64,000 nt of DNA, from contig NC_079170.1 of the NCBI RefSeq assembly GCF_947568905.1, positions 38,254,001 through 38,318,000 on the forward strand. Direction: 5' to 3'. A program made the position numbers and the translations under genes. Below are positions 1 to 64,000 of the stretch, one piece after another. The notes beneath the pieces were generated by a model that did not search any database, was not told the DNA's origin, and saw only the letters and a program-made list of their open reading frames with translations. Origin of the DNA: Ostrea edulis (lineage: Eukaryota). Each line of letters opens with the position of its first letter. Positions within the stretch are counted from its first letter, which is position 1.

Positions 1-243
1 ATGTATATCTTTCAAAGTTTTTTTTTTTATATAGTTAATGGTCAAACACACTTGATGTTGTATTAATATATGATACATTTACAATGATTTTATTGATATT
101 TTATTTCAAAAGACAAATATTTATTTTCATGCTTTAATGTCATGAATTTTGAGCTTTGAAAAAAGGTTGTCGCGCGCAAAATCTCCCATGGGGATTCTTA
201 AAAGTTGGCATGTATGTATTCGTACTCATTCATATACCCTTGA

Positions 244-1223
244 GTGCCCAGTAGTCGTGCGCTTAAGAAAATATTCGTTTCAAGAAATAGTAAAATGAAA
301 TATTAGCTAATCTCACATGATATTTTAACTTACCATGTTAAAATCTTACTTTCTCTTTATTCAAAATATTCCAAAGCAGTTTATCAAATTTATTGTTGAG
401 GCACAAAACAAGTGAAGTTCAACGTCAGCCATATTTGTTTAGGACCAGTAGTCGTGCACCCGGATGTAGCAGTAAAATGAGGCTAAGGAAACACATTTTA
501 TTGTTCAGCAACGTTTTTACCACATTCCTTTTATGCATTTGCACTTCCATACAGTGAATAGAGAAAAATATTACATTAAATCAAATAAATCCCATAGTGC
601 CCTTCTCCATGTGAACATTTCCTTTCCACGTGAAAAGGTTTGGATGGTGACACTAGGCGTATACTTATTCGCTGCCTTACGGACACTAATGCACACATCC
701 TTGACAGCCAGATAGACATTGATAAGTCGACTAGGACTGTATTGTCTCAACTTAACATTTGATTTTTTTTCTTTGAAGTCTAAAAACATTAAAAGAGATA
801 ACTTGTATGGCTATGCACTAATTCCCGACATTTTGAGCAACATTCCAAATGCATAAGGACTACCAACTTTTCAATAAACGAACAAATAAAATGTTTGTCC
901 TTATAAACCAATCGAAATACACCACAACCTTCACATTGGATTATGCTAATTAGCCATGTGCTTGGTACGGCCACCGGTTGCGGTTCAGCATGATTAACAC
1001 GTGCTTTCACAGTCAGGGAAAAAAGCATTAACAAAATGGCGGGTATTTTGGGTGTATAATTGTATTATTATCAATCCTTCCTGTTTGCTTCCCATATTTC
1101 ACTCATTGTAAAAATATGGATGCTCTCTTTAATTATCTTAAAAAATCAGCTCCTCATGACGTAATATTTAGGCATGGGCCCCAACAATGACAACAAACAA
1201 AATGGCGCACGACTACTGGGCAC
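244..1223. mobile_element. Non-autonomous TIR DNA transposon (~980 bp)
   Basis: Perfect 19-bp inverted repeat GTGCCCAGTAGTCGTGCGC at 244-262 and 1205-1223; no clear TSD or coding capacity. Confidence 0.5.
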
Positions 1224-2273
1224 GCTCGACTTTAGGACCTTCAGCCATATAGAGGGGGTAGGAGTTTTCGGTTTGCATGGAACGCTGAGTGTTTTGCAAC
1301 AGAACGCTGAAATATTAAATATCTAAACACATTACCGTAATCTGACCCAACATAATCACTAATCATGATGATTACTTGATCACAGTAACTCTTGGATTCT
1401 CGTTCAAGTCTCACCGCCAAACTAAGTTTGCAATATAAGGTATGCCGAACCCGACAGCACAAAACTTGAAATGTTTTCCACTTTGAGATAGTATATAATA
1501 TCATATGTAATATGTATGTATACATTCATCTTTTTTTTTTTTCACTCCAAAGACAATTGCAAAAACAAATTACTTTTCTAAGATAAAATATATATAAATC
1601 ATTTAGGACCTACAGCAATTTTTTTAGGAGGTGTGAAATTTCACATTTTCTGAATTAGAATAAAACAAAGTGGCGGCTTCAAAGGGATTGAATATTTTCA
1701 CCAAAATGTCATTATATATGTACGTGTTATTTTGGAATATCTATTTTCCCCCGCAACATCTGTACATCACTGAAAACAACTCCGAGTCAGAAAGAAAAAG
1801 TCACAATCTGAGGCCTTATTTAACAGTCGATGTATATACCTATGGCACGCCAAATTCACTAAATGAGCTAAACATAGTTTCTCGACTGTAAGCTATAGTT
1901 TACGGACCTAATTTTGGATAAGTCATAACAGAATGTTAAAATTATTAATATGCTTCAAACTTCCATTTTTCTCCTGTAATTGAATAGGAATTGTATGCGT
2001 TTTGAAAGATAATAATTTATAAGTGCCCAAAAGACTATATTGAGGCTTATACGAGGGATTCTCTGTATGGGCTTTATGAGTGACTTATTGACAGAAATTC
2101 AAGTGCCTGTGACAGGACAAACACTTCATGGACACCTTCTCAAATATATGCATGGAGTAGAAAAGATTTTCTTACATTTGATACATTTTCACCATATGGC
2201 CCTATAGCGCCTGAACCCTTGACTATGGATATCACAATTTTAATAGAGGGCTTCGTGTACATATCATAACAAT

Positions 2274-2354
2274 CAATGGCGGATTTAGAGGGGGGCGCAC
2301 CCTCGTGAAGTGGCGCCCCGGGCCCCGTAACCGCAATTCCTGGATCCGCCCCTG
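2274..2354. mobile_element. Small MITE with 5-bp TSD
   Basis: Imperfect TIRs CAATGGCGGATTTAG / CTGGATCCGCCCCTG; flanked by ACAAT at 2269-2273 and 2355-2359. Confidence 0.55.
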
Positions 2355-2760
2355 ACAATACATAGAAGAGTTGTGAAAATATAGACTTTTCAAGCATATC
2401 TGGCCCCGCCCATTAGACCCCAGGGGTGGTAATGTCATTTTCACATTTTTTTCCCCCGGACATATATCCATATGAGTGAAAGATTCTCCAGAGGGGCGTT
2501 AAACAATATACAATCAATGCTCTTATGCTAGAGGTGCTTCAAAAATGATAACAATTTCAAGAAGTTATAAAGATGCTTTGTTAACGGACGATGGACGACG
2601 CTCGACACACGTCGACGGACGAAGACCAATGTCAATAGGTCACCTGAGCCACTTAAAAAAGAATAAAGTGTCAACATTTACATTTGTACAAGGATTTAAA
2701 TTTTACTATTAACTCCATGATTTATTTATCAAATCAAGGTACAGCGATTGGTAACCATCT

Positions 2761-2768
2761 CACACACA

Positions 2769-2799
<31 letters not shown>
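2761..2799. repeat. (CA)n(CT)n microsatellite
   Basis: Direct reading of the sequence. Confidence 0.95.
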
Positions 2800-2801
<2 letters not shown>

Positions 2802-5187
2802 ACGTAATCTCTTAGGAAAGAATAGGCACGTGTGTTATCGTTGTAAAGACAATGAAAAGTACTATTTTACGTAGCTATAGACACTCTTATAAAAGTTTAC
2901 CCAATATTCTCTTTCGAATTTGAGAAAACACACCAGTTCAGGATACATTTGCTGCCTTTTACATTCTGTGCGTTAAGTTTATGGGAGTATCATTTTCTTC
3001 ATCAAAGTGCACAACGCGAGTCAACACATCATGGCTGACTCATTCCACAAAGTGAGATAAACAATTCAGGAACCTGTGCACTGCAAACGCTGACAAAATT
3101 TATGAGATTTAATTCTTGGGATAATTCAGCGACACACATGTTGGGAGGAATGAAAATTATTTAAACTAAACGAAGTTTAATAGGGAGGGGGGGTGTGTTC
3201 TATGAATGGTTATTCTTGACGAGGGGTTGAGGTGGGGTGGGAGCAAGCGTGAAATAAAACTTTTCCAACTACATTGTAATGGTTCTCAAGGGGCAGCAAG
3301 AAAATACATACAAATGTATACATATATCAACAAAGAAAATGGAGTGATTATACGACACATTATAATTTAAACACTATGTCACTGTTATTAGTTGCATATA
3401 TTGTTCTAGATAAATTTCCCGATTAGATTCAACATAGGTGGCTTTTCAGAACACAGTATTTGATGATTTTTTCATCAGTAAGCGTATTAAAAATCCGTAC
3501 AGTTTCTCCTTTAATATCACGAAAGCTTTTCTTTCGTTAACAAACTTTTTCACATTTAATTTTAATATAACAACAAATAATGAAGTTCCCCTCCTAATGA
3601 GCCGGAGTTAATTGCCATATTTCAAAATTAATAAAATAATTGGTTTTATTGTGTGCATGGGCAAAAAGATGAAATGCATGCTTGTTTGAATTTCTTTGCT
3701 AAACATAAAAAGTTGGGTGGGTTTTTTTTTCAATTTCTAAAAAACTTTCTTTCTTTTTTGAATTTCCTTCTTTATAAACTGTCTTACTGTTATGCCCTCT
3801 GGGCCCAAAATTGGAATAAACCTATCTTATCTTATAGTTCAGATTTAATGTGTACTAAAACTGCCAGATGCAGAAAAAAGGTACCCAAGTACTTATATAA
3901 TAGGGTGTATATTTAACATGATTGTTCTAGAATCTAACCTCTCCTAGCCTTTTTCGAGACAATGATTTTTGTTTTCTTAACACCAATCATTACAATTTAT
4001 TTCTGAATATCTATTATCTGTTGTAAACCTTCTGCTGATGTTGACATATTACTACATCGTCTGCATACATTAAACAATTTAAATTTTCATTTAGAAGTGA
4101 TACGGTATCTATATACAGTTTTGAGATACAATGGATATTGCATGCTAGCTACTGCATGGCTTTGGTAGAATTTTAGTTCATCATTAGAAATTGATCGAAG
4201 AGAAACTGTACACTAATCTATCAGGCAGGATAATTGAAGATCATATTTACTGACAATTAGTAAACGATAGTGAAAACCCATGGATACACTAAAGGATTAC
4301 CCCCCCCCCCCCCTTAGGATTTTGAGCTTTGGATTAACATAAGCCTTTTACATGTATGTTTTTTTAGGAGTTACGGGGTGTTGGGGGGGGTGGTACCCAA
4401 TTTCAACACATTTGAAAAAATCCGGGATCCGCGCATGAATTGCTATAGTCAATCGATTTTGACATTAAATGACCCATTAACGGTTATATACATGTACGTA
4501 GCTATGGTCATGCAGTAGATATTTACTTAATAGGAAGATAGTTTGAATTTCTTATCCATAGACAGTATTCACAGATTTTCTAAAGCTTATTAATTGTGTC
4601 TGATTCTCATAGTAACATTGACAGTATAATAAGAAATTACTTGATCACATTTTCTATATAGCAATTCGATGGATGTTGAGCTCGTAATGTTCTTCGGGAT
4701 TTTGATAACTTTTTATCTTGTTCTTTCAAACAACGGTAATATAAATGTGTAACTCGGGATTAACTAAGAAACTATGCTGAGATATGTTACAATGTGAATA
4801 AGATAACAAATATTTCATATTTGTTCAGCAAGTGTAGTTTAAATTAAAGTTTCTTCACCAAACTTGGGTCACTAAAGTTTTAAATATTTTTTCTAATAAG
4901 ATCCAGATTATCAAAACCTATTCTTCACTAGGATGAAGCCATGTTCTATTCTCAGAGCCTCTGTTTTATCACCCTATAGCTCCCCACATGGGCCTCAAAC
5001 TCCAAAACTTTCTCTCGCCAAGCTCGACAACATGTTTCGAAAAGTATCAAATTTCTTATCAGCACCTCTGTATATTGTGCATTTCGTTCTTGAGCTGATG
5101 TATGTGGTGGATCCAATCATTTGTTGCTGAATGAAAAAATTCCTAAAATGTTAACGTCCTTAAAAATAGATATATTTACGTGTATTT

Positions 5188-5189
<2 letters not shown>

Positions 5190-5228
<39 letters not shown>
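5190..5228. repeat. (CT)n microsatellite
   Basis: Direct reading. Confidence 0.95.
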
Positions 5229-5231
<3 letters not shown>

Positions 5232-6210
5232 ATATGAGAGAGTTTGGTTTAAAGTAGCAGGGAGCTGAACCCTTTTCTTAGAAGTGTCGTGTACATAGAG
5301 GGAATCAGAGTGATTGTTCAGGATTTATAATTAACTGATTCGATTGCCTTCTGTTTATTTTATATATGTCTTCGATGTTACTATATAGACACTTTGGCAC
5401 ATGATAACAGGGATCTCAATATTCTTACTTATTGTATGATCGGAAAAATAAGATTTGTTTTCTACAAAAGATATGCACCAATTACAGCTATATGGTGCTG
5501 CAATGGTTGTCTGAAATAGCTACAAGTTTATATCTTAGACTATAGGAGCTTATTTCTAAGCTCTCATAATTATTATAATGCATATTTTCCTAGCTTGAAC
5601 AACATTATTATGGTTACACAATTCTTTATCATATTGACTTAATTTATAAAATTAAATTTGAAAAGCAAATGTCTAGCTAATAGTTTTCTTTTGCATCCAG
5701 CACAGTCAATGTATAATTCACATGCTACCAAATTTTGTGAGATGAACACAAGAGAGCATGAATTTGGGTCTTGGGTGGAGAGAATGTTCTGTGTGAGAGA
5801 ATTAATTAGGAGCTAGTACCTCGTGAGAAAGGAGAGATCGTGTTTGGCAGTGAAGATGTAAAAGTGATTCACAAGTAGAAATGTAAATAAACTTGTATTA
5901 AAATAAAGCGATGGTATATTTTTAACACTGTTCGTTATCTTCAGTTTTTTATACAACCAGCACCGTCATAGAAAGGATCATTGTGACACAATGTCTTGGT
6001 GAAAATATACACATGTTATGCTATTGTAAAAGAAATAAGTATTTCTTATTGCATCAGGAACATCCACAGAGGTTTATCCAATACTCCCTTTCGAATTGTA
6101 GAAAGAGAGAGAGAGATTTCAGTACGGGCATATCCCCACAGCTAATCAATATATATGGGGAATATAACAGTAAGAACAGAATATGCATGTCTACATAACA
6201 GGGCTAACCC

Positions 6211-6242
<32 letters not shown>

Positions 6243-7930
6243 TTCTCTGTCACATCAATCAAATTTACAAAGTTGGGACGTTCTTACAATGTTTGTGTGA
6301 GGAAAAGTAAAATAACAATGACAAGGGGAGAAATAAATATATTGTTGTTATGGGTAGGTCTGTCTCATAGTGTAATTTGCAGGTAATCAGTTCAATAAAT
6401 GTCCTCAGTGCATGGTAGGGATTTTCTTCCTTCCTTCTCTCCTTTCTTTCTCTCTTTCTTTCACTTCATTTCATATTCATTGAAAATGTCATCAATATGT
6501 AAGATACATTTCAAAAAGTATATTAAATATTGCACGATTTTCCAAAGTGAAAAAAAAAAACAAACCACATTTGTTAATATATAAAATAAAAAGTAAAACG
6601 ACACTAAACAAAATTAGAATTAAAGATTGCACCATGAGTTGAAAATAGAGAGATGTCCCCCTTTACTCTCTTCATTTCTCTTGCTCAAGTTTATGCGTAG
6701 AATGCGAGGAAAAGAGTTTATTAGTTTTAGTATAGCTGTACATGGTTACATGTACAATCATTGATGTCACTAACGATTACAGATTAAGTACGTGTGTAAT
6801 TTTAAACTCACCCGATCTGAGTTCTCTGGTTGCTGGATGCTCTTTCTGCCATCTGTAAGATAATAAGCACTTTATCAATTAATATTGAAAAGTGTCGAGA
6901 GGACCATCAGATCTGAATATTTATTTATTGAAATTTTCTTACCGTTTCCAGAAATAAAGAAATCCCAATTGAAAAATAAATCACAGAACGAAGAAAACAG
7001 CAAAAACAACCACTGATATGTAATTTCACAATAAAAGCACACATATATTAGCACAATTTTAAAAGAAATATATATCCAAACTGAAATATAATGGAAATGA
7101 TTAGTAAACAAAAGCAAAAATTGTTGAAGACGATTGCGATTGCACTTGTAAGATGATAGCTTAGAATTTTCACTGCCGTCGCTTTTGGAGCAAATTAAGT
7201 GAAAGGTCATTGAATATTTGGAATTTCCTGTTCAGTCACACATCCTCAACGCATGCGCCTTGAATGCATTTGGAATTAAATGATAAGTTAAATCTCCCCC
7301 CCCCCCCCCCCCCAATCTATCTCCATTTTCAAATTTGTTTTTGGGACTAGCTGTGTTTTCATTTGATATTGCTAAACAAAATAGCATATATCATTTATTA
7401 GAGATAGGTTTGCCTTTATATTAGATAACTTTATCCTTTTAGTTCTTAATAGCTGTAACACAATTCATACACTCTAGGCCTATATGTTTCATTCAAAACT
7501 AAAATATTATAAACTGTATTTTTCATTTATATAACTTTAATATACGTCCATTATAGACGATATATAGCATGGAGGATCTAGCTGTTATTTCCTCTATCTG
7601 CTCGTACTTTGTGAATCAGATAAAGCAGAGTTCTTATTGAGCTAGGATCATAACACTCGGTACATATATCTTTCCCATAACTATGGAAGGTCAAAGGCTA
7701 TTGTCAAACTTACAGACGGGGATAGTTCTATATCACAAGCACGAAACAAGATAGAAACAGTACTAGCAAGGCTATTATAATTAGACCTGATACACATGTT
7801 CAAACATCATAGTCTATATATGCGTCAAATATTAGAATTCTATTAGCACAAAACAGATTGAAACAATACTAACAGGGCTAGAAAAATTAAATGCACCCCC
7901 ATAGACGGACTTTATGATACTAGTATTATG

Positions 7931-7932
<2 letters not shown>

Positions 7933-7971
<39 letters not shown>
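7933..7971. repeat. (CT)n microsatellite
   Basis: Direct reading. Confidence 0.95.
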
Positions 7972-7975
<4 letters not shown>

Positions 7976-8805
7976 GTGTGCGCGCGTGTGTTCATCTACC
8001 AGAACATTGTGGGAAGGATAAAAGAGTATTATACAGGCAAAAATAATCAAACCTGATACACATGTCCCTTATGGTGAGAGGAAAATGCCTTAACTTCTCA
8101 ATGTCAAACTTTCATGGTTAATCGTGGCGGAAAAAGTTAAAGTACTAATGAGACTATGATTACAAAACTTGGTATACATGCTCCCCGTGGTATTATTGCT
8201 AAGATTGTATTTTCGCTTCTCAAGTTGTACTCTATTCAATTTAACAAATAACACTGAATGCATTGTACAGGTGTATTTTGCAGCGTAAGCATAGAGTTTT
8301 ATTTTTAAGGTCTTCCGTCGAAACGATAGAGCTTTCACGTGAGCTTTTCAAATCATAGTTCGACCGTTTGTGAAAAAAGATTTCGATAGGAATACAATTT
8401 TTGCTCATGTGATGTTTTTTTTTTTCTTTTTTGAAAACAATCTTAAACTTATTTTCATAATTTCCAACGTTTGCAGTTGTGTGCTTTGTGTTTGTTTTCC
8501 AGAAAAAACATTAAGATAACATTGAAATACATGACAAAAAATATATGGTACCCTCCACCAATTTAACTTTGCGTATACGGGAAAGTATTGGATGCTTTAT
8601 GTTGTTAGCCTTTCTATTTCCGTATTATCATGTTGGTACTCAATGCAACACGTATCTAAATATTAATGTTAATTTTGCGATTATATGAGTCATGGTGATT
8701 TCGTACAAAATTAAAATTCAATTCGTTAAAAAATGCACGTATCTAGAAAAAGTTAAAAATATTGTTTCACACTATAACACATAAATATAAATATATATAG
8801 GTTTG

Positions 8806-9074
8806 TGATTGATTGATTGAATATTTTTAACGTCCCTCTCGAGAATAATTCACTCATATGGAGACGTCACCACTGCCGGTGAAGGGCTGCAAAATTAGGG
8901 CCTATGCTCGACGCTTATGGCCATTGAGTAGGGAGGGATCTTTATCATGCCACACTTGCTGTGAAACGGGACCTCGGTTTTTGCGGTTTCATCCGAAGGA
9001 CCGCTCCATTTAGTCAACTCTTACGACAAGCAAGGGGGTGCCGAGGACCTATTCTAACCCGGACCCCCACGGGC
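8806..9074 (-). mobile_element. SINE copy lacking the tRNA head
   Basis: (CAAT)n tail on the minus strand; 3' body (CACTCATATGGAGACGTCACC...TAGGCCTATGCTCG) shared with copies at 58683 and 61769. Confidence 0.75.
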
Positions 9075-11663
9075 TTATACATTTGTGAGTGTAGGTCACA
9101 ATTTCAAGGTCTTGGTAGGGTCAAAGGTCAATAACGACTTGTTTCTGCTACCGAAACGTTTGGAAGCATAGCCATCAATTAGTGTTTTGAAATACTATTT
9201 TGGGGTGGGTGGTTTTTTTTAAATATTTTTTTTTCACTTCGCCAAATTTTATAGGAGACTCAATACATACCTAAATCAATTAATTGTGCACAGCAGATCA
9301 AAACAATAAAGTTAACGTCAATATTAATTTTATAATTATACATGTGTTATTGTGTGTATGTTAGTGTGTTCGTATGTGTGTGTGTAACACTGGTCTTGTA
9401 GACACTCTAGAGGCCATATTTTTGCTTGGTTGAGTTGATACTTTACATGTAGCTTTGTTATCAAAAGAGGTAGAAGACCGTTGATTCTTGGGATCAAAGG
9501 TCAAAGTCACCACATAACTTCATAGGAAAAGCTTTTCGACACTCTAGAGGCAACAATATTTTTGCTCGACTATGTAAATTTCTTATCAACACAGGAAAAC
9601 CCCTATATGATCTCGGGGTCCAAAGGTTAATGTAACTACCGGACATTATGAAAAAAGCTTATAGACACTCATTGAGAGGGGATATACCCCCTCTTGCGGA
9701 ACTCTTGTTGACCTAGATAATTCTGGAATAAGAGGTCCTTGACCCAACCTGTCAAAAGGACACCTGCATTTCTCTCCGTTCATACGAAACAGGGACAGTT
9801 AAGGGGATGTTTTCTACATCTGGATATAGAGGGAAAATAATTGTGTAAGGTTATGGAATCTAGCTCATATTTTTGATGTTGAAAATCCCTTTGTGACCTG
9901 CGACTACCTGAAGTTAGGGGAAGTCTTGCTCATGCTTAGTCCTGGGAATATGCAGTTACCTGTTTGCATGACTAACACTCTATATGAGTACTTGATAGAG
10001 CTGCTGTTGTTATTTTATATCCTTTTTTTTTTTTTTTTTAATTTTCATTGTATTGAGCGTGGATTGTTCAGCAAATAACCGGATACCTTGTAAATAGTAC
10101 ACATTGACGTGTATAGAATGTTATTCTATATATGATATCTATATACATATGTTTACTGCAGGAGTTTGTTTTATATACCGGTATCTCGCTGTTATTTCTA
10201 TATTAATGTAAATAATATATATCTAGCATAGATTTTACAATAGAGCATAAACACTTTTCATGGAATTCTGATGGTCTTCATTACAAGAATATTTTTAGAT
10301 ACCTTTACAATATTAAAAATCTGCGTTAAAATTTTACTCTTTAATAGTATTTTTACATTTTTTTCCCGTAAATTTAAATTCTGAAACATTTTTAGAATGA
10401 TCAATGATATGCAGTTTTTCGCTACAGTCCTCACAAATGGTTTCAGTTAGGCCCTTCATATATACCTTAATGACGTAACTATTATATGTTGGTCATGGGG
10501 AAAAAAGAAATATGATAAAGGAGACGTTATTGAATATTACCAACTACACTTATAATCTAGTTTCTTATTTACCGATGGACCAAAAATCGGTCCTATCGAA
10601 ACCTCTTCTTTCTCAATGTTAGACTTCTTCGTAAAGAACAATTGGGCCAAATTTATCCGAGACACTGAAGAAAAATAAGTTGACACCTTTAATGCAGTTA
10701 TTTGTCAAAACACAGTGAATGAGTGATGACACAGTAGAGCTTCGATATTTTGATAAATACATGTAATACATACGGTATATATAGTCTTTGGAAATCAGGT
10801 CTTTCAATACCCGGTTCGATCTTTTGCTAGCTAAGTTATTTCAATGTTATCGAAGGGCAAAAAAGGGTCCATAAGGCTGTTGCATGAAGGAAGGAAAATT
10901 TGAAGTGAATGATGTCTGATTTGTCGACCACAGAGGGTATCATTCATGCATTCACTCGCTGCATCCTTACAGACTCGAAAGGAGGCTTGGAAAGCATTAT
11001 ATTTATATGTTTTTCTCAGAAAAAAATGTCTTTGACAAAATCATATCTAAAAGACTATATATACCGTACTTAGCTAAAATTCTGAAATATGTACGGGTGA
11101 CTGGTTTTAGCTAGACGGGAATGGTGCACAGGTAAGGGTGTCAAAGAACAAAGGAAAATAATGACAGGTAACCTATAATCTGTTTTGTAACACATCACAG
11201 GTAATTTGGTTTAGTATTAAAATTGGGCAGTAAAATTCCATTTCAAAAAAAAAAAAAAAAAGAAAGACGTGAGATTAATTCTTTAGTTTTATACATGAAA
11301 CACATTTAGAAAAGGACAAGGGACATTTTTGGCCAAAATTGGTCGCGCTTCAAAAACCGATCATATTTTGCAGGTAGAAAGGTGATAATTTTCTCGTTTC
11401 ATTCATATATAACATGTACCATTTATTTGTTGCTGATATTGAGAAAATAACGTTACAATATTGCATTGTTAACTTTGACGCTGTCTTCCGACGGTCGCTT
11501 TTTCGGAACAACGTCATCGACTTCATATGATTCTTCTAGAATATTTTTCTAAAAGTTATAATTCTAACTTTTCATATAAAAATACTAATTGAGATCAAAG
11601 ACTTAAAAACTGGCATGCTATGGAAAATACATTATGCATTTACATGTAACTTTATCGTGTTCA

Positions 11664-11772
11664 CAATCTAATTAAAATTAGATCTTCCATCCGCTCCCCA
11701 GTTTTCGATACGTCGCCACGCGACGTATCGAAAACTGGGGAGCGGATGGAAGATCTAATTTTAATCAGATTG
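11664..11772. mobile_element. Foldback hairpin MITE, 9-bp TSD (Mutator-like)
   Basis: 53-bp arms with one mismatch around a 3-nt CAC loop; CAATC...GATTG ends; TSD TCGTGTTCA at 11655-11663 and 11773-11781. Confidence 0.8.
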
Positions 11773-12315
11773 TCGTGTTCATAGACATTTTGCGGCAGAA
11801 TCTTGTGTTAATTAGAGTGAGGAAAATAATGCGTGTATTTGCCAAAAATTTATGAGTAGAACGCAATCATATTTTCGAAGGCGCTGTTCGATGTCTTCCT
11901 ATTCAAATGAATTATGGAAAATAAAATGGCTTGGTGATAAATATAAACATTTCGATTGAAAACGTCGATTGAGTCGGATAAAATTACTTGTTATGTCATG
12001 TACACCAAGGACTATATATAACAGGTCTGCTTACACGTGTATGTAATATACATGTACATGTTACAATACATACGAATATAATATGTCGGCCTGCATGCTG
12101 TGGGTATTTACAAAATACATTGAATAGAGGTACTAAACGATACAAATTTATGTTGCATGAATGGGATATAATTTTCTTGGGTACAGCAAAACACGTCAAG
12201 TAATATGCATGTAACTTCAGATGGTATATTTTATATAGCAAATATATTTTAAAACCTCACAAAAATGCGTCTGTGTTTATATCGTTACATTCCCCTAAAT
12301 CGTCAACAAAGAGTA

Positions 12316-12317
<2 letters not shown>

Positions 12318-12360
<43 letters not shown>
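12318..12360. repeat. (CT)n microsatellite
   Basis: Direct reading. Confidence 0.95.
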
Positions 12361-12361
<1 letters not shown>

Positions 12362-12480
12362 GCATTGCGTAGTTTTACTGATGTAAACACATCAAATGTG
12401 TATGTATATATTTAGAACATGTATCAGTTATTCTTCAAATGGACCCTGAGAAGTTGTTTCAGTACGTTTATAGACAATGT

Positions 12481-12606
12481 GGTATATTTAACATAGTCCT
12501 TGAAACGTAGGGCGTCCTGGCCATCATCATCTTCCAGCGCCTGAAACCACACATCCTCCACTTGGTGTTCAGGAATCAGAGGGAGAACAGTTGCTCTTCT
12601 AACGAA
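12481..12606 (-). pseudogene. MULE-type transposase fragment
   Basis: Minus strand reads FVRRATVLPLIPEHQVEDVWFQALEDDDGQDALRFKDYVKYT, resembling the LPLxP..VEDVW...F.DYV segment of invertebrate MULE transposases; recognised by eye; in-frame stop just upstream. Confidence 0.5.
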
Positions 12607-12620
12607 GCGATCTCATAAAC

Positions 12621-12622
<2 letters not shown>

Positions 12623-12660
<38 letters not shown>
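12623..12660. repeat. (AG)n microsatellite
   Basis: Direct reading. Confidence 0.95.
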
Positions 12661-12664
<4 letters not shown>

Positions 12665-15240
12665 AAAATCCATGGCAGAAGTAATAAACCATTCATGGAC
12701 TAAACATTTCAATGTTCTTGAATTATTCCATATTCTAGGATGTTCAAATTTTTGTTTAAAGTGTTACATAGTGAAAATCATATTAGAAATTGCTATGATG
12801 AATCATATTGCAAATGTGATAGAATGAAAAATTATAACAAATACTGGGCTTATTGTGTGAAAGAAAAATAGTTTGAGATTGGTCTAGGGTAAATATTTGA
12901 TGTGAACAAGAAAATACTACATTTGATTTGGAAAAAATTGAGTTATATAACTAAGTGAAAGATTTAATTAATTCGTCTTCAAAGTGTATTGTTTACAAGC
13001 ATGTCATAGATCATTTTTTTCTTTACAATATTACCGCGGTGTAAACATATACATAATGATTATTTTATCTCTTGCCTAAATGTATCTTATTCATATTGTA
13101 AATTTGACACTTATTCCTATGTTTTATTTTGAGTCAACCTGCCCTTTGTTTACATGCACATTGTACATATTCATAGTGTTTACATTTTGTAACATGTGTG
13201 ATCCAAATTATTTCAATTGCAATTACAATTAGTAATCATTCCACATTCCAGTTGAATCACTTTTATTTACTGAACATTGTTCATTTCTTGTTTTACACAC
13301 TTTATTCCTGTCAAAACGTGATCGCCATTTGTAAGTTACAATAATATAAGTGCATATGTACTTATTTTCCAATATCAGCAATTTGAATGTTATATATTTA
13401 ACCATGCTCTTGTCTCTTTGAAATAAAATACAGTTTACACTAAACATACATAGATAAGCATATGTTAAACCATCAATGAATTACACTATCTTATCCTTTA
13501 AAAATATACTTATATTTGTACACCTCTAGACAATGTCATTTATATATTAAAACATTATTTAAATCTTTGTCATTTCATACTGATAAGAAGAGATATACTT
13601 ATAATATACTGTACATATATGTATATGATTTGCTTTCATAGGCCTGACTGATAATTACAGGTAGTTAGTCTAAAACAGACCATACCCAGGAACCACTCAG
13701 GTGTGAAAATCACAGTTTTAGCTAAGTGGGAATAACAATTTCAGAATTTTAGCTAAGTGAGAATGAATCCGTAATAATCCTACAGACAGATGGGCTGACA
13801 GACGAATGGACTGGTGATTCCTTTATACCCTCTCCTTATCTAATTAAGTAGAATCTGTCAGAGAACAGATTGTTACAAAATCTAAAAGGAAATGACAAAG
13901 TCTATAACTTTAAAAATAAAATACTTGTAAAATAAAAATATCTGTAACTTCATTGAATCTAAATAAAAATGACGGGTGCAAAATTTCTATTATATACTTA
14001 ATATACATGTATACAAAAAGTTTGAATCAAATCTGTTAATTTTTTAAAAAGATAAATACTCTGGACAATGACATCAACCCCTGAAAATAGAAAATATACA
14101 TGTATATACATAACAAAATGTGAAGATACTAGTAGTCGGAGCCAATGGAGTATGAACTTTTAGATACTAGATTCTCCAAAATGCATTTTTTTCTGGGATT
14201 GTTCTTTGTGTTGTTGTCGAAGAAATCGCTTATTTTTAGCTGGTTTTGTAATATGTTTCTTTTCAACACATCTTTTTAAATCGGATAGTCATGAAAACAA
14301 AAATAATATCTAATAAATGGGACACTCACAAATCAGGCATTTTTAGATTATACCAGCGTAGAGAGTCGCATACCCTTATATGTTTCATTTCTTGAATAAT
14401 TACATTTTCATTGTTTTCGCCTTTGGTATCTTTACAAATAGTAATGATAGCCATTTTCTCGTGAATGCAATGCATTTGTTAACAATGCACGCATGGATTT
14501 TGATAAATACAGTATGTCTATTTAACGGCTTGGAATTCCGACAGAAAAAAAAGTGAAATGTAAATAAAGAATTAAATGCTAACATGAAGTATGCCTGTGT
14601 GAAGCATCGCAATTCATACCCTCGTGTATTTCCAAAAACTAAATTCATTTCTTGACTGAATCTGGACAGTCTTTTCAAAGACTCGTAATTCACAAACTAA
14701 ATAAACCAAGAAATCATTGAAGGAATGTATACACACTTCATAAAACGTTCTTCTTTCCCGCTTGAACTCTGAAAGGAAAGCGAACGATGAACGAACACAG
14801 AAAGAAGGAAGGACGAATTCTTATATAAACAAGATTTAGAAGAAGTAATCACTATCGAGATAGGCAAAAAGTATAGTGTACCCAAAAATCTGTACTTTAT
14901 GTAAGAATGATGTTGGAGATACCATGACTTGTTCAGCTTTAAGTGAGAGTAGAAAAAATACTTACATTTTAAACATACAAACAGACCAAATGTCATAAAA
15001 GTCTTTACTTTGTTCCCATGTAAAAAGTTATTTATTATGAGTAATCTTACCAAATTCATAAATGCATGTATCATTCACAAGAAAGTTATCCTTCCAGGTT
15101 AAAACAATACAAATTGTGCACTCTTGAATGCATATACATTTCATCAATTATTTGATTAACATTGTGTGTATATATGTATCTTCCTTATGGTAATTAGTGC
15201 AATATGAGAATAAATTGAATTGAATTGTAAAATGTTCGTT

Positions 15241-15541
15241 ATATAACGACCTAGTTCGTCAATACAAACTATCTTTGGGTCAAATGCTGTCTGACATGTC
15301 TCATACCGATTGTTAAGCCGGGTTTTTTTTTGGCACACTGATTTTGACTACGGATAACTTCGTTTACCTGATCAGGATATAAGGCTCATAGCGGGTGTGT
15401 CCGGTCGACATGGGATTCTCACTCCTCCTAGGCACCCGATCCCACCTCTGGTGTGTCCAGGTATCCGTATTGGCCCAACTCTCTATTTTGTATTGCTTAT
15501 GGGAGTCATGAGATTGACTATTCGTTATCTTCATCTTTCAT
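15241..15541 (+). mobile_element. Penelope-like retroelement 3' fragment
   Basis: High similarity to 22640-22932 (RT C-terminus plus 3' UTR CTGATTTTGACTACGGATAAC...TTATCTTCA). Confidence 0.8.
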
Positions 15542-17470
15542 GAAAGCATTTGCACTGACCGTTTATAAATTGTGACCAAGGTCAAAGTTGGTCAAACTCC
15601 AAAGTATTTTTCTTTCAGGGTCAAAATATTGCTACTCGAAGAAAAATCTGGTCTCAAGAAATACAATATACACTTGTGAAATATGAAAGTCCTATCATCA
15701 TCCATTCAAAAGTTATGACCACGGTTTAAGTTTTTGCAAACAAACATGCCAAAAACCGATTACAGGGACAATAAATAGAGACTCATGCAATTTCGTAAGA
15801 AAGATGGTACATATGTACATGTACTATTATATGCATTTATATACCTTACGATGTAAATACTGGTTTTTGTTTTTTTGCACTTATGCAAGATAACTTACAA
15901 CACTGTCTTTTATACTGATGGTAATACTGTTGAATATTTCCTATGCGAACAAAAATAGTAAACAATTGATAATAAGAAAATCAAATGACATGGAAACTTC
16001 AAGAAGATGTTAAGCATTGTTTAATGACGATCACTCATAGAAGTAACAAAATTCATCAAATGCCGAAGAGCGACTCGAAGTCACTCTCTGTATCATTTTA
16101 TATTTCGTCAAAACAATTTTTACTAGTCAATCAAAAAGACCCTAAAAGTTACACTTATTTCATAATTTATTTGCCCCCCCCCCAATATATTTCACAATAC
16201 ATGAGAAAGATACAGAGAAAGAGAGAGGTTAATAGATTTGTATAGGACTTTTACTCCTCGTGAAAAAAAACACCCTGTTTGTTATTTTCAAGGCAATTCA
16301 TTTGTTAGTATCATACCGTTATAAGAATGTTATGGAGGATATGAAACCCTTTCAAAAAAATATTGTATGCACACCTCACATTACATGCATAGGTAAAATA
16401 GCAATAAGAATCTTTACTTTCTCTGACTCAGCATAGGCTTAAGTATAAAATCCTTCTTAGAAAAAGCAACATGACAATAGATCTTCAGAAAGCAGAAAAC
16501 AGCAAAGTCCTCTTATAACAATCATAACTACTTAACATTCCATTAAAGGGTGGTCAATATTAATAGTTTCGGTTTTATTGTACATACAATTTCATTTTTA
16601 ATCAAGAATACTGTTTACTTAGAGTATCGTTTGTCTTCTATCAAACTGTTTTAGAATTTTATGTCAACGACTTGCTCAAGAACATATTTCCCAATATACC
16701 CAATCTAAACAAAGTTTATATTGCAATGTAACATTTCCGTGTATTATATGATGTGGTAAATTCAACACCATCGGTACATGTGAGAAGCATGCACAAATAA
16801 AACAAATTACATATATACATGTACTATGCACGCTTTCATATGTAGAGATACATGTACATGAAAAAGTAGATAAAAGTACAAGCATAGTATCATATCCTAA
16901 CATTTAGAATTCTTTGTATTTTCATGATAAAAGAAAATTGTGGAATCATGATGATATCAGATTTTGACTACTGATACATAGATTTAAGATTTTAAAAGTT
17001 ATTTGATTTTTTTTATGCATGGACGCGTACGCATATTTGAAAAAAATAAATGGATTATTAATCTCGTCATTAGATTTGTAGTGACCTCCAGAATTTAAAA
17101 TTCACGGTCTCTGCCTAAAGAATATCAGCACTTAACAAACAGTCCAAAGAGTTAAGATATATACATGTACATACACAGTCAACTAACAAAGAACATTATA
17201 AGTATCCTGTATCAACACCCCAATTTTGGAAAGTACATGTACAAATAATACCTCCCCCTATAATACAAAGTTATATTGTTCATTTCTAAAATATATTCTA
17301 CAACCACTATTTGATTTGACCTTCAAACATATACAATCATATTAGTGTTTGTTTCTATATACTGTACTAGTATTTAAAACAGTATGATGCACATATATAA
17401 TGAAAATGTATAAGAGATTATACGATTAGAAAGTTTCAAAGATATATATTATTCTGCAGCCTAATGATTG

Positions 17471-17664
17471 CATAGTTTGGTAAACATAAACAGTCCCCTT
17501 CCCTTAGAAATTTGAAAAACATTTGTCGTTCGTCCTTCTTATAATCAATTATATCCCCTGTCAGATCATAGTTTGGTAAACATAAACAGTCCCCTTCCCT
17601 TAGAAATTTGAAAAAAACATTTGTCGTTCGTCCTTCTTATAATCAATTATATCCCCTGTCAGAT
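17471..17664. repeat. Tandem duplication of ~96 bp
   Basis: CATAGTTTGGTAAAC...CCCCTGTCAGAT at 17471-17566 and 17567-17664. Confidence 0.9.
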
Positions 17665-17740
17665 AAGTTTAATTGCAAAGCCCAACTTAAAGATGGAAAA
17701 AATAAAATATCCCCAACTGCGAGAGAAAAATATGTACCGT

Positions 17741-17791
<51 letters not shown>

Positions 17792-17884
17792 CAATGTTCT
17801 TTTAATTAGCAGAATTCTGAAATTACTGTTCTGGATAGGGGAATTGGGTGCAGGTTGAGAACAATAGAATTTATTCATTTGCAA

Positions 17885-18053
17885 CGAAAGGTGAAGATAA
17901 TGAACAATTATCAATCTCATAACTCCTATAAGCAATACCATATAGAGAGCTGGGCAAACACAGACCCCTGGATATACCAGAGGTGGGATCAGGTACCTTA
18001 GAGGAGTAAGCATCTCCTGTCGACAGGTCACATCCATCGTGAACCCTATATCC
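17885..18053 (-). mobile_element. Penelope-like 3' UTR fragment
   Basis: Reverse complement of the same 3' UTR as 22770-22932. Confidence 0.75.
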
Positions 18054-19006
18054 GTAATAAAAATCTGTGTTTTACTAATTACCATGGGTAGTGAGAAATA
18101 TAGATAAGAGATTTTCATCAAATCGATTTATAAATATTTCAGATTTTCCATATATCGTATACCAACGTATTTTCGTTATTTCCATTTATTTCTAAATTTC
18201 TAAACGTTTTGATCATTTACTCGATCTTTGTCAAGCTTTATATATCAAAACATGTTAAGCACGTTTTCTTTCATTTATGGGTTAATCACATCCACCCCTG
18301 CAATGCCCGAATATTATTTCTTCAATAGATATGAGTGTTCACGAAATAAAGAAACAGTAAGTTTATGCCTGAGAAATCACATATTGCAGTGTTAAAATCG
18401 CAATTTTGGCGAGGTGGTACAGAGATGTAGAAGTTTGGATGTAAAGTTGGAATGAACCTCCATGTATGAATTTATTGATGAATGAGAAAAAATATTATTC
18501 GGCATACATGCATTATGTTCAAATTTAAACTCCGTAAACCTGTAAAATTTTAATGATATCGATATCTGTCAAAAGACATTTAAAGCCTTCCATGACAACA
18601 AATGAAAAGTGAGTTTAATTAGATTTGGTGTTTATCCTTAATATATTTACAGCTTGTACATTTATAAGATTATGAAATAGAGCTGATAGATAAAACAGTT
18701 AACTGGATGACATTTGTAAAGATATCAAAACGAATTTTGATACAGAGAATTACATATGAATATTCCAAAGTGTGATAGATCTACACCTGCACAGATGTAG
18801 TGTAATATCAATTACAATAGAAACGGACGGGCATTAGCCGATAGATCATGTATTATGTCTTTGCACCATAATATAATTATATACATCATGCAATAGTGAG
18901 TTTCCCCAAATCGAAGAAAATTGTTCACTACCATTGGATGTAACCCCACATAAATAATATCTAAGATTGATAGTATCGTTTTTTTTCCCAACGAATTCTT
19001 AAAGAC

Positions 19007-19103
19007 CAATGTAATTAAAATTAGATCTTCCATCCGCTCCCCAGTTTTCGATACTGTATCGAAAACTAGGGAGCGGATGGAAGTTATAATTTTAATTAGA
19101 TTG
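19007..19103. mobile_element. Second copy of the foldback hairpin MITE
   Basis: Same arm sequence as 11664-11772 with a shorter centre; perfect 9-bp TSD CTTAAAGAC at 18998-19006 and 19104-19112. Confidence 0.8.
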
Positions 19104-21889
19104 CTTAAAGACGAACTGCAAAATTTATACGTTCAACTGTGATGTACAAAAAACTGGAGTGCTATTCCTTTCTAATCTAGAGTGACTTATATGTCCAATG
19201 CATCCGGTGTTTGATTTTGTATTTAATTATAAAATTGTAATTACCATAACAGCATATACCACATATCGTAACAGCATGCACCATTTATGTAGAGAGAAAA
19301 AATTACAACAGTCTAGGGGGAGATAACTTATTCCAAATTTGTTGTTTTCTTACATTTTATCATTTAATAAATTTTACAAATGTATTTTGAGTATTTGCTT
19401 TCCCCTTTACACAAACGAAGACAATTAAATATTTTCTTAAACTACCTTTATATGCTTTTCAATCGCCATCAGCGTAGAAAACGGAAAAAAGAGTATATTT
19501 AGTTGAATATTTTTTGAGAAATATGTTATTGTTCCAGGAACATACAATCATATTTCATTGAATTTTGAGAAGAATCGGCCTTTTTTCAGAAGTAAAGTTC
19601 GGGGTCATCATGACCACCAAGAGAGCATTAATGGTCCATGCATGGTTCTGTGATTTAAAAAAAATGGTAGCACTCTTCAAGAAATTCTGAGCGGATAACT
19701 ATATAATGAATACAATGTTAAAATTGATCATCAGATTTTTATTTTTTATTAAAATAACAGTTTAACAAAAAACGTTCTTGTGGATAAGATGATGATTAAA
19801 AGTAGCAACAGAAAGTAGTACAAGATCAGCATGGTTTTGATTGTCAAGACTGATCATATACTTCAATCAATCACCACAGAGTCTTCAAGGAAGGGAACTG
19901 CAACCTGAAAAATAAACAACACAATAAACCATTAATCTAAATGCAATTTACCAAAAGTTAAAACATGTAGATTGAGGATATGTCCTTTGATATTTTACTT
20001 TGGAAACATGCTGCTACATGTAAACCTTTAGCACCCATGGTTGCCAGAGCTGGAATTTAACTTATCAATTTACAGTGTATAAATAATTCAGATCAAAATA
20101 CTTCTTACCAGTAAAGGAGAGGGGTGTGGGTGGGTAGAACATTACTGATATATTGATGTTTTCAAATACATACAACATATTTTCTAGAGTATACTTTTCC
20201 CAAGAAGTTCAATGGTTCAATTTTGGGGTTTCAATGCAATTAAGCATTAACTTAGCAAATTAATTCTAAATGTAATGTTAAAGGAGCTCAAAATTAATTT
20301 TTAGAATATTATGCAATCATCAAGACAAGAGGATAAATTTAAAACGACCAAATAAAGATTTATGAAAAGCTTATACAAATTTATAGCAACATAGTAATGA
20401 TTGCTCAATAGGGTATGGAAAGTAACTCTTCAGAAAATTTCCTTTGTTTACAATTTATTTTTAGACAACATGTTTACATTCCTTAGCCAGGAACAGCAAC
20501 TCATTGGAATCCTTTCTTTGTTCTCTCAAAATATTATCAATTCTATTTTTTGTATTATGAGAAAAAATTGTTTAATGATCTTGTGTTATTAAATGTTGAA
20601 CATTAATTTTTATTTCCGAGATTCTCCTCCATATACTACATGTGCTCGTTCATCATCTTATAACTTGTACGTCTCATGCGGCACTTAAATTAGTGAAATA
20701 AAAGTTTTCACATCTTTCTAAAAACTTTAAAAATCAATCTAGAGAGAAAGAATTGGAAAACTGATTATGAATAGAGAAGACTGTGGCTCTTCAAGATAAG
20801 CAAGTGTTTTTTAAAAAAAAATGGTTGTGTGTGTATGAGCAAAAGAGAAAACGCTTGAGATATCATGGCTATGCGTTTAAAAAAATCGTTTGGTAATATG
20901 TATTGATTCTTAATGTGCAATATCATTTAGTACTCTTACTGACTCTTCAGTGTAACATAGGAAATATGTGCTTCATGTAACACTGCCAGACTGCATACCA
21001 ATTAAGCAAGGGTGAAGCACGGAAGTATCTTTTCAATTCCGATTGGGAATTACATAGCGCACATCTACATGTATTATAGATAATACTGAATAAAGATATG
21101 TCCTTTTTATAAGTAATTCATTAGTTATAATATCTGATCAAAGAGTAATATCTGCATACAGAAAATAAGTGTAAACAAAGACGAAGGTAGCTGCAGAGAA
21201 ATGGTGAAATGTAGGTGTTAGAAGGGATACTGTTGAAAAATATTTGATAAATACTTACGATGGCCTGTACATCCATTATATTGTTGTGTTTAAATAATCC
21301 TAAATGCTCCACAAAACCAAAGAAATACAGATAATTTCATTCGAAGCGAACACTGTCCGCCATTATTTTCTCTCCGAAATGAGTGACTGACGTCACAAAG
21401 TATATATATTGTTCAGATTGCCGATTTTTGTAGCCTCGGCGATAGAAAATCATCGATAACTAAATATCTTCTGCAGAAATCCCGGAGATAAGATCAGAAC
21501 TTTTAAATGAAACAATCCGTAACCTCATGCACTCTTTCGTTTTTCTATATATACCTACTTTTAAAAAGATAAAGCCAAAAAACCGGTGTGTCGACTTTGT
21601 ATCTGAGATTCTCAGGTGGATATATATACTTTGAAAAAGGGTCCTCTTTATAAATGATCGATACTCGTTAAAACAAGACCTTTATCCACTAAATTTATGT
21701 TTAAATAGTCCTAGAAACATTGAATTTTTATAGAATGATAATGAAATGGCCATTCATAGAGTAATCTAAAAGTTATAGCCATTTAAAAAAGTGCAACGTA
21801 CAAAGTCGACACGAATGTGTTGACCTTATCCCGTGTCGACTTTCTGCTGGTGAATATCAGGCCTCGTGTTGACTTTATGCGGGATTTTC

Positions 21890-21890
<1 letters not shown>

Positions 21891-21935
<45 letters not shown>
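21891..21935. repeat. (TA)n microsatellite
   Basis: Direct reading. Confidence 0.95.
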
Positions 21936-21937
<2 letters not shown>

Positions 21938-22329
21938 TTTACTCTGTAGATGTAGTTGGATCAGTTGATATCTCACTATAAGTCAGTCATGCTAGACTTC
22001 CTGAAAATCACACATTCATTATCTAAGGAATGAATTTATTTATGTAATCATTTACTATACGATATAAATTTGTTTGGAGCAGTTTACGCTTATAGATTGT
22101 GAAGCATTGTATAAAAAGCGTAACTGCTCGAAACGAATTTATATCGTATAAAATTGATAAGAAATTAAATTTATTCCTTATAGTTTAATTTCGACATTAA
22201 AACATGTAAACATTTTTTTTATTTTATTTCGTAAACAGTAAATAGAAAGTGATTGCACCGCGAAAGGATTCGCTTAACAACATACCTACGAAATATCGAC
22301 CGTGGAGGAAGACATATTGGTTCTTCTCA

Positions 22330-22932
22330 TATCGAAGCAAATCTGCTTCATATTTAGATATTTTATTGAAAGTAGACATTAACGATAAACTGACAACTCA
22401 ACTGTATGACAAACGGGATGATTTCAGCTTCTCCATCGTCAACTTCCCATATTTATGTAGCAATATTCCATTATCACCAGCATATGGTGTTTATATATCT
22501 CAACTGATTCGATATGCAAGAGCTTGTTCTGCGTATAGTCAGTTTTTAAATCGAGGTAAGCTACTGAAAAACAAGTTGATGGTACAGGGGTTTCAACAGT
22601 CTCGATTGAAGTCAGCATTTCGCAAGTTCTATGGTCGTTATAACGATCTAGTTCGTCAGTACAACCTCGCATTGGGTCAAATGCTGTCTGACATGTTTCA
22701 TACCGATTTTTAAGCCGTTTTTGGCACACTGATTTTGACTGCGGATAACTCCGTTTACCTGATAAGGATATAGGGCTCACGGCGGGTGTGACCGGTCAAC
22801 AGGGGAGTGCTTACTCCTCCTAGGCACCTGATCCCACCTCCGGTGTGTCCAGATGTCCGTGTTTGCCCAACTATCTATTTTGTATTGCTTATAGGAGTTA
22901 TGAGATTGATCACTGTTCGTTATCTTCACCCT
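22330..22932 (+). mobile_element. 5'-truncated Penelope-like retroelement (RT C-terminus plus 3' UTR)
   Basis: ORF 22249-22713 contains SASYLD...LYDKRDDFSFSIVNFP.L.SNIP..PAYGVYISQLIRYARAC, typical of the Penelope-like RT thumb region; it stops without a downstream GIY-YIG domain. Confidence 0.8.
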
Positions 22933-25125
22933 GCATGTATACTTCATTTATCAAATTTAAAAATGTACGATGGAGTTTTTAACGAATGCTGAAACCAGAA
23001 GATATGCGTTATTTACATGTATGTGTGGGTTATGCAGGCCTGATGTTTACTTCGCAGTGCAAGATCAACTTTGAAGTCGTTCCTACCAGGGGCGCTTGTC
23101 TCATAACCTAGACTTTGTAAGCTACATATATACGTCGCCTCATGCACCAGAAAATGCGATTTTTGATTTATTAAAAGATTTAAACTACAATGTGACTTAC
23201 CATAACATGCAGCATCGTCGCTAATTAAATCCGACACGGTAAAGTATGTAAGCAAATCACAGATTCACGTTTTAAAATCGATGAGACATGACGTCATCTT
23301 TTACATTGTAGAAATATTCATGACGCATTTTATGCTTCGATAGGCGGATCAAGCAATCCCCCAAGTAAAAACATAATGAAACAGCAATTTTGCAAACACT
23401 TAATATTCAGTTTTGTATTTCACATAGGACATCGTTGTACACATTGAGCAGAGTTCGTTTTTGATTTTTTAACCATTCAAATTTTGTGTAACTGTATTTG
23501 TAAACAAAATACCACGTTTTATTTAGAAATAACTGGGAGGGTCAGACAATACCGTATTTTATTGTGCACGTTTAATCCCGTTGATTTTTAATTTCATAAA
23601 TCGAAGTTCTATCAACGTAACAGTATTCCACGGTCCAATGTAAAATTAGAAAAGAAAAAGTGGTGTCGTCGTGGTTGTCAAGGGGATGTGTCCCCATACC
23701 AAGTTACATCTATGCAATTTAAACGAAATTTTTCAACGTATTCAGCCAATCAAATTGTGTGTTGCAAGTGAAATTGAATTATAAACATATAGATTGCAAT
23801 GGGGTTTTTTTTAAAATATTGAACTTAAACTATTGGCAAAAGAAGACACTCATCTTCCAATGTGGAACAAACACTTCACAAAAAGAGCCTTCCATCAATC
23901 TGTACATACAGAAAGAATAGAAAAAATGCAAGGGTGATTGTTATGGAATCTAACATCTGGAAAAGCTCGAGAGATGTAATAACCTCCTAGCAATATGTAT
24001 TTATTTCAAAGGATTATAACGTGAATGGAAAAATTAAAACATTTTCCTTAACTAGTGTATGATGTAAGTCATAAACAATGTTGAATGATGCTTGGTTATG
24101 TCCGATTGTAATAATATCACTAATGACATTTCGGAGGTCTTCGTCTTTTTATGGACTTTCTTCATTTTTCACCATGTCGATACAAGGGAAAAGATGATCT
24201 AATTCCTTAGGAGGTTTTCGTCGTTGGCTCTGGCTGTCAGAAAACATCAGAACATCAGAAAATATCAACACGTTTTTTTTCAATTATTTCAAGACAGTTT
24301 ACATAATCTAAGGACAACTCATCCCTCGACATATAAAACCCCCAGACATATTTATTGTGTTTTGAACTTGTAATATTCAGAAAATTCATTGTAAGTTTTA
24401 GTGGTTTCCTGTTTAAGCTTAGTCATGAAGTACAATTACAACATCTCACCACTTGGTATAAACATCTTCTTTGCAGTTGTTCACCTTAATTATTGCAAAT
24501 TAACATACAATATTTTCATTTGGCCTATTCATTGTGAGAATTTTCTTTCTAAAATCGACTGAATGATTTAAGCGTGCACTGATCTATTCCTTGTAATTAA
24601 AATTAAATGGCTAATTAATTGATGTATAGACAAATCTTTTTCTAGTGTTCTCTATAAAACAATATTTCATGGGTCGAGTTGTCTAAACAAGGGCGTGATT
24701 TGTGTATACAAGAGATTAAATTGAAAATAAAGTGAGAATTGTTTGGAAAACAAAGAACAATAAACAACTTTTGAACGGCAAACGAAAGGTCTTGTCACAG
24801 GGAAATGTGATATATGACAGCCCTATCGTATCCCATTCAAAAGTTCTCAGCAAGGGTAACATTTTGAAATTTTGGGTCAAGCAGAAACAGTGAAGAAAAG
24901 TCCAGAAAATTGTCATATCCATAAGTCTTTTAGAAATAGGTTAACTAAACCCAAACTCAAATTTGATCTGTAACCCATTAATATAAATTCAAGTCTGTCA
25001 CAGGGTGACAATGGCGTATTTTAATTAGCAAATGTTCTATGTACTTAATTCATTTCAGATTGTTCAGTACACTTTCATTCATTCATTCATTCACCTGTTT
25101 ACTAATCCATTCATGCATTGTCATC

Positions 25126-25432
25126 AGTAGTATAACGCCTCCCGATAGGGGGTTCAACTGAGTGCACTTTTTATGCAAATGAGGTCAAGCAAGGGCGTCT
25201 TTTGATTGGTCAAGCGGTGTCGGGGTCAACGGAGTGCACTAGGACGGGGTCAACCCCAGCAGGGGTTGTAGGAGCCGGTGAATAGGTTGGCCTATGGCCG
25301 CTGGTCTATGATGCGGTACTTTCGCTTTGAGTTCCTGCTATTTTTCTGAAAATAAAATCCAGTGAAATCCTGTGTATTAAATCTAAAAGAATAACACAAG
25401 GTTTTAAGTTGACATGTTTATTAAAGAACAAT
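25126..25432 (+). repeat. Left terminal inverted repeat (307 bp)
   Basis: Compared base by base with the reverse complement of 45058-45364; no mismatch seen. Confidence 0.97.
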
Positions 25433-25481
25433 TTAATTAATTTAGAGTGTTATTGACGTTGTGAAAAAACCTGCTTTTCTA

Positions 25482-25504
25482 TGACGTCACAATAAGTATA
25501 TAAA
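25482..25504 (+). promoter_or_regulatory. PolB promoter: CRE/ATF palindrome plus TATA box
   Basis: TGACGTCA at 25482-25489 and TATATAAA at 25497-25504; ATG at 25540. Confidence 0.6.
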
Positions 25505-25539
25505 CGCAATACACAATTCGCGTTATCACTTTCGACATC

Positions 25540-28500
25540 ATGTCAGACAAGTTACCTAGTGGACTTCCACGGAGTTATATTGAACAGCGATTGAGATTTT
25601 TGAATGATCAGCTGAACAGACAACGGCAGCGTGAATTACATCTCCGCAGAGAGAATCAACGGCGACTACAGTATTTACAGCGGGGAGGGGGGAAAAAGAA
25701 ACCCATTTCGGATTATTACAAAATTCAACTGGAACGAGGACGTCAATCACGGAAATTTAAAGTCAAGGAAAATGTCTACAATGTTGCCTTCAAGCCTATT
25801 CCAGAGAAAGAAAATACAGCCTTCATTCGTCGCCTCTTCCGGGATATGTTAAAAAATGTGAAACAGGAAATGCAGTGCAATCCCAATGATTATCTACGTT
25901 TAAATATTCGGCACCCGTCTCTGGATTCAGCTATTTGGTACGAATTTACGCAGTCCAATCAGCTCAACGAGGACAAAATTCTGAACAAAATAGAATCCGT
26001 GCAGCAATCTAAAAAGGAATTCCTAATCACCGACGGGGCAGTGCAGATGGATTTTTTCCATGTCAAATATCCACAAGGCAGCGGGTGCACTAAGAAAAAA
26101 CATCTACACGTGGATAAGGAGAAATTCAAAACCTCTAAGAGAGCGATCGTTCGCATTCAAAATCCTGAGGATTCTCTCTGCTTGTCCCGGGCTATTGTGG
26201 TAGCACGTCTACACAGCCAGAAATCAAACGACCCGGCATGGGAAACGAAATGGTTACGCATGAGAAAAGGGGATAAAGATTCTCTCGATCAGAAACGAGA
26301 AGCGATAGCCTTGATGGAACAAGCTGGGTGTGTTATGAACCAGCCGTGTGGGCCACGTGAATGGGAGCAATTACAGCACGCGCTCGCCCCACAGTATCGA
26401 TTGAAAATATTTCAATTCAAAACGAATACAACTCGTTTACGACTGGAACCTATTTACAAAGGACCGGGGCACGGGACTTGTTTGAATATCCTGCTGGATA
26501 ACGAGCATTACGATGCCATTGTGTCTATGCCTGGGGTGACGGAAAACAAATACTATTGCGATTATTGCGATGTTGGCTACAGTCACATTGAAGATCATCG
26601 GACCGTCTGTCCTCATCGATGCTCATTTTGTTTAGCCGATACCCCCTGTACCCCGGACGGGACTCAGACGAATTGCCCTCATTGTAAGGGATTTTTCAGA
26701 AATGCAGCTTGTTACCAGACTCACTTGAAACCTTACAGCAGTAATACAAAGACCACGGTCTGTAGTTTAATGGGGCGCTGTAACCAGTGTCAGAAATGGA
26801 TGTCTAAGCAATTATTAAAACGCCACGCGTGCGGGGGTCAAACCGAATGCCGCATCTGTCACAAAGTCGTCACCATGCCTCATCACTGCTTTGTACAGAC
26901 GAAACCCAAACCTAAGAAAGAAAAAGAAGAAGAGGAGTTGAAAATATACATTTATTACGATTTCGAATGCAGTCAGGAAAACGGTATTCACATCCCCAAT
27001 TTATGCGTGGCAGAACGTGTGTGTCAACATTGCGACAGTGCGGATATCGACAAGCCCTGTTCTCATTGTGAAGGATTCGGATCACAACGCCGCTTCCTAT
27101 TTCAAGGACCCGACACGTTAAAACAGTTTATGGAATGGCTCTTACAGAGCGAGACCGATGAGCAAGGCCATGTGGAACTCAAACACGATGAAGCCACCAT
27201 CATTGCCCACAATTTCAAAGGATACGATGGGCAGTTTATTTTGAATTACCTGGTGCACACGGCGTGTATCAAACCCACCGTCATCCTGAACGGTAGTAAA
27301 ATCTTATCCATGCAAGTCTTGGGGTTGAGATTCATCGATTCTTACAACTTTCTACCCTTTGCTCTTGCCAAGATGCCCTCTGCTTTCGGATTAACGGAAT
27401 TGAAAAAAGGATATTTCCCGCACTTTTTCAACACGACAGAGAACCAGCAGTATGTGGGTCCTTACCCGGCCGCTCATTTCTACAATCCTGACGATATGTC
27501 CACCGCCAATCGTGAAGCCTTCTATACTTGGTACCATCAACAAGAGGGCAAAGTCTTTGATTTCCAGAAAGAATTCTTAGCTTACTGCATCTCGGACGTG
27601 GATATTTTACGCCGGTGTTGTGCCCATTTCAAGTCCACCCTGTTTGATCTGGTGGAAGTAGACCCCTTTCAAGAATCCATCACGTTTGCCAGCACGGCTA
27701 ATTTAGCCTACCGACGAGGATTCATGGTTGAAAATACCATCGCCATCATTCCCAATATGGGCTACCGGCCAGCACGACGATATTCAGCTAAAGCTTGTCG
27801 ATGGCTCGCCTGGCTAGAACATCAACATCACTGCATACGACATGCTAGAAATGGGGGCGAAGTCACGCTTGGACCCTATACAGTAGATGGGTATGATGAG
27901 GAATATCGTATCGTGTACGGATTCTATGGCTGTTACTGGCACGGCTGTCCCACCTGTTTCCCGAAACTGTTGACTGACATGCATCCTCATCGTGTTCAGC
28001 ATACGTATCAAGACCTCTACCTGGACACCTTAAAATGAGCCAGTGCTTTAGAAGACCAAGGCTATACAGTCGTGAGCATATGGGAACACGAGTTTGATCG
28101 TCAGACCCTGACCAATCCCGACTTACAGGAATTTTTACAAGGAGTCGATATACAAGATCCTTTGAATCCCCGTGACGCTTTGTACGGAGGGCGGACCAAT
28201 GCTACACGACTGTATTGTGAGGAAGGTGACATGCGATACGTGGATGTCTGTTCCCTGTACCCGTACGTGTTGAAATACAAGCCATTTCCCGTCCAACATC
28301 CCCAAGTCATCACCAGCCATTTCACCGATGTCAGAGACTATTTCGGGCTCATTCGCTGTCGTGTCCTCCCACCCCGAGAGCTGTATCACCCCGTATTACC
28401 TTACAAGACCGGGGGTAAATTACTCTTTCCCTTATGCCGCACCTGTGCGGAACAGCGCAACTTAGGATCCGACGAGCGGTGCCAGCACACCGATTCTGAA

Positions 28501-29499
28501 CGCAGTCTCACTGGCACCTGGGTGACCACCGAACTTCACAAAGCATTAGATCTAGGCTATCGTCTCGACCGCATTTACGAAGTTTGGCATTTTGAGAAAA
28601 CCAGTGACCACTTATTTCGAGCGTATATCAACACCTTTTTGAAAATTAAACAAGAAGCTTCCGGATTCCCCGAGGATTGTCAAACAGCCCAACAGCAGCA
28701 ACATTACATTGAGGAAATTCAGCAACGAGAAGGCATTGCCATGAACCCGGCAGACATCCAGAAAAATCCTGTCCGAAGAACCATTGCCAAACTCTTTTTA
28801 AATTGCTTGTGGGGAAAATTTGCTCAACGATTACAATTACCCAAATCCCTGTATCTCACGGAAGAAGAAGAATTACAACAGAAATTACAAGATGCCACTT
28901 TAGAAGTCAAAGGCATCGAACTCTTAGAAAATCGTGAACGCCCCGAATGTGGTATGATGCTGATCAATTATCAGGAGAAAGAAGAATTTTTAGAAGACTG
29001 TCCCTTTGGAAACGTGGTGCTGGCGTGTTTTACAACAGCTCATGCTCGTTTACATTTGTACGAGACGTTACAGCCTTTGGGAGAGCGTGTCTTATACTTT
29101 GACACGGATAGTATCATCTATCAGCACGACGAGACCCAGTTCAATCCGACCATTATCAACAGTTTAGGTGGCTGGACCGATGAATTGGGTGGAGATCGTA
29201 TCATCAAGTACATGTCGGGCGGGCCCAAAAATTATGCATACGAGACCCAGGGGGAAAAATCTGTCTGCAAAGTCAAAGGATTGACACTCAATTATCGTGC
29301 CTCTAGAGTCGTGTCTCTCGATACGTTGGAAAAAATGTTAAAAGGAGAAGAAGAAGAAGTCCATGTCCGTTATCCGCACTTTATTCAACGAACCCGCCAA
29401 CATGATGTGCGAACCATTCCTCTGGTGAAGAAATACCGCATGGTGTATGATAAACGTCAACGTATTCATGACTATGACACGCTGCCTTACGGGTATTAA
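25540..29499 (+). pseudogene. pPolB: Protein-primed family B DNA polymerase interrupted by one in-frame TGA at 28036-28038
   Basis: ORFs 25540-28038 and 28072-29499 are in the same frame. Motifs: OTU-like DSLCL...HYD; Exo I YYDFEC; Exo II HNFKGYD; Exo III YCISDV; Vsr-like GCYWHGC; YGGRT; DVCSLYP; KLFLNCLWGK; YFDTDS; PKNY. Confidence 0.96.
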
Positions 29500-29534
29500 A
29501 AAGGATATGCTAGAGAAAACCATCAGTCGGCAAA

Positions 29535-30065
29535 ATGACGGACTACGAATCACTACATAACCCGGGTACACCACGTTATGCTCTACTGTCAGATCGAGTA
29601 GCGTCGTTTGAAAATGCTCCCGAACACTTGCAGAAGCTATTACCTACCATTGCAGAAGCGGGATACTTTTACAAAGGGTACGGGGATAACACGTGCTGTT
29701 TTTATTGCAACTTTGGACTTCACCATTGGGGAGCTGTCGACAATCCTTGGATACAACATGCTTATTGGTATCCTCACTGTCCTTACCTGAAGTGTAATAA
29801 GGGTAAACAATGGGTACGTCAAATGTTCGACGCCGTTAGCCGAATGCGAGACACGGGGAAGAATTGGGGAGACTTGTCTGTAGACAGTGTGGAGAATCCG
29901 GCTACGACGACGGAGAAATGTCATCTGTGTTTAGAACGAGACTTGAGAATAGCTTTTTTACCTTGTGGTCATTTATGTACTTGTGCTATATGTGCTACGG
30001 GACTGAAATAATGTCCTATTTGTAGACATAGTGTTGAGCAAGCTGTACGTATTTTTATTTGTTAA
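29535..30065 (+). pseudogene. iap: IAP-like BIR plus RING protein; RING truncated by in-frame TAA at 30009-30011
   Basis: Exact BIR zinc motif CX2CX16HX6C; RING CHLC...PCGHLCTCAIC, and after the stop the frame continues CPICRHSVEQAVRIFIC to TAA at 30063-30065. Confidence 0.92.
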
Positions 30066-30105
30066 TAAATATGTATGATCCCATGAACTTGTGTCATTTA
30101 TCAAG

Positions 30106-30744
30106 ATGTATACCTACGAGACACTTGAGCCTTTTCAGTTGAAACATGAATTTACCATGACGGTGGCTGGACCCTCTAAATCGGGTAAAACAGAATTTGT
30201 GAAGCAACTGGTACAAAATACGCAGTGGATTGCACCGCCTCCCGAAAAGATAGTATGGTGTTATCGAGAATGGCAGTCCGCGTACGAATCCTTACAGGAC
30301 AAGGTCACTTTTATCCGCAATATACCTCAAGACGATGAGCAGATAGTGGCGGATCTCAGTACGTGTCATCTACTCATTTTTGATGATATGATGGGAGGTA
30401 AAGCCATCGAATCGATTGTCGACTGGTTTACGCGCAAAGCGCATCATCGAAATACCAGTGTCATTTATATCACACAAAATCTGTTTGATCGAGCAGTACA
30501 ACATCGTACCATCAGTCTGAATGCTCACTATCTTGTGCTGTTTAAAAATCCTCGAGATAAATCACAGATTGGGGTGTTAAGTCGGCAATTACAAATGCCG
30601 CATTTACTTCCAGCCTATGAGGACGCCACCCGTGTACCTCACGGGTATTTACTAGTGGACTTGAGTCCTCAGACGTCGGACGATTTAAGATTAAGAAGTC
30701 AACTCTTTACCAACTTGGCTGTGCACATGCCCCCGAGAGTATAA
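30106..30744 (+). CDS. ATP: Genome packaging ATPase (A32/FtsK-like)
   Basis: Walker A GPSKSGKT, Walker B LLIFDDM, then HHRNTSVIYITQN; first in-frame ATG at 30106 (track starts at GTG 30091). Confidence 0.95.
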   Translation: MYTYETLEPFQLKHEFTMTVAGPSKSGKTEFVKQLVQNTQWIAPPPEKIVWCYREWQSAYESLQDKVTFIRNIPQDDEQIVADLSTCHLLIFDDMMGGKAIESIVDWFTRKAHHRNTSVIYITQNLFDRAVQHRTISLNAHYLVLFKNPRDKSQIGVLSRQLQMPHLLPAYEDATRVPHGYLLVDLSPQTSDDLRLRSQLFTNLAVHMPPRV

Positions 30745-30793
30745 ATAATGTCACATCATGGGCAGGTGTATCATTCGAAAGACAGTCTTCACC

Positions 30794-31666
30794 ATGGGTA
30801 GACCTTCCGCGAAGAGTAAATTAGTCAAAACGTTACGCCGTTTACAACGGGAACGGGATCCCGTTCAACGGAGCCATCTCATTGAATTAGGACGTAGAGC
30901 CTTACTCAACTGGTTTGCGATGGGAGCTCGAAATTTATTGCGAGGCGTCTTACCAGGCAATAAAATCACTCAGCGGTTCATTCAATCCCATCGCCAAGAC
31001 TTGAGTGTCATTGCCGATAAGAAGTCCAATGAAGAAGAGCGTAAAAAAGCCATTTTGAAACGAGGAGGCGCTGGATTCTTAGGAGGGACCATTATCCGTC
31101 ATTTATTCAAATGGGAAACAGGTCGTAAGCCCCGTGGGGGACAACCCAAGAAAACCAAGAAACCACGGGCTAAGAAAGCTAAAAAATCACCTCAGAGAAT
31201 TCCTAAACTCATTATTCGCTTACCTAAGAAGACACCTAAGAAGTCCCCTAAGAAGTCCCCTAAGAAGACACCTCTCAGGATGAAGAATCCGTTTCCCAAT
31301 TGGGCTCCAAAGAAAACCCCTCTCATTGTGAAGATGCCGTTTCCCAAAGCCACTCCCCCCAAGGTCACTAAAACGTTAGCCAATCTGAAAGCCGGATTAG
31401 CTCAAAAGAAAATGGAACGACCCATGCATGGGCCTATAGGAAGTTCCAGAACCAGTGATACTGCTCTACCGAGTTTTGCTCATACCTTTGGAAGCATGAA
31501 ATTTCAACCCTTAACCACCTCAACACCGGTTCAGGTGCAAAAGAAATATAAATGTAAATTTTGCCCTCTGGTCTTCAATGCGAGAGAGAACCGCAATCGT
31601 CACGAAGAGACCGTCCATCACAAGCGTTTTGATCCTAAACATCCGAGTGCCATTGTCCTGGACTAG
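30794..31666 (+). CDS. Basic core-like protein with SPKK/TPKK repeats and a C-terminal C2H2 finger
   Basis: TATAAATA at 30740-30747 favours ATG 30794 (accATGg) over 30758; KKTPKKSPKKSPKKTP; YKCKFC...F......RHEETVH. Confidence 0.8.
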   Translation: MGRPSAKSKLVKTLRRLQRERDPVQRSHLIELGRRALLNWFAMGARNLLRGVLPGNKITQRFIQSHRQDLSVIADKKSNEEERKKAILKRGGAGFLGGTIIRHLFKWETGRKPRGGQPKKTKKPRAKKAKKSPQRIPKLIIRLPKKTPKKSPKKSPKKTPLRMKNPFPNWAPKKTPLIVKMPFPKATPPKVTKTLANLKAGLAQKKMERPMHGPIGSSRTSDTALPSFAHTFGSMKFQPLTTSTPVQVQKKYKCKFCPLVFNARENRNRHEETVHHKRFDPKHPSAIVLD

Positions 31667-31706
31667 GTATAAAAAGGAGGGGGAAGGGGCCCCACCCTTC
31701 ATTACC

Positions 31707-32036
31707 ATGGCTCATACGAAGAAGTGTGAATGTCGATTACGACCTCATTTACCGCTCTTGCAGACGTTAGCGGCTCCTCACTATTCCAGCAAATTAAAGA
31801 CAGAGGTGTTGAAACATTGTTCCAATGACTGCATTTTAAAGATTTGTGAGATTGTGTACAATCTATTAAAAGGGGTGATTCCTCTCAATCCTACTCAGAA
31901 GCGACAACTGGGTCGAAAGAAACACATCTTAAGACGCTTAGTCCGCCCTCAACCTGTGAAAAAACGACGAGGTATACTCATTCACCAAAAAGGATTGGGT
32001 TCGTTTGTGTGTGGCAAGATTTGTAAGAAATCATGA
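31707..32036 (+). CDS. Conserved Polinton small basic protein (109 aa)
   Basis: TATAAAAA at 31668-31675, ATG 31707; ICEIVYNLLKGVIPL...ILRRL...ILIHQKGLG pattern seen in Polinton core-like proteins (recognised by eye). Confidence 0.8.
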   Translation: MAHTKKCECRLRPHLPLLQTLAAPHYSSKLKTEVLKHCSNDCILKICEIVYNLLKGVIPLNPTQKRQLGRKKHILRRLVRPQPVKKRRGILIHQKGLGSFVCGKICKKS

Positions 32037-32803
32037 GTCGAAAAATGGTGTTGGTACCGGAAGCGATGCTCAACGAATTAAAAGGCAAATTACCTAAACC
32101 TCCCGAATTTACCTCGACTATTGGTTTACGCAGTGATTTGGACGAGATTGAACATCGAGATGATTTAACCGAGAAAGAAAAAGTGGGGTTGTACGGTCAT
32201 CAACTTCATCGCTATCGTCAATATTTACAACAAGCTCGACATCCCACCACAGCGACTCGACCCTCCCCAACCAGTGCAACCAGTGGCGCCTCACCACCCT
32301 CAGCCGCCTCAACACCCGATGACTTGGAGGAACAGATTATCAAAAGCGTCAATAAACCGGGTCAAAAGAAAGCAGGTTTATTACTCGATCATCTCAAGAA
32401 ATCCAAAGTGGTGACTTGGAATAAAGAAAGAGAAATCAGCTATAGAGGACGCAGGGTTCCCGATTCCAATATCGTGGATTTAATCACCGAGTCCCAGAGA
32501 CAAAAACCTTTGAAACATCGTGAACCCCCTGCAGGGTTACAGCAATTTGCTCAAGCGTTAAAAGAAACGAATGCCCCTAAAGGATATTTGACCAATCGGG
32601 ATGTTATAAAAGCCATGGACAAGCCCGGAAAAATCAGTACTCCTAAACCTATAGAAGAAGAAGATGAGAGCGGATTTCAAGAAATCTCTGGTTTTGACCA
32701 ATCTTTCTATGAAACTCCCAGACGAATGATGACCCCTAAAAATATCAGGGAGGCTGGTAAAAAGACATCACGTGAAATTGGAAAATGGTTAAATCTACCA
32801 TGA
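32033..32803 (+). CDS. Conserved uncharacterised Polinton protein upstream of integrase (256 aa)
   Basis: W.....I...G..VPDSNIVDL...G...F..AL...N.P motif pattern typical of the Polinton gene preceding INT. Confidence 0.8.
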   Translation: MSRKMVLVPEAMLNELKGKLPKPPEFTSTIGLRSDLDEIEHRDDLTEKEKVGLYGHQLHRYRQYLQQARHPTTATRPSPTSATSGASPPSAASTPDDLEEQIIKSVNKPGQKKAGLLLDHLKKSKVVTWNKEREISYRGRRVPDSNIVDLITESQRQKPLKHREPPAGLQQFAQALKETNAPKGYLTNRDVIKAMDKPGKISTPKPIEEEDESGFQEISGFDQSFYETPRRMMTPKNIREAGKKTSREIGKWLNLP

Positions 32804-33870
32804 AACCAGAACAGATCTTACAGCGACTGTATTACGATCCCAAGACAGGTTATGGGGGAGTCCAGGCGTTGTATCGTCAAGTGCGTCAATTAGGACACAA
32901 GATTACCCTGTCTCAAATTCGAGAATGGGTGAAAGCTCAAGATACCTATACCTTGCATAAACCGATACGGAGGAAATTCAAGCGACGACAAACACGCGTG
33001 ACGGATATGGATGAACAATGGCAATTAGATTTAGCCGATGTCTCCAGCTTGAAACAAGACAATAATGGGTATACGTTTTTATTATGTGCCATTGACGTGC
33101 TGTCTAAATATGCCTGGGTCGTGCCTTTAAAACAGAAAACGGGGAAAGAAATGATACGAGGCTTACGACGGATTTTTCGAGAGGGACGTCGCCCCGTGCG
33201 CATTCAGTCCGATCAAGGAAAAGAATTTACCAATAAAGAATTTCGTCAAGCCTTCAAATCCATTCATTTCTTTACGACCCGTAATGCCGAAACCAAAGCC
33301 AGTATTGTGGAACGTTTTCAACGCACGCTGAAAGCACGCATGTGGCGGTATTTTACACGTCATAAAACACGACGGTATGTCGATGTCTTGGCCGATCTGA
33401 TGTATGGTTACAATCATACCTATCATCGCAGTATCCGGCGAGCTCCTGCTCAAGTCAATGCCAAGAATGTCTTGACCGTATGGAAAACCTTGTATGGAAA
33501 ACAGAGTGCCGATACCACGAGTCGCTTGCAAGTGGGGGATCGTGTAAGCATTAGTAAAGCTAAACGTACGTTTGAAAAAGGATATTTACCGAATTGGACC
33601 AAAGAACTGTTTACCATCTCTAGAAAAGTGCCAGGACGAAACGTCTATCGCATTCAAGATGATCACGGGGAAGAATTAGAAGGAACCTTTTACGAGAAGG
33701 AATTACAACAAGTGATTAAAGACGACGATGTCTATGAAGTGGAGGAAATCTTAGGGTATAAAAAGCGGCGTGTGGGAAAAAAAGTCATTTCAGAAGTCAA
33801 AGTGCGTTGGAAAGGATATCCTCCCAGTTTTGATTCATGGATTCCGCAAGCGGATCTCATTCGACCATGA
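32800..33870 (+). CDS. INT: Retroviral-like DDE integrase with C-terminal chromodomain
   Basis: WQLDLAD, IQSDQGKEF, ASIVERFQRTLK (D,D,E); chromodomain YEVEEIL...VRWKGYPPSFDSWIP. Start at ATG 32800 (ATGA overlap) or 32785. Confidence 0.96.
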   Translation: MKPEQILQRLYYDPKTGYGGVQALYRQVRQLGHKITLSQIREWVKAQDTYTLHKPIRRKFKRRQTRVTDMDEQWQLDLADVSSLKQDNNGYTFLLCAIDVLSKYAWVVPLKQKTGKEMIRGLRRIFREGRRPVRIQSDQGKEFTNKEFRQAFKSIHFFTTRNAETKASIVERFQRTLKARMWRYFTRHKTRRYVDVLADLMYGYNHTYHRSIRRAPAQVNAKNVLTVWKTLYGKQSADTTSRLQVGDRVSISKAKRTFEKGYLPNWTKELFTISRKVPGRNVYRIQDDHGEELEGTFYEKELQQVIKDDDVYEVEEILGYKKRRVGKKVISEVKVRWKGYPPSFDSWIPQADLIRP

Positions 33871-34124
33871 CCACCCAGTGGACTTTCTTGGGTGAAAAAG
33901 TCCCCCGAGCAGAAATTGTGTATTTTGCACAATTATTCCTGTGTTTAACCATCATTATCACCTCGGTCGTGATGTTAGCCTTAGGCGATCCCAATCGCGA
34001 TTTTTGGATGGTGACCTTAAGTTCTCTCGTAGGCTACGTCATGCCTAGTCCACAAATGACGTTAGCGAGCCCGAGTATAAAACAGGAGTCCCCTTCACCT
34101 GAGAGATCAGTTCACCATGGCTAA
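33867..34124 (+). CDS. Small predicted two-TM membrane protein (85 aa)
   Basis: ATG overlaps the integrase TGA; hydrophobic IVYFAQLFLCLTIIITSVVMLAL and FWMVTLSSLVGYVMP. Confidence 0.7.
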   Translation: MTTQWTFLGEKVPRAEIVYFAQLFLCLTIIITSVVMLALGDPNRDFWMVTLSSLVGYVMPSPQMTLASPSIKQESPSPERSVHHG

Positions 34125-34572
34125 GCCACAGTACGCCTGGAAACAAGAGGGGGAGAAAAGTACCTGGTTCTGGGATAAGCAGATGTGTTTGATGCATTGT
34201 AAACAACACAAAGTGTTAGATCAACCGGTGTACTTGTACAAACGGATACTGATACCTCACGGATGGTCAGCCTTTATCATGAAGACTAAATATCAAGAGT
34301 TTCGCTGGAAAGTCAAAGCCTTCTGGGGATTGATGGGACGACAAGACGAATCCGATTGGACCTTAAATGATAGTCCTTGGTTTGACAATTCCGAGGACTG
34401 TCTCCGACATTTCAAAGACATGATCAATGAAGGTTATGATGTAGCCGATTGCTGGGGAACCCGACACTATCTGGTGATGCGACGACGCTTAGTCCCGAGA
34501 CGAACACTAGAGTTGGAAGACTCCTTTCTACAATCGTTGACTTGCGGTGGTGGTCGCGATCAAGAAGAATGA
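34117..34572 (+). CDS. Hypothetical protein (151 aa, Trp-rich)
   Basis: ORF with TATAAAA at 34076-34082, accATGg start and AATAAA at 34610-34615; no family recognised. Confidence 0.7.
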   Translation: MAKPQYAWKQEGEKSTWFWDKQMCLMHCKQHKVLDQPVYLYKRILIPHGWSAFIMKTKYQEFRWKVKAFWGLMGRQDESDWTLNDSPWFDNSEDCLRHFKDMINEGYDVADCWGTRHYLVMRRRLVPRRTLELEDSFLQSLTCGGGRDQEE

Positions 34573-34687
34573 CATGTAAAATTGTGTATTAACATTATGT
34601 TGTATGTTCAATAAAATATGAAAATGTTCATTGTGTTATGAGTATAAATAGAGAAGGAAACAGAGACAGGGTCTCATTTAAGACATC

Positions 34688-35683
34688 ATGGCTGGAGGAG
34701 AAGGGTTTTACATGACTCTGTTGAGTGATGGGTCGATGGAATCGTTTCCGACGAATACGACGGCTCAATTTAAAACGTTATTGCCACACACCATGGACTT
34801 AACGGATGGAGAATGGGAAGTCGGATTGACCGAAATGATGTACTCGGCCAACTTACAAAACGTATCGGATAGCGAGGCTTATGTGGACGTTCTCATTCCA
34901 GATCCGTATACGCAATATGTCCAAGATCCCAACACTTATAAATGGGAAAGATTTAAGACACAGAATATGGGTAAAGTCACGATAGCCGGGTGTGAGGTGG
35001 TGGTCCCCTGGGATCTCACGCCATGGTCCCATCTCTTTGCGGGAGGGGATAGTTTATTTCCCTTCGATATCATTCGCATTCACTTCCGACCCGGAGCTTA
35101 TACACAACCTTTGGCGTTAATCAATGAAATCAACGCAGCCTTAAGGAGAACCCTGTGGAAAGTATGGAGGGAGTTAGGGAATCCTAACGACGAGGGGAAC
35201 AACCAGCTCTTAGTGTATCACCCCGAGTACGATCGTGTCGAGTATCAGTTTAATGGGAAAGCACTGAGATCCACCCCCATGTGCATTCGTTTCCCTACGC
35301 CCTTAGCGTACAAGCTAGGTCTGGATAGTGACAAAATGATCCTGGGCGATGAAACCATGACGAAATGGATCAACGTGAATTACTTGGGGAACACGGCCAT
35401 GGATGTCTACGACAATCTGAAAGCCATGTATGTGTATTGTGACATTGTGGATCCTCAAGTGGTGGGCACCAACAAATTGAAATTATTGAGAGTCGTCCCC
35501 TGTACGGGTCAATACGACGATCGACAACAAGCCCGTTGGGAACCGATTCGAGCCGAATATTTGAAACTGAGTAAGAAATATTTCGATACCATTGAGGTAC
35601 ACATCATGAATTCTTTAGGGCGTCCTATGGGCTTTTTAAATGGGCGCTCCTTAGTCAAACTTCATTTCCGCAAAGTGTATTGA
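34688..35683 (+). CDS. PX: Minor capsid protein (penton-like, single jelly roll)
   Basis: N-terminal FYMTLLSD...FKTLLP..MDL..EWEVGLTE and C-terminal YVYCDIV...VG......LLRVVP...DTIEVHI....G...F..G....LHF motifs; TATAAATA at 34643. Confidence 0.9.
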   Translation: MAGGEGFYMTLLSDGSMESFPTNTTAQFKTLLPHTMDLTDGEWEVGLTEMMYSANLQNVSDSEAYVDVLIPDPYTQYVQDPNTYKWERFKTQNMGKVTIAGCEVVVPWDLTPWSHLFAGGDSLFPFDIIRIHFRPGAYTQPLALINEINAALRRTLWKVWRELGNPNDEGNNQLLVYHPEYDRVEYQFNGKALRSTPMCIRFPTPLAYKLGLDSDKMILGDETMTKWINVNYLGNTAMDVYDNLKAMYVYCDIVDPQVVGTNKLKLLRVVPCTGQYDDRQQARWEPIRAEYLKLSKKYFDTIEVHIMNSLGRPMGFLNGRSLVKLHFRKVY

Positions 35684-35686
35684 AAG

Positions 35687-35830
35687 ATGAAGTACCATCG
35701 AGGAGTCAGACGCCAGAAAGGACACGGAATCTGGTTTCTCATTCCATGGATTGCCAATGCCATTGTGGGTCAAGCGGGCCAAGGAAAGAAGAGAAAGAGA
35801 CGGCGTAAAAAGTATAAAAAGCGGGTGTAA
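35687..35830 (+). CDS. 47-aa basic core/pX-like peptide (not in the ORF track)
   Basis: MKYHRGVRRQKGHGIWFLIPWIANAIVGQAGQGKKRKRRRKKYKKRV; starts 4 nt after the penton stop; N-terminus matches the next ORF. Confidence 0.75.
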   Translation: MKYHRGVRRQKGHGIWFLIPWIANAIVGQAGQGKKRKRRRKKYKKRV

Positions 35831-35857
35831 CCCCTAACGAAGTTCATTTACATCAAG

Positions 35858-36553
35858 ATGCACTACCATAAAGGTTTAATACGGCAGCAGGGTCACGGGC
35901 TTGGAGCCCTGTTGGGAATAGCCAGCAAAGTGGCGGGTCCCCTGATCAGCGGATTATTAGGTGGAGCCCCCGCACAACAACAACAACAGCGTCCTGTCTA
36001 TCAAGAGAGATATTATGATTACGACCGCCCTTATCGCCCTTATCGCTCTTATCAGAGGAGACGACGTAGAAGCCATCCAACAGAAGAATATGATCCAGAA
36101 TCTGAAAAGCAGAAGGGAAAAGGATTTTTCACCGATTTACTCAAATCGGGGGCTAAAAGTGCCTTAAAGGCTGCTGCTAAAACAGGGATGGATGTGTTAG
36201 ATAATAAACGATCCCTCAAAGACGCTCTCAAGACACACGGTGTCCAAGCCCTGAAAGAGACAGCAGGGTATGCCCGTAGGCGAAGATCTCGAAAAGCCCC
36301 ATCCAAACGAGGAAGAAAATCGCGCACAGGAATACTCAGGAAGCCTGGAACCACGACCGTCAAAAGAAAACAGGTGGGAAAACAGGTGGGAATACAGGAA
36401 GGAAAAGGATTTGTTAAAAGAAAACAACGTATCTTAGCTCGGGGAGGGCCTCATAAGAGACCTAGGAAGCAACCTAGGAAGCGATCTAGGAAGGGAGGTA
36501 GGAAGCTCGTGAAAAGGGGTAAGCCAAAACGCTCTCTGGATATTTTCGACTGA
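35858..36553 (+). CDS. Basic core / membrane-penetration-like precursor with repeated QxGxG motifs (231 aa)
   Basis: RQQGHG-LGALLG, KQKGKG-FFTDLL and IQEGKG-FVK; amphipathic segments after the motifs; Arg/Lys-rich tail; TATAAAAA at 35813. Confidence 0.8.
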   Translation: MHYHKGLIRQQGHGLGALLGIASKVAGPLISGLLGGAPAQQQQQRPVYQERYYDYDRPYRPYRSYQRRRRRSHPTEEYDPESEKQKGKGFFTDLLKSGAKSALKAAAKTGMDVLDNKRSLKDALKTHGVQALKETAGYARRRRSRKAPSKRGRKSRTGILRKPGTTTVKRKQVGKQVGIQEGKGFVKRKQRILARGGPHKRPRKQPRKRSRKGGRKLVKRGKPKRSLDIFD

Positions 36554-36632
36554 GAACCCTATAAAAAGGGGGTGAGAAGGACACCAGAACACATTTGATC
36601 CCAGTTCACGCTGAGTAACACATCGTTCCAAT

Positions 36633-38036
36633 ATGATGCACAGAGAATCTTGCGCTTGTGGCACCGACAGTTTAGAACTGTTTAAAGTGCCCCCGACCAA
36701 CGTCACTTTAGAAGATTCGAAATGGATGGAATATTACCCCATTTCCAGTACCCTCAACTCGGATACGGCTCCGATTGAATTTGAAATCAAAGGACAAGGA
36801 GATGAATATCTGGATTTATCCCAAACTTATCTCCAGATGGTCTGTAAATTCACCAAAGCAGACGGGACGAATCTCGCAGGAGGCAATTCGACCTCGACCC
36901 CCGTGAATAACATTCTCCATTCCTTGTTCAGTGAAATCGATGTCAGTCTCAATGGAAAAGTCATTACCCCGGGGACGGATACTTATCCCTACAAAGCGTA
37001 TCTGGAGAAATTGTTGTCTTATGCACCCAAGACTCTGGAAACCCAGATGAGAGCCTGTAGCTTGTGGGAAAAAGATACGGCAGGACATATGGATGAGGTC
37101 AAATTAGAAGCTCTGACTCAACCTCCTGTGGAATTTGCAGTAGCGCTTGATAAAGTCAACATCGCGGCCGTCATCCCGACTCCCGTGTATCCGGATGATT
37201 CCAAGAATGTAGGGTTGAGAAAACGTCACGAGAAGATTACAGACAGTAAGGAGATCGTGTTGATGGATCGATTACATCTGGATTTGTTTGAGCAAGAGAA
37301 ATGTCTCCCTAATGGCTTGGATGTCCGTCTCAGATTCAATCGCGCTCGACCCCAGTTCTACATGATGACCGCTGCCGGGAGTAGTGGGAAAGTGGTCATT
37401 CAAAGTATGATCTTGTGGGTGAGGAAAGTCAAACCTGTGCCGAGTATCATTAATCTCATCAATCAGCAACTGAGTACTCAAACGGCGAAATATCCATTGA
37501 GACGAGTGGAAGTGAAAACCTTCACCATTCCTAGTGGCACCCAGTCTAAAATCACCGATCATCTGTTTCAAGGACAGATGCCTAAACTGATCGTGTTGGG
37601 TTTTGTGGACAATGCGGCTTTTAATGGGGATAATACCAGAAACCCCTTTCATTTCCAAAATGAGAGAGTCAAGAAATTAGAAATCAGTATCAATGGAGAA
37701 ATGATGGAAACCCGCCCTTTGGAACCTAATTTCACCGACGATCAGTACCTGAGATCGTATTTGAGTCTGTACAAAGGCTTGGGAAAATTAGGCCAGGACT
37801 GGGCTCCGGACATTACCCTGGAAGAGTATAAAAACGGTTACACCCTCTGGTGTGTGGATTTCACGAAAGATCAAGAAGCCCAGACGGATAAATTTCATCT
37901 CATACAGACGGGGAACTTGAGAGTGGAAGTGCAATTTGCCGCCAACGTGGCCAGGACCTTAAACTGTGTGGTGTATGCCGTGTTCGACAATCTGCTAGAA
38001 ATCAACAAACAACGAGAAGTCAGTATCGATTACTAA
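36633..38036 (+). CDS. PY: Major capsid protein (double jelly roll)
   Basis: PIEFEI...[48 protein letters not shown] and GNLRVEVQF motifs; TATAAAAA at 36560. Confidence 0.95.
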
Positions 38037-38043
38037 GAGAGAG

Positions 38044-38541
38044 ATGGATACTCAGCAATTGAGAGATGTTTTACAACGAGATTTAGGACCGGCGTTTGCC
38101 GGTGTGTATCCTCGAGATGTCATACCTGAGCTGTTACCTCATCACAAAGCCATCGTGGTGAATACAGACCCTCACGATCGCCCTGGAGCGCATTGGGTCT
38201 GTTTGTATTTGAGTAGCCCTACCGTCGAATATTTTGATTCTTACGGATTACCTCCCAGCCATAAAGACATCCAAGACTTTATTCAACGCCACGGAGAGAC
38301 TTGGATTCATAACACCCATTGTTATCAAGATTTGAATACGGATGTCTGTGGACAATACTGTGTGTATTTTTTACATCAACGCCATCGCCATAGAAGCACC
38401 GTACGAGAATGGTTACTTCCCTGGAAAGGCACGGCCTTACAACGCGATCGTTTTGTGGCGGATTGGTTTAAAGAGACCTTCCGAAAACCGAGAACCCATC
38501 AAGGACAAACTTGTCAATGTCAAAGACTGAATGTATTGTAA
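38044..38541 (+). CDS. PRO: Adenain-like cysteine maturation protease
   Basis: NTD...PGAHW, YFDSYG, YQ.....CGQYC catalytic His/Asp/Gln/Cys pattern. Confidence 0.95.
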   Translation: MDTQQLRDVLQRDLGPAFAGVYPRDVIPELLPHHKAIVVNTDPHDRPGAHWVCLYLSSPTVEYFDSYGLPPSHKDIQDFIQRHGETWIHNTHCYQDLNTDVCGQYCVYFLHQRHRHRSTVREWLLPWKGTALQRDRFVADWFKETFRKPRTHQGQTCQCQRLNVL

Positions 38542-38632
38542 ACTATGTTATTGTTATTGTTCATAGTTGGAGTTTAATAAAACGTTGGGAAAAAAAAATA
38601 TTTTTTTTTTCTTGTCATTGTAATCAACCATG

Positions 38633-38673
38633 TCTTTTCAAAAAGAATGGGTAGCCCTGAAAAGGGCTGTTTT
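38633..38673 (-). terminator. Histone-type 3' stem-loop plus purine-rich downstream element
   Basis: Minus strand: AAAAC AGCCCT TTTC AGGGCT ACCCA TTCTTTTT GAAAAGA, 84 nt after the stop of ORF 38753-39052. Confidence 0.75.
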
Positions 38674-38752
38674 CTTTCTCTCTCTGTTCTTGGTCTTTTC
38701 TCTTCTTCTCTCTTCTTCTCTCTCTTCTCTTCTTCTCTTCTCTGTCCCCCTC

Positions 38753-39052
38753 TCACTGTCTGTTCTTCTTCTTCTTCTTTCTTCTCTTCTTTTTCTGCTC
38801 CTCCGGGGGTTGCTCGTGGTCAAACACAAACACAGGCAACCACCCGTGTTTAAAAAACAATCTCCCCGGAGGCCGCTGCACCACTTCTAACTCTGCGTCC
38901 CAGTTTTCCTCAGGCGGGGGCAGATCCTGGCTCATGGGCGGTGGGGGAAGAGCCTCCCGTGAGGCCGGCGGGGCAATCTCTTCGTCCCAATCCTCCTCAC
39001 ATTTGTAACAATAATCATTCACCGTAGGGTCTGATCCTACTCTGCGACTCAT
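38753..39052 (-). CDS. Hypothetical 99-aa acidic/Pro-rich protein with a basic C-terminal NLS-like tail
   Basis: ATG-started ORF with upstream shared promoter motif and downstream stem-loop; EEDWDEE and EENWDAE repeats; KKKRRKKKKK. Confidence 0.65.
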   Translation of the reverse strand: MSRRVGSDPTVNDYCYKCEEDWDEEIAPPASREALPPPPMSQDLPPPEENWDAELEVVQRPPGRLFFKHGWLPVFVFDHEQPPEEQKKKRRKKKKKNRQ

Positions 39053-39104
39053 CGTTCTGGTTCCTTTAAAAAATCGGAATGCCCGATTTTTGACGTTGCG
39101 CTCG

Positions 39105-39144
39105 TTTAAAAAGGCGAGAGCGCGGACGTCCTCGAAAACATCCC
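39105..39144 (-). promoter_or_regulatory. Shared promoter motif, copy 1, plus TATA-like TTTAAA
   Basis: AGCGCGGACGTCCTCGAAAACATCCC at 39119-39144; near-identical copy at 41151-41176. Confidence 0.65.
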
Positions 39145-39159
39145 CCTACCTCAGATGGC

Positions 39160-39197
39160 TGACGTCATGTTGATGACTCATCAAAAAACACTATATA
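39160..39197 (+). promoter_or_regulatory. CRE plus AP-1 plus TATA promoter of the Cys-rich gene
   Basis: TGACGTCA 39160-39167, TGACTCA 39174-39180, TATATA 39192-39197; ATG 39230. Confidence 0.55.
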
Positions 39198-39229
39198 CAT
39201 AGGTCACTTGTTACCATTTTTTCTCAATC

Positions 39230-39631
39230 ATGTCGTTTGAACGGTACGTGGATGGTGAGAAAGATGTACTAATGTGTGGGTATTGCCGAGGACCTTGGAG
39301 AACTTGTGGGTGTTTTCATTATAAAAAAGAAAACATCCTGGCCAAACATAAGTGGATAGAGTATATGGCAGAGCTGAATTATTGTCCCTTTGTCTATAAA
39401 TGTTGTGGTCACACTAGAGAACCCTGGCTACCGTGTAAGTGTCCGCAGCATTGTACCATCAACCCTGAAGATGAAATAGCTCATAAGGACTGTACCTGTG
39501 AGATCTGTCAGGAGTTTAGAGAGCGCTGGACTCAGAGAAAGTTTAAACCCCACCTGTTTCAACATTGTCCTTACAGTCAAGAACCCCGGTCAACGTGTAC
39601 CTGTGAGACCTGTCAACCAGCATGTCGGTGA
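39230..39631 (+). CDS. Cys/His-rich putative metal-binding protein (133 aa)
   Basis: Many CxxC/CxC motifs; internal repeat CTCEICQ / CTCETCQ. Confidence 0.7.
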   Translation: MSFERYVDGEKDVLMCGYCRGPWRTCGCFHYKKENILAKHKWIEYMAELNYCPFVYKCCGHTREPWLPCKCPQHCTINPEDEIAHKDCTCEICQEFRERWTQRKFKPHLFQHCPYSQEPRSTCTCETCQPACR

Positions 39632-40119
39632 CGGATCTACGAGGAGATGTATTATCTCTACCTTGGGTGGATGGTATTGTACAACAATGTAACTGTTTAA
39701 CGGTGAAACCTCATGGATTAAGTCAACGTATTGCCGACCGATTTCCTTGGGCTAATCTGTATGCGACCCGACAACCTTTAGGACGAAGAAATTTAGCTAT
39801 AGAAGCGGATCGAGGAATACCGGGTACTGTGTGTATTATGCCTCATTCTTCTCATCCTGATGTAATCTGTTTGTTAGCGCAATGGGATTACGGGAGAGGC
39901 ACTCAACGCTTACCCCTGTATGCCGATACCCCCGAACAACGTGAACTTTGGTTTCAACAATGTTTACAGGAATTAGGCACTTTGTCTTACCAGACTTTAG
40001 CGTTTCCTTATCGTATTGGATGTGGATTAGGCGGAGGCAATTGGACTCATTATAGACAATGGATTTGTGACTTTGCTTATCAGTATCATAAACATGTTTA
40101 CATTGTCAAGAAAATGTAA
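39622..40119 (+). CDS. Macrodomain protein (TARG1/DarG/SCO6735-like class), putative ADP-ribosyl hydrolase
   Basis: GDVL...IVQQCNC...GL...I...FP; VICLLAQ..YG; FPYRIGCGLGGGNW diphosphate-binding loop. Confidence 0.85.
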   Translation: MSVTDLRGDVLSLPWVDGIVQQCNCLTVKPHGLSQRIADRFPWANLYATRQPLGRRNLAIEADRGIPGTVCIMPHSSHPDVICLLAQWDYGRGTQRLPLYADTPEQRELWFQQCLQELGTLSYQTLAFPYRIGCGLGGGNWTHYRQWICDFAYQYHKHVYIVKKM

Positions 40120-40211
40120 CTTTATTATAGCTTTATTCTAGCTATTACTTGTGTTAATAAAACTTTTTAAAAACAAACTTGTGTGTTTCTTGATTTTTGC
40201 CATAAAAAGTG

Positions 40212-40250
40212 TCTTTTCAAAAAAGTTGGTGGCCCTGAAAAGGGCCGTTT
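40212..40250 (-). terminator. Canonical histone mRNA 3' stem-loop plus purine-rich downstream element
   Basis: Minus strand: AAAC GGCCCT TTTC AGGGCC ACCAA CTTTTTT GAAAAGA, 23 nt after the RING-gene stop. Confidence 0.85.
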
Positions 40251-40269
40251 GGTCCTAAGGACCGACTTT

Positions 40270-41058
40270 TCAATCCCTGGTTCCGGTAAACCGGCATAAC
40301 GGGCACCGTCCCCGGGTGTGTCGCCGCTCCTGTAACTCTTCCACGCACGAGCAGCAAGCTGGGCGCTGCCCACATCCCCTACACGTAATTCCAGAGTGTA
40401 CCCTGTCTTGCCAGCAGACAGGACACTTAAACCAGATAGGAACCGCCCTATCTGCCCAGCCAGGGACAGTCATAGGGTGGTTCCTCGGGGGATGAGTTGC
40501 CACCGGTGCGTGGGTTGGTCTCGGTGGCGGAGTCCTCCCTGCAAACCGGATGGTAGGTGGTGGGGGTCTTGCAGGGGCTGCTGGTCTCGGTGGTGATGCC
40601 GTGTCTGCCACCAACAGCGACGGACTCTGGGCTGGACTGGGAGGTGGTGCGGGGGACGGTGACCTCGGTGAATACTCCACCGGTGACGCTGGTGAGTCGC
40701 TCATCGGCACCGGGCTGTATTCCTCAGGTGCCGATGGGATCGGTGGTGGTGGTGTTGTAGGCGTCGCCGGGGAGTAAGGTGGTGGTGGTGAGGGTGGCTG
40801 TGGGGCCCGTCGGCGCGGTCTCGTGGCCGTGGAGATTCGAGCGGTGCGGCGGCGGGGTGCCCTCCCTTCATACTCGGCCCGCACCCGGCAGATGATCTCA
40901 CGGACCCCACTCTGGTCGAAAGGGGAGAAGGTGCTCAGGTCGTTCTCAGAACGCACGACCCAATTCTCCCCTACCCGTTCCTCAGCCACCACTACCAGCC
41001 GGTACCGGAATCCAGGCAAGGTCTGGAAATTGTAGAGCGGGTCTCTTCTTGTAGCCAT
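40270..41058 (-). CDS. Pro-rich protein with a C-terminal RING finger (C4C4-like), 262 aa
   Basis: ATG at 41058 (track start 41109 is GTG); CPVC-x10-C-x2-C-x5-CCSC-x13-CPLCR; PPPPY and YSP repeats. Confidence 0.8.
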   Translation of the reverse strand: MATRRDPLYNFQTLPGFRYRLVVVAEERVGENWVVRSENDLSTFSPFDQSGVREIICRVRAEYEGRAPRRRTARISTATRPRRRAPQPPSPPPPYSPATPTTPPPPIPSAPEEYSPVPMSDSPASPVEYSPRSPSPAPPPSPAQSPSLLVADTASPPRPAAPARPPPPTIRFAGRTPPPRPTHAPVATHPPRNHPMTVPGWADRAVPIWFKCPVCWQDRVHSGITCRGCGQRPACCSCVEELQERRHTRGRCPLCRFTGTRD

Positions 41059-41137
41059 TCTTCTTTCTTCTTTCTTCTTTAAAATCCTTCTACAACTGTG
41101 CTGGATCACCAGTGAAGCGAACTGGCGAGTGCGCCGG

Positions 41138-41176
41138 TATATATCAGGAAAGCGCGGACCTCCTCGAAAACATCCC
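41138..41176 (-). promoter_or_regulatory. Shared promoter motif, copy 2, plus TATATA
   Basis: AGCGCGGACCTCCTCGAAAACATCCC at 41151-41176 (25/26 identical to 39119-39144); TATATA at 41138-41143. Confidence 0.65.
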
Positions 41177-41611
41177 TCGCTTCGGAGACGAAGCCAAGAT
41201 GGTGGCCGTCAAAATGGCGGATTTGTGCTTTCGAGTAGAGAGTTTTTTCTCATTGTCTTTTTCTAGACATTCGATATCTGTGCAAGGTAGATTTAATCTG
41301 ATAGATTCTGAGACGGCGAATGCGTTAAACTTATTTTTATTTTGCTACGTCGCATAGTTTTCAAAGAAACAGCGGTTAAAGAGGTCGAGTCGAGGTTCAA
41401 TGTTTCTTCACCACCTCTTTAAAAATTTATTTCTCGACCATGTACATCCCTAAAAACATCTCATAAGGTCTATTCGATAGAAAACACCTTATTTGATTCG
41501 ATTTTCACTCTACCTTTAGGATTTTCTGGATTCCTCAACAAATAAACCCTTCTCTGAGAGACTCAACCAAACACAGCTTTCGTGTAAACAATTTTATTCA
41601 TGTCACATATT

Positions 41612-41830
41612 TCAAATACATAACTCCCACACACAACACCAATGCACATGTCTTTTTAAAATAGGGTCCAACATTTTTTCCATTTCTCGAATCCTGCGTT
41701 GAAATCGATATCGATCAGCGGCTACAGTCATCCAGATACTTGTCCGGTCTTCTTCGGGTAACCGATACACTTCATTATGATCCAGATTAAAAGTCACACG
41801 TTTAACTTGACGTACATCTCTCGAAGACAT
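41612..41830 (-). CDS. DP71L/ICP34.5/GADD34-like PP1 regulatory subunit (72 aa)
   Basis: ATG 41830: MSSRDVRQVKRVTFNLDHNEVYRLPEEDRTSIWMTVAADRYRFQRRIREMEKMLDPIL; RVxF motif plus the W...A.DR.RF.RRI...E..L signature. Confidence 0.85.
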   Translation of the reverse strand: MSSRDVRQVKRVTFNLDHNEVYRLPEEDRTSIWMTVAADRYRFQRRIREMEKMLDPILKRHVHWCCVWELCI

Positions 41831-42099
41831 CGTAGTCTGATTTTCTCGATTTCTGCTCTGTCTGTGGGTCGAATTCGTTTCAATTCCTGGCCCATTAAAT
41901 GAATCAATACTAAGGCTTGCGGGGTGATCCGGTTCTCGATCAAATACTGACAGAGACATGGATAGTCCTTTAAGCTGATGGGAAATAATTCTTCTCGCAT
42001 ATAGTGTAACACAAATTCAATCTGCCAAGAATGAATGTCTGTGAGATAATCCAATACATAAGTTATCGCTTTCTCTGTGATGTGGTCACTGCTGGCCAT
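41794..42099 (-). CDS. Unknown helical protein, tandem paralogue 4 (101 aa)
   Basis: ATG 42099; shares FPxxLxxY and LxxIxxxGxExKxxxP....I..I...L motifs with its neighbours. Confidence 0.75.
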   Translation of the reverse strand: MASSDHITEKAITYVLDYLTDIHSWQIEFVLHYMREELFPISLKDYPCLCQYLIENRITPQALVLIHLMGQELKRIRPTDRAEIEKIRLRCLREMYVKLNV

Positions 42100-42433
42100 C
42101 CTCCGGGAATAAATGAAATGAATTAAGTTCTTCACACTTTATGTATACTTCTCGAAGCCAGTCCTTGGTGATACTTTCAATCTCAACGGTTTTTTCAGGC
42201 ATGCGTTTCTTGAATTCCTCCCCCAGGACATAAATTAACATCAATCCCGCATCGTTATAGAGATTGATGTATATCCGGTTCCGTAGATCTGTATATTCGT
42301 CCAGAGTCATTGGAAACACCCCCGCTATCAGAAAATTTTTAACGAATTGAAACACCGTATCGTCTTGCATTTTCTCGACCCATTCTAATGCATGGTTATG
42401 CGCTTTTTCTGCGATGTTGTCACTGCTGGCCAT
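42086..42433 (-). CDS. Unknown helical protein, tandem paralogue 3 (115 aa)
   Basis: Start region GGAGGATGGCCAGCAGTGAC identical to that of the 42099 ORF; shared protein motifs. Confidence 0.8.
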   Translation of the reverse strand: MASSDNIAEKAHNHALEWVEKMQDDTVFQFVKNFLIAGVFPMTLDEYTDLRNRIYINLYNDAGLMLIYVLGEEFKKRMPEKTVEIESITKDWLREVYIKCEELNSFHLFPEDGQQ

Positions 42434-42462
42434 CCTCCACGAATAAAGGAAAAGAAAAACGG

Positions 42463-42816
42463 TTAGGTTTTTTTATACACCTTTTCCAACCAGTGATCGG
42501 TAATCGCTACAATCGCCCCAGTCTTCTCAGGTTCCCGTCGTCTAAATTCTTGCTCCATGGTATAATTCATGATCAATCCAGACTCTCTGTTCAGGTTGCC
42601 GGCTATATGCTTGCAAACGCCGGAATATTCATATAAGGTCATAGGAAATTCCCAAAAGATCAACAACTTCATAGCGAATTTATATCTCAACGGCTGTTTT
42701 TCTTTCCAGTCCTTGATACACTGTAATGCAGCGCTACGAGCGTTGTTCACCGATTCTTTGTAGTCCTTGAAATGCTGTAATACAGCGGTAAGAACGTTGT
42801 TGGTCAATTCAGCCAT
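42463..42816 (-). CDS. Unknown helical protein, tandem paralogue 2 (117 aa)
   Basis: FPMTLYEY, EQEFRRREPEKT and HWLEKVY align with paralogue 3. Confidence 0.75.
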   Translation of the reverse strand: MAELTNNVLTAVLQHFKDYKESVNNARSAALQCIKDWKEKQPLRYKFAMKLLIFWEFPMTLYEYSGVCKHIAGNLNRESGLIMNYTMEQEFRRREPEKTGAIVAITDHWLEKVYKKT

Positions 42817-42853
42817 GATGATCAAAATGAAAAAATTCCAAAACGTTCTTGTT

Positions 42854-43186
42854 TTATAACAGGGCAGCCATTCCTTTCATACGAATCAGTTCCACGAATC
42901 CTTTTTGTAAACAATCGCGTAAGATCCGATCAATGTCACTCATCTGGTCTGGAAGATTCTGTTTCAATTCCTCAGCATACAAATAAATCATGAGTAAACG
43001 TCCCGTATTGGTATTCTCCGCTAATGAATCAGCAATCCGTTGAAAACTATGTACATTTCTGACCTCCGGTGACATCTGTTGTACAAATTGACGAGCATTT
43101 TGAATGTGAGGATTATGTAAGGCCATGTTCATACATTGTAGTACATAACTATATCCATTTATTCTCGTAGTAGCACTGCCGCCCAT
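42854..43186 (-). CDS. Unknown helical protein, tandem paralogue 1 (110 aa)
   Basis: LLMIYLYAEELKQNLP...IDRILRDCL aligns with the family; TATAAATA on the minus strand at 43217-43224 favours ATG 43186 over 43213. Confidence 0.7.
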   Translation of the reverse strand: MGGSATTRINGYSYVLQCMNMALHNPHIQNARQFVQQMSPEVRNVHSFQRIADSLAENTNTGRLLMIYLYAEELKQNLPDQMSDIDRILRDCLQKGFVELIRMKGMAALL

Positions 43187-43216
43187 AGTAAATAACGAAC
43201 GTTCAGAAAACATCTG

Positions 43217-43290
43217 TATTTATAGGTAAAGGTTATGCATCACGTGATCAAACACCTGCACCACGTGATCAAACACCTGTACGTCAGCTG
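43217..43290. promoter_or_regulatory. Divergent promoter with duplicated E-box module
   Basis: CACGTGATCAAACACCTG at 43241-43258 and 43262-43279, ACGTCA and CAGCTG at 43281-43290, between divergent ATGs at 43186 and 43326. Confidence 0.6.
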
Positions 43291-43325
43291 GTTTTTCTAC
43301 AGTCATTCTTGTCTGACCTTCAGTC

Positions 43326-43832
43326 ATGGATACACGGAGAATTTTAAGAGCGAGACGCTGCCGCCAGGGAATACAATCAGTGGAGAATTTAACCATAGTG
43401 GAAGATTATGTAGACGAGATGGAGATCTGGGACAATTTAGTACAGAGATGTCGCCATCGATTACGCTGGGGGCGATCTAAAAATTGGTGTTTTGACTATG
43501 TATTGCGGTCACATGAAACAGTGGAGGATATTTGCCTACGATTAAGTGACATGTACCTGAAAAATTCCCCCCTCATACAGTACATGATTTACCAGTTTTA
43601 CACGTTATTGAACGGCACTCAAAAAGTATCGGGATTTATTCGACTGGAGAAACCACGTTACCGAAGAAGTGTATGGGTATTGTTTTGGGATGCACACTGG
43701 ATGTGGGAAACCGTCGAAGAGATACGTTTCCCCGGGAGAAGAGCTCGACAATTAGTACAACACATTATATCCGAAGATCATGACTTACACGTGTATATAG
43801 AAGAACCTGCGTATGAAGCCGGCCATTTTTAA
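43326..43832 (+). CDS. Protein with a degenerate CRESS-virus Rep (HUH) endonuclease-like domain (168 aa)
   Basis: SKNWCF ... IQYMIYQ ... NGTQKVSGFIRLEKPR ... V..LF.DAHW follows the circo/nanovirus Rep N-domain pattern; HUH and YxxK catalytic residues are absent. Confidence 0.62.
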   Translation: MDTRRILRARRCRQGIQSVENLTIVEDYVDEMEIWDNLVQRCRHRLRWGRSKNWCFDYVLRSHETVEDICLRLSDMYLKNSPLIQYMIYQFYTLLNGTQKVSGFIRLEKPRYRRSVWVLFWDAHWMWETVEEIRFPGRRARQLVQHIISEDHDLHVYIEEPAYEAGHF

Positions 43833-43847
43833 AAATAAAAACTTCAT

Positions 43848-43871
43848 GCACAGCCCTTTTTAGGGCTACTT
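43848..43871 (+). terminator. Possible histone-type stem-loop
   Basis: AGCCCT TTTT AGGGCT AC at 43852-43869, 19 nt after the Rep-like stop; AATAAA at 43835 precedes it; no clear downstream element. Confidence 0.5.
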
Positions 43872-43920
43872 TAAACATCAATATAAGTTCCATTCCACTA
43901 AAGTCAATGTGTACCAATGT

Positions 43921-43992
43921 GCACTAGCACGCGCTGGTCGCGAGAAACCGGCTTTTCAAGTTCAATTAGGGCACTAGCACGCGCTGGTCGCG
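43921..43992. repeat. 22-bp direct repeat, 50-bp period, upstream of the zinc-knuckle gene
   Basis: GCACTAGCACGCGCTGGTCGCG at 43921-43942 and 43971-43992. Confidence 0.9.
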
Positions 43993-44153
43993 CGATGTTC
44001 TAGCTGAAACCGGTTTTTCCAGAAAAAGATGATGCAACCACGTGCTCCCCACGTGCCCCCCCACGAGACAGAATAGTCTAGACATTTTGCTGGCTATAAA
44101 AGCGGAGCCCCAGTGTCAGTCCTCATTCGATCTTCAATCACCTTCCAGAAGAC

Positions 44154-64000: not shown

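Follow-up and report, generated by a model that had tools for sequence, protein, structure and literature searches.

Homologs of Bcl2 and of inhibitor of apoptosis proteins (IAPs) have been reported for adintoviruses in one sentence of section 3.2 of Starrett et al. 2021 (PMC8502044), and the text of Supplementary Fig. S2 of the same work places two IAP labels beside the map names of a Mytilus mussel and a Pinctada oyster. According to the available parts of that article, these adintoviruses are of the same element class as the oyster element analysed here and have the same core genes. Because IAP and Bcl2 are on record there, the presence of an IAP in Polintons was already known and the gene described below is another member. 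Sections 3.1 and 3.2 of the article are silent on how many copies there are, on selection and the exchange of alleles, on loss of the gene and on a PP1 adaptor, and a literature search, thin on subscription journals, found no earlier report of the selection and allele-swap pattern, of a tie between these elements and host IAP counts or of a PP1-adaptor gene in Polintons. A second body of work concerns bivalve genomes, whose intronless dispersed IAPs are ascribed to retroposition (PMC7831173, PMC8917759, PMC13159474); the words "Polinton" and "Maverick" have 0 occurrences in the main text of these three articles in its available form.

The window (the whole 64,000 bp stretch of Ostrea edulis DNA that was analysed) carries a 20.2 kb element that forms a GC-richer island. 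The host flanks (1-25119 and 45371-64000) are AT-rich and contain microsatellites, tandem arrays of 16-29 bp and dispersed repeats; no ORF longer than 143 aa was found in them within the listed part (15000-48000). The element has the following features:

25120..25125, no strand: left target-site duplication of 6 bp, identical hexamer at 45365-45370
25126..25432, plus strand: left terminal inverted repeat, begins (AGT)2, 100% complementary to 45058-45364
25540..29499, plus strand: protein-primed DNA polymerase B (PolB), Pfam DNA_pol_B_2 in both halves, private stop at codon 833
29535..30065, plus strand: IAP, intronless; type II BIR (residues 21-85), linker and RING (127-169); early TAA stop (codon 159) confined to this copy
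30106..30744, plus strand: A32/FtsK-like packaging ATPase, Pfam Pox_A32 E 5.4e-6, over the cutoff
32785..33870, plus strand: retroviral-type integrase with chromodomain, Pfam rve E 1.6e-11 and Chromo E 3.9e-8
36633..38036, plus strand: likely major capsid protein (double jelly roll), ESM Atlas score 0.98
38044..38541, plus strand: adenovirus-type maturation protease, Pfam Peptidase_C5 E 2.9e-4, 21.0 bits against a cutoff of 21.3 (just below)
41612..41959, minus strand: DP71L/GADD34-like PP1-binding protein with RVxF-type motif, Pfam PP1c_bdg 26.2 bits against a cutoff of 26.1
41794..43213, minus strand: tandem array of four related helical ORFs of 101-119 aa, likely of Bcl-2 fold (alignments and model)
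45058..45364, minus strand: right terminal inverted repeat, ends (ACT)2, complement of the left repeat
45365..45370, no strand: right target-site duplication, matches the left hexamer

This element is a Polinton/Maverick, alias adintovirus. Proteins nearly identical to those it encodes carry the Ostrea edulis label at NCBI. A 6-bp target duplication is the rule for Polintons; the 308-nt repeat arm returned here by the repeat search takes in one base of it. The terminal motif (AGT)2//(ACT)2 is as given in PMC8097293, in the part available. The gene set described for Polintons and adintoviruses in section 3.1 of PMC8502044 (available in part) was found in full: protein-primed PolB, rve integrase, packaging ATPase and adenain protease, the last slightly under its cutoff. 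ORF 36633..38036 likely codes for the double-jelly-roll (DJR) major capsid protein: it has no Pfam capsid match, 14-24% of the members of its matching ESM Atlas clusters carry PF21738 (DJR-like), and the candidate and the DJR-like clusters have 233 of 256 ESM Atlas features in common.

Four further ORFs were observed in the element. A penton candidate (34688-35683, plus strand) is named by position alone and has no Pfam match; its best alignment to same-backbone siblings reaches only 70-72% coverage, possibly owing to a length difference or a lesion. The plus-strand ORF 39622-40119 is macrodomain-like, with weak PDB matches (E 0.012-0.78), and is mostly absent from both B-type siblings examined (the IAP types A, B and C are defined below). 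ORF 40270-41058 (minus strand) is proline-rich, ends in a RING-like cysteine cluster, has no Pfam match and sits within a mosaic tract common to C-type elements. ORF 44345-44977 (plus strand) has two CCHC zinc knuckles and varies among copies.

The IAP gene has 176 codons plus the terminal stop (stops are rendered as X in the translation). It starts 35 bp 3′ of the PolB stop (29499), and 40 bp separate its end from the ATPase start (30106). The earlier note had described it as a Polinton-borne IAP with a single BIR and a RING placed between PolB and ATPase, a description borne out by the Pfam domains and by the structure of the element. The BIR (E 1.2e-15, 58.2 bits against a cutoff of 22.9) and the RING (zf-C3HC4_3, E 4.8e-12, 45.9 bits against a cutoff of 27) both exceed the curated Pfam cutoffs, which rules out a chance match. 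The BIR motif, claimed to be exact, is complete in its zinc ligands (C55-x2-C58-x16-H75-x6-C82). Residues Q74, H75, W78 and C82 correspond to Q/E76, H77, W80 and C84, which define type II BIRs (PMC8917759, in the part available); neither a type I BIR nor a UBA is present. At E<=0.001 the IAP matches 83 PDB sequences, the best being cIAP1 (top), NAIP and DIAP1, and it aligns with cIAP1 BIR3 across the groove and with the cIAP1 RING up to the C-terminal aromatic residue. The PDB alignments show that the SFxxWP motif with which a BIR usually begins is without its Trp here, a change that may affect folding or binding. Six RING ligands (C129, C132, C144, H146, C150 and C153) precede the TAA of codon 159 (30009-30011), and C160-P-I-C163 lies directly beyond it, exactly where the earlier note had seen the last CPIC pair. 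The TAA removes C160, C163 and the C-terminal tail, leaving the window copy with no complete C3HC4 RING; with the last two zinc ligands and the tail gone, its E3 activity would be lost.

The same codon was checked in sibling elements, as the earlier note had proposed, and the stop proved to be private. A DNA search of the same genome returned 157 candidates; 40 of them were scored and 30 fetched. A single one of these 30 IAP loci has the stop, and the others (29/29) are open at 175-176 aa with a complete RING. A protein search returned 64 full-length hits at 86-100% identity, 63 of them open with frames of 182-188 aa and the window copy alone shortened (165 aa). One more close IAP copy is interrupted at another position. 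The 10 "non-3n indels" counted in the IAP across copies probably reflect an edge effect at the run of A that precedes the start codon; the same frames are open in the fetched loci. PolB of the window copy is interrupted by a single stop (codon 833) that none of the siblings aligning over full length has (6/6). Singleton nonsense changes among the 30 copies amount to one each in PolB-C, IAP and ATPase, in three different copies. Because the IAP stop is private, because PolB of the same element is stopped too and because nonsense changes arise at a similar rate in PolB and ATPase elsewhere, the stop is likely a case of neutral decay after insertion. An assembly error masking a gene that is intact in the animal is highly improbable: the stop is a one-base difference known from a single assembly, but private nonsense is about equally infrequent among other genes and copies, as decay predicts, and the terminal repeats were assembled at 100% identity.

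RefSeq names the IAP copies of the element as BIRC7-like, DIAP-like or XIAP-like host genes. In models of 209 aa the BIR runs on in frame into the ATPase, with a GT...AG interval spliced out that the window contains as well (29814-30138), and further fused IAP-ATPase models occur in O. edulis and Saccostrea cucullata. The BIR-ATPase fusions may be prediction artefacts. Eight of the 18 listed sequencing runs were compared; all consist of assembled contigs of uncertain RNA status that are unable to show transcription. Runs X2 and X6, with 29 of 30 bins covered, may be DNA; the contigs of X13, X16 and X18 cover host flank as well, and X12 gave short pieces only (~92-94% identity), whose ends carry what we take to be a cDNA adapter.

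These data bear on the suggestion of the earlier note that the stop could leave a BIR-only decoy, which was not borne out. The BIR and its groove are intact, the gene of the window copy has just 2 singleton changes, and RING-less forms are at least predicted, as spliced BIR-ATPase models under at least 8 O. edulis accessions. However, the stop is found in one of 64 copies, in an element whose PolB is stopped as well and against a similar nonsense rate in PolB and ATPase, and no contig joint fitting the predicted splice was present in the 8 runs among the matches listed. A truncated form selected as a decoy is scarcely credible on this balance, and neutral decay is the reading kept here.

The IAP is not a one-off passenger absent from all siblings, an outcome that by the earlier note would have spoken against its reading. 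The 150 listed ATPase rows correspond to 141 places after merging 9 second fragments, and an IAP lies upstream of the ATPase at 125 of these listed places at least: 80 of 81 where ATPase identity is at least 97%, 45 of 54 at 79-91%, and 0 of 6 more distant ones. From the IAP list 136 of 150 rows were kept; the 14 dropped were partial BIR-only rows, and no Polinton genes were found near the two that were checked. The order PolB-IAP-ATPase was seen in 17 of 18 element loci, the remaining one having no PolB. The gene is thus embedded between PolB and ATPase rather than in host flanks outside a DNA element, and does not have the setting of a host retrogene. S. cucullata has at least 13 named IAP relatives of 176-236 aa on scattered contigs, and in one of its RefSeq models a related IAP is fused with the ATPase of a Polinton (79% over 85 aa), which suggests that the IAP has the same neighbourhood in this other genus. 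Distant IAP/RING genes were found at 80 loci in a metagenome scan, and only one of these loci (L076) matches another element gene. At 168-1043 this contig carries a compact BIR-RING gene that faces, in head-to-head orientation, a relative of the 34688-35683 ORF; judged by its sequence, it is probably another Polinton IAP, differently arranged. Viral contigs scanned with P0003 and with alignment A5 gave no locus.

The IAP has also been lost from some copies. Ten of the 16 ATPase places with no listed IAP were checked, together with 4 distant loci. Seven places, all of an older lineage, retain only a short RING remnant, six of them with a common junction; of the other three, one has a clean deletion, one is truncated and one carries a degraded IAP. 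The loss thus concerns 8 copies, the seven older-lineage remnants and one young deletion. The latter (L151, G000:C5:93835600-93840600) lacks 532 bp equivalent to 29501-30032 of the window, a clean deletion of almost exactly the IAP gene. No IAP was found within 20 kb around the ATPase of the 4 distant Polinton loci. Since the lineage with the RING remnant multiplied, IAP-less elements can spread, alone or helped in trans, and the IAP can be dispensed with for this.

Sequence comparison between lineages indicates that the IAP is under purifying selection yet evolves much faster than the core genes. Its dN/dS is 0.33-0.49 over 7 lineage pairs, which are non-independent, and the values for pairs with divergent backbones are 0.08-0.11 in PolB-C and 0.06-0.09 in ATPase; IAP dN is 4-5 times that of the core genes. 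In the one pair tested, IAP dN/dS is below 1 (p=1e-5) and above that of PolB (p=4e-10). Over a dS range of 0.6-0.95 neither the frame nor the zinc ligands nor the C-terminal tail has been lost, and the BIR groove segment varies strongly by lineage. Elements with the young backbone (ATPase >=97%) carry three IAP types: among the copies listed, 28 are of type A (that of the window), 37 of type B and 15 of type C, the latter with ~60% protein identity. Two exchanged tracts were delimited in window coordinates:

29506..30058, no strand: tract swapped for a divergent C-type IAP on the same backbone (mismatches in L034, L035 and L037)
29819..29951, no strand: C-type linker tract within B-type copies (sequence comparison)

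In L034, L035 and L037, the three copies with a C-type IAP on the young backbone that were examined, identity per 100-bp bin is 92-100% in the flanks and 62-85% in the first tract, which coincides almost exactly with the IAP gene. Between L037 and the older-lineage element L031, dS is 0.017 in the IAP and 0.87 in PolB. The B-type IAP consists of an A-type BIR and a C-type linker. As judged from these alignments, IAP versions are exchanged by recombination between lineages, and because the recombinants lie at many dispersed loci they would have multiplied after recombining. Mosaic tracts are found elsewhere in the element too, so the IAP swap shows recombination and is, alone, no proof of selection. 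Two such tracts, at 32400-32900 and 33900-34650, have 80-96% identity to same-backbone copies and a higher one towards C-type copies.

The patterns of exchange and loss raise the question of whether the IAP is merely hitchhiking at near-neutrality, so that recent amplification explains its persistence and ectopic gene conversion among integrated copies its shuffling. The multiplication of IAP-less copies, a singleton pN/pS of 0.74 in the IAP against 0.32-0.48 in its neighbours (small counts) and a mosaicism that is general in the element and reported for this virus group (bioRxiv 10.64898/2026.10.13.758929, in the part available) agree with such a history. It is nevertheless very unlikely, given the conservation of frame, ligands and tail over that range of dS and a dN/dS below 1 for which the pairwise test already rejects neutrality. 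Other sources contain relatives that are intact (171-181 aa, 42-75% identity), which argues in the same direction.

Two companion loci of the element were also characterized. The protein encoded by 41612..41959 has an RVxF-type motif followed downstream by a W..A.DR.RFQRRI block, the arrangement of PPP1R15/DP71L. A sibling of it reaches 34.8 bits for PP1c_bdg, its best PDB match is DP71L of African swine fever virus (ASFV; E 1.9e-5), followed by PPP1R15B, and all 10 sibling elements compared have the gene (10/10), with identities of 46-99%. DP71L has a role in eIF2-alpha dephosphorylation (PMC5346070, in the part available). The helical array likely has a Bcl-2 fold according to its model (pLDDT 78.7), whose 12 top structure matches all belong to the Bcl-2 family (12/12; Z 6.5-7.8, values below 8 being common for helical bundles according to the search tool; rmsd 3.4-4.5). 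One member of the array matches Pfam Bcl-2 at E 0.007, below the cutoff. Atlas, Pfam (above cutoff), PDB-sequence and homolog searches returned no named family, a Foldseek comparison to viral structures gave nothing at E<=0.001, and a single-sequence model of 42854-43213 was poor (pLDDT 50). The array varies in copy number, a 117-aa member being absent in 3 of 6 same-backbone siblings; contigs of two sequencing runs skip ~334 bp inside it.

We give a probability of about 0.72 to the reading that the IAP belongs to the regular accessory genes of an oyster Polinton family with many copies, likely blocking host cell death during replication, and that the stop in the window copy is likely neutral decay. 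The earlier note had proposed that the gene protects infected cells. This role is plausible because the IAP recurs as cargo and is under purifying selection. From general IAP biology, the groove of the type II BIR would bind a Smac-like antagonist or a processed caspase by its N-terminal IAP-binding motif (IBM), and the bound protein would then be ubiquitinated by the dimeric RING. The PP1 adaptor would reverse the eIF2-alpha shut-off and the Bcl-2-like array would block the mitochondrial route, the three forming a putative counter-defence kit by which the cell may stay alive and translating during replication. Co-resident lineages would recombine and trade whole or partial IAP versions, which would then multiply. 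Alternatively, the intact IAP could be an E3 ligase whose targets are restriction factors or factors of immune signalling and not caspases. Signalling roles of this kind are known for cellular BIR-RING IAPs (PMC8917759, in the part available), the RING is intact in 63 of the 64 full-length close copies, and the lineage-variable groove residues, with a dN 4-5 times that of the core, look as if they followed a shifting host target. We consider this rather unlikely, as a lone type II BIR with neither type I BIR nor UBA suits IBM binding and the Bcl-2-like neighbours indicate cell death.

A broader interpretation of the block on cell death is put forward tentatively. Oyster Polintons would be viruses of animals, engaged in an arms race against the death of host cells, equipped with the IAP, a DP71L-like PP1 adaptor and an accordion of Bcl-2-like genes, and trading IAP alleles between lineages under selection; with more than 120 copies annotated as host BIRC7/DIAP, part of the "retroposed" IAP expansion of bivalves would then be Polinton cargo. 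No virions have been observed for animal Polintons (PMC8097293, in the part available), so that selected counter-defence genes would be indirect evidence of a virus-like life cycle. Annotation-based counts of bivalve IAPs can include element cargo: there are at least 125 places here, compared to a total of 159 IAPs given for the hard clam (PMC7831173, in the part available). Since a single backbone in this genome comes with different IAP alleles, with recombinants and with deletions, the value of the gene is testable by population genetics. The broken copy of the window is itself ordinary and the interest lies in the family-level picture.

The position of the IAP among known proteins was assessed in a quick tree of BIR+RING segments (118 of 129 rows, 140 columns; 11 rows were dropped because the motif was missing). 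One clade (SH-aLRT 99) unites six element copies with seven metagenomic proteins and two from Saccostrea; it has no supported sister, host sequences included, and two baculovirus IAP3s are placed elsewhere. No malacoherpesvirus BIR was among the named matches in this tree. ASFV has a comparable host-control set, of which DP71L is matched by sequence and A179L by fold (rank 3), both from the companion genes. ASFV also encodes an IAP, A224L. Unlike that of ASFV, the oyster set sits in a 20-kb integrating element. Baculovirus IAP3 is a viral, anti-apoptotic protein that combines BIR and RING as the Polinton protein does, and two named IAP3s match at 31-32% identity; their length is greater (260-283 aa) and the quick tree does not place them in the Polinton clade. 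IAP3 has two BIRs. The bivalve IAPs regarded as retroposed resemble the Polinton copies in being intronless, dispersed and present in numerous near-identical copies, but the former are said to spread by retroposition whereas the Polinton IAP is dispersed via a DNA element. The intronless clade of the hard clam, described as BIR-only in the part of its report available, is a different gene. Among cellular proteins, BIRC7/ML-IAP, the BIR3+RING part of cIAP1 and DIAP1 combine a type II BIR with a C-terminal RING as the Polinton IAP does, BIRC7 having a single BIR and a RING. The Polinton IAP differs from these cellular BIR-RING proteins by its length of 175-176 aa, its intronless gene, its very short linker, its residence in an element and its own clade.

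Follow-up and report, generated by a model that had tools for sequence, protein, structure and literature searches.

Introduction

To our knowledge, the histone stem-loop pathway is taught as being exclusive to histone mRNAs. Replication-dependent (RD) histone mRNAs are described, in the portion of PMC9169081 considered here, as the sole eukaryotic mRNAs without poly(A). Polintons/Mavericks (adintoviruses) are characterized, in the portions considered of PMC8097293 and PMC8502044, by AGTAGT ends, a 6-bp target-site duplication (TSD), pPolB, integrase, ATPase, protease and capsid, as well as by accessory genes of the IAP and Bcl-2-like type, all of which recur in the element described below, the capsid as a putative one; in contrast to this element, the term 'stem-loop' is absent from both main texts, and 'histone' is missing from one of them and used a single time, with an unrelated meaning, in the second. 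Our literature search found no description of a histone-type 3'-end or promoter cassette in Polintons.

Genomic context

The window (the whole stretch of 64,000 nucleotides of Ostrea edulis DNA that was analysed, and to which all positions refer) contains a young Polinton/Maverick element of 20.2 kb, with perfect inverted ends and a 6-bp target duplication. Its features outside the two cassettes are:

25120-25125 and 45365-45370: target-site duplication GTCATC
25126..45364, no strand assigned: Polinton/Maverick element, with AGTAGT...ACTACT ends and flanking target-site duplication
25126..25432, plus strand: left terminal inverted repeat, with 100% complementarity to its right counterpart
45058..45364, minus strand: right terminal inverted repeat
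25540..38541, plus strand: core block, from ORFs, Pfam and homolog names
39230..40119, plus strand: 133-aa Cys-rich ORF and 165-aa macrodomain-like ORF, between the two cassettes; AATAAA at 40156
41612..43213, minus strand: PP1-binding (GADD34/ICP34.5-like) ORF and four small paralogous ORFs; AATAAA at 41593
43326..43832, plus strand: 168-aa ORF; AATAAA just past the stop (43834)

The terminal inverted repeats, the (AGT)2 ends and the 6-bp TSD agree with the definition of Polintons (PMC8097293, portion considered). The element also encodes pPolB, a retroviral-like integrase, a packaging ATPase and a protease (PF03175, PF00665, PF04665), the adenain-type protease match (PF00770) being slightly below cut-off and the pPolB frame being broken between 28038 and 28231 in the window copy. 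The core block comprises protein-primed PolB, IAP, A32 ATPase and an integrase with chromodomain, together with a probable minor capsid and core protein, the major capsid (36633-38036) and the adenain-type protease. The major capsid ORF, the putative double jelly-roll protein of the element, had no Pfam match and its homologs carry the name F54H12.2-like, a family that we take to be the Polinton capsid; the capsid labels were assigned from position and from this identity. Similarly, the macrodomain-like label was given by inspection (no Pfam match), while the GADD34/ICP34.5-like ORF matched PF10488 (E=7e-6) and one of the four small paralogous ORFs was weakly Bcl-2-like (PF00452, E=0.007). The 168-aa ORF, previously read as Rep-like, matches PF02407 only weakly (E=0.015, below cut-off). 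Likewise, the preliminary description had the core genes carrying AATAAA, which applies to the protease, IAP, 151-aa and macrodomain-like genes (hexamer 35-53 nt after each) and fails for the integrase, minor capsid, core and major capsid genes (none within 400 nt).

Stem-loops and promoter boxes

The three hairpins of the preliminary description were re-located in the window, and their coordinates and distances to the neighbouring genes all proved correct. The two cassettes and the third hairpin are laid out as follows:

41151..41175, minus strand: H1-type promoter box GGATGTTTTCGAGGAGGTCCGCGCT, 24/25 to host H1, then TATA-like GATATATA
40270..41058, minus strand: 262-aa ORF (RING gene), with small N-terminal domain, Pro-rich middle and C-terminal eight-Cys RING-like finger; no histone similarity
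40231..40246, minus strand: SL1 GGCCCTTTTCAGGGCC, histone 3' stem-loop, 23 nt past the RING stop; stem equal to the host H2B stem
40210..40218, minus strand: downstream element GAAAAGACA of SL1, 12 nt past SL1
39119..39143, minus strand: H1-type promoter box GGATGTTTTCGAGGACGTCCGCGCT, 23/25 to host H1
38753..39052, minus strand: 99-aa ORF, acidic/Pro-rich, with a conserved core around QRPPGR and a basic C-terminal tail
38653..38668, minus strand: SL2 AGCCCTTTTCAGGGCT, histone 3' stem-loop, 84 nt past the 99-aa stop
38631..38639, minus strand: downstream element GAAAAGACA of SL2, 13 nt past SL2
43852..43867, plus strand: SL3 AGCCCTTTTTAGGGCT, 19 nt past the 168-aa stop; stem equal to the host H1 stem

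The stem-loop pattern was matched three times in the window (mean 0.00, maximum 0 in 100 shuffles), and in context all six stem pairs had predicted pairing probabilities of 0.83-1.0. SL1 scored 40.2 bits against Rfam RF00032 (gathering cut-off 34), whereas SL2 and SL3 remained under the cut-off although they fit the stem pattern. The common element announced downstream of SL1 and SL2 was recovered at 12 and 13 nt, and comparison of their stems bore out the compensatory G-C/A-U change at pair 1, SL2 having a first A-U pair like that of host H1. SL3 sits where it had been placed, and yet it is weaker than the other two: its 3' flank is ACTTT instead of ACC(C/A)A, no HDE (GAAAAGA) follows the stem, no H1 box was found upstream of the 168-aa ORF, and the hairpin is kept in subfamilies A and B and absent in C. 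Since it lacks both downstream element and promoter box, SL3 is best kept apart from SL1 and SL2.

In the nine host stretches examined, GAAAAGA lies about 13 nt past 27/27 histone stem-loops; thus SL1 and SL2 carry the purine-rich HDE of the host at the spacing of host histone genes. The 23 nt past the host H2A stem and past SL1 are one gap apart. An H1-type promoter box, missed in the preliminary description, also precedes the RING and 99-aa genes; it resembles the H4 site II and the HINFP motif. The 64-kb window holds exactly two such boxes (0 in 100 shuffles), each before one gene with stem-loop and HDE. Genome-wide we counted 346 stem-loop+HDE sites and 314 H1 boxes, as compared to 0 for either reversed-pattern control, and the host genome encodes SLBP. 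Searches with 13 host histone/PL proteins against seven element stretches (tblastn, E<=0.01) detected no histone coding remnant, cassette ORFs included, and no similarity to host H1 is visible outside the 25-nt box.

The RING ORF has eight invariant Cys at RING spacing and weak profile matches (TRIM32 RING, E=0.01; PF13639 in 5/10 members, best E=0.004). For the function of the cassette proteins an Atlas search gave no match, and three repetitive proteins from a representative search were taken as artefacts. Both AlphaFold models are of low confidence (pLDDT 49 and 60), so that any function given to these proteins is a guess. For the 99-aa protein an LxCxE-like reading was abandoned, as the motif varies among copies.

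Persistence among Polinton copies

Conservation was assessed in 18 copies retrieved through the position of their capsid gene or from next to it, 16 of which extend to the accessory region; another 30 loci were left out of the counts, having been chosen by stem score. Stem and GAAAAGA follow 16/16 homologs of the 99-aa gene (15 canonical, L206 with one G-U pair), and 13/13 RING homologs have both the box and the stem with GAAAAGA. As the capsid is 96-100% identical in 78/91 matches, most copies are young and these counts are not independent. The hairpins of sibling elements are nonetheless conserved beyond close copies: box, stem and downstream element persist across three subfamilies, many of whose flanks are at random identity. 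At the 99-aa site (subfamily A compared with B, C, the L085 remnant and L171) the stem retains 12-15/16 positions and the 3' flank 4-5/5, whereas the upstream UTR is 36-49% and the post-HDE sequence 50-58% identical (random baseline: mean 48%, maximum 60%). The 7/7 for GAAAAGA follows from the exact search used to locate it; its spacing is 12-13 nt throughout the subfamilies as well as in L171. Compensatory stem changes involve pair 1 (G-C/A-U) and pair 3 (C-G/U-A). At the RING promoter the sequence surrounding the box is itself 73-98% conserved, so the box does not stand out there. SLBP prefers an A-rich 5' flank, whereas the 99-aa stem of subfamilies B and C is preceded by a C-rich stretch of five bases (CCCCC).

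The ORFs within the cassette turn over: the RING proteins of L007 and L011 are only 41% identical, and a distant Polinton lineage (capsid 45-53% identical) harbours an unrelated ORF in the same cassette (L171/L146, 124/119 aa, opposite orientation). The top pair of the L171 stem is mismatched and L146 ends inside the stem; the query used did not find the L171 gene in G000, which does not imply its absence. Under a strict scan only 1/82 distant capsid loci had a canonical stem-loop (most contigs being short), L171 and L146 having been found in addition via the promoter. In L190 (capsid 34%) a stem-loop scored 39.5 bits against RF00032; a stem after the L160 protease was not counted, owing to its non-canonical 3' flank and lack of an Rfam pass.

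Beyond these copies, a stem-pattern scan of IMG/VR returned 19 matches, within ORFs or terminator-like and without Polinton similarity, and 0/12 stem candidates exceeded the RF00032 cut-off; single-sequence scans with capsid and protease had no match, and an alignment scan gave two loci, both without a canonical stem.

Expression model and alternatives

We consider it likely that this Polinton family possesses a reusable cassette imitating a host RD histone gene (an H1-type promoter box and a TATA-like box, then an intronless ORF, then the stem-loop with GAAAAGA 12-13 nt beyond it). The anatomy, the match to host histone signals, their survival amid ORF and flank change, and a host SLBP are present in the sequence; the cassette would function like a histone gene but is none. 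Activation and transcript processing of the RING and 99-aa genes may thus resemble those of histone genes, and the SLBP/U7 histone pathway has probably been co-opted for their S-phase-linked, poly(A)-less expression. The co-option put forward in the preliminary description is supported by sequence comparison for SL1 and SL2 (host HDE, cross-subfamily survival with compensatory changes, H1-type box, host SLBP) and not for SL3.

In such a scheme the host H1 activator would bind the promoter box, SLBP would bind the stem and the U7 snRNP would pair with GAAAAGA, the RNA being cleaved about 5 nt past the stem (near 40226 and 38648). Both mRNAs would then be tailless, and their synthesis, translation and decay would follow the timing of histone mRNAs, be it in S phase, in cleavage embryos or in germ cells rich in SLBP. 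More speculatively, the small and probably nuclear products (an E3-ligase-like RING protein and a basic-tailed peptide) could be early regulators needed only during host DNA replication, and their tailless mRNAs may escape poly(A)-dependent control.

Four attempts (Rfam, pattern, folding and PSE-anchored searches) did not find the host U7 snRNA: the Rfam search gave one sub-threshold match, the antisense-plus-Sm-site pattern did not exceed chance (92 vs 144 in the control), folding of 49 distinct candidates (30 loci and 20 stretches, with one duplicate) revealed no strong 3' hairpin, and the PSE-anchored pattern (20 vs 65 in the control) yielded no candidate. Contigs from 4 of the 16 listed runs, none recorded as RNA, derive mostly from 90-95% relatives and include intergenic DNA; they contain no site where many molecules end. 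The RING body was almost uncovered in all four runs, which we discarded as evidence for poly(A)-less transcripts because divergence below the 85% cut-off explains it equally.

It is rather unlikely, albeit worth weighing, that SLBP binds the stem while the mRNAs are mostly polyadenylated downstream, the stem being used to store these mRNAs or to control their translation in oocytes and early embryos; this would give a germ-line element timed expression and not strict S-phase coupling. Polyadenylation is possible given the hexamers 75-105 nt past SL1 and SL2 in the window copy (AATAAA 94 and 105 nt past SL1, ATTAAA 75 nt past SL2), 3/9 host histone sites likewise have a hexamer, SL3 is a stem without downstream element, and SLBP-dependent polyadenylation is reported for maternal histone mRNAs (PMC11997800, portion considered). 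Against this, AATAAA/ATTAAA occurs downstream at only 3/6 subfamily sites and is missing at both of subfamily B, whereas GAAAAGA at 12-13 nt, in all subfamilies and L171, is the signature expected of U7 cleavage.

We regard as improbable that the signals are inert leftovers of captured histone-gene flanks, or are renewed through gene conversion with histone genes of the host as donors. Host H2B/H2A sequence is near-identical to SL1 with its 3' flank, the SL3 stem is that of host H1, and most copies are young, so that copy counts are not independent, but the host match is limited to short signals (neither a coding remnant nor H1 similarity past the box accompanies them), which persist over random-identity flanks, with compensatory changes, around different ORFs and in the lineage with the divergent capsid. 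Also improbable is a decoy or DNA-level role, by which the cassette would titrate SLBP, U7 or the H1 activator, or anchor the element at histone locus bodies (with histone supply or silencing lowered, and a smaller part for the ORF products): many sites are supplied (78 of the first 100 stem-loop+HDE matches listed, on chromosomes C1-C3 only, have Polinton-type spacers by eye), gene-less derivatives L216 and L217 retain box and stem, and HCMV blocks histone synthesis and commandeers SLBP (PMC9169081, portion considered), yet the signals are placed exactly at promoter and 3'-end positions around ORFs that are open and conserved across subfamilies.

Returning to the histone-like expression of cassette genes, both ends of a histone gene seem to have been adopted by a mobile virus-like element for unrelated proteins, with ORFs swapped within. 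We lean towards the view that a general class of histone-mimic expression has arisen in animal Polintons, perhaps repeatedly and in parallel with other mobile elements, a class in which non-histone early genes would use the host histone activator and SLBP/U7 maturation to give poly(A)-less, replication-coupled mRNAs. If true, this would represent the first known use of the histone 3'-end pathway in cis by a virus-like element, would overturn the rule reserving that pathway for histones, and would provide the first concrete Polinton mechanism timing expression to host DNA replication or the germ line. Cassette transcripts would be under-represented in poly(A)-selected RNA-seq, so that such genes would have been overlooked; as natural non-histone substrates, they lend themselves to asking what defines membership in the histone regulon.

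Comparison with known systems

Human cytomegalovirus is a DNA virus engaging the histone 3'-end machinery; it differs in that SLBP is relocalized and histone synthesis blocked, with no viral stem-loop described in the portion of PMC9169081 considered. The bivalve genes for H1-related sperm nuclear basic proteins (PL-type; L087 and L090, host genes outside the five canonical histones) share the stem, GAAAAGA and the ACGTCCGCGCT half of the box, but encode linker-histone homologs (PF00538), which the Polinton ORFs are not. With metazoan RD histone genes the cassettes have in common the six-pair stem, the four-base U-rich loop, the ACC(C/A)A flank, the host HDE at 12-13 nt, the intronless ORF, the H1-type promoter box and the TATA-like box, whereas the ORFs of the Polinton are non-histone and lie inside a mobile virus-like element.

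Histone-type signals at both ends of two genes

Each of the three hairpins was re-located in the window with the flanks and the distance to the stop codon that the preliminary description had stated, and the stem pattern, found three times there, was absent from each of 100 shuffles. The shared downstream element that it had reported stands for two of the hairpins (GAAAAGACA, 12 nt past SL1 and 13 nt past SL2) and is missing past SL3, which has an atypical 3' flank (ACTTT). The Rfam model that it had proposed as a check (RF00032, cut-off 34 bits) recovered SL1, with SL2 and SL3 falling below the cut-off.

Histone-type features of the element
40231-40246, minus strand: SL1, hairpin after the RING gene (262-aa ORF); RF00032 40.2 bits
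38653-38668, minus strand: SL2, hairpin after the 99-aa gene
43852-43867, plus strand: SL3, hairpin after a weakly Rep-like 168-aa ORF
41151-41175: H1-type box of the RING gene; 24/25 to the host H1 promoter, TATA-like box behind
39119-39143: H1-type box of the 99-aa gene; 23/25 to the host H1 promoter, TATA-like box behind

Host histone genes carry the same arrangement: in nine histone-cluster stretches (H1, H2A, H2B, H3 and H4) all 27 stem-loops, one of them without a called ORF, had GAAAAGA about 13 nt further on. The SL1 stem is that of host H2B, the 23 bases past it are one gap apart from host H2A, and SL2 and SL3 open with an A-U pair, as host H1 does. Genome-wide, stem plus GAAAAGA (a pattern that does not cover H2A, H3 and H4 stems, which are of the GGCCGT type) matched 346 times versus 0 for the reversed control. 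By spacer, the first 100 matches listed (chromosomes C1-C3) were assigned to Polintons (78), a repeat with an SGNH ORF (18), genes for H1-related sperm nuclear basic proteins (two) and others (two); the best 30 Rfam stem-loop loci were the element (27) and H2B (3). The host has an SLBP gene, and searches of its genome for U7 snRNA found none.

Missing from the preliminary description was a 25-nt repeat common to the RING and 99-aa genes, the H1-type box, which occurs in the window only at these two sites (0 in shuffles) and genome-wide 314 times (versus 0). It is absent upstream of the window element's core genes and SL3 gene; no likeness to host H1 was seen outside the 25 nt, and no histone coding remnant was found in the element. 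The GGTCCG core of the box resembles H4 site II, and the box may also resemble the HINFP motif. Two CCATNTT motifs, presumably YY1-like, lie upstream of the RING box (41190-41225, minus strand) and are kept in subfamilies A, B and C. H1.0 promoters contain an 'H4 box', according to an excerpt of PMC6027317. The divergent H2A-H2B promoter of the host (L062/L064-L070) has a relative of the H1 box, ATGTTTACAAGGAGGTCCG, matching it at 19/25.

Conservation across Polinton subfamilies

Conservation was assessed in 18 stretches beside capsid genes, from three subfamilies (A, B, C), whose positions (all but one) came from capsid lists and thus were not picked for stems. Two were interrupted past the protease; in the other 16, every 99-aa homolog was followed by stem plus GAAAAGA (16/16, L206 with one G-U pair), and every RING homolog had box, stem and GAAAAGA (13/13), counts that represent a handful of lineages, as same-subfamily copies are not independent. 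At the 99-aa site, comparison of A with B, C, the L085 remnant and L171 showed 12-15 of 16 stem and 4-5 of 5 flank bases kept, against UTR (36-49%) and post-HDE (50-58%) identities at the level of random sequence (mean 48%, maximum 60%). Likewise, the promoter box keeps 20-24 of its 25 bases and its flanks 43-53%; the flanks of the RING promoter are conserved as well as its box, so that this contrast does not arise there.

We reason that host-matched promoter box, stem and downstream element, kept around interchangeable ORFs, point most simply to RING and 99-aa genes that are probably run by the host histone programme. Poly(A) hexamers lie within 200 nt downstream at three of six subfamily sites. 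Germ-line mRNAs that are SLBP-bound yet polyadenylated seem unlikely. Stem changes are compensatory (pair 1 G-C/A-U, pair 3 C-G/U-A), and we hold it very unlikely that signals preserved in this way, even if near-identical to host ones, are neutral relics. Least probable is a decoy or DNA-level action of the cassette, whose RING ORF is open in all subfamilies.

A subfamily-A backbone with the same box and stem carries a RING gene only 41% identical (L007:705-1484, L011:698-1477), which is an ORF swap inside the cassette. Gene-less subfamily C derivatives on C3 retain the box (L216, L217) and, in L216, stem and HDE; the 76.5-77.5 Mb stretch of C3 has at least four sites of this kind.

SL3 (97 matches genome-wide versus 0) is found in subfamilies A and B and is absent from C: across 16 stretches it was intact in 12, mismatched in one, replaced by an insertion in one and missing from the two of subfamily C. 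Neither HDE nor box accompanies it; AATAAA precedes it by 18 nt, and the conservation of the surrounding block extends past the stem (85 nt, 43868-43950, 85-92% identical between A and B; upstream ORF 46%). This stretch may be the next gene's promoter, so the conservation of SL3 is not stem-specific; SL3 may serve as an SLBP site with no cleavage by U7, or it may be vestigial.

The element and its encoded proteins

The element (25126-45364) has AGTAGT ends, 100% complementary inverted repeats and a target duplication (GTCATC), the end features given for Mavericks in an excerpt of PMC8097293. Pfam identified pPolB (in this copy with an interrupted frame), IAP, A32 ATPase and integrase with chromodomain, and scored an adenain protease just below cut-off. 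From 271 capsid candidates in the host assembly 91 were scored (78 at 96-100% identity, 13 at 88-89%); the nearest database entries carry the labels Ostrea edulis and other oysters. The histone and PL-type genes of the host are also consistent with a bivalve.

The RING ORFs (41-91% identity between subfamilies) share eight invariant cysteines at RING spacing and match TRIM32 and PF13639, both weakly; the 99-aa family has a conserved core surrounding QRPPGR, and its tail is basic. Homolog searches and structure models for both proteins gave nothing informative, and we infer that they may be early nuclear regulators. Anti-defence-looking genes comprise a PP1-binding GADD34/ICP34.5-like ORF with four small paralogs, one weakly Bcl-2-like (41612-43213), and a BIR+RING IAP (29535-30011). 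Host repeats outside the element comprise two tRNA-like heads, probably of SINEs (51465-51536, 62032-62102), a LINE reverse transcriptase ORF (54633-56411) and a small inverted-repeat element (45624-46082).

Other Polintons and repeats

Public contigs yielded 82 capsid-bearing loci (388 kb, mostly short contigs). Two sister contigs, L171 and L146 (capsid 53% and 45% identical), have an H1-type box past the protease (21/25, 19/25) and a cassette ORF (124 and 119 aa) that is unrelated to the window ORFs and lies on the strand opposite that of the capsid. Past the L171 ORF come a stem whose top pair is mismatched, ACCCA and, at 13 nt, GAAAAGATA; L146 ends within the stem. In L190 (capsid 34%), RF00032 scores 39.5 bits 105 nt past a 78-aa ORF; AAAAGAA lies downstream, and an H1 box is absent. 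The remaining capsid-bearing loci showed no canonical signal; among 19 stem-pattern matches in IMG/VR, our negative control, none was a Polinton, and none of the 12 put to Rfam passed.

Histone stem-loops also occur elsewhere in the host genome. The SGNH/GDSL-hydrolase-like ORF (PF13472) of a second dispersed repeat (C1; L079:8990-9670, L081:9158-9770) ends in one plus GAAAAGATG, with no H1 box found at these two loci. A small unit with inverted ends (L074:4880-5640, C3 near 40.457 Mb) has an outward-pointing stem-loop in each end and a central 132-aa ORF without Pfam match. A Tc1-like DDE transposase ORF is followed, after about 320 nt, by stem plus GAAAAGA (L083:9850-9883 / L084:204-1031), and the same pair of signals lies at L073:4988-5030, where no upstream ORF was found.

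Relation to known systems

Excerpts of three papers describe the histone 3'-end pathway: SLBP binds the histone stem and U7 pairs with the HDE about 15 nt beyond the cut site (PMC5435866); replication-dependent histone mRNAs are said to be alone among eukaryotic mRNAs in having no poly(A), and SLBP is confined to S phase (PMC9169081); for a cnidarian, PMC5011920 is in line with this. Full-text searches, with most subscription journals and Repbase Reports outside their coverage, found no description of histone stem-loops for a Polinton or DNA virus; an earlier mention there or in adintovirus supplementary gene maps is possible. All the parts are already known; what would be new is the client of the pathway.

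Follow-up and report, generated by a model that had tools for sequence, protein, structure and literature searches.

An intact gene for a 165-aa macrodomain lies within a 20.2-kb Polinton/Maverick element of Ostrea edulis, in the window analysed here (the whole stretch of DNA, 64,000 nucleotides). Profile and fold searches support placing the predicted protein in the ALC1 class of macrodomains and, judged by its residues, it belongs to a virus-associated sister subfamily of its own with a Gln at the catalytic position (Gln-type). The reading that we favour, at a probability of roughly 55%, is that the protein is a hydrolase that removes ADP-ribose placed by host PARPs on T/U bases or acidic residues, and protection of the Polinton from these host enzymes is a plausible role for it. 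Both macrodomain-bearing viruses and Polintons that carry anti-host genes are already known, and the pairing described here does not amount to a new kind of system.

A Polinton with a macrodomain gene

The sequence-only reading had placed the macrodomain ORF in a Polinton, a context borne out by terminal inverted repeats, a 6-bp target duplication and genes for PolB, a packaging ATPase and an integrase. The inverted arms are 308 nt long and 100% complementary, and since one base of each arm belongs to the target duplication, the element spans 25126-45364, with the termini AGTAGT...ACTACT. The long terminal inverted repeats, AG...CT ends, 6-bp target duplication and size within 15-25 kb are those of a Polinton, as is the presence of both a protein-primed PolB and a retroviral-type integrase (PF03175, PF00665), and the GC content of the element is higher than that of its flanks. 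The features are as follows:

25120..25125, +, target-site duplication GTCATC, left copy (flank sequence)
25126..45364, no strand, Polinton/Maverick element of 20,239 bp (terminal repeats, ends, target duplication, core genes)
25126..25432, +, left terminal inverted repeat (inverted-repeat search)
25540..29499, +, protein-primed family B polymerase (PolB), ORFs 25540-28038 and 28231-29499 (PF03175, E 5e-25 and 3e-27)
29535..30011, +, IAP-like gene with BIR and RING (PF00653, E 9e-16; PF13920, E 1e-7)
30106..30744, +, A32-type packaging ATPase (PF04665, E 5e-6)
32785..33870, +, retroviral-type integrase (rve) with chromodomain (PF00665, E 2e-11; PF00385, E 4e-8)
36633..38036, +, putative major capsid protein, F54H12.2-like, 467 aa (97% identity to an Ostrea edulis protein)
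38044..38541, +, adenovirus-type maturation protease (PF00770, E 3e-4, slightly short of the cut-off)
39160..39197, +, candidate Pol II promoter: TGACGTCA at 39160, TGACTCA at 39174, TATATA at 39192 (consensus matches only)
39230..39631, +, Cys-rich ORF, 133 aa, its last 10 nt shared with the macrodomain ORF
39622..40119, +, macrodomain gene, Gln-type ALC1-class, 165 aa, intact (ORF, profile and fold searches)
40156..40161, +, AATAAA, 37 nt past the macrodomain stop
41612..41959, -, PP1-binding ORF, GADD34/ICP34.5-type (PF10488, E 7e-6, at the cut-off)
41794..43213, -, four tandem related helical ORFs, Bcl-2-like, 101-119 aa (alignment; weak profile and fold matches)
45058..45364, -, right terminal inverted repeat (inverted-repeat search)
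45365..45370, +, target-site duplication GTCATC, right copy (flank sequence)

The double jelly-roll capsid is assigned from the names of its homologues alone, the name F54H12.2-like being one that we take to be a marker of the Polinton capsid protein. PolB is split into two ORFs and therefore broken in the window copy, and this split (28038-28231) occurs despite the identical terminal repeats of the same copy. One of the four Bcl-2-like ORFs matched PF00452 (E 0.007), and for the one that was modelled (pLDDT 73) all the Foldseek matches listed were of the Bcl-2 family, yet with E values of at least 0.44. The PP1-binding ORF resembles the GADD34/ICP34.5 antagonists of eIF2-alpha shut-off. Elsewhere in the element we noted a proline-rich ORF (40270-41058, -) ending in a Cys pattern that looks RING-like by eye and has no match in Pfam, an ORF (43326-43832, +) with a weak match to Viral_Rep (HUH) that falls below the cut-off (E 0.015), and a protein with two zinc knuckles of the CCHC type (44345-44977, +). 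Outside it, inverted arms of ~220 nt that are 91-93% alike and 26.6 kb apart (22718-22936 and 49539-49761) flank the Polinton and may be a small repeat present in duplicate or belong to an enclosing element, and a reverse transcriptase ORF (54633-56411, +; PF00078, E 2e-34) belongs to a separate retroelement.

The macrodomain ORF runs from ATG to TAA with zero internal stops, and every motif that the sequence-only reading had listed is in place (G8-D9, Q22-C23-N24-C25, A86-Q87 and I132-G-C-G-L-G-G-G-N-W141). It is not a chance ORF, because a homologue search returned 52 of 71 candidates at E<=0.001 (best, 376 bits) and the AlphaFold2 model described below is confident. Its third-position GC is 0.30, versus 0.39-0.52 in the core genes. 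The overlapping Cys-rich ORF matched no family in Pfam, NCBIfam, PADLOC or the homologue searches, and BLASTP of stored proteins found none in which it is fused to a macrodomain.

Both ORFs lie downstream of the candidate promoter. There are two full copies of the TGACGTCA palindrome in the 20-kb element, one (25482-25502) lying 58 nt ahead of the PolB start and the other 70 nt ahead of the Cys-rich/macrodomain pair, each accompanied by a TATA ~40 nt ahead of the ATG, so that the CRE and TATA are laid out alike at both. The palindrome and TATA are thus a possible early promoter shared by PolB and the Cys-rich/macrodomain pair. No TATA lies within 120 nt of the macrodomain start, and seven ATGs separate it from the TATA of the cassette; if the TATAAA at 39395 served instead, a single upstream ORF of two codons would remain, but such hexamers are found 28 times in the element.

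Fold, class and active site

The sequence-only reading had named the lack of a predicted macro fold as evidence against itself; the AlphaFold2 model built from the 47-row alignment instead predicts such a fold (alpha/beta/alpha), with a pLDDT of 93.7 and a pTM of 0.90, matched in Foldseek at E 9e-8 (prob 1.00) and in VIA-align at Z 17.3 over 148 residues. The PF01661 match that it had proposed as a check did not appear at E<=0.1, nor did the ORF match any other family in Pfam, NCBIfam or PADLOC, while PHROG 335 matched it at E 4e-9. Since PF01661 matches 6 of 47 aligned homologues and leaves the window ORF without a match, we conclude that this profile under-covers the subfamily.

Searches of the PDB led to the ALC1 class. 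A single-sequence search returned BT1257 (E 0.012) and SCO6735 only, and the 47- and 135-row profiles found BT1257, DarG, SCO6735, TARG1 and Poa1p, with 13 of 13 sequences at E<=0.01 for the larger profile being of this class (E 7e-10 for BT1257/SCO6735 versus 5e-5 for Poa1p). Foldseek ranked Poa1p first, together with TARG1 and DarG as best matches of the model, whereas VIA-align gave Z scores of 17.3 for BT1257 (rmsd 2.8, 148 aligned), 16.8 for DarG, 16.4 for Poa1p, 15.9 for TARG1, 15.7 for SCO6735 and 14.6 for ALC1, compared to 14.0 or less for the alphavirus MacroD-type and coronavirus domains. The 18 top VIA rows were ALC1-like rather than MacroD, and an ESM Atlas feature search returned Macro clusters at 0.95-0.96 that were 40-83% viral. 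The earlier TARG1/DarG-like label was therefore right about the ALC1-like (TARG1/DarG/SCO6735) class and wrong about the TARG1/DarG type, as the catalytic Lys and TARG1 Asp125 are missing.

We numbered SCO6735 via a chain offset of 20, which reproduces the numbering of PMC9411070, where Gln85 is treated as the counterpart of the catalytic lysines Lys84 (TARG1) and Lys80 (DarG) and the Gln is described as common to SCO6735 and ALC1 homologues. In that work the Q85A mutation abolished SCO6735 activity on DNA and protein substrates and N27S and G128E strongly reduced it, while Val/Ile25 was termed SCO6735-specific (PMC9411070). Asn27, Gln85, Gly126 and Gly128 correspond to N24, Q87, G133 and G135 of the Polinton protein, which also has the adenine-binding Asp of the superfamily (D9) and the diphosphate loop G133-C-G135-L-G-G-G139. 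Val25, Lys34 and Lys89 are changed to Q22, H31 and G91; the latter two take the place of the DNA-positioning lysines by register, with a Lys or an Arg at the next residue (92) in 104 of the 135 family rows. Loop 1 reads CLTVKPHG rather than the DLGGWGKG of SCO6735. Position 137, which aligns with TARG1 Asp125, is Gly in the window copy, Ala in 126 of the 135 rows and Asp in one.

The pocket is strongly conserved, with Q87 present in 135/135 family rows and Q22, C25 and R107 each in 134/135. Among 59 oyster-clade proteins, Q87, C25, R107 and C134 are found in all, G32 in 58, D9 in 57, G135 in 56, N24 and H31 in 54 each and G133 in 45. We considered and dropped a Zn site at C25/H31, as the CNC motif also occurs in Poa1p.

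With the Gln-type ALC1-class hydrolases SCO6735 (Streptomyces coelicolor, PDB 5e3b) and BT1257 (2fg1/2afc) the Polinton protein thus has in common the fold, the four residues just named, the IGCGLxGG loop, an Arg before helix 3 and a long loop after the Gln, the gap from Q87 to R107 being 19 residues here (family median 23) and 12-13 in the two bacterial proteins. It differs from them in its ~20% identity, in an RNLA stretch added after helix 1 and in being viral rather than bacterial. Human TARG1/OARD1 and bacterial DarG share the ALC1-like fold, and the GD motif aligns with that of DarG, but their Lys84/Lys80 is replaced by Gln and the Polinton carries no DarT partner. The protein is accordingly neither of the TARG1/DarG type nor SCO6735 proper, as it has no catalytic Lys, Val25 or loop-1 glycines, and the changes at Val25, Lys34, Lys89 and loop 1 suggest that its substrate may differ from that of SCO6735.

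Relatives, origin and retention

At E<=1e-30 the 47-row profile gathered 693 clusters (50% identity), a number that rose to 3254 at 1e-10; the labelled members are oysters and, mostly, giant viruses. Medusavirus (44% identity) and Satyrvirus (41%) macrodomains belong to the same subfamily as the Polinton protein, and the top viral fold matches were a Marseillevirus LCMAC101 UDG fusion and a nimavirus wsv206-like protein (TM 0.83 and 0.88), although these giant-virus and nimavirus carriers are viruses of 150-800 kb, unlike the 20.2-kb Polinton. A macro domain in wsv206-like proteins has been described (PMC7016691), and it has been argued that these proteins were gained more than once (PMC10871703). 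Coronavirus Mac1, alphavirus nsP3 and megalocytivirus domains also have the macro fold, but are MacroD-type, a type of viral macrodomain that has been proposed to counter antiviral PARPs and to which the characterised macrodomains of eukaryotic viruses belong in the available part of PMC7729036.

A 71-row tree was made of the window protein, three Saccostrea proteins, the representative of a C. virginica cluster and viral, environmental and unlabelled relatives, with nimavirus proteins left out and phage/plasmid macrodomains, which matched at only 25-31% among the matches listed, as outgroup. The window, Saccostrea and C. virginica proteins fell inside a 26-row clade (support 99/98) from which all 20 rows with a viral or environmental label were absent, its 21 other rows being unlabelled. 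Because this oyster clade nests in a family of mostly giant-virus labelled members, uptake of the macrodomain from the pool of genes carried by large DNA viruses is likely. The phylogeny that the sequence-only reading had proposed for finding the donor thus gave a viral affinity and no named donor, as the sister of the oyster clade was resolved neither in this tree nor in a quick 144-row tree. A host origin from TARG1 was rejected, since the Lys/Asp dyad is missing and viral relatives are nearer; a bacterial origin was also set aside, a peptide-pattern scan of 185,579 prokaryote genomes having given 2 loci of 12 stretches with a narrow pattern that leaves absence unproven.

Genomic records of the relatives were searched for viral markers. 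VLTF3 was found in 6 and an NCLDV capsid in 5 of 8 records (12 viral loci), whereas a protein-primed PolB over the cut-off was found in none of the 8, and tblastn of 18 element proteins against 94 related viral and metagenome loci detected no Polinton core genes. One of these records, filed under a Marinicaulis MAG (locus L093, bin G001) and also one of the two loci from the prokaryote scan, has giant-virus-type neighbours, with MORN, eIF5/2B and UDG genes, and since NCLDV capsid and VLTF3 genes are present in its bin, it is probably a giant virus that was sorted into a bacterial bin. A basal family member (L008, record G007) is located on a record of 185 kb in which a phage terminase, but no NCLDV marker, was found, which indicates that the family reaches tailed phages too. 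We scanned 30 of the 94 loci (longer and non-redundant, up to nine nearest ORFs each, 260 in total) and found NADAR in 3 and PARP, UDG and an AlkB-type oxygenase in 1 each, while 18 long homologues included 2 AlkB fusions and 1 Pif1 fusion, both sets of counts being without a background control. On a 13-kb viral contig (L007, 6569-11156), a WGR-PARP, a family macrodomain and NADAR lie within 5 kb, i.e. a writer and two erasers.

Polintons of at least two oyster genera have kept the macrodomain. S. cucullata has at least 18 macrodomain proteins, with representatives at 54-61%, and C. virginica has 7 named proteins in a cluster of 39. By matching contig sizes and accessions 1-2 apart, 3 of the 18 S. 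cucullata macrodomain proteins listed could be paired with the 25 capsid-like models listed, both lists being partial (XP_062602390/392 at 221,354 bp, XP_062567645/646 at 42,546 bp and XP_062569918/919 at 45,346 bp), which fits a capsid-then-macrodomain order in Saccostrea, a second genus. Pocket residues are fixed although the proteins are 45-60% alike across at least three oyster genera.

The stretch or part of it is contained in 20 of 24 listed sequencing runs (9 studies), none of them recorded as RNA. In two DNA read runs (1.38 and 1.31 Gb) the capsid gene was covered ~106-179x and 183-258x and the middle of the macrodomain gene 74-108x and 120-148x, which would correspond to many tens of Polinton copies if the genome is taken to be ~1 Gb. 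The dip in depth matches an in-frame deletion of 309 nt (39714-40022, codons 31-134) with 7 nt of microhomology, seen in 39 and 42 reads of the two runs. This deletion marks a minority of copies that are without most of the macrodomain gene, and most reads carry the intact gene.

Function of the Polinton macrodomain

How such a hydrolase might serve the Polinton can be outlined from its relatives. Strand-displacement replication exposes single strands, and an expressed element replicating in this way would give rise to single-stranded DNA, in which host mono-ADP-ribosyltransferases might tag unpaired T/dU, as well as U in transcripts or Glu/Asp on proteins. Asp9 and the two loops would then bind ADP-ribose and Asn24 would hold Gln87, which would position the distal ribose for cleavage of the bond by water, the route that has been proposed for SCO6735. 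Together with the IAP, the Bcl-2-like proteins and the PP1-binding protein, the macrodomain would form a single counter-defence set, a role that the neighbouring IAP, four Bcl-2-like and PP1-binding genes fit, and it would be helpful, not essential to every Polinton copy. Protection from host PARPs is also made plausible by relatives that lie beside NADAR, PARP or UDG. The sequence-only reading had suggested protection of element proteins or of linear, end-exposed DNA; the latter is the weaker part, because protein-primed genomes bear a terminal protein on their 5' ends, and single-stranded displacement intermediates and transcripts fit T/U-base substrates better.

We know of no oyster enzyme for U/T-base ADP-ribosylation. 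In vitro, PARP10 modifies U in RNA and dU and weakly T in ssDNA, and in the accessible text of the same study only TARG1, DarG and SCO6735 among the tested panel reversed the PARP10-made U-ADP-ribose, which MacroD enzymes failed to do (PMC13036486). PARP genes are differently expressed in resistant versus susceptible oysters (PMC6971885), showing existence and variation only. Adintoviruses (Polinton/Maverick) have been reported to encode Bcl2 and IAP homologues, and neither a macrodomain nor ADP-ribosylation is mentioned in the available text of that paper, nor 'macro' in one supplementary file, itself possibly partial (PMC8502044). A term search found no 'macro' in the main text of 2026 preprints on Polinton-like viruses, and no paper on Polinton macrodomains was found in the open literature searched, so that an earlier mention in subscription papers or Repbase is possible. 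Points that count against a base or protein hydrolase include the Gln shared with ALC1, the changes from SCO6735 at Val25, Lys34, Lys89 and loop 1, the Foldseek rank of Poa1p, the copies with the deletion and the position of the promoter.

The ALC1 macrodomain binds and is not known to cleave. The Polinton protein could likewise be a reader that binds ADP-ribose or PAR without cleaving it, or else a small-molecule enzyme that processes O-acyl-ADP-ribose or ADP-ribose-1''-phosphate as Poa1p does, considering that Gln87 is also found in ALC1 (PMC9411070; Z 14.6), that Poa1p comes first in Foldseek and has the CNC motif in common, and that loop 1 is without its usual glycines and Val25 of SCO6735 is not retained. 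Yet BT1257 and SCO6735 are the best matches by profile, position 87 of Poa1p is Thr and not Gln, and the gene stands alone and retains both Asn24 and Gln87; we regard this account as unlikely. Still more doubtful is that the protein is an active hydrolase with a housekeeping task in replication, clearing adducts of DNA-damage PARPs from replication intermediates regardless of immune state: while relatives are fused to or adjoin UDG, AlkB and Pif1, the CRE and TATA are arranged as at PolB and SCO6735 is DNA-damage inducible (PMC8120803), the gene stands among anti-apoptosis and PP1-binding genes, it has been lost in part of the copies, and the papers checked do not place the macrodomain in the core of Polintons, which indicates that replication does not need it. 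That the gene is a neutral passenger, captured cargo copied with the Polinton and now decaying, is improbable, for although a minority of copies carry the in-frame 309-nt deletion, PolB of the window copy is broken and third-position GC departs from that of the core, pocket residues stay fixed in at least three oyster genera whose proteins are only 45-60% alike, and most reads carry the intact gene.

The removal of host-PARP ADP-ribose thus stays our preferred reading, and a wider proposal can be built upon it, which we offer tentatively and hold to be a good deal less probable: oyster mono-PARPs would tag the ssDNA or RNA of the element as an antiviral measure, and the Gln-type subfamily of giant viruses, nimaviruses and Polintons would remove these marks, an animal endogenous DNA virus thereby encoding an eraser of T/U-linked ADP-ribose. 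If true, the eraser of the Polinton would be the eukaryotic mirror of the conflict between phages and DarTG. The class of the Polinton macrodomain has the capacity to remove base-linked ADP-ribose from DNA and RNA and is unstudied for an animal DNA virus, and as a small, soluble, virus-encoded protein this macrodomain would offer a bench test for an antiviral role of base-linked ADP-ribosylation in animals. It also gives access to a subfamily with hundreds of viral members, mostly missed by Pfam, and it strengthens the view of Polintons as viruses that live under immune pressure.

Follow-up and report, generated by a model that had tools for sequence, protein, structure and literature searches.

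A putative DP71L/GADD34-like PP1-eIF2alpha adaptor in oyster Polintons, overlapping a likely Bcl-2-like gene

Viral mimics of the PP1-eIF2alpha adaptor are known from herpesviruses, asfarviruses and avipoxviruses (PMC13712846, PMC5346070). ASFV DP71L (PDB 9NB9) packs an RVxF motif, a W..DRxRFxRRI motif and an L-x-x-x-L tail into about 70 amino acids, and exists in short (70-72 amino acids) and long (184 amino acids) forms (PMC5346070). It binds PP1 through V16 and F18, and the leucines of its LSAVL stretch are needed for eIF2alpha dephosphorylation (PMC5346070). DP71L suppresses all four ISR kinases and assembles into a complex with PP1, eIF2alpha and G-actin, and its shorter linker has been tied to tighter PP1 binding (10.1101/2025.02.28.640897). 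The avipoxvirus protein CNPV231 reduces PKR- and GCN2-induced eIF2alpha phosphorylation in yeast (PMC13712846).

Here we describe a 72-amino-acid (aa) open reading frame (ORF) with these elements in a Polinton of the oyster Ostrea edulis, within a window of 64,000 nucleotides (the whole stretch of DNA analysed). Like DP71L, it has a short and a long frame, but its linker is one residue longer, as in CReP, and its gene lies in an integrating Polinton, overprinted on a likely Bcl-2-like gene. It has the PF10488 core in common with GADD34 and CReP (PPP1R15A/B) and with the last exon of the host's PPP1R15, but lacks their long N-terminal region and has no intron. HSV ICP34.5 and CNPV231 are viral PP1-eIF2alpha adaptors, the activity predicted for our protein; they come from large DNA viruses of vertebrates, whereas the present gene sits in a 20-kb endogenous element of an invertebrate.

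Among the accessory genes of adintoviruses and Polintons, Bcl2 and IAP homologues have been reported before (PMC8502044); the main text of that report does not contain 'phosphatase' or 'eIF2', nor does one supplementary file contain GADD, PP1, DP71 or ICP34. A term search found no mention of phosphatase or eIF2 in PMC8097293, PMC11131425, 10.1101/2025.04.19.649669 or 10.64898/2026.10.13.758929. We found no publication that pairs a Polinton with GADD34 or the integrated stress response, although subscription papers, Repbase reports and the 391-protein table of a preprint may mention it; in broader searches, none of the matches listed combined Polinton with a term for the adaptor family. We read the locus as an established viral strategy found in a different kind of carrier, where the frame is overprinted and the gene was likely passed on to a herpes-like virus.

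The Polinton and its adaptor-like gene

The initial annotation assigned the ORF to a Polinton, and the surrounding DNA bears this out, with terminal inverted repeats (TIRs), AGTAGT ends, a 6-bp target-site duplication (TSD) and the pPolB, integrase, ATPase and protease gene set:

25126..45364, no strand: Polinton/Maverick, 20,239 bp, AGTAGT...ACTACT ends, TSD GTCATC (25120-25125 and 45365-45370)
25126..25432, no strand: left TIR, 100% complementary to the right TIR
45058..45364, no strand: right TIR
25540..29499, plus: protein-primed PolB; an in-frame stop at 28036-28038 interrupts it
29535..30011, plus: IAP (BIR plus RING-type finger)
30106..30744, plus: A32-like packaging ATPase
32785..33870, plus: rve integrase with chromodomain
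36633..38036, plus: likely double-jelly-roll major capsid protein (Atlas lead)
38044..38541, plus: adenain-like protease (Peptidase_C5 E 2.9e-4, 0.3 bit below cut-off)
39230..39631, plus: Cys-rich 133-aa ORF of no known family, common to herpes-like insertions on contig C8

The end motif accords with the description in PMC8097293. Identical TIRs and many near-identical integrated copies point to recent integration. The capsid ORF had no Pfam match; it has Atlas neighbours at 0.98, with a DJR-like family on 14-24% of the members of the top clusters. The RING finger of the IAP ends early, and this copy may be truncated. ORF 39622-40119 (plus) is at most a possible macrodomain, with PDB matches reaching only E about 0.01 and no Pfam match; in the public protein P0153 an adaptor core continues into sequence similar to this ORF. 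The minus-strand ORF 40270-41058, for which Pfam gave no match, encodes a Pro-rich protein whose C-terminus shows a RING-like Cys pattern. Outside the Polinton, a LINE-type reverse transcriptase ORF (54633-56411, plus) lies amid tandem repeats.

Near the right end of the Polinton, the adaptor-like gene comprises the following features:

41612..41830, minus: putative 72-aa PPP1R15/DP71L-like PP1-eIF2alpha adaptor, short form (start ATG 41830, A at -3)
41789..41803, minus: predicted RVxF PP1-docking motif KRVTF, residues 10-14; the B4 stop codon lies inside it in another frame
41690..41746, minus: predicted eIF2alpha-binding-type motif, R29..W33..A-x-D-R-x-R-F-xx-R-I47
41657..41671, minus: LDPIL, aligned with LSAVL of DP71L, both leucines retained
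41593..41598, minus: AATAAA directly past the adaptor stop

Read from ATG 41830, the ORF contains KRVTF (10-14) and WMTVAADRYRFQRRIREMEKMLDPIL (33-58), identical to the sequence first quoted, and it is nested as described, sharing its stop with a 115-aa ORF (41612-41959). PF10488 is the sole Pfam family listed for the 72-aa protein, which scores 26.4 bits (E 6.7e-6) against a curated cut-off of 26.1, a margin of 0.3 bit; the 115-aa form scores 26.2 bits, and many sister copies reach 28-34 bits in a profile search of the genome. The proposed DP71L/GADD34-type membership was also upheld by phmmer against PDB, in which DP71L (9nb9_B, E 8.3e-6) ranked first of the eight sequences listed and two CReP chains (4v0x_B and 4v0u_E, E 1.3-1.5e-4) second and third, with GADD34 fragments at E 0.26 and 1.1. 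The RVxF, R, W, DRxRF, RRI and L-x-x-x-L elements all line up with DP71L and CReP. The one substitution lies in RTSIW, where Ser replaces the Gly of RKGPW in DP71L and CReP; Gly is presumably the residue expected at this position in the head of the eIF2alpha-binding motif. The two-motif pattern occurs once in the six frames of the window and in 0 of 200 base shuffles of the element. No TATA match was found upstream of either adaptor ATG.

We surveyed copies in the host genome (895 Mb, nearly all in ten contigs), which holds at least 150 scored matches to the protein among 197 candidates; 10 rows of the 150 genomic matches list an internal stop. Seventy loci were examined, the 30 best and 40 picked down the ranking, and hence not a random sample. 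These fell into families A (35), B/C (25), D (2) and E (5), with three loci that could not be anchored at RVxF. The eIF2alpha-type motif, whose tail PMC5346070 gives as [Arlv]x[Dn][Rg]xRFxx[Rlvk][Ivc], is present in the 72-aa protein and retained in 63 of the 70 copies; among these 63, RVxF is present in 61 and an L-x-P/L-I/V-L tail in 58. Most B/C copies carry KCVTF in the RVxF position. Over the 46 core codons, dN/dS was 0.20-0.31 in eight of ten Polinton pairs, the remaining two being close pairs with 0.56 and 0.82, on 6 and 4 changes. By these sequence comparisons, the core of the 72-aa ORF is a selected protein-coding gene, under purifying selection.

A likely Bcl-2-like cluster, the overlap and the choice of start

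Upstream of the adaptor, on the same strand, lie four paralogues (pairwise E 3e-18 to 0.03), the last of which overlaps it:

42854..43213, minus: B1, probable start 43186; TATA-like site 43218-43224
42463..42816, minus: B2, paralogue of B3 and B4; TATA-like site 42852-42858
42086..42433, minus: B3, paralogue of B4 (34% identity); TATA-like site 42471-42477
41794..42099, minus: B4 (101 aa), overlapping the adaptor, with a likely minimal Bcl-2-like fold
41612..41959, minus: 115-aa long form, in which the adaptor core follows a 43-aa N-terminal tail encoded in a second frame across the 3' half of B4
41975..41985, minus: pyrimidine tract plus CAG upstream of the long ATG, candidate splice acceptor (a lead only)

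B1 gives a weak Pfam Bcl-2 match (E 0.007, below cut-off). The structure model of B4 (pLDDT 91.9) matches A179L best (Z 7.7, rmsd 3.2 A, 100 aligned), and seven of its eight top rows are Bcl-2-family proteins, yet all have Z < 8, for a helical protein, and Foldseek gave E > 1. On this modelling, B1-B4 are likely Bcl-2-like. The number and order of genes in this tandem array differ among copies. No consensus splice donor was found within the cluster, and the AATAAA at 41593-41598 is the first downstream of it, except for one near the B1 start. TATA-like sites before B1-B3 and an AATAAA after the adaptor would fit nested, 3'-coterminal transcripts.

The long frame covers the last 55 codons of B4. 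It had been dismissed as spurious, a view not supported by the B/C copies, which lack the short ATG, mostly keep the upstream one and hold the frame stop-free beyond chance. The short ATG (at -9) is present in 35 of 35 family-A copies and in none of the 25 family-B/C copies; the upstream ATG is present in all 35 A copies and in 23 of 25 B/C copies, at -52 or -54 in the latter. An in-frame ATG within 47 codons occurs in a single B/C copy of 25, itself frameshifted, and the tail frame is open in 24 of 25; two of 35 family-A copies have a tail stop. When B4 was resampled synonymously, a stop-free overlap had P 0.04-0.07 in family A (a value biased by the choice of this ORF for its length), 0.003-0.010 in B and 0.001-0.003 in C. 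In the paralogues B1-B3, the equivalent frame is broken by 3, 3 and 5 stops, and of 62 control tiles only 2 were free of them. Because A and B/C are only 59-62% identical over the overlap, with third positions near saturated, B/C provide a fair independent test of the open frame.

Openness does not extend to the residues encoded. Between A and B/C, the overlap shows pS 0.72-0.85 and pN 0.25-0.28 in the B4 frame, versus pS 0.20-0.28 and pN 0.41-0.44 in the adaptor frame; substitutions track B4, which argues that the tail residues are not selected. Synonymous change in B4 is no lower in the overlap than upstream of it. Open but unconserved, the tail is likely a passenger that initiation requires. 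Our best reading of these sequences is that B/C use the upstream start and make a product of about 108-115 aa, and that family A gained a second start in better context and may yield the 72-aa product, the longer one or a mix of the two. At -3 the family-A long ATG carries T, in contrast to 20 other starts examined, 18 of which carry A and two G; ATG 41830 shares the A of that majority, and this better context makes the 72-aa start plausible for the window copy.

The start context, the lack of amino-acid selection on the tail, the modest family-A probability for a frame picked by length and the shortness of the nearest public relatives (P0128 and P0129) would all suit the view of the initial annotation, in which the 72-aa form alone is real and the longer frame a by-product. 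We consider this rather unlikely, since B/C copies conserve the core without a single short ATG, their frame is stop-free at P 0.001-0.01, and the herpes-like copies described below retain the tail, with its ATCATCATG start and a preceding AT-rich, TATA-like stretch, after losing B4. It is very improbable that the adaptor is instead made as a B4 fusion by -1 ribosomal frameshifting just ahead of the B4 stop. Family A does carry G-TTA-AAC, which we take to resemble a viral slippery site, 3 bases before that stop, and a -1 slip there would enter the VKRVTF frame; but the heptamer is not conserved in B/C (A-GAA-AAC/AAT), and the frame is open far upstream, which frameshifting would not need.

Of 58 copies, 52 have a pyrimidine tract with YAG just 5' of the long ATG, where the background rate is 14-20%; as these copies are related, the count amounts to about three independent cases. 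In four sequencing runs of unrecorded library type, all 30 bins were covered, including TIR and promoter DNA, so the runs are uninformative on expression and splicing; by the same token, nothing on splicing follows from the 15 joints listed (of 18), all of which end elsewhere than at the candidate acceptor. In two further loci (L054 and L057), unrelated DNA replaces the 5' half of B4 and ends exactly at the long-form ATG.

Other Polinton families, the host exon and herpes-like insertions

A survey of other Polintons, proposed at the outset, found the adaptor in further families of the same genome (E and F). Family E (five copies) has a stand-alone 74-aa form; one copy, when extended, proved to lie in a distant Polinton with a capsid 32-41% identical. 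In family F, a form of about 70 aa directly follows a Bcl-2-like gene without overlap, in a Polinton whose capsid is 28-40% identical; the family-F copy L071 has an internal stop. One distant Polinton (L083:7562-9097) has three adjacent genes, one Bcl-2-like, one for a short PP1 adaptor and one for a CARD-PC4 fusion. At G000:C8:4170320-4170463 (L091) there is a short adaptor-like stretch, and the 10 kb fetched around it contained no match to the proteins of the window's Polinton. One of 116 family matches is the last exon of the host PPP1R15 (L072), where an intron acceptor directly precedes VHF.

Outside this genome, a homologous-protein search returned only two near relatives, and the ten top relatives carried no informative names. 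A narrow pattern scan of IMG/VR gave one locus among 38 candidates, on a 360-kb contig (L123), and no free Polinton-sized record. A profile search collected 1,586 representatives with E no higher than 0.001; among the best 150, 99 have at most 130 aa, and some may be exon fragments. That the nearest relatives, P0128 and P0129, are short lends slight support to the order that these sequences suggest, with the short form ancestral and the overlap derived.

We built a tree by a quick method from 134 cores over 57 columns, keeping 121 of 149 representatives; it is unrooted and has 10 of 130 branches starred. In this weakly resolved tree, the window's lineage stands apart from the host PPP1R15 exon. 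The herpes-like copies fall inside the group of families A, A2, B and C (SH-aLRT 82-83, weak), and family F among cellular-type rows (SH-aLRT 81-86, weak).

Family D lies outside Polintons: L061, L069 and one more copy, within L113, occupy repeated stretches of contig C8 that are dense in genes. Herpes-like insertions occupy about 52.22-52.37 Mb and 25.44-25.54 Mb of this contig (G000:C8; L095-L098 and L102-L122), where a unit with many secreted-type ORFs recurs every 115-120 kb or so. The stretch around L061 encodes a helicase, a kinase, a protein with a weak heliorhodopsin match and a herpes-type terminase (DNA_pack_C E 1e-15 and DNA_pack_N E 1e-10 in L109; Peploviricota commonest in its top Atlas cluster); BIR proteins lie near L069. 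Most long ORFs of the insertions have no Pfam match, and one scan of a herpes-like stretch (46 of 108 long ORFs) found no Pfam match to an HK97 capsid protein or a DNA polymerase.

Compared as DNA with 25 herpes-like loci, the whole Polinton matched in two pieces only: the adaptor region, 77-80% identical across about 250 nt, and ORF 39230-39631, the Cys-rich one, which has six matches on C8. This ORF is shared with L112, L118 and L120 at 43-57% identity. Teratorn, the fish piggyBac-herpesvirus fusion, is likewise an endogenous herpes-like virus with DNA of another mobile element, but the DNA shared on C8, as matched to the Polinton, consists of two accessory genes rather than a transposase. 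The D copies keep the long frame (106-107 aa) and lack the 5' half of B4, whose frame is broken or headless; a B4 remnant persists at 79-83% over 64-71 nt, and in two of the three herpes-like copies RVxF lacks a nearby ATG. B4 is homologous along its length to paralogues in distant Polintons, so the remnant points to transfer from Polinton to herpes-like virus. On this sequence evidence, the long form and the B4 remnant likely passed in that direction. Between herpes-like and Polinton copies, dN/dS was 0.21-2.33, on too few changes for a call.

In all three herpes-like copies KRVTF is intact and the eIF2alpha motif degenerate, as might be expected if the protein bound PP1 but targeted another substrate or simply sequestered it. 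The Ser in place of the Gly of RKGPW would agree with this, as would DP71L mutants with RVxF and without the distal motif, which appear to sequester PP1 (PMC5346070). Polinton copies, by contrast, retain the eIF2alpha-type motif and LDPIL under purifying selection, and for the Polinton protein we judge such an activity improbable.

Proposed function and significance

Since the functional elements of DP71L are all kept in the 72-aa protein, it is highly probable that this is a PP1-eIF2alpha adaptor that would reverse translation shut-off. Through KRVTF the adaptor would likely bind host PP1 and bring it to phosphorylated eIF2alpha, so that translation shut off by stress could resume while the element is active. 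The gene stands last in a likely anti-apoptotic cassette formed by B1-B4, the IAP lying in another part of the Polinton; in the window's lineage its frame is overprinted on the 3' half of B4. Such a counter-stress role fits its neighbours, the IAP and four likely Bcl-2-like genes. The in-frame stop in PolB of the window copy counts against this reading.

The initial annotation saw the protein as countering a PKR/PERK response, as a lytic virus would. An adaptor of this kind acts downstream of all eIF2alpha kinases, so PKR is not singled out; PERK has been reported in oyster antiviral responses (PMC9680061). As for the lytic cycle, protection of the cell during transposition or co-infection fits the sequence data equally well. 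The specific proposal that stress inhibition is real but serves survival of germline or embryonic cells in transposition, or co-infection with a large helper virus, rather than a lytic cycle of its own, strikes us as possible, though on the unlikely side. It draws on the many near-identical integrated copies with identical TIRs and recent integration, on the two genes in common with a herpes-like insertion and on the Polinton-like viruses dependent on large DNA viruses that are described. However, the capsid, ATPase, protease, IAP and Bcl-2-like genes suit an infectious virus, and the present data show no sign of helper dependence.

Taken jointly, the observations may portray animal Polintons as stress-response-blocking viruses, several families of which carry a minimal GADD34 mimic, possibly captured more than once. 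In one lineage the mimic would have been overprinted on a Bcl-2-like gene, yielding a single cassette against shut-off and apoptosis, and a co-resident herpes-like virus would have received this overprinted gene from the Polinton, retaining the new frame while discarding the old one. We offer this joint reading tentatively, our doubts slightly outweighing our confidence.

With this adaptor, Polintons would join herpes-, asfar- and poxviruses as carriers of a GADD34 mimic, of which we found no earlier statement in the literature searched, and it bears on the question whether animal Polintons are live viruses or mere transposons. A selected, putative antagonist of eIF2alpha shut-off, set beside likely anti-apoptotic genes, is equipment for a virus with a high protein output in a cell that resists it. 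At 72-115 aa, the gene is small enough for direct testing in yeast or cell lines. With 1,586 representatives, some perhaps exon fragments, the pool of minimal adaptors is much larger than the set of 391 proteins covered by 10.1101/2025.02.28.640897. Their common genes suggest that a herpes-like virus and Polintons encounter each other within the same host cells. If the joint reading is true, the locus would be a snapshot of de novo frame fixation and of Polinton-herpesvirus gene traffic in co-infected cells.

Follow-up and report, generated by a model that had tools for sequence, protein, structure and literature searches.

An accessory Polinton gene under purifying selection encodes a predicted CRESS-type Rep endonuclease domain stripped of its canonical catalytic residues

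Capture and disarming of Rep genes by dsDNA viruses are known. The avipoxvirus protein apvRep-1 is a captured cressdnavirus Rep reduced to the endonuclease alone, which has lost the HUH motif and the catalytic Tyr and has a dN/dS of 0.23 (Kinsella et al. 2023, PMC10193959; this and the other papers are cited from their accessible parts). HHV-6 U94 is a further case, a Rep gene that a dsDNA virus took up and whose endonuclease motifs are inactive (PMC10193959). Replitron transposases are related to CRESS Reps and keep HUQ and GYxxK, a second domain and a motif I of the form SUTU (PMC10288648), and the Gulliviroviridae, viruses of the virophage type, carry circovirus-like nickases that are classed as replicases (bioRxiv 10.64898/2026.10.13.758929). 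In the literature we searched, which took in few subscription papers and lay outside Repbase, no Polinton is described as having a dead Rep domain: the accessible parts of PMC11296320 say nothing on Rep domains in Polintons, and "HUH" is absent from the main text of an adintovirus survey, whose unnamed conserved ORFs could include a Rep-like gene (PMC8502044). As far as searched, Polintons are new as carriers.

The window, by which we mean the whole 64,000-nucleotide stretch of DNA that was analysed, contains a complete Polinton/Maverick of 20.2 kb (25126-45364, + strand) with 307-bp TIRs and a 6-bp TSD, GTCATC, at 25120-25125 and 45365-45370. The left TIR (25126-25432, + strand) starts AGTAGTATAAC and has two CAAC(T/G)GAGTGCAC motifs inside; the right TIR (45058-45364, - strand) is 100% complementary to it, and the two TIRs begin AGTAGTA. 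Pfam matches within the element are pPolB, IAP, an A32-like ATPase and an rve integrase with a chromodomain, and the C5 protease reaches 21 bits, slightly below the cut-off; the ORF at 36633-38036 is presumed from its position and size, without a Pfam hit, to encode the major capsid protein. The features by which a Polinton/Maverick is recognized (pPolB, rve integrase, packaging ATPase, C5 protease, TIRs and a 6-bp TSD) are present, which bears out the preliminary description in placing the Rep-like ORF inside a dsDNA Polinton. The pPolB gene of the window copy is broken by one in-frame stop (28036-28038). Outside the Polinton, a 592-aa reverse-transcriptase-like ORF (54633-56411, + strand) belongs to a non-LTR retrotransposon whose family was judged by eye.

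The Rep-derived ORF (P0001, 168 aa; 43326-43832, + strand) has the start context GTCATGG and is followed by AATAAA at 43834-43839. It belongs to the accessory right arm, where it has a cluster of four ORFs on one side and a CCHC zinc-knuckle gene on the other, and both the coordinates and the motif strings of the preliminary description hold. Residues 34-48 (43425-43469, + strand) form a predicted N-terminal helix that runs from acidic to basic and stands outside the Rep match. Profile alignment and structural models indicate that residues 48-161 (43467-43808, + strand) are a CRESS-type HUH Rep endonuclease domain; in the AlphaFold2 models, with the register taken from hhalign, a five-stranded sheet and three helices carry motifs I-III on beta1, beta3 and alpha3. 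The sole family match in Pfam is to Viral_Rep PF02407, with E 0.015 and 16 bits against a gathering cut-off of 26. Eight of 17 family members match PF02407 at E<=1, and the best score in the ORF's own genome, an 895-Mb animal assembly that served for all own-genome searches, is 19.3 bits; none of its 95 PF02407 candidates is an intact Rep.

We compared the family profile with a set of CRESS-type Rep domains derived from IMG/VR loci collected by a motif-I pattern (126 loci yielding 108 domains, 107 of them unique, of which the 97 with H-U-Q/H and YxxK were kept). The hhalign match had 97% probability and a score of 63.1; none of 60 column shuffles scored above 19.9, and the reversed profile scored 10.8. 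Because the CRESS set had been chosen on motif I, that motif was also removed from both profiles; the score was then 28.4, which 0 of 60 shuffles reached (highest 20.4). The two AlphaFold2 models are of moderate quality, with pLDDT 52.7 at full length and 67.3 for residues 33-165. Foldseek with the 67.3 model returned CRESS Rep domains at ranks 1-9 (best E 2.3e-4, TM 0.58), followed by papillomavirus E1 DNA-binding domains, and the 52.7 model gave the same top match more weakly, with 13 BFVD matches at E<=0.001 of which the named ones are all Rep proteins. VIA-align superposed 108 residues on the redondovirus Rep domain 9pqf (Z 10.7, rmsd 3.2), and its rows 1-11 are all HUH-fold domains. The first ESM Atlas matches, at 0.93 and 0.95, are clusters dominated by Cressdnaviricota, with P0018, a protein of the YITK clade described below, flagged for low recognition. 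With the single protein as query the PDB yielded no sequence match, and with the profile as query only two kinesin chains at E 0.093.

A match to the HUH Rep fold, in profile or structure, was what the preliminary description had staked its claim of a Rep N-domain on, and both hhalign and Foldseek supplied one. Its remark that there is no helicase is also correct: the ORF stops 7 residues past the nuclease domain, and the oligomerization domain and SF3 helicase are absent. No longer or fused relative was found among 8000 candidates scored, a sample that says little for the family at large; the 1783-aa protein P0007, with E 7e-4 over 37 residues, was dropped as a chance match. One of the strings listed earlier has to be given up as homologous, namely AHW, which occurs only in the window's subfamily; the HWE of CRESS Reps aligns two residues later, on M126-W127-E128. 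Of the proposed gene flow from a CRESS virus, the homology is supported; no close donor lineage emerged from our tree, in which the family forms a long branch and all 27 CRESS domains included lie apart from it. Replitrons or the gullivirus nickases, as the accessible parts of the respective papers present them, could be an intermediate donor.

The metal site has been replaced throughout the family. Our alignment (A4) holds 22 rows from six clades, some rows being only 33-50% identical to the window protein. In PCV2 Rep the metal ligands are Glu48, His57 and Gln59 (bioRxiv 2020.09.01.278671), and their counterparts in the hhalign profile alignment are Tyr92, Lys100 and Ser102. Tyr92 (43599-43601, + strand), which stands in place of the metal-binding Glu, is invariant in 22 of 22 rows, and so are the Lys and Ser of Lys100-Val-Ser102 (43623-43631, + strand), aligned to the HUH/HUQ motif. 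The Glu is present in 97 of 97 CRESS domains; His, Gln, Tyr and Lys are too, but the set was filtered for them. At the motif I equivalent, WCFDYVL (43485-43505, + strand), the Thr of CRESS Reps has become D or E in 21 of 22 rows, with one gap. The substitutions reported earlier from the window alone, FDYVL at motif I and KVS at HUH, thus extend to the family, in which the canonical metal ligands are replaced in 22 of 22 rows.

Motif III behaves differently across the family. The window has H146-I-I-S149 (43761-43772, + strand), in agreement with the earlier statement that YxxK is missing, but the statement fails for the family, in which four of 22 rows, all from outside the own genome, keep Y-I-T-K. 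At the position of the catalytic Tyr the 22 rows have H (3), A (12), F, I or Y (4), and one gap. The Y-I-T-K relic at motif III is an independent confirmation of the alignment register. Our tree combined 21 family rows, P0009 being omitted as too short, with 27 of the 97 CRESS domains, and its bootstrap did not converge. It places the YITK clade as the sister group of the remaining 17 rows, with support of 97/100. This position fits an order, suggested by the sequences, in which the metal site would have been lost first and Tyr/Lys later. The own genome yielded no YITK-type copy when searched with a YITK-clade protein (best match 47% identity over most of the length). The YITK-clade contigs are at most 3.3 kb, and no loci related to the outside homologs were found in the viral and metagenome contigs searched. 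Replacement of the metal site is unusually fixed, and the YITK clade would be a natural intermediate.

Searches of the own genome gave 146 matches to the Rep-derived protein: 82 are full length at 95-100% (subfamily A), 37 are divergent, at 42-53% over at least 109 residues (subfamilies B1 and B2), and the remainder are fragments. Outside the own genome only seven clusters with 19 sequences were found. In 80 of the 82 A copies, variants shared by at least two copies comprise 18 nonsynonymous and 20 synonymous changes (sites 400/104), a dN/dS of 0.23 (p 1.3e-5). The same measure gives 0.12 for the protease, 0.24 for the Bcl-2-like ORF described below and 0.27 for the CCHC gene as controls, and 0.59-0.77 for three other small ORFs. 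Single-copy variants in subfamily A (35 nonsynonymous, 10 synonymous) have a dN/dS of 0.91 and will mostly have arisen after insertion. Among 28 B2 copies the figures are 14 and 12, with a dN/dS of 0.28 (p 0.0017), and among 12 B1 copies the dN/dS of 0.53 is not significant (p 0.066). The A copies were chosen as full-length matches, so the absence of frameshifts carries no weight. Purifying selection on shared variants confirms that the gene has been retained, as had been supposed from the window, and this protein-level selection acts in lineages already stripped of all canonical catalytic residues.

The idea that the domain is a decaying passenger without current function, which the neutrality of single-copy variants and the existence of gene-less elements, at least one form of which has spread, might recommend, is scarcely credible and is already largely refuted by the selection data, since the shared-variant dN/dS of 0.23 is about that of its neighbours (0.24 for the Bcl-2-like ORF, 0.12 for the protease) and an open frame with fixed residues is kept across clades that are 42-53% identical.

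The gene-less elements show that the Rep-like gene is accessory and not needed in cis. Of 34 loci that we fetched, most of them chosen for a protease or CCHC match without a Rep-like match nearby, two have the gene and five have an intact right arm from which it is absent (L169, L170, L261, L173 and L176). L182 has a degraded arm without a match, and the others are truncated or internally deleted elements. Three B2 gene-less elements are joined through a ~77-bp direct repeat that flanks the gene; two from B1 share a common junction at different host sites, and one junction at different host sites means that the gene-less form has been mobilized. The protein is possibly supplied to such elements in trans. 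Among the deleted elements, L248, L250, L257 and L022 are short, with both ends and a CCHC remnant, and L248 and L022 have two inverted copies of the CCHC gene, as if the right arm had been copied onto both ends. Our search for expression listed no RNA data set that contains the ORF. Parts of it are covered by contigs from four runs whose kind is uncertain, which are not counted as evidence of expression; one of these runs has loose ends resembling a cDNA template-switch primer and a 260-nt contig over 43551-43789.

The Rep-like gene has a fixed position in the element. We fetched 20 loci with it, 19 divergent and one of the window type; the CCHC gene adjoins it in 20 of 20 and the Bcl-2-like ORF in 18 of 20. 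The CCHC gene, with two zinc knuckles, lies downstream (44154/44345-44977, + strand); the window copy is shorter than most A copies, whose open frames have about 290-320 aa, and 49 of 60 copies have an indel relative to the window that is not a multiple of three. Upstream are four tandem paralogous ORFs of 101-119 aa (41794-43213, - strand), of which the nearest matches Bcl-2 weakly, at an E of 0.0068 that misses the cut-off, and the other three do not match it; B1 and B2 have three ORFs in this cluster, and one of the paralogous small ORFs carries stops in 14 of 77 A copies. A further ORF (41612-41959, - strand) has a PP1c-binding region, PF10488, at 26.2 bits, just over the cut-off, and we take it to be a GADD34/ICP34.5-type antagonist of translation shut-off. 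The 165-aa ORF at 39622-40119 (+ strand), without a Pfam hit, has by eye what we take to be the look of a macrodomain, and is doubled in some B1 loci (L028, L037 and L040). An adintovirus survey lists Bcl2 and IAP homologs in its accessible parts (PMC8502044).

What might a Rep domain do that can no longer cut? We tentatively favour a non-cutting binder of the Polinton's own DNA that tunes transcription or replication, without giving this reading quite an even chance. A Rep nuclease domain would have been captured from an ssDNA replicon and, after its two-step loss of the metal site and then of Tyr/Lys, would hold DNA through a basic N-terminal tail and the beta3-alpha2 segment in the manner of pMV158 RepB, with Lys100 possibly giving the positive charge once given by the metal ion. 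The target would be the element's own DNA and the effect a tuned transcription or replication. Several lines of evidence bear on this. K or R is found in at least five of six clade rows at 11 columns (42, 43, 50, 52, 99, 100, 106, 109, 111, 113 and 139), which cluster ahead of beta1 and from beta3 into alpha2. The basic stretch R106-K109-R111-R113 (43641-43664, + strand), spanning the end of beta3, the loop and the start of alpha2, is a candidate dsDNA-binding surface. RepB grips direct repeats in dsDNA with its N-terminal tail, its beta3-alpha2 loop and its helix alpha2, an activity that does not depend on nicking (PMC9943647). It is the conserved basic columns together with this precedent that lead us to prefer a protein that binds the Polinton's DNA without cutting it. 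Across the 22 rows the core carries a net charge between +3 and +10, and the 97 CRESS domains average +1.8 (sd 2.3); the window core, at +3, is the least basic of the 22, which counts against DNA binding. When the six clades are compared, conservation is highest in the former HUH strand (77%), followed by the N-tail plus beta1 (60%), and lowest in alpha1 (27%) and beta4 (30%); the loop with alpha2 is just 43% identical.

The candidate targets divide into repeats and element ends. The divergent promoter region upstream of the ORF has two 18-bp direct repeats with CACGTG E-boxes (43241-43279), and two 22-bp direct repeats (43921-43942 and 43971-43992) lie between the ORF and the CCHC gene. The core of the 22-bp repeat occurs twice in 72 of 80 subfamily-A loci and is common to B2, whereas B1 has, where subfamily A has E-box repeats, four to five tandem ~85-bp repeats with GCGCGCGAAA upstream of the Rep-like gene (L021); we take GCGCGCGAAA to be an E2F-like site. 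The preliminary description had named the 22-bp repeats as a target, and this is weakened by the lack of co-variation with protein alleles: the B1 alpha2 resembles that of A, yet the B1 repeats differ, and A and B2 have the 22-bp repeats in common. The 22-bp repeat region folds no better than shuffles (z 0.05). From mid-ORF through the downstream repeats, A (43575-44400) and B2 (L029) are 74% alike in DNA, with proteins that are ~45% identical, and the right arm looks like a mosaic between subfamilies.

Another target suggested earlier was a CRESS nonanucleotide hairpin. None of four exact nonanucleotides was found in the Polinton, and although the element end matches at 8 of 9 bases, this match is outside any hairpin loop and its last bases vary. 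Indeed, among 113 element ends, 68 are AGTAGTATAAC, 32 end in ...AAG, 7 in ...AAA and 6 otherwise, and 0 are TAGTATTAC. We considered the terminal TAGTATAAC as a relic CRESS origin, unpaired but outside a loop (z -0.81), and rejected it because the ends vary, there is no loop and gene-less elements end alike.

An alternative that we regard as possible but on the doubtful side is that the dead domain is a protein-interaction module directed against a host pathway such as the cell cycle, DNA-damage or antiviral sensing. The company it keeps is suggestive, with a Bcl-2-like cluster, the PP1c-binding ORF and a RING-like ORF as neighbours and an IAP in the same element, but the C-terminal zinc-ligand pattern of the RING-like ORF is without a Pfam hit. 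The former active-site strand is the most conserved part (77%), and its non-catalytic residues could form a new binding face; the conserved surface residues, however, are mainly Arg and Lys, as expected for nucleic-acid binding. Exaptation is discussed for apvReps in the accessible parts of Kinsella et al. (PMC10193959). Adenovirus E4-ORF3 is among the fold matches (Z 7.6-7.7), but this is the level of unrelated ferredoxin-like folds, with 6% identity; we rejected a link to E4-ORF3 at the generic-fold Z of 7.6, and our literature search found no paper on it.

A bolder version of the binder would have the metal site rebuilt as a fixed Tyr/Lys/Ser pocket in which lysine replaces the metal ion, giving a metal-free DNA clamp or even a transesterase that works on the element's ends or promoters. 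This is unlikely, and were it true the YxxK-bearing relatives would be a living halfway stage and one could study directly how an HUH nuclease turns into a domain that only binds origins, as the initiators of papilloma- and polyomaviruses are assumed to have done.

Defence offers a third use, distinctly less probable, in which the protein would act as a non-cutting decoy, either sitting on the origin hairpin of CRESS viruses that infect the same cell or poisoning the Rep of those viruses. Retention of the fold and of the beta1/beta3 face would suit this, the same hypothesis was raised for apvReps (accessible parts of PMC10193959), and the protein of a Polinton is likely nuclear, so that the objection in that paper would be removed. 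The strand that would have to do the reading tells against it: beta4 (sDBM) of active Reps reads the nonanucleotide (bioRxiv 2020.09.01.278671, accessible parts), but here it is 30% identical between clades and has an insertion. Both the hairpin binding and the origin decoy of the preliminary description are weakened by finding this ssDNA-reading strand among the least conserved parts. In addition, the oligomerization domain needed to join Rep hexamers is absent, and dN/dS of shared variants points to purifying selection only, with no diversifying signal seen.

It is very improbable that Tyr92, Lys100 and Ser102 form a metal-free catalytic or ligand pocket in their own right, for example with a Tyr nucleophile and a phosphate-holding Lys. 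Each of the three is the same residue in 22 of 22 rows from six clades, a uniformity that free decay is unlikely to produce, and one clade has YxxK on top of the Tyr/Lys/Ser triad. The same invariance is also to be expected, however, of residues that hold DNA or occupy the vacated metal pocket; the family is a small one of single origin, motif III varies freely (Y, F, A, I, H), and we know of no HUH enzyme that works without metal ligands.

Polintons would join the short list of dsDNA viruses with a captured, disarmed ssDNA-virus Rep. Capture implies that a Polinton ancestor and an ssDNA replicon were once in the same cells, and supports a virus-like life for Polintons. The system is tractable, with a small protein, more than 100 genomic copies, three subfamilies, gene-less variants and an outside clade that has the catalytic Tyr, and its natural gradation lends itself to the question of why disarmed Rep domains are retained time after time, the poxvirus apvReps included.

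The papillomavirus E1 DNA-binding domain and the SV40 large T origin-binding domain are inactivated HUH domains. Both are HUH-fold DNA binders among our fold matches (1r9w, 1ksy and 4gdf), but they are fused to an SF3 helicase in essential initiators, whereas the Polinton protein stands alone and is dispensable in cis. The pMV158 RepB origin-binding domain has the same fold (VIA-align Z 8.5-8.7; 8.5 to 8amu, on DNA) at 7% identity, and RepB is, unlike the Polinton protein, an active hexameric plasmid initiator (PMC9943647). HHV-6 U94 differs in its parvoviral origin and in having kept the helicase (PMC10193959), and Replitrons differ at motif I, SUTU as opposed to the WCF of the Polinton ORF, in the accessible parts of their description. 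The Reps of CRESS viruses (PF02407; PCV2 6wdz, duck circovirus 7kij, nanovirus 6h8o and redondovirus 9pqf) are alike in fold and order of elements, in WCF at the start of motif I and in GT..GF around motif II; in the Polinton ORF Glu/His/Gln and YxxK are replaced, the oligomerization domain and SF3 helicase are absent, there is an additional N-terminal helix, and the Pfam score is below the cut-off. The traits that mark an apvRep-1-type protein are present, namely a Rep domain in a dsDNA virus-like element, lost catalytic motifs and purifying selection. As far as the accessible parts of its description go, apvRep-1 and the Polinton protein share a dsDNA carrier, an endonuclease-only architecture, the loss of catalytic motifs and purifying selection at 0.23, a likeness drawn from these features; the carrier is an integrating, presumably nuclear Polinton as opposed to a cytoplasmic poxvirus, and the Polinton Rep differs in keeping a basic N-terminal segment and in its fixed Tyr/Lys/Ser triad.
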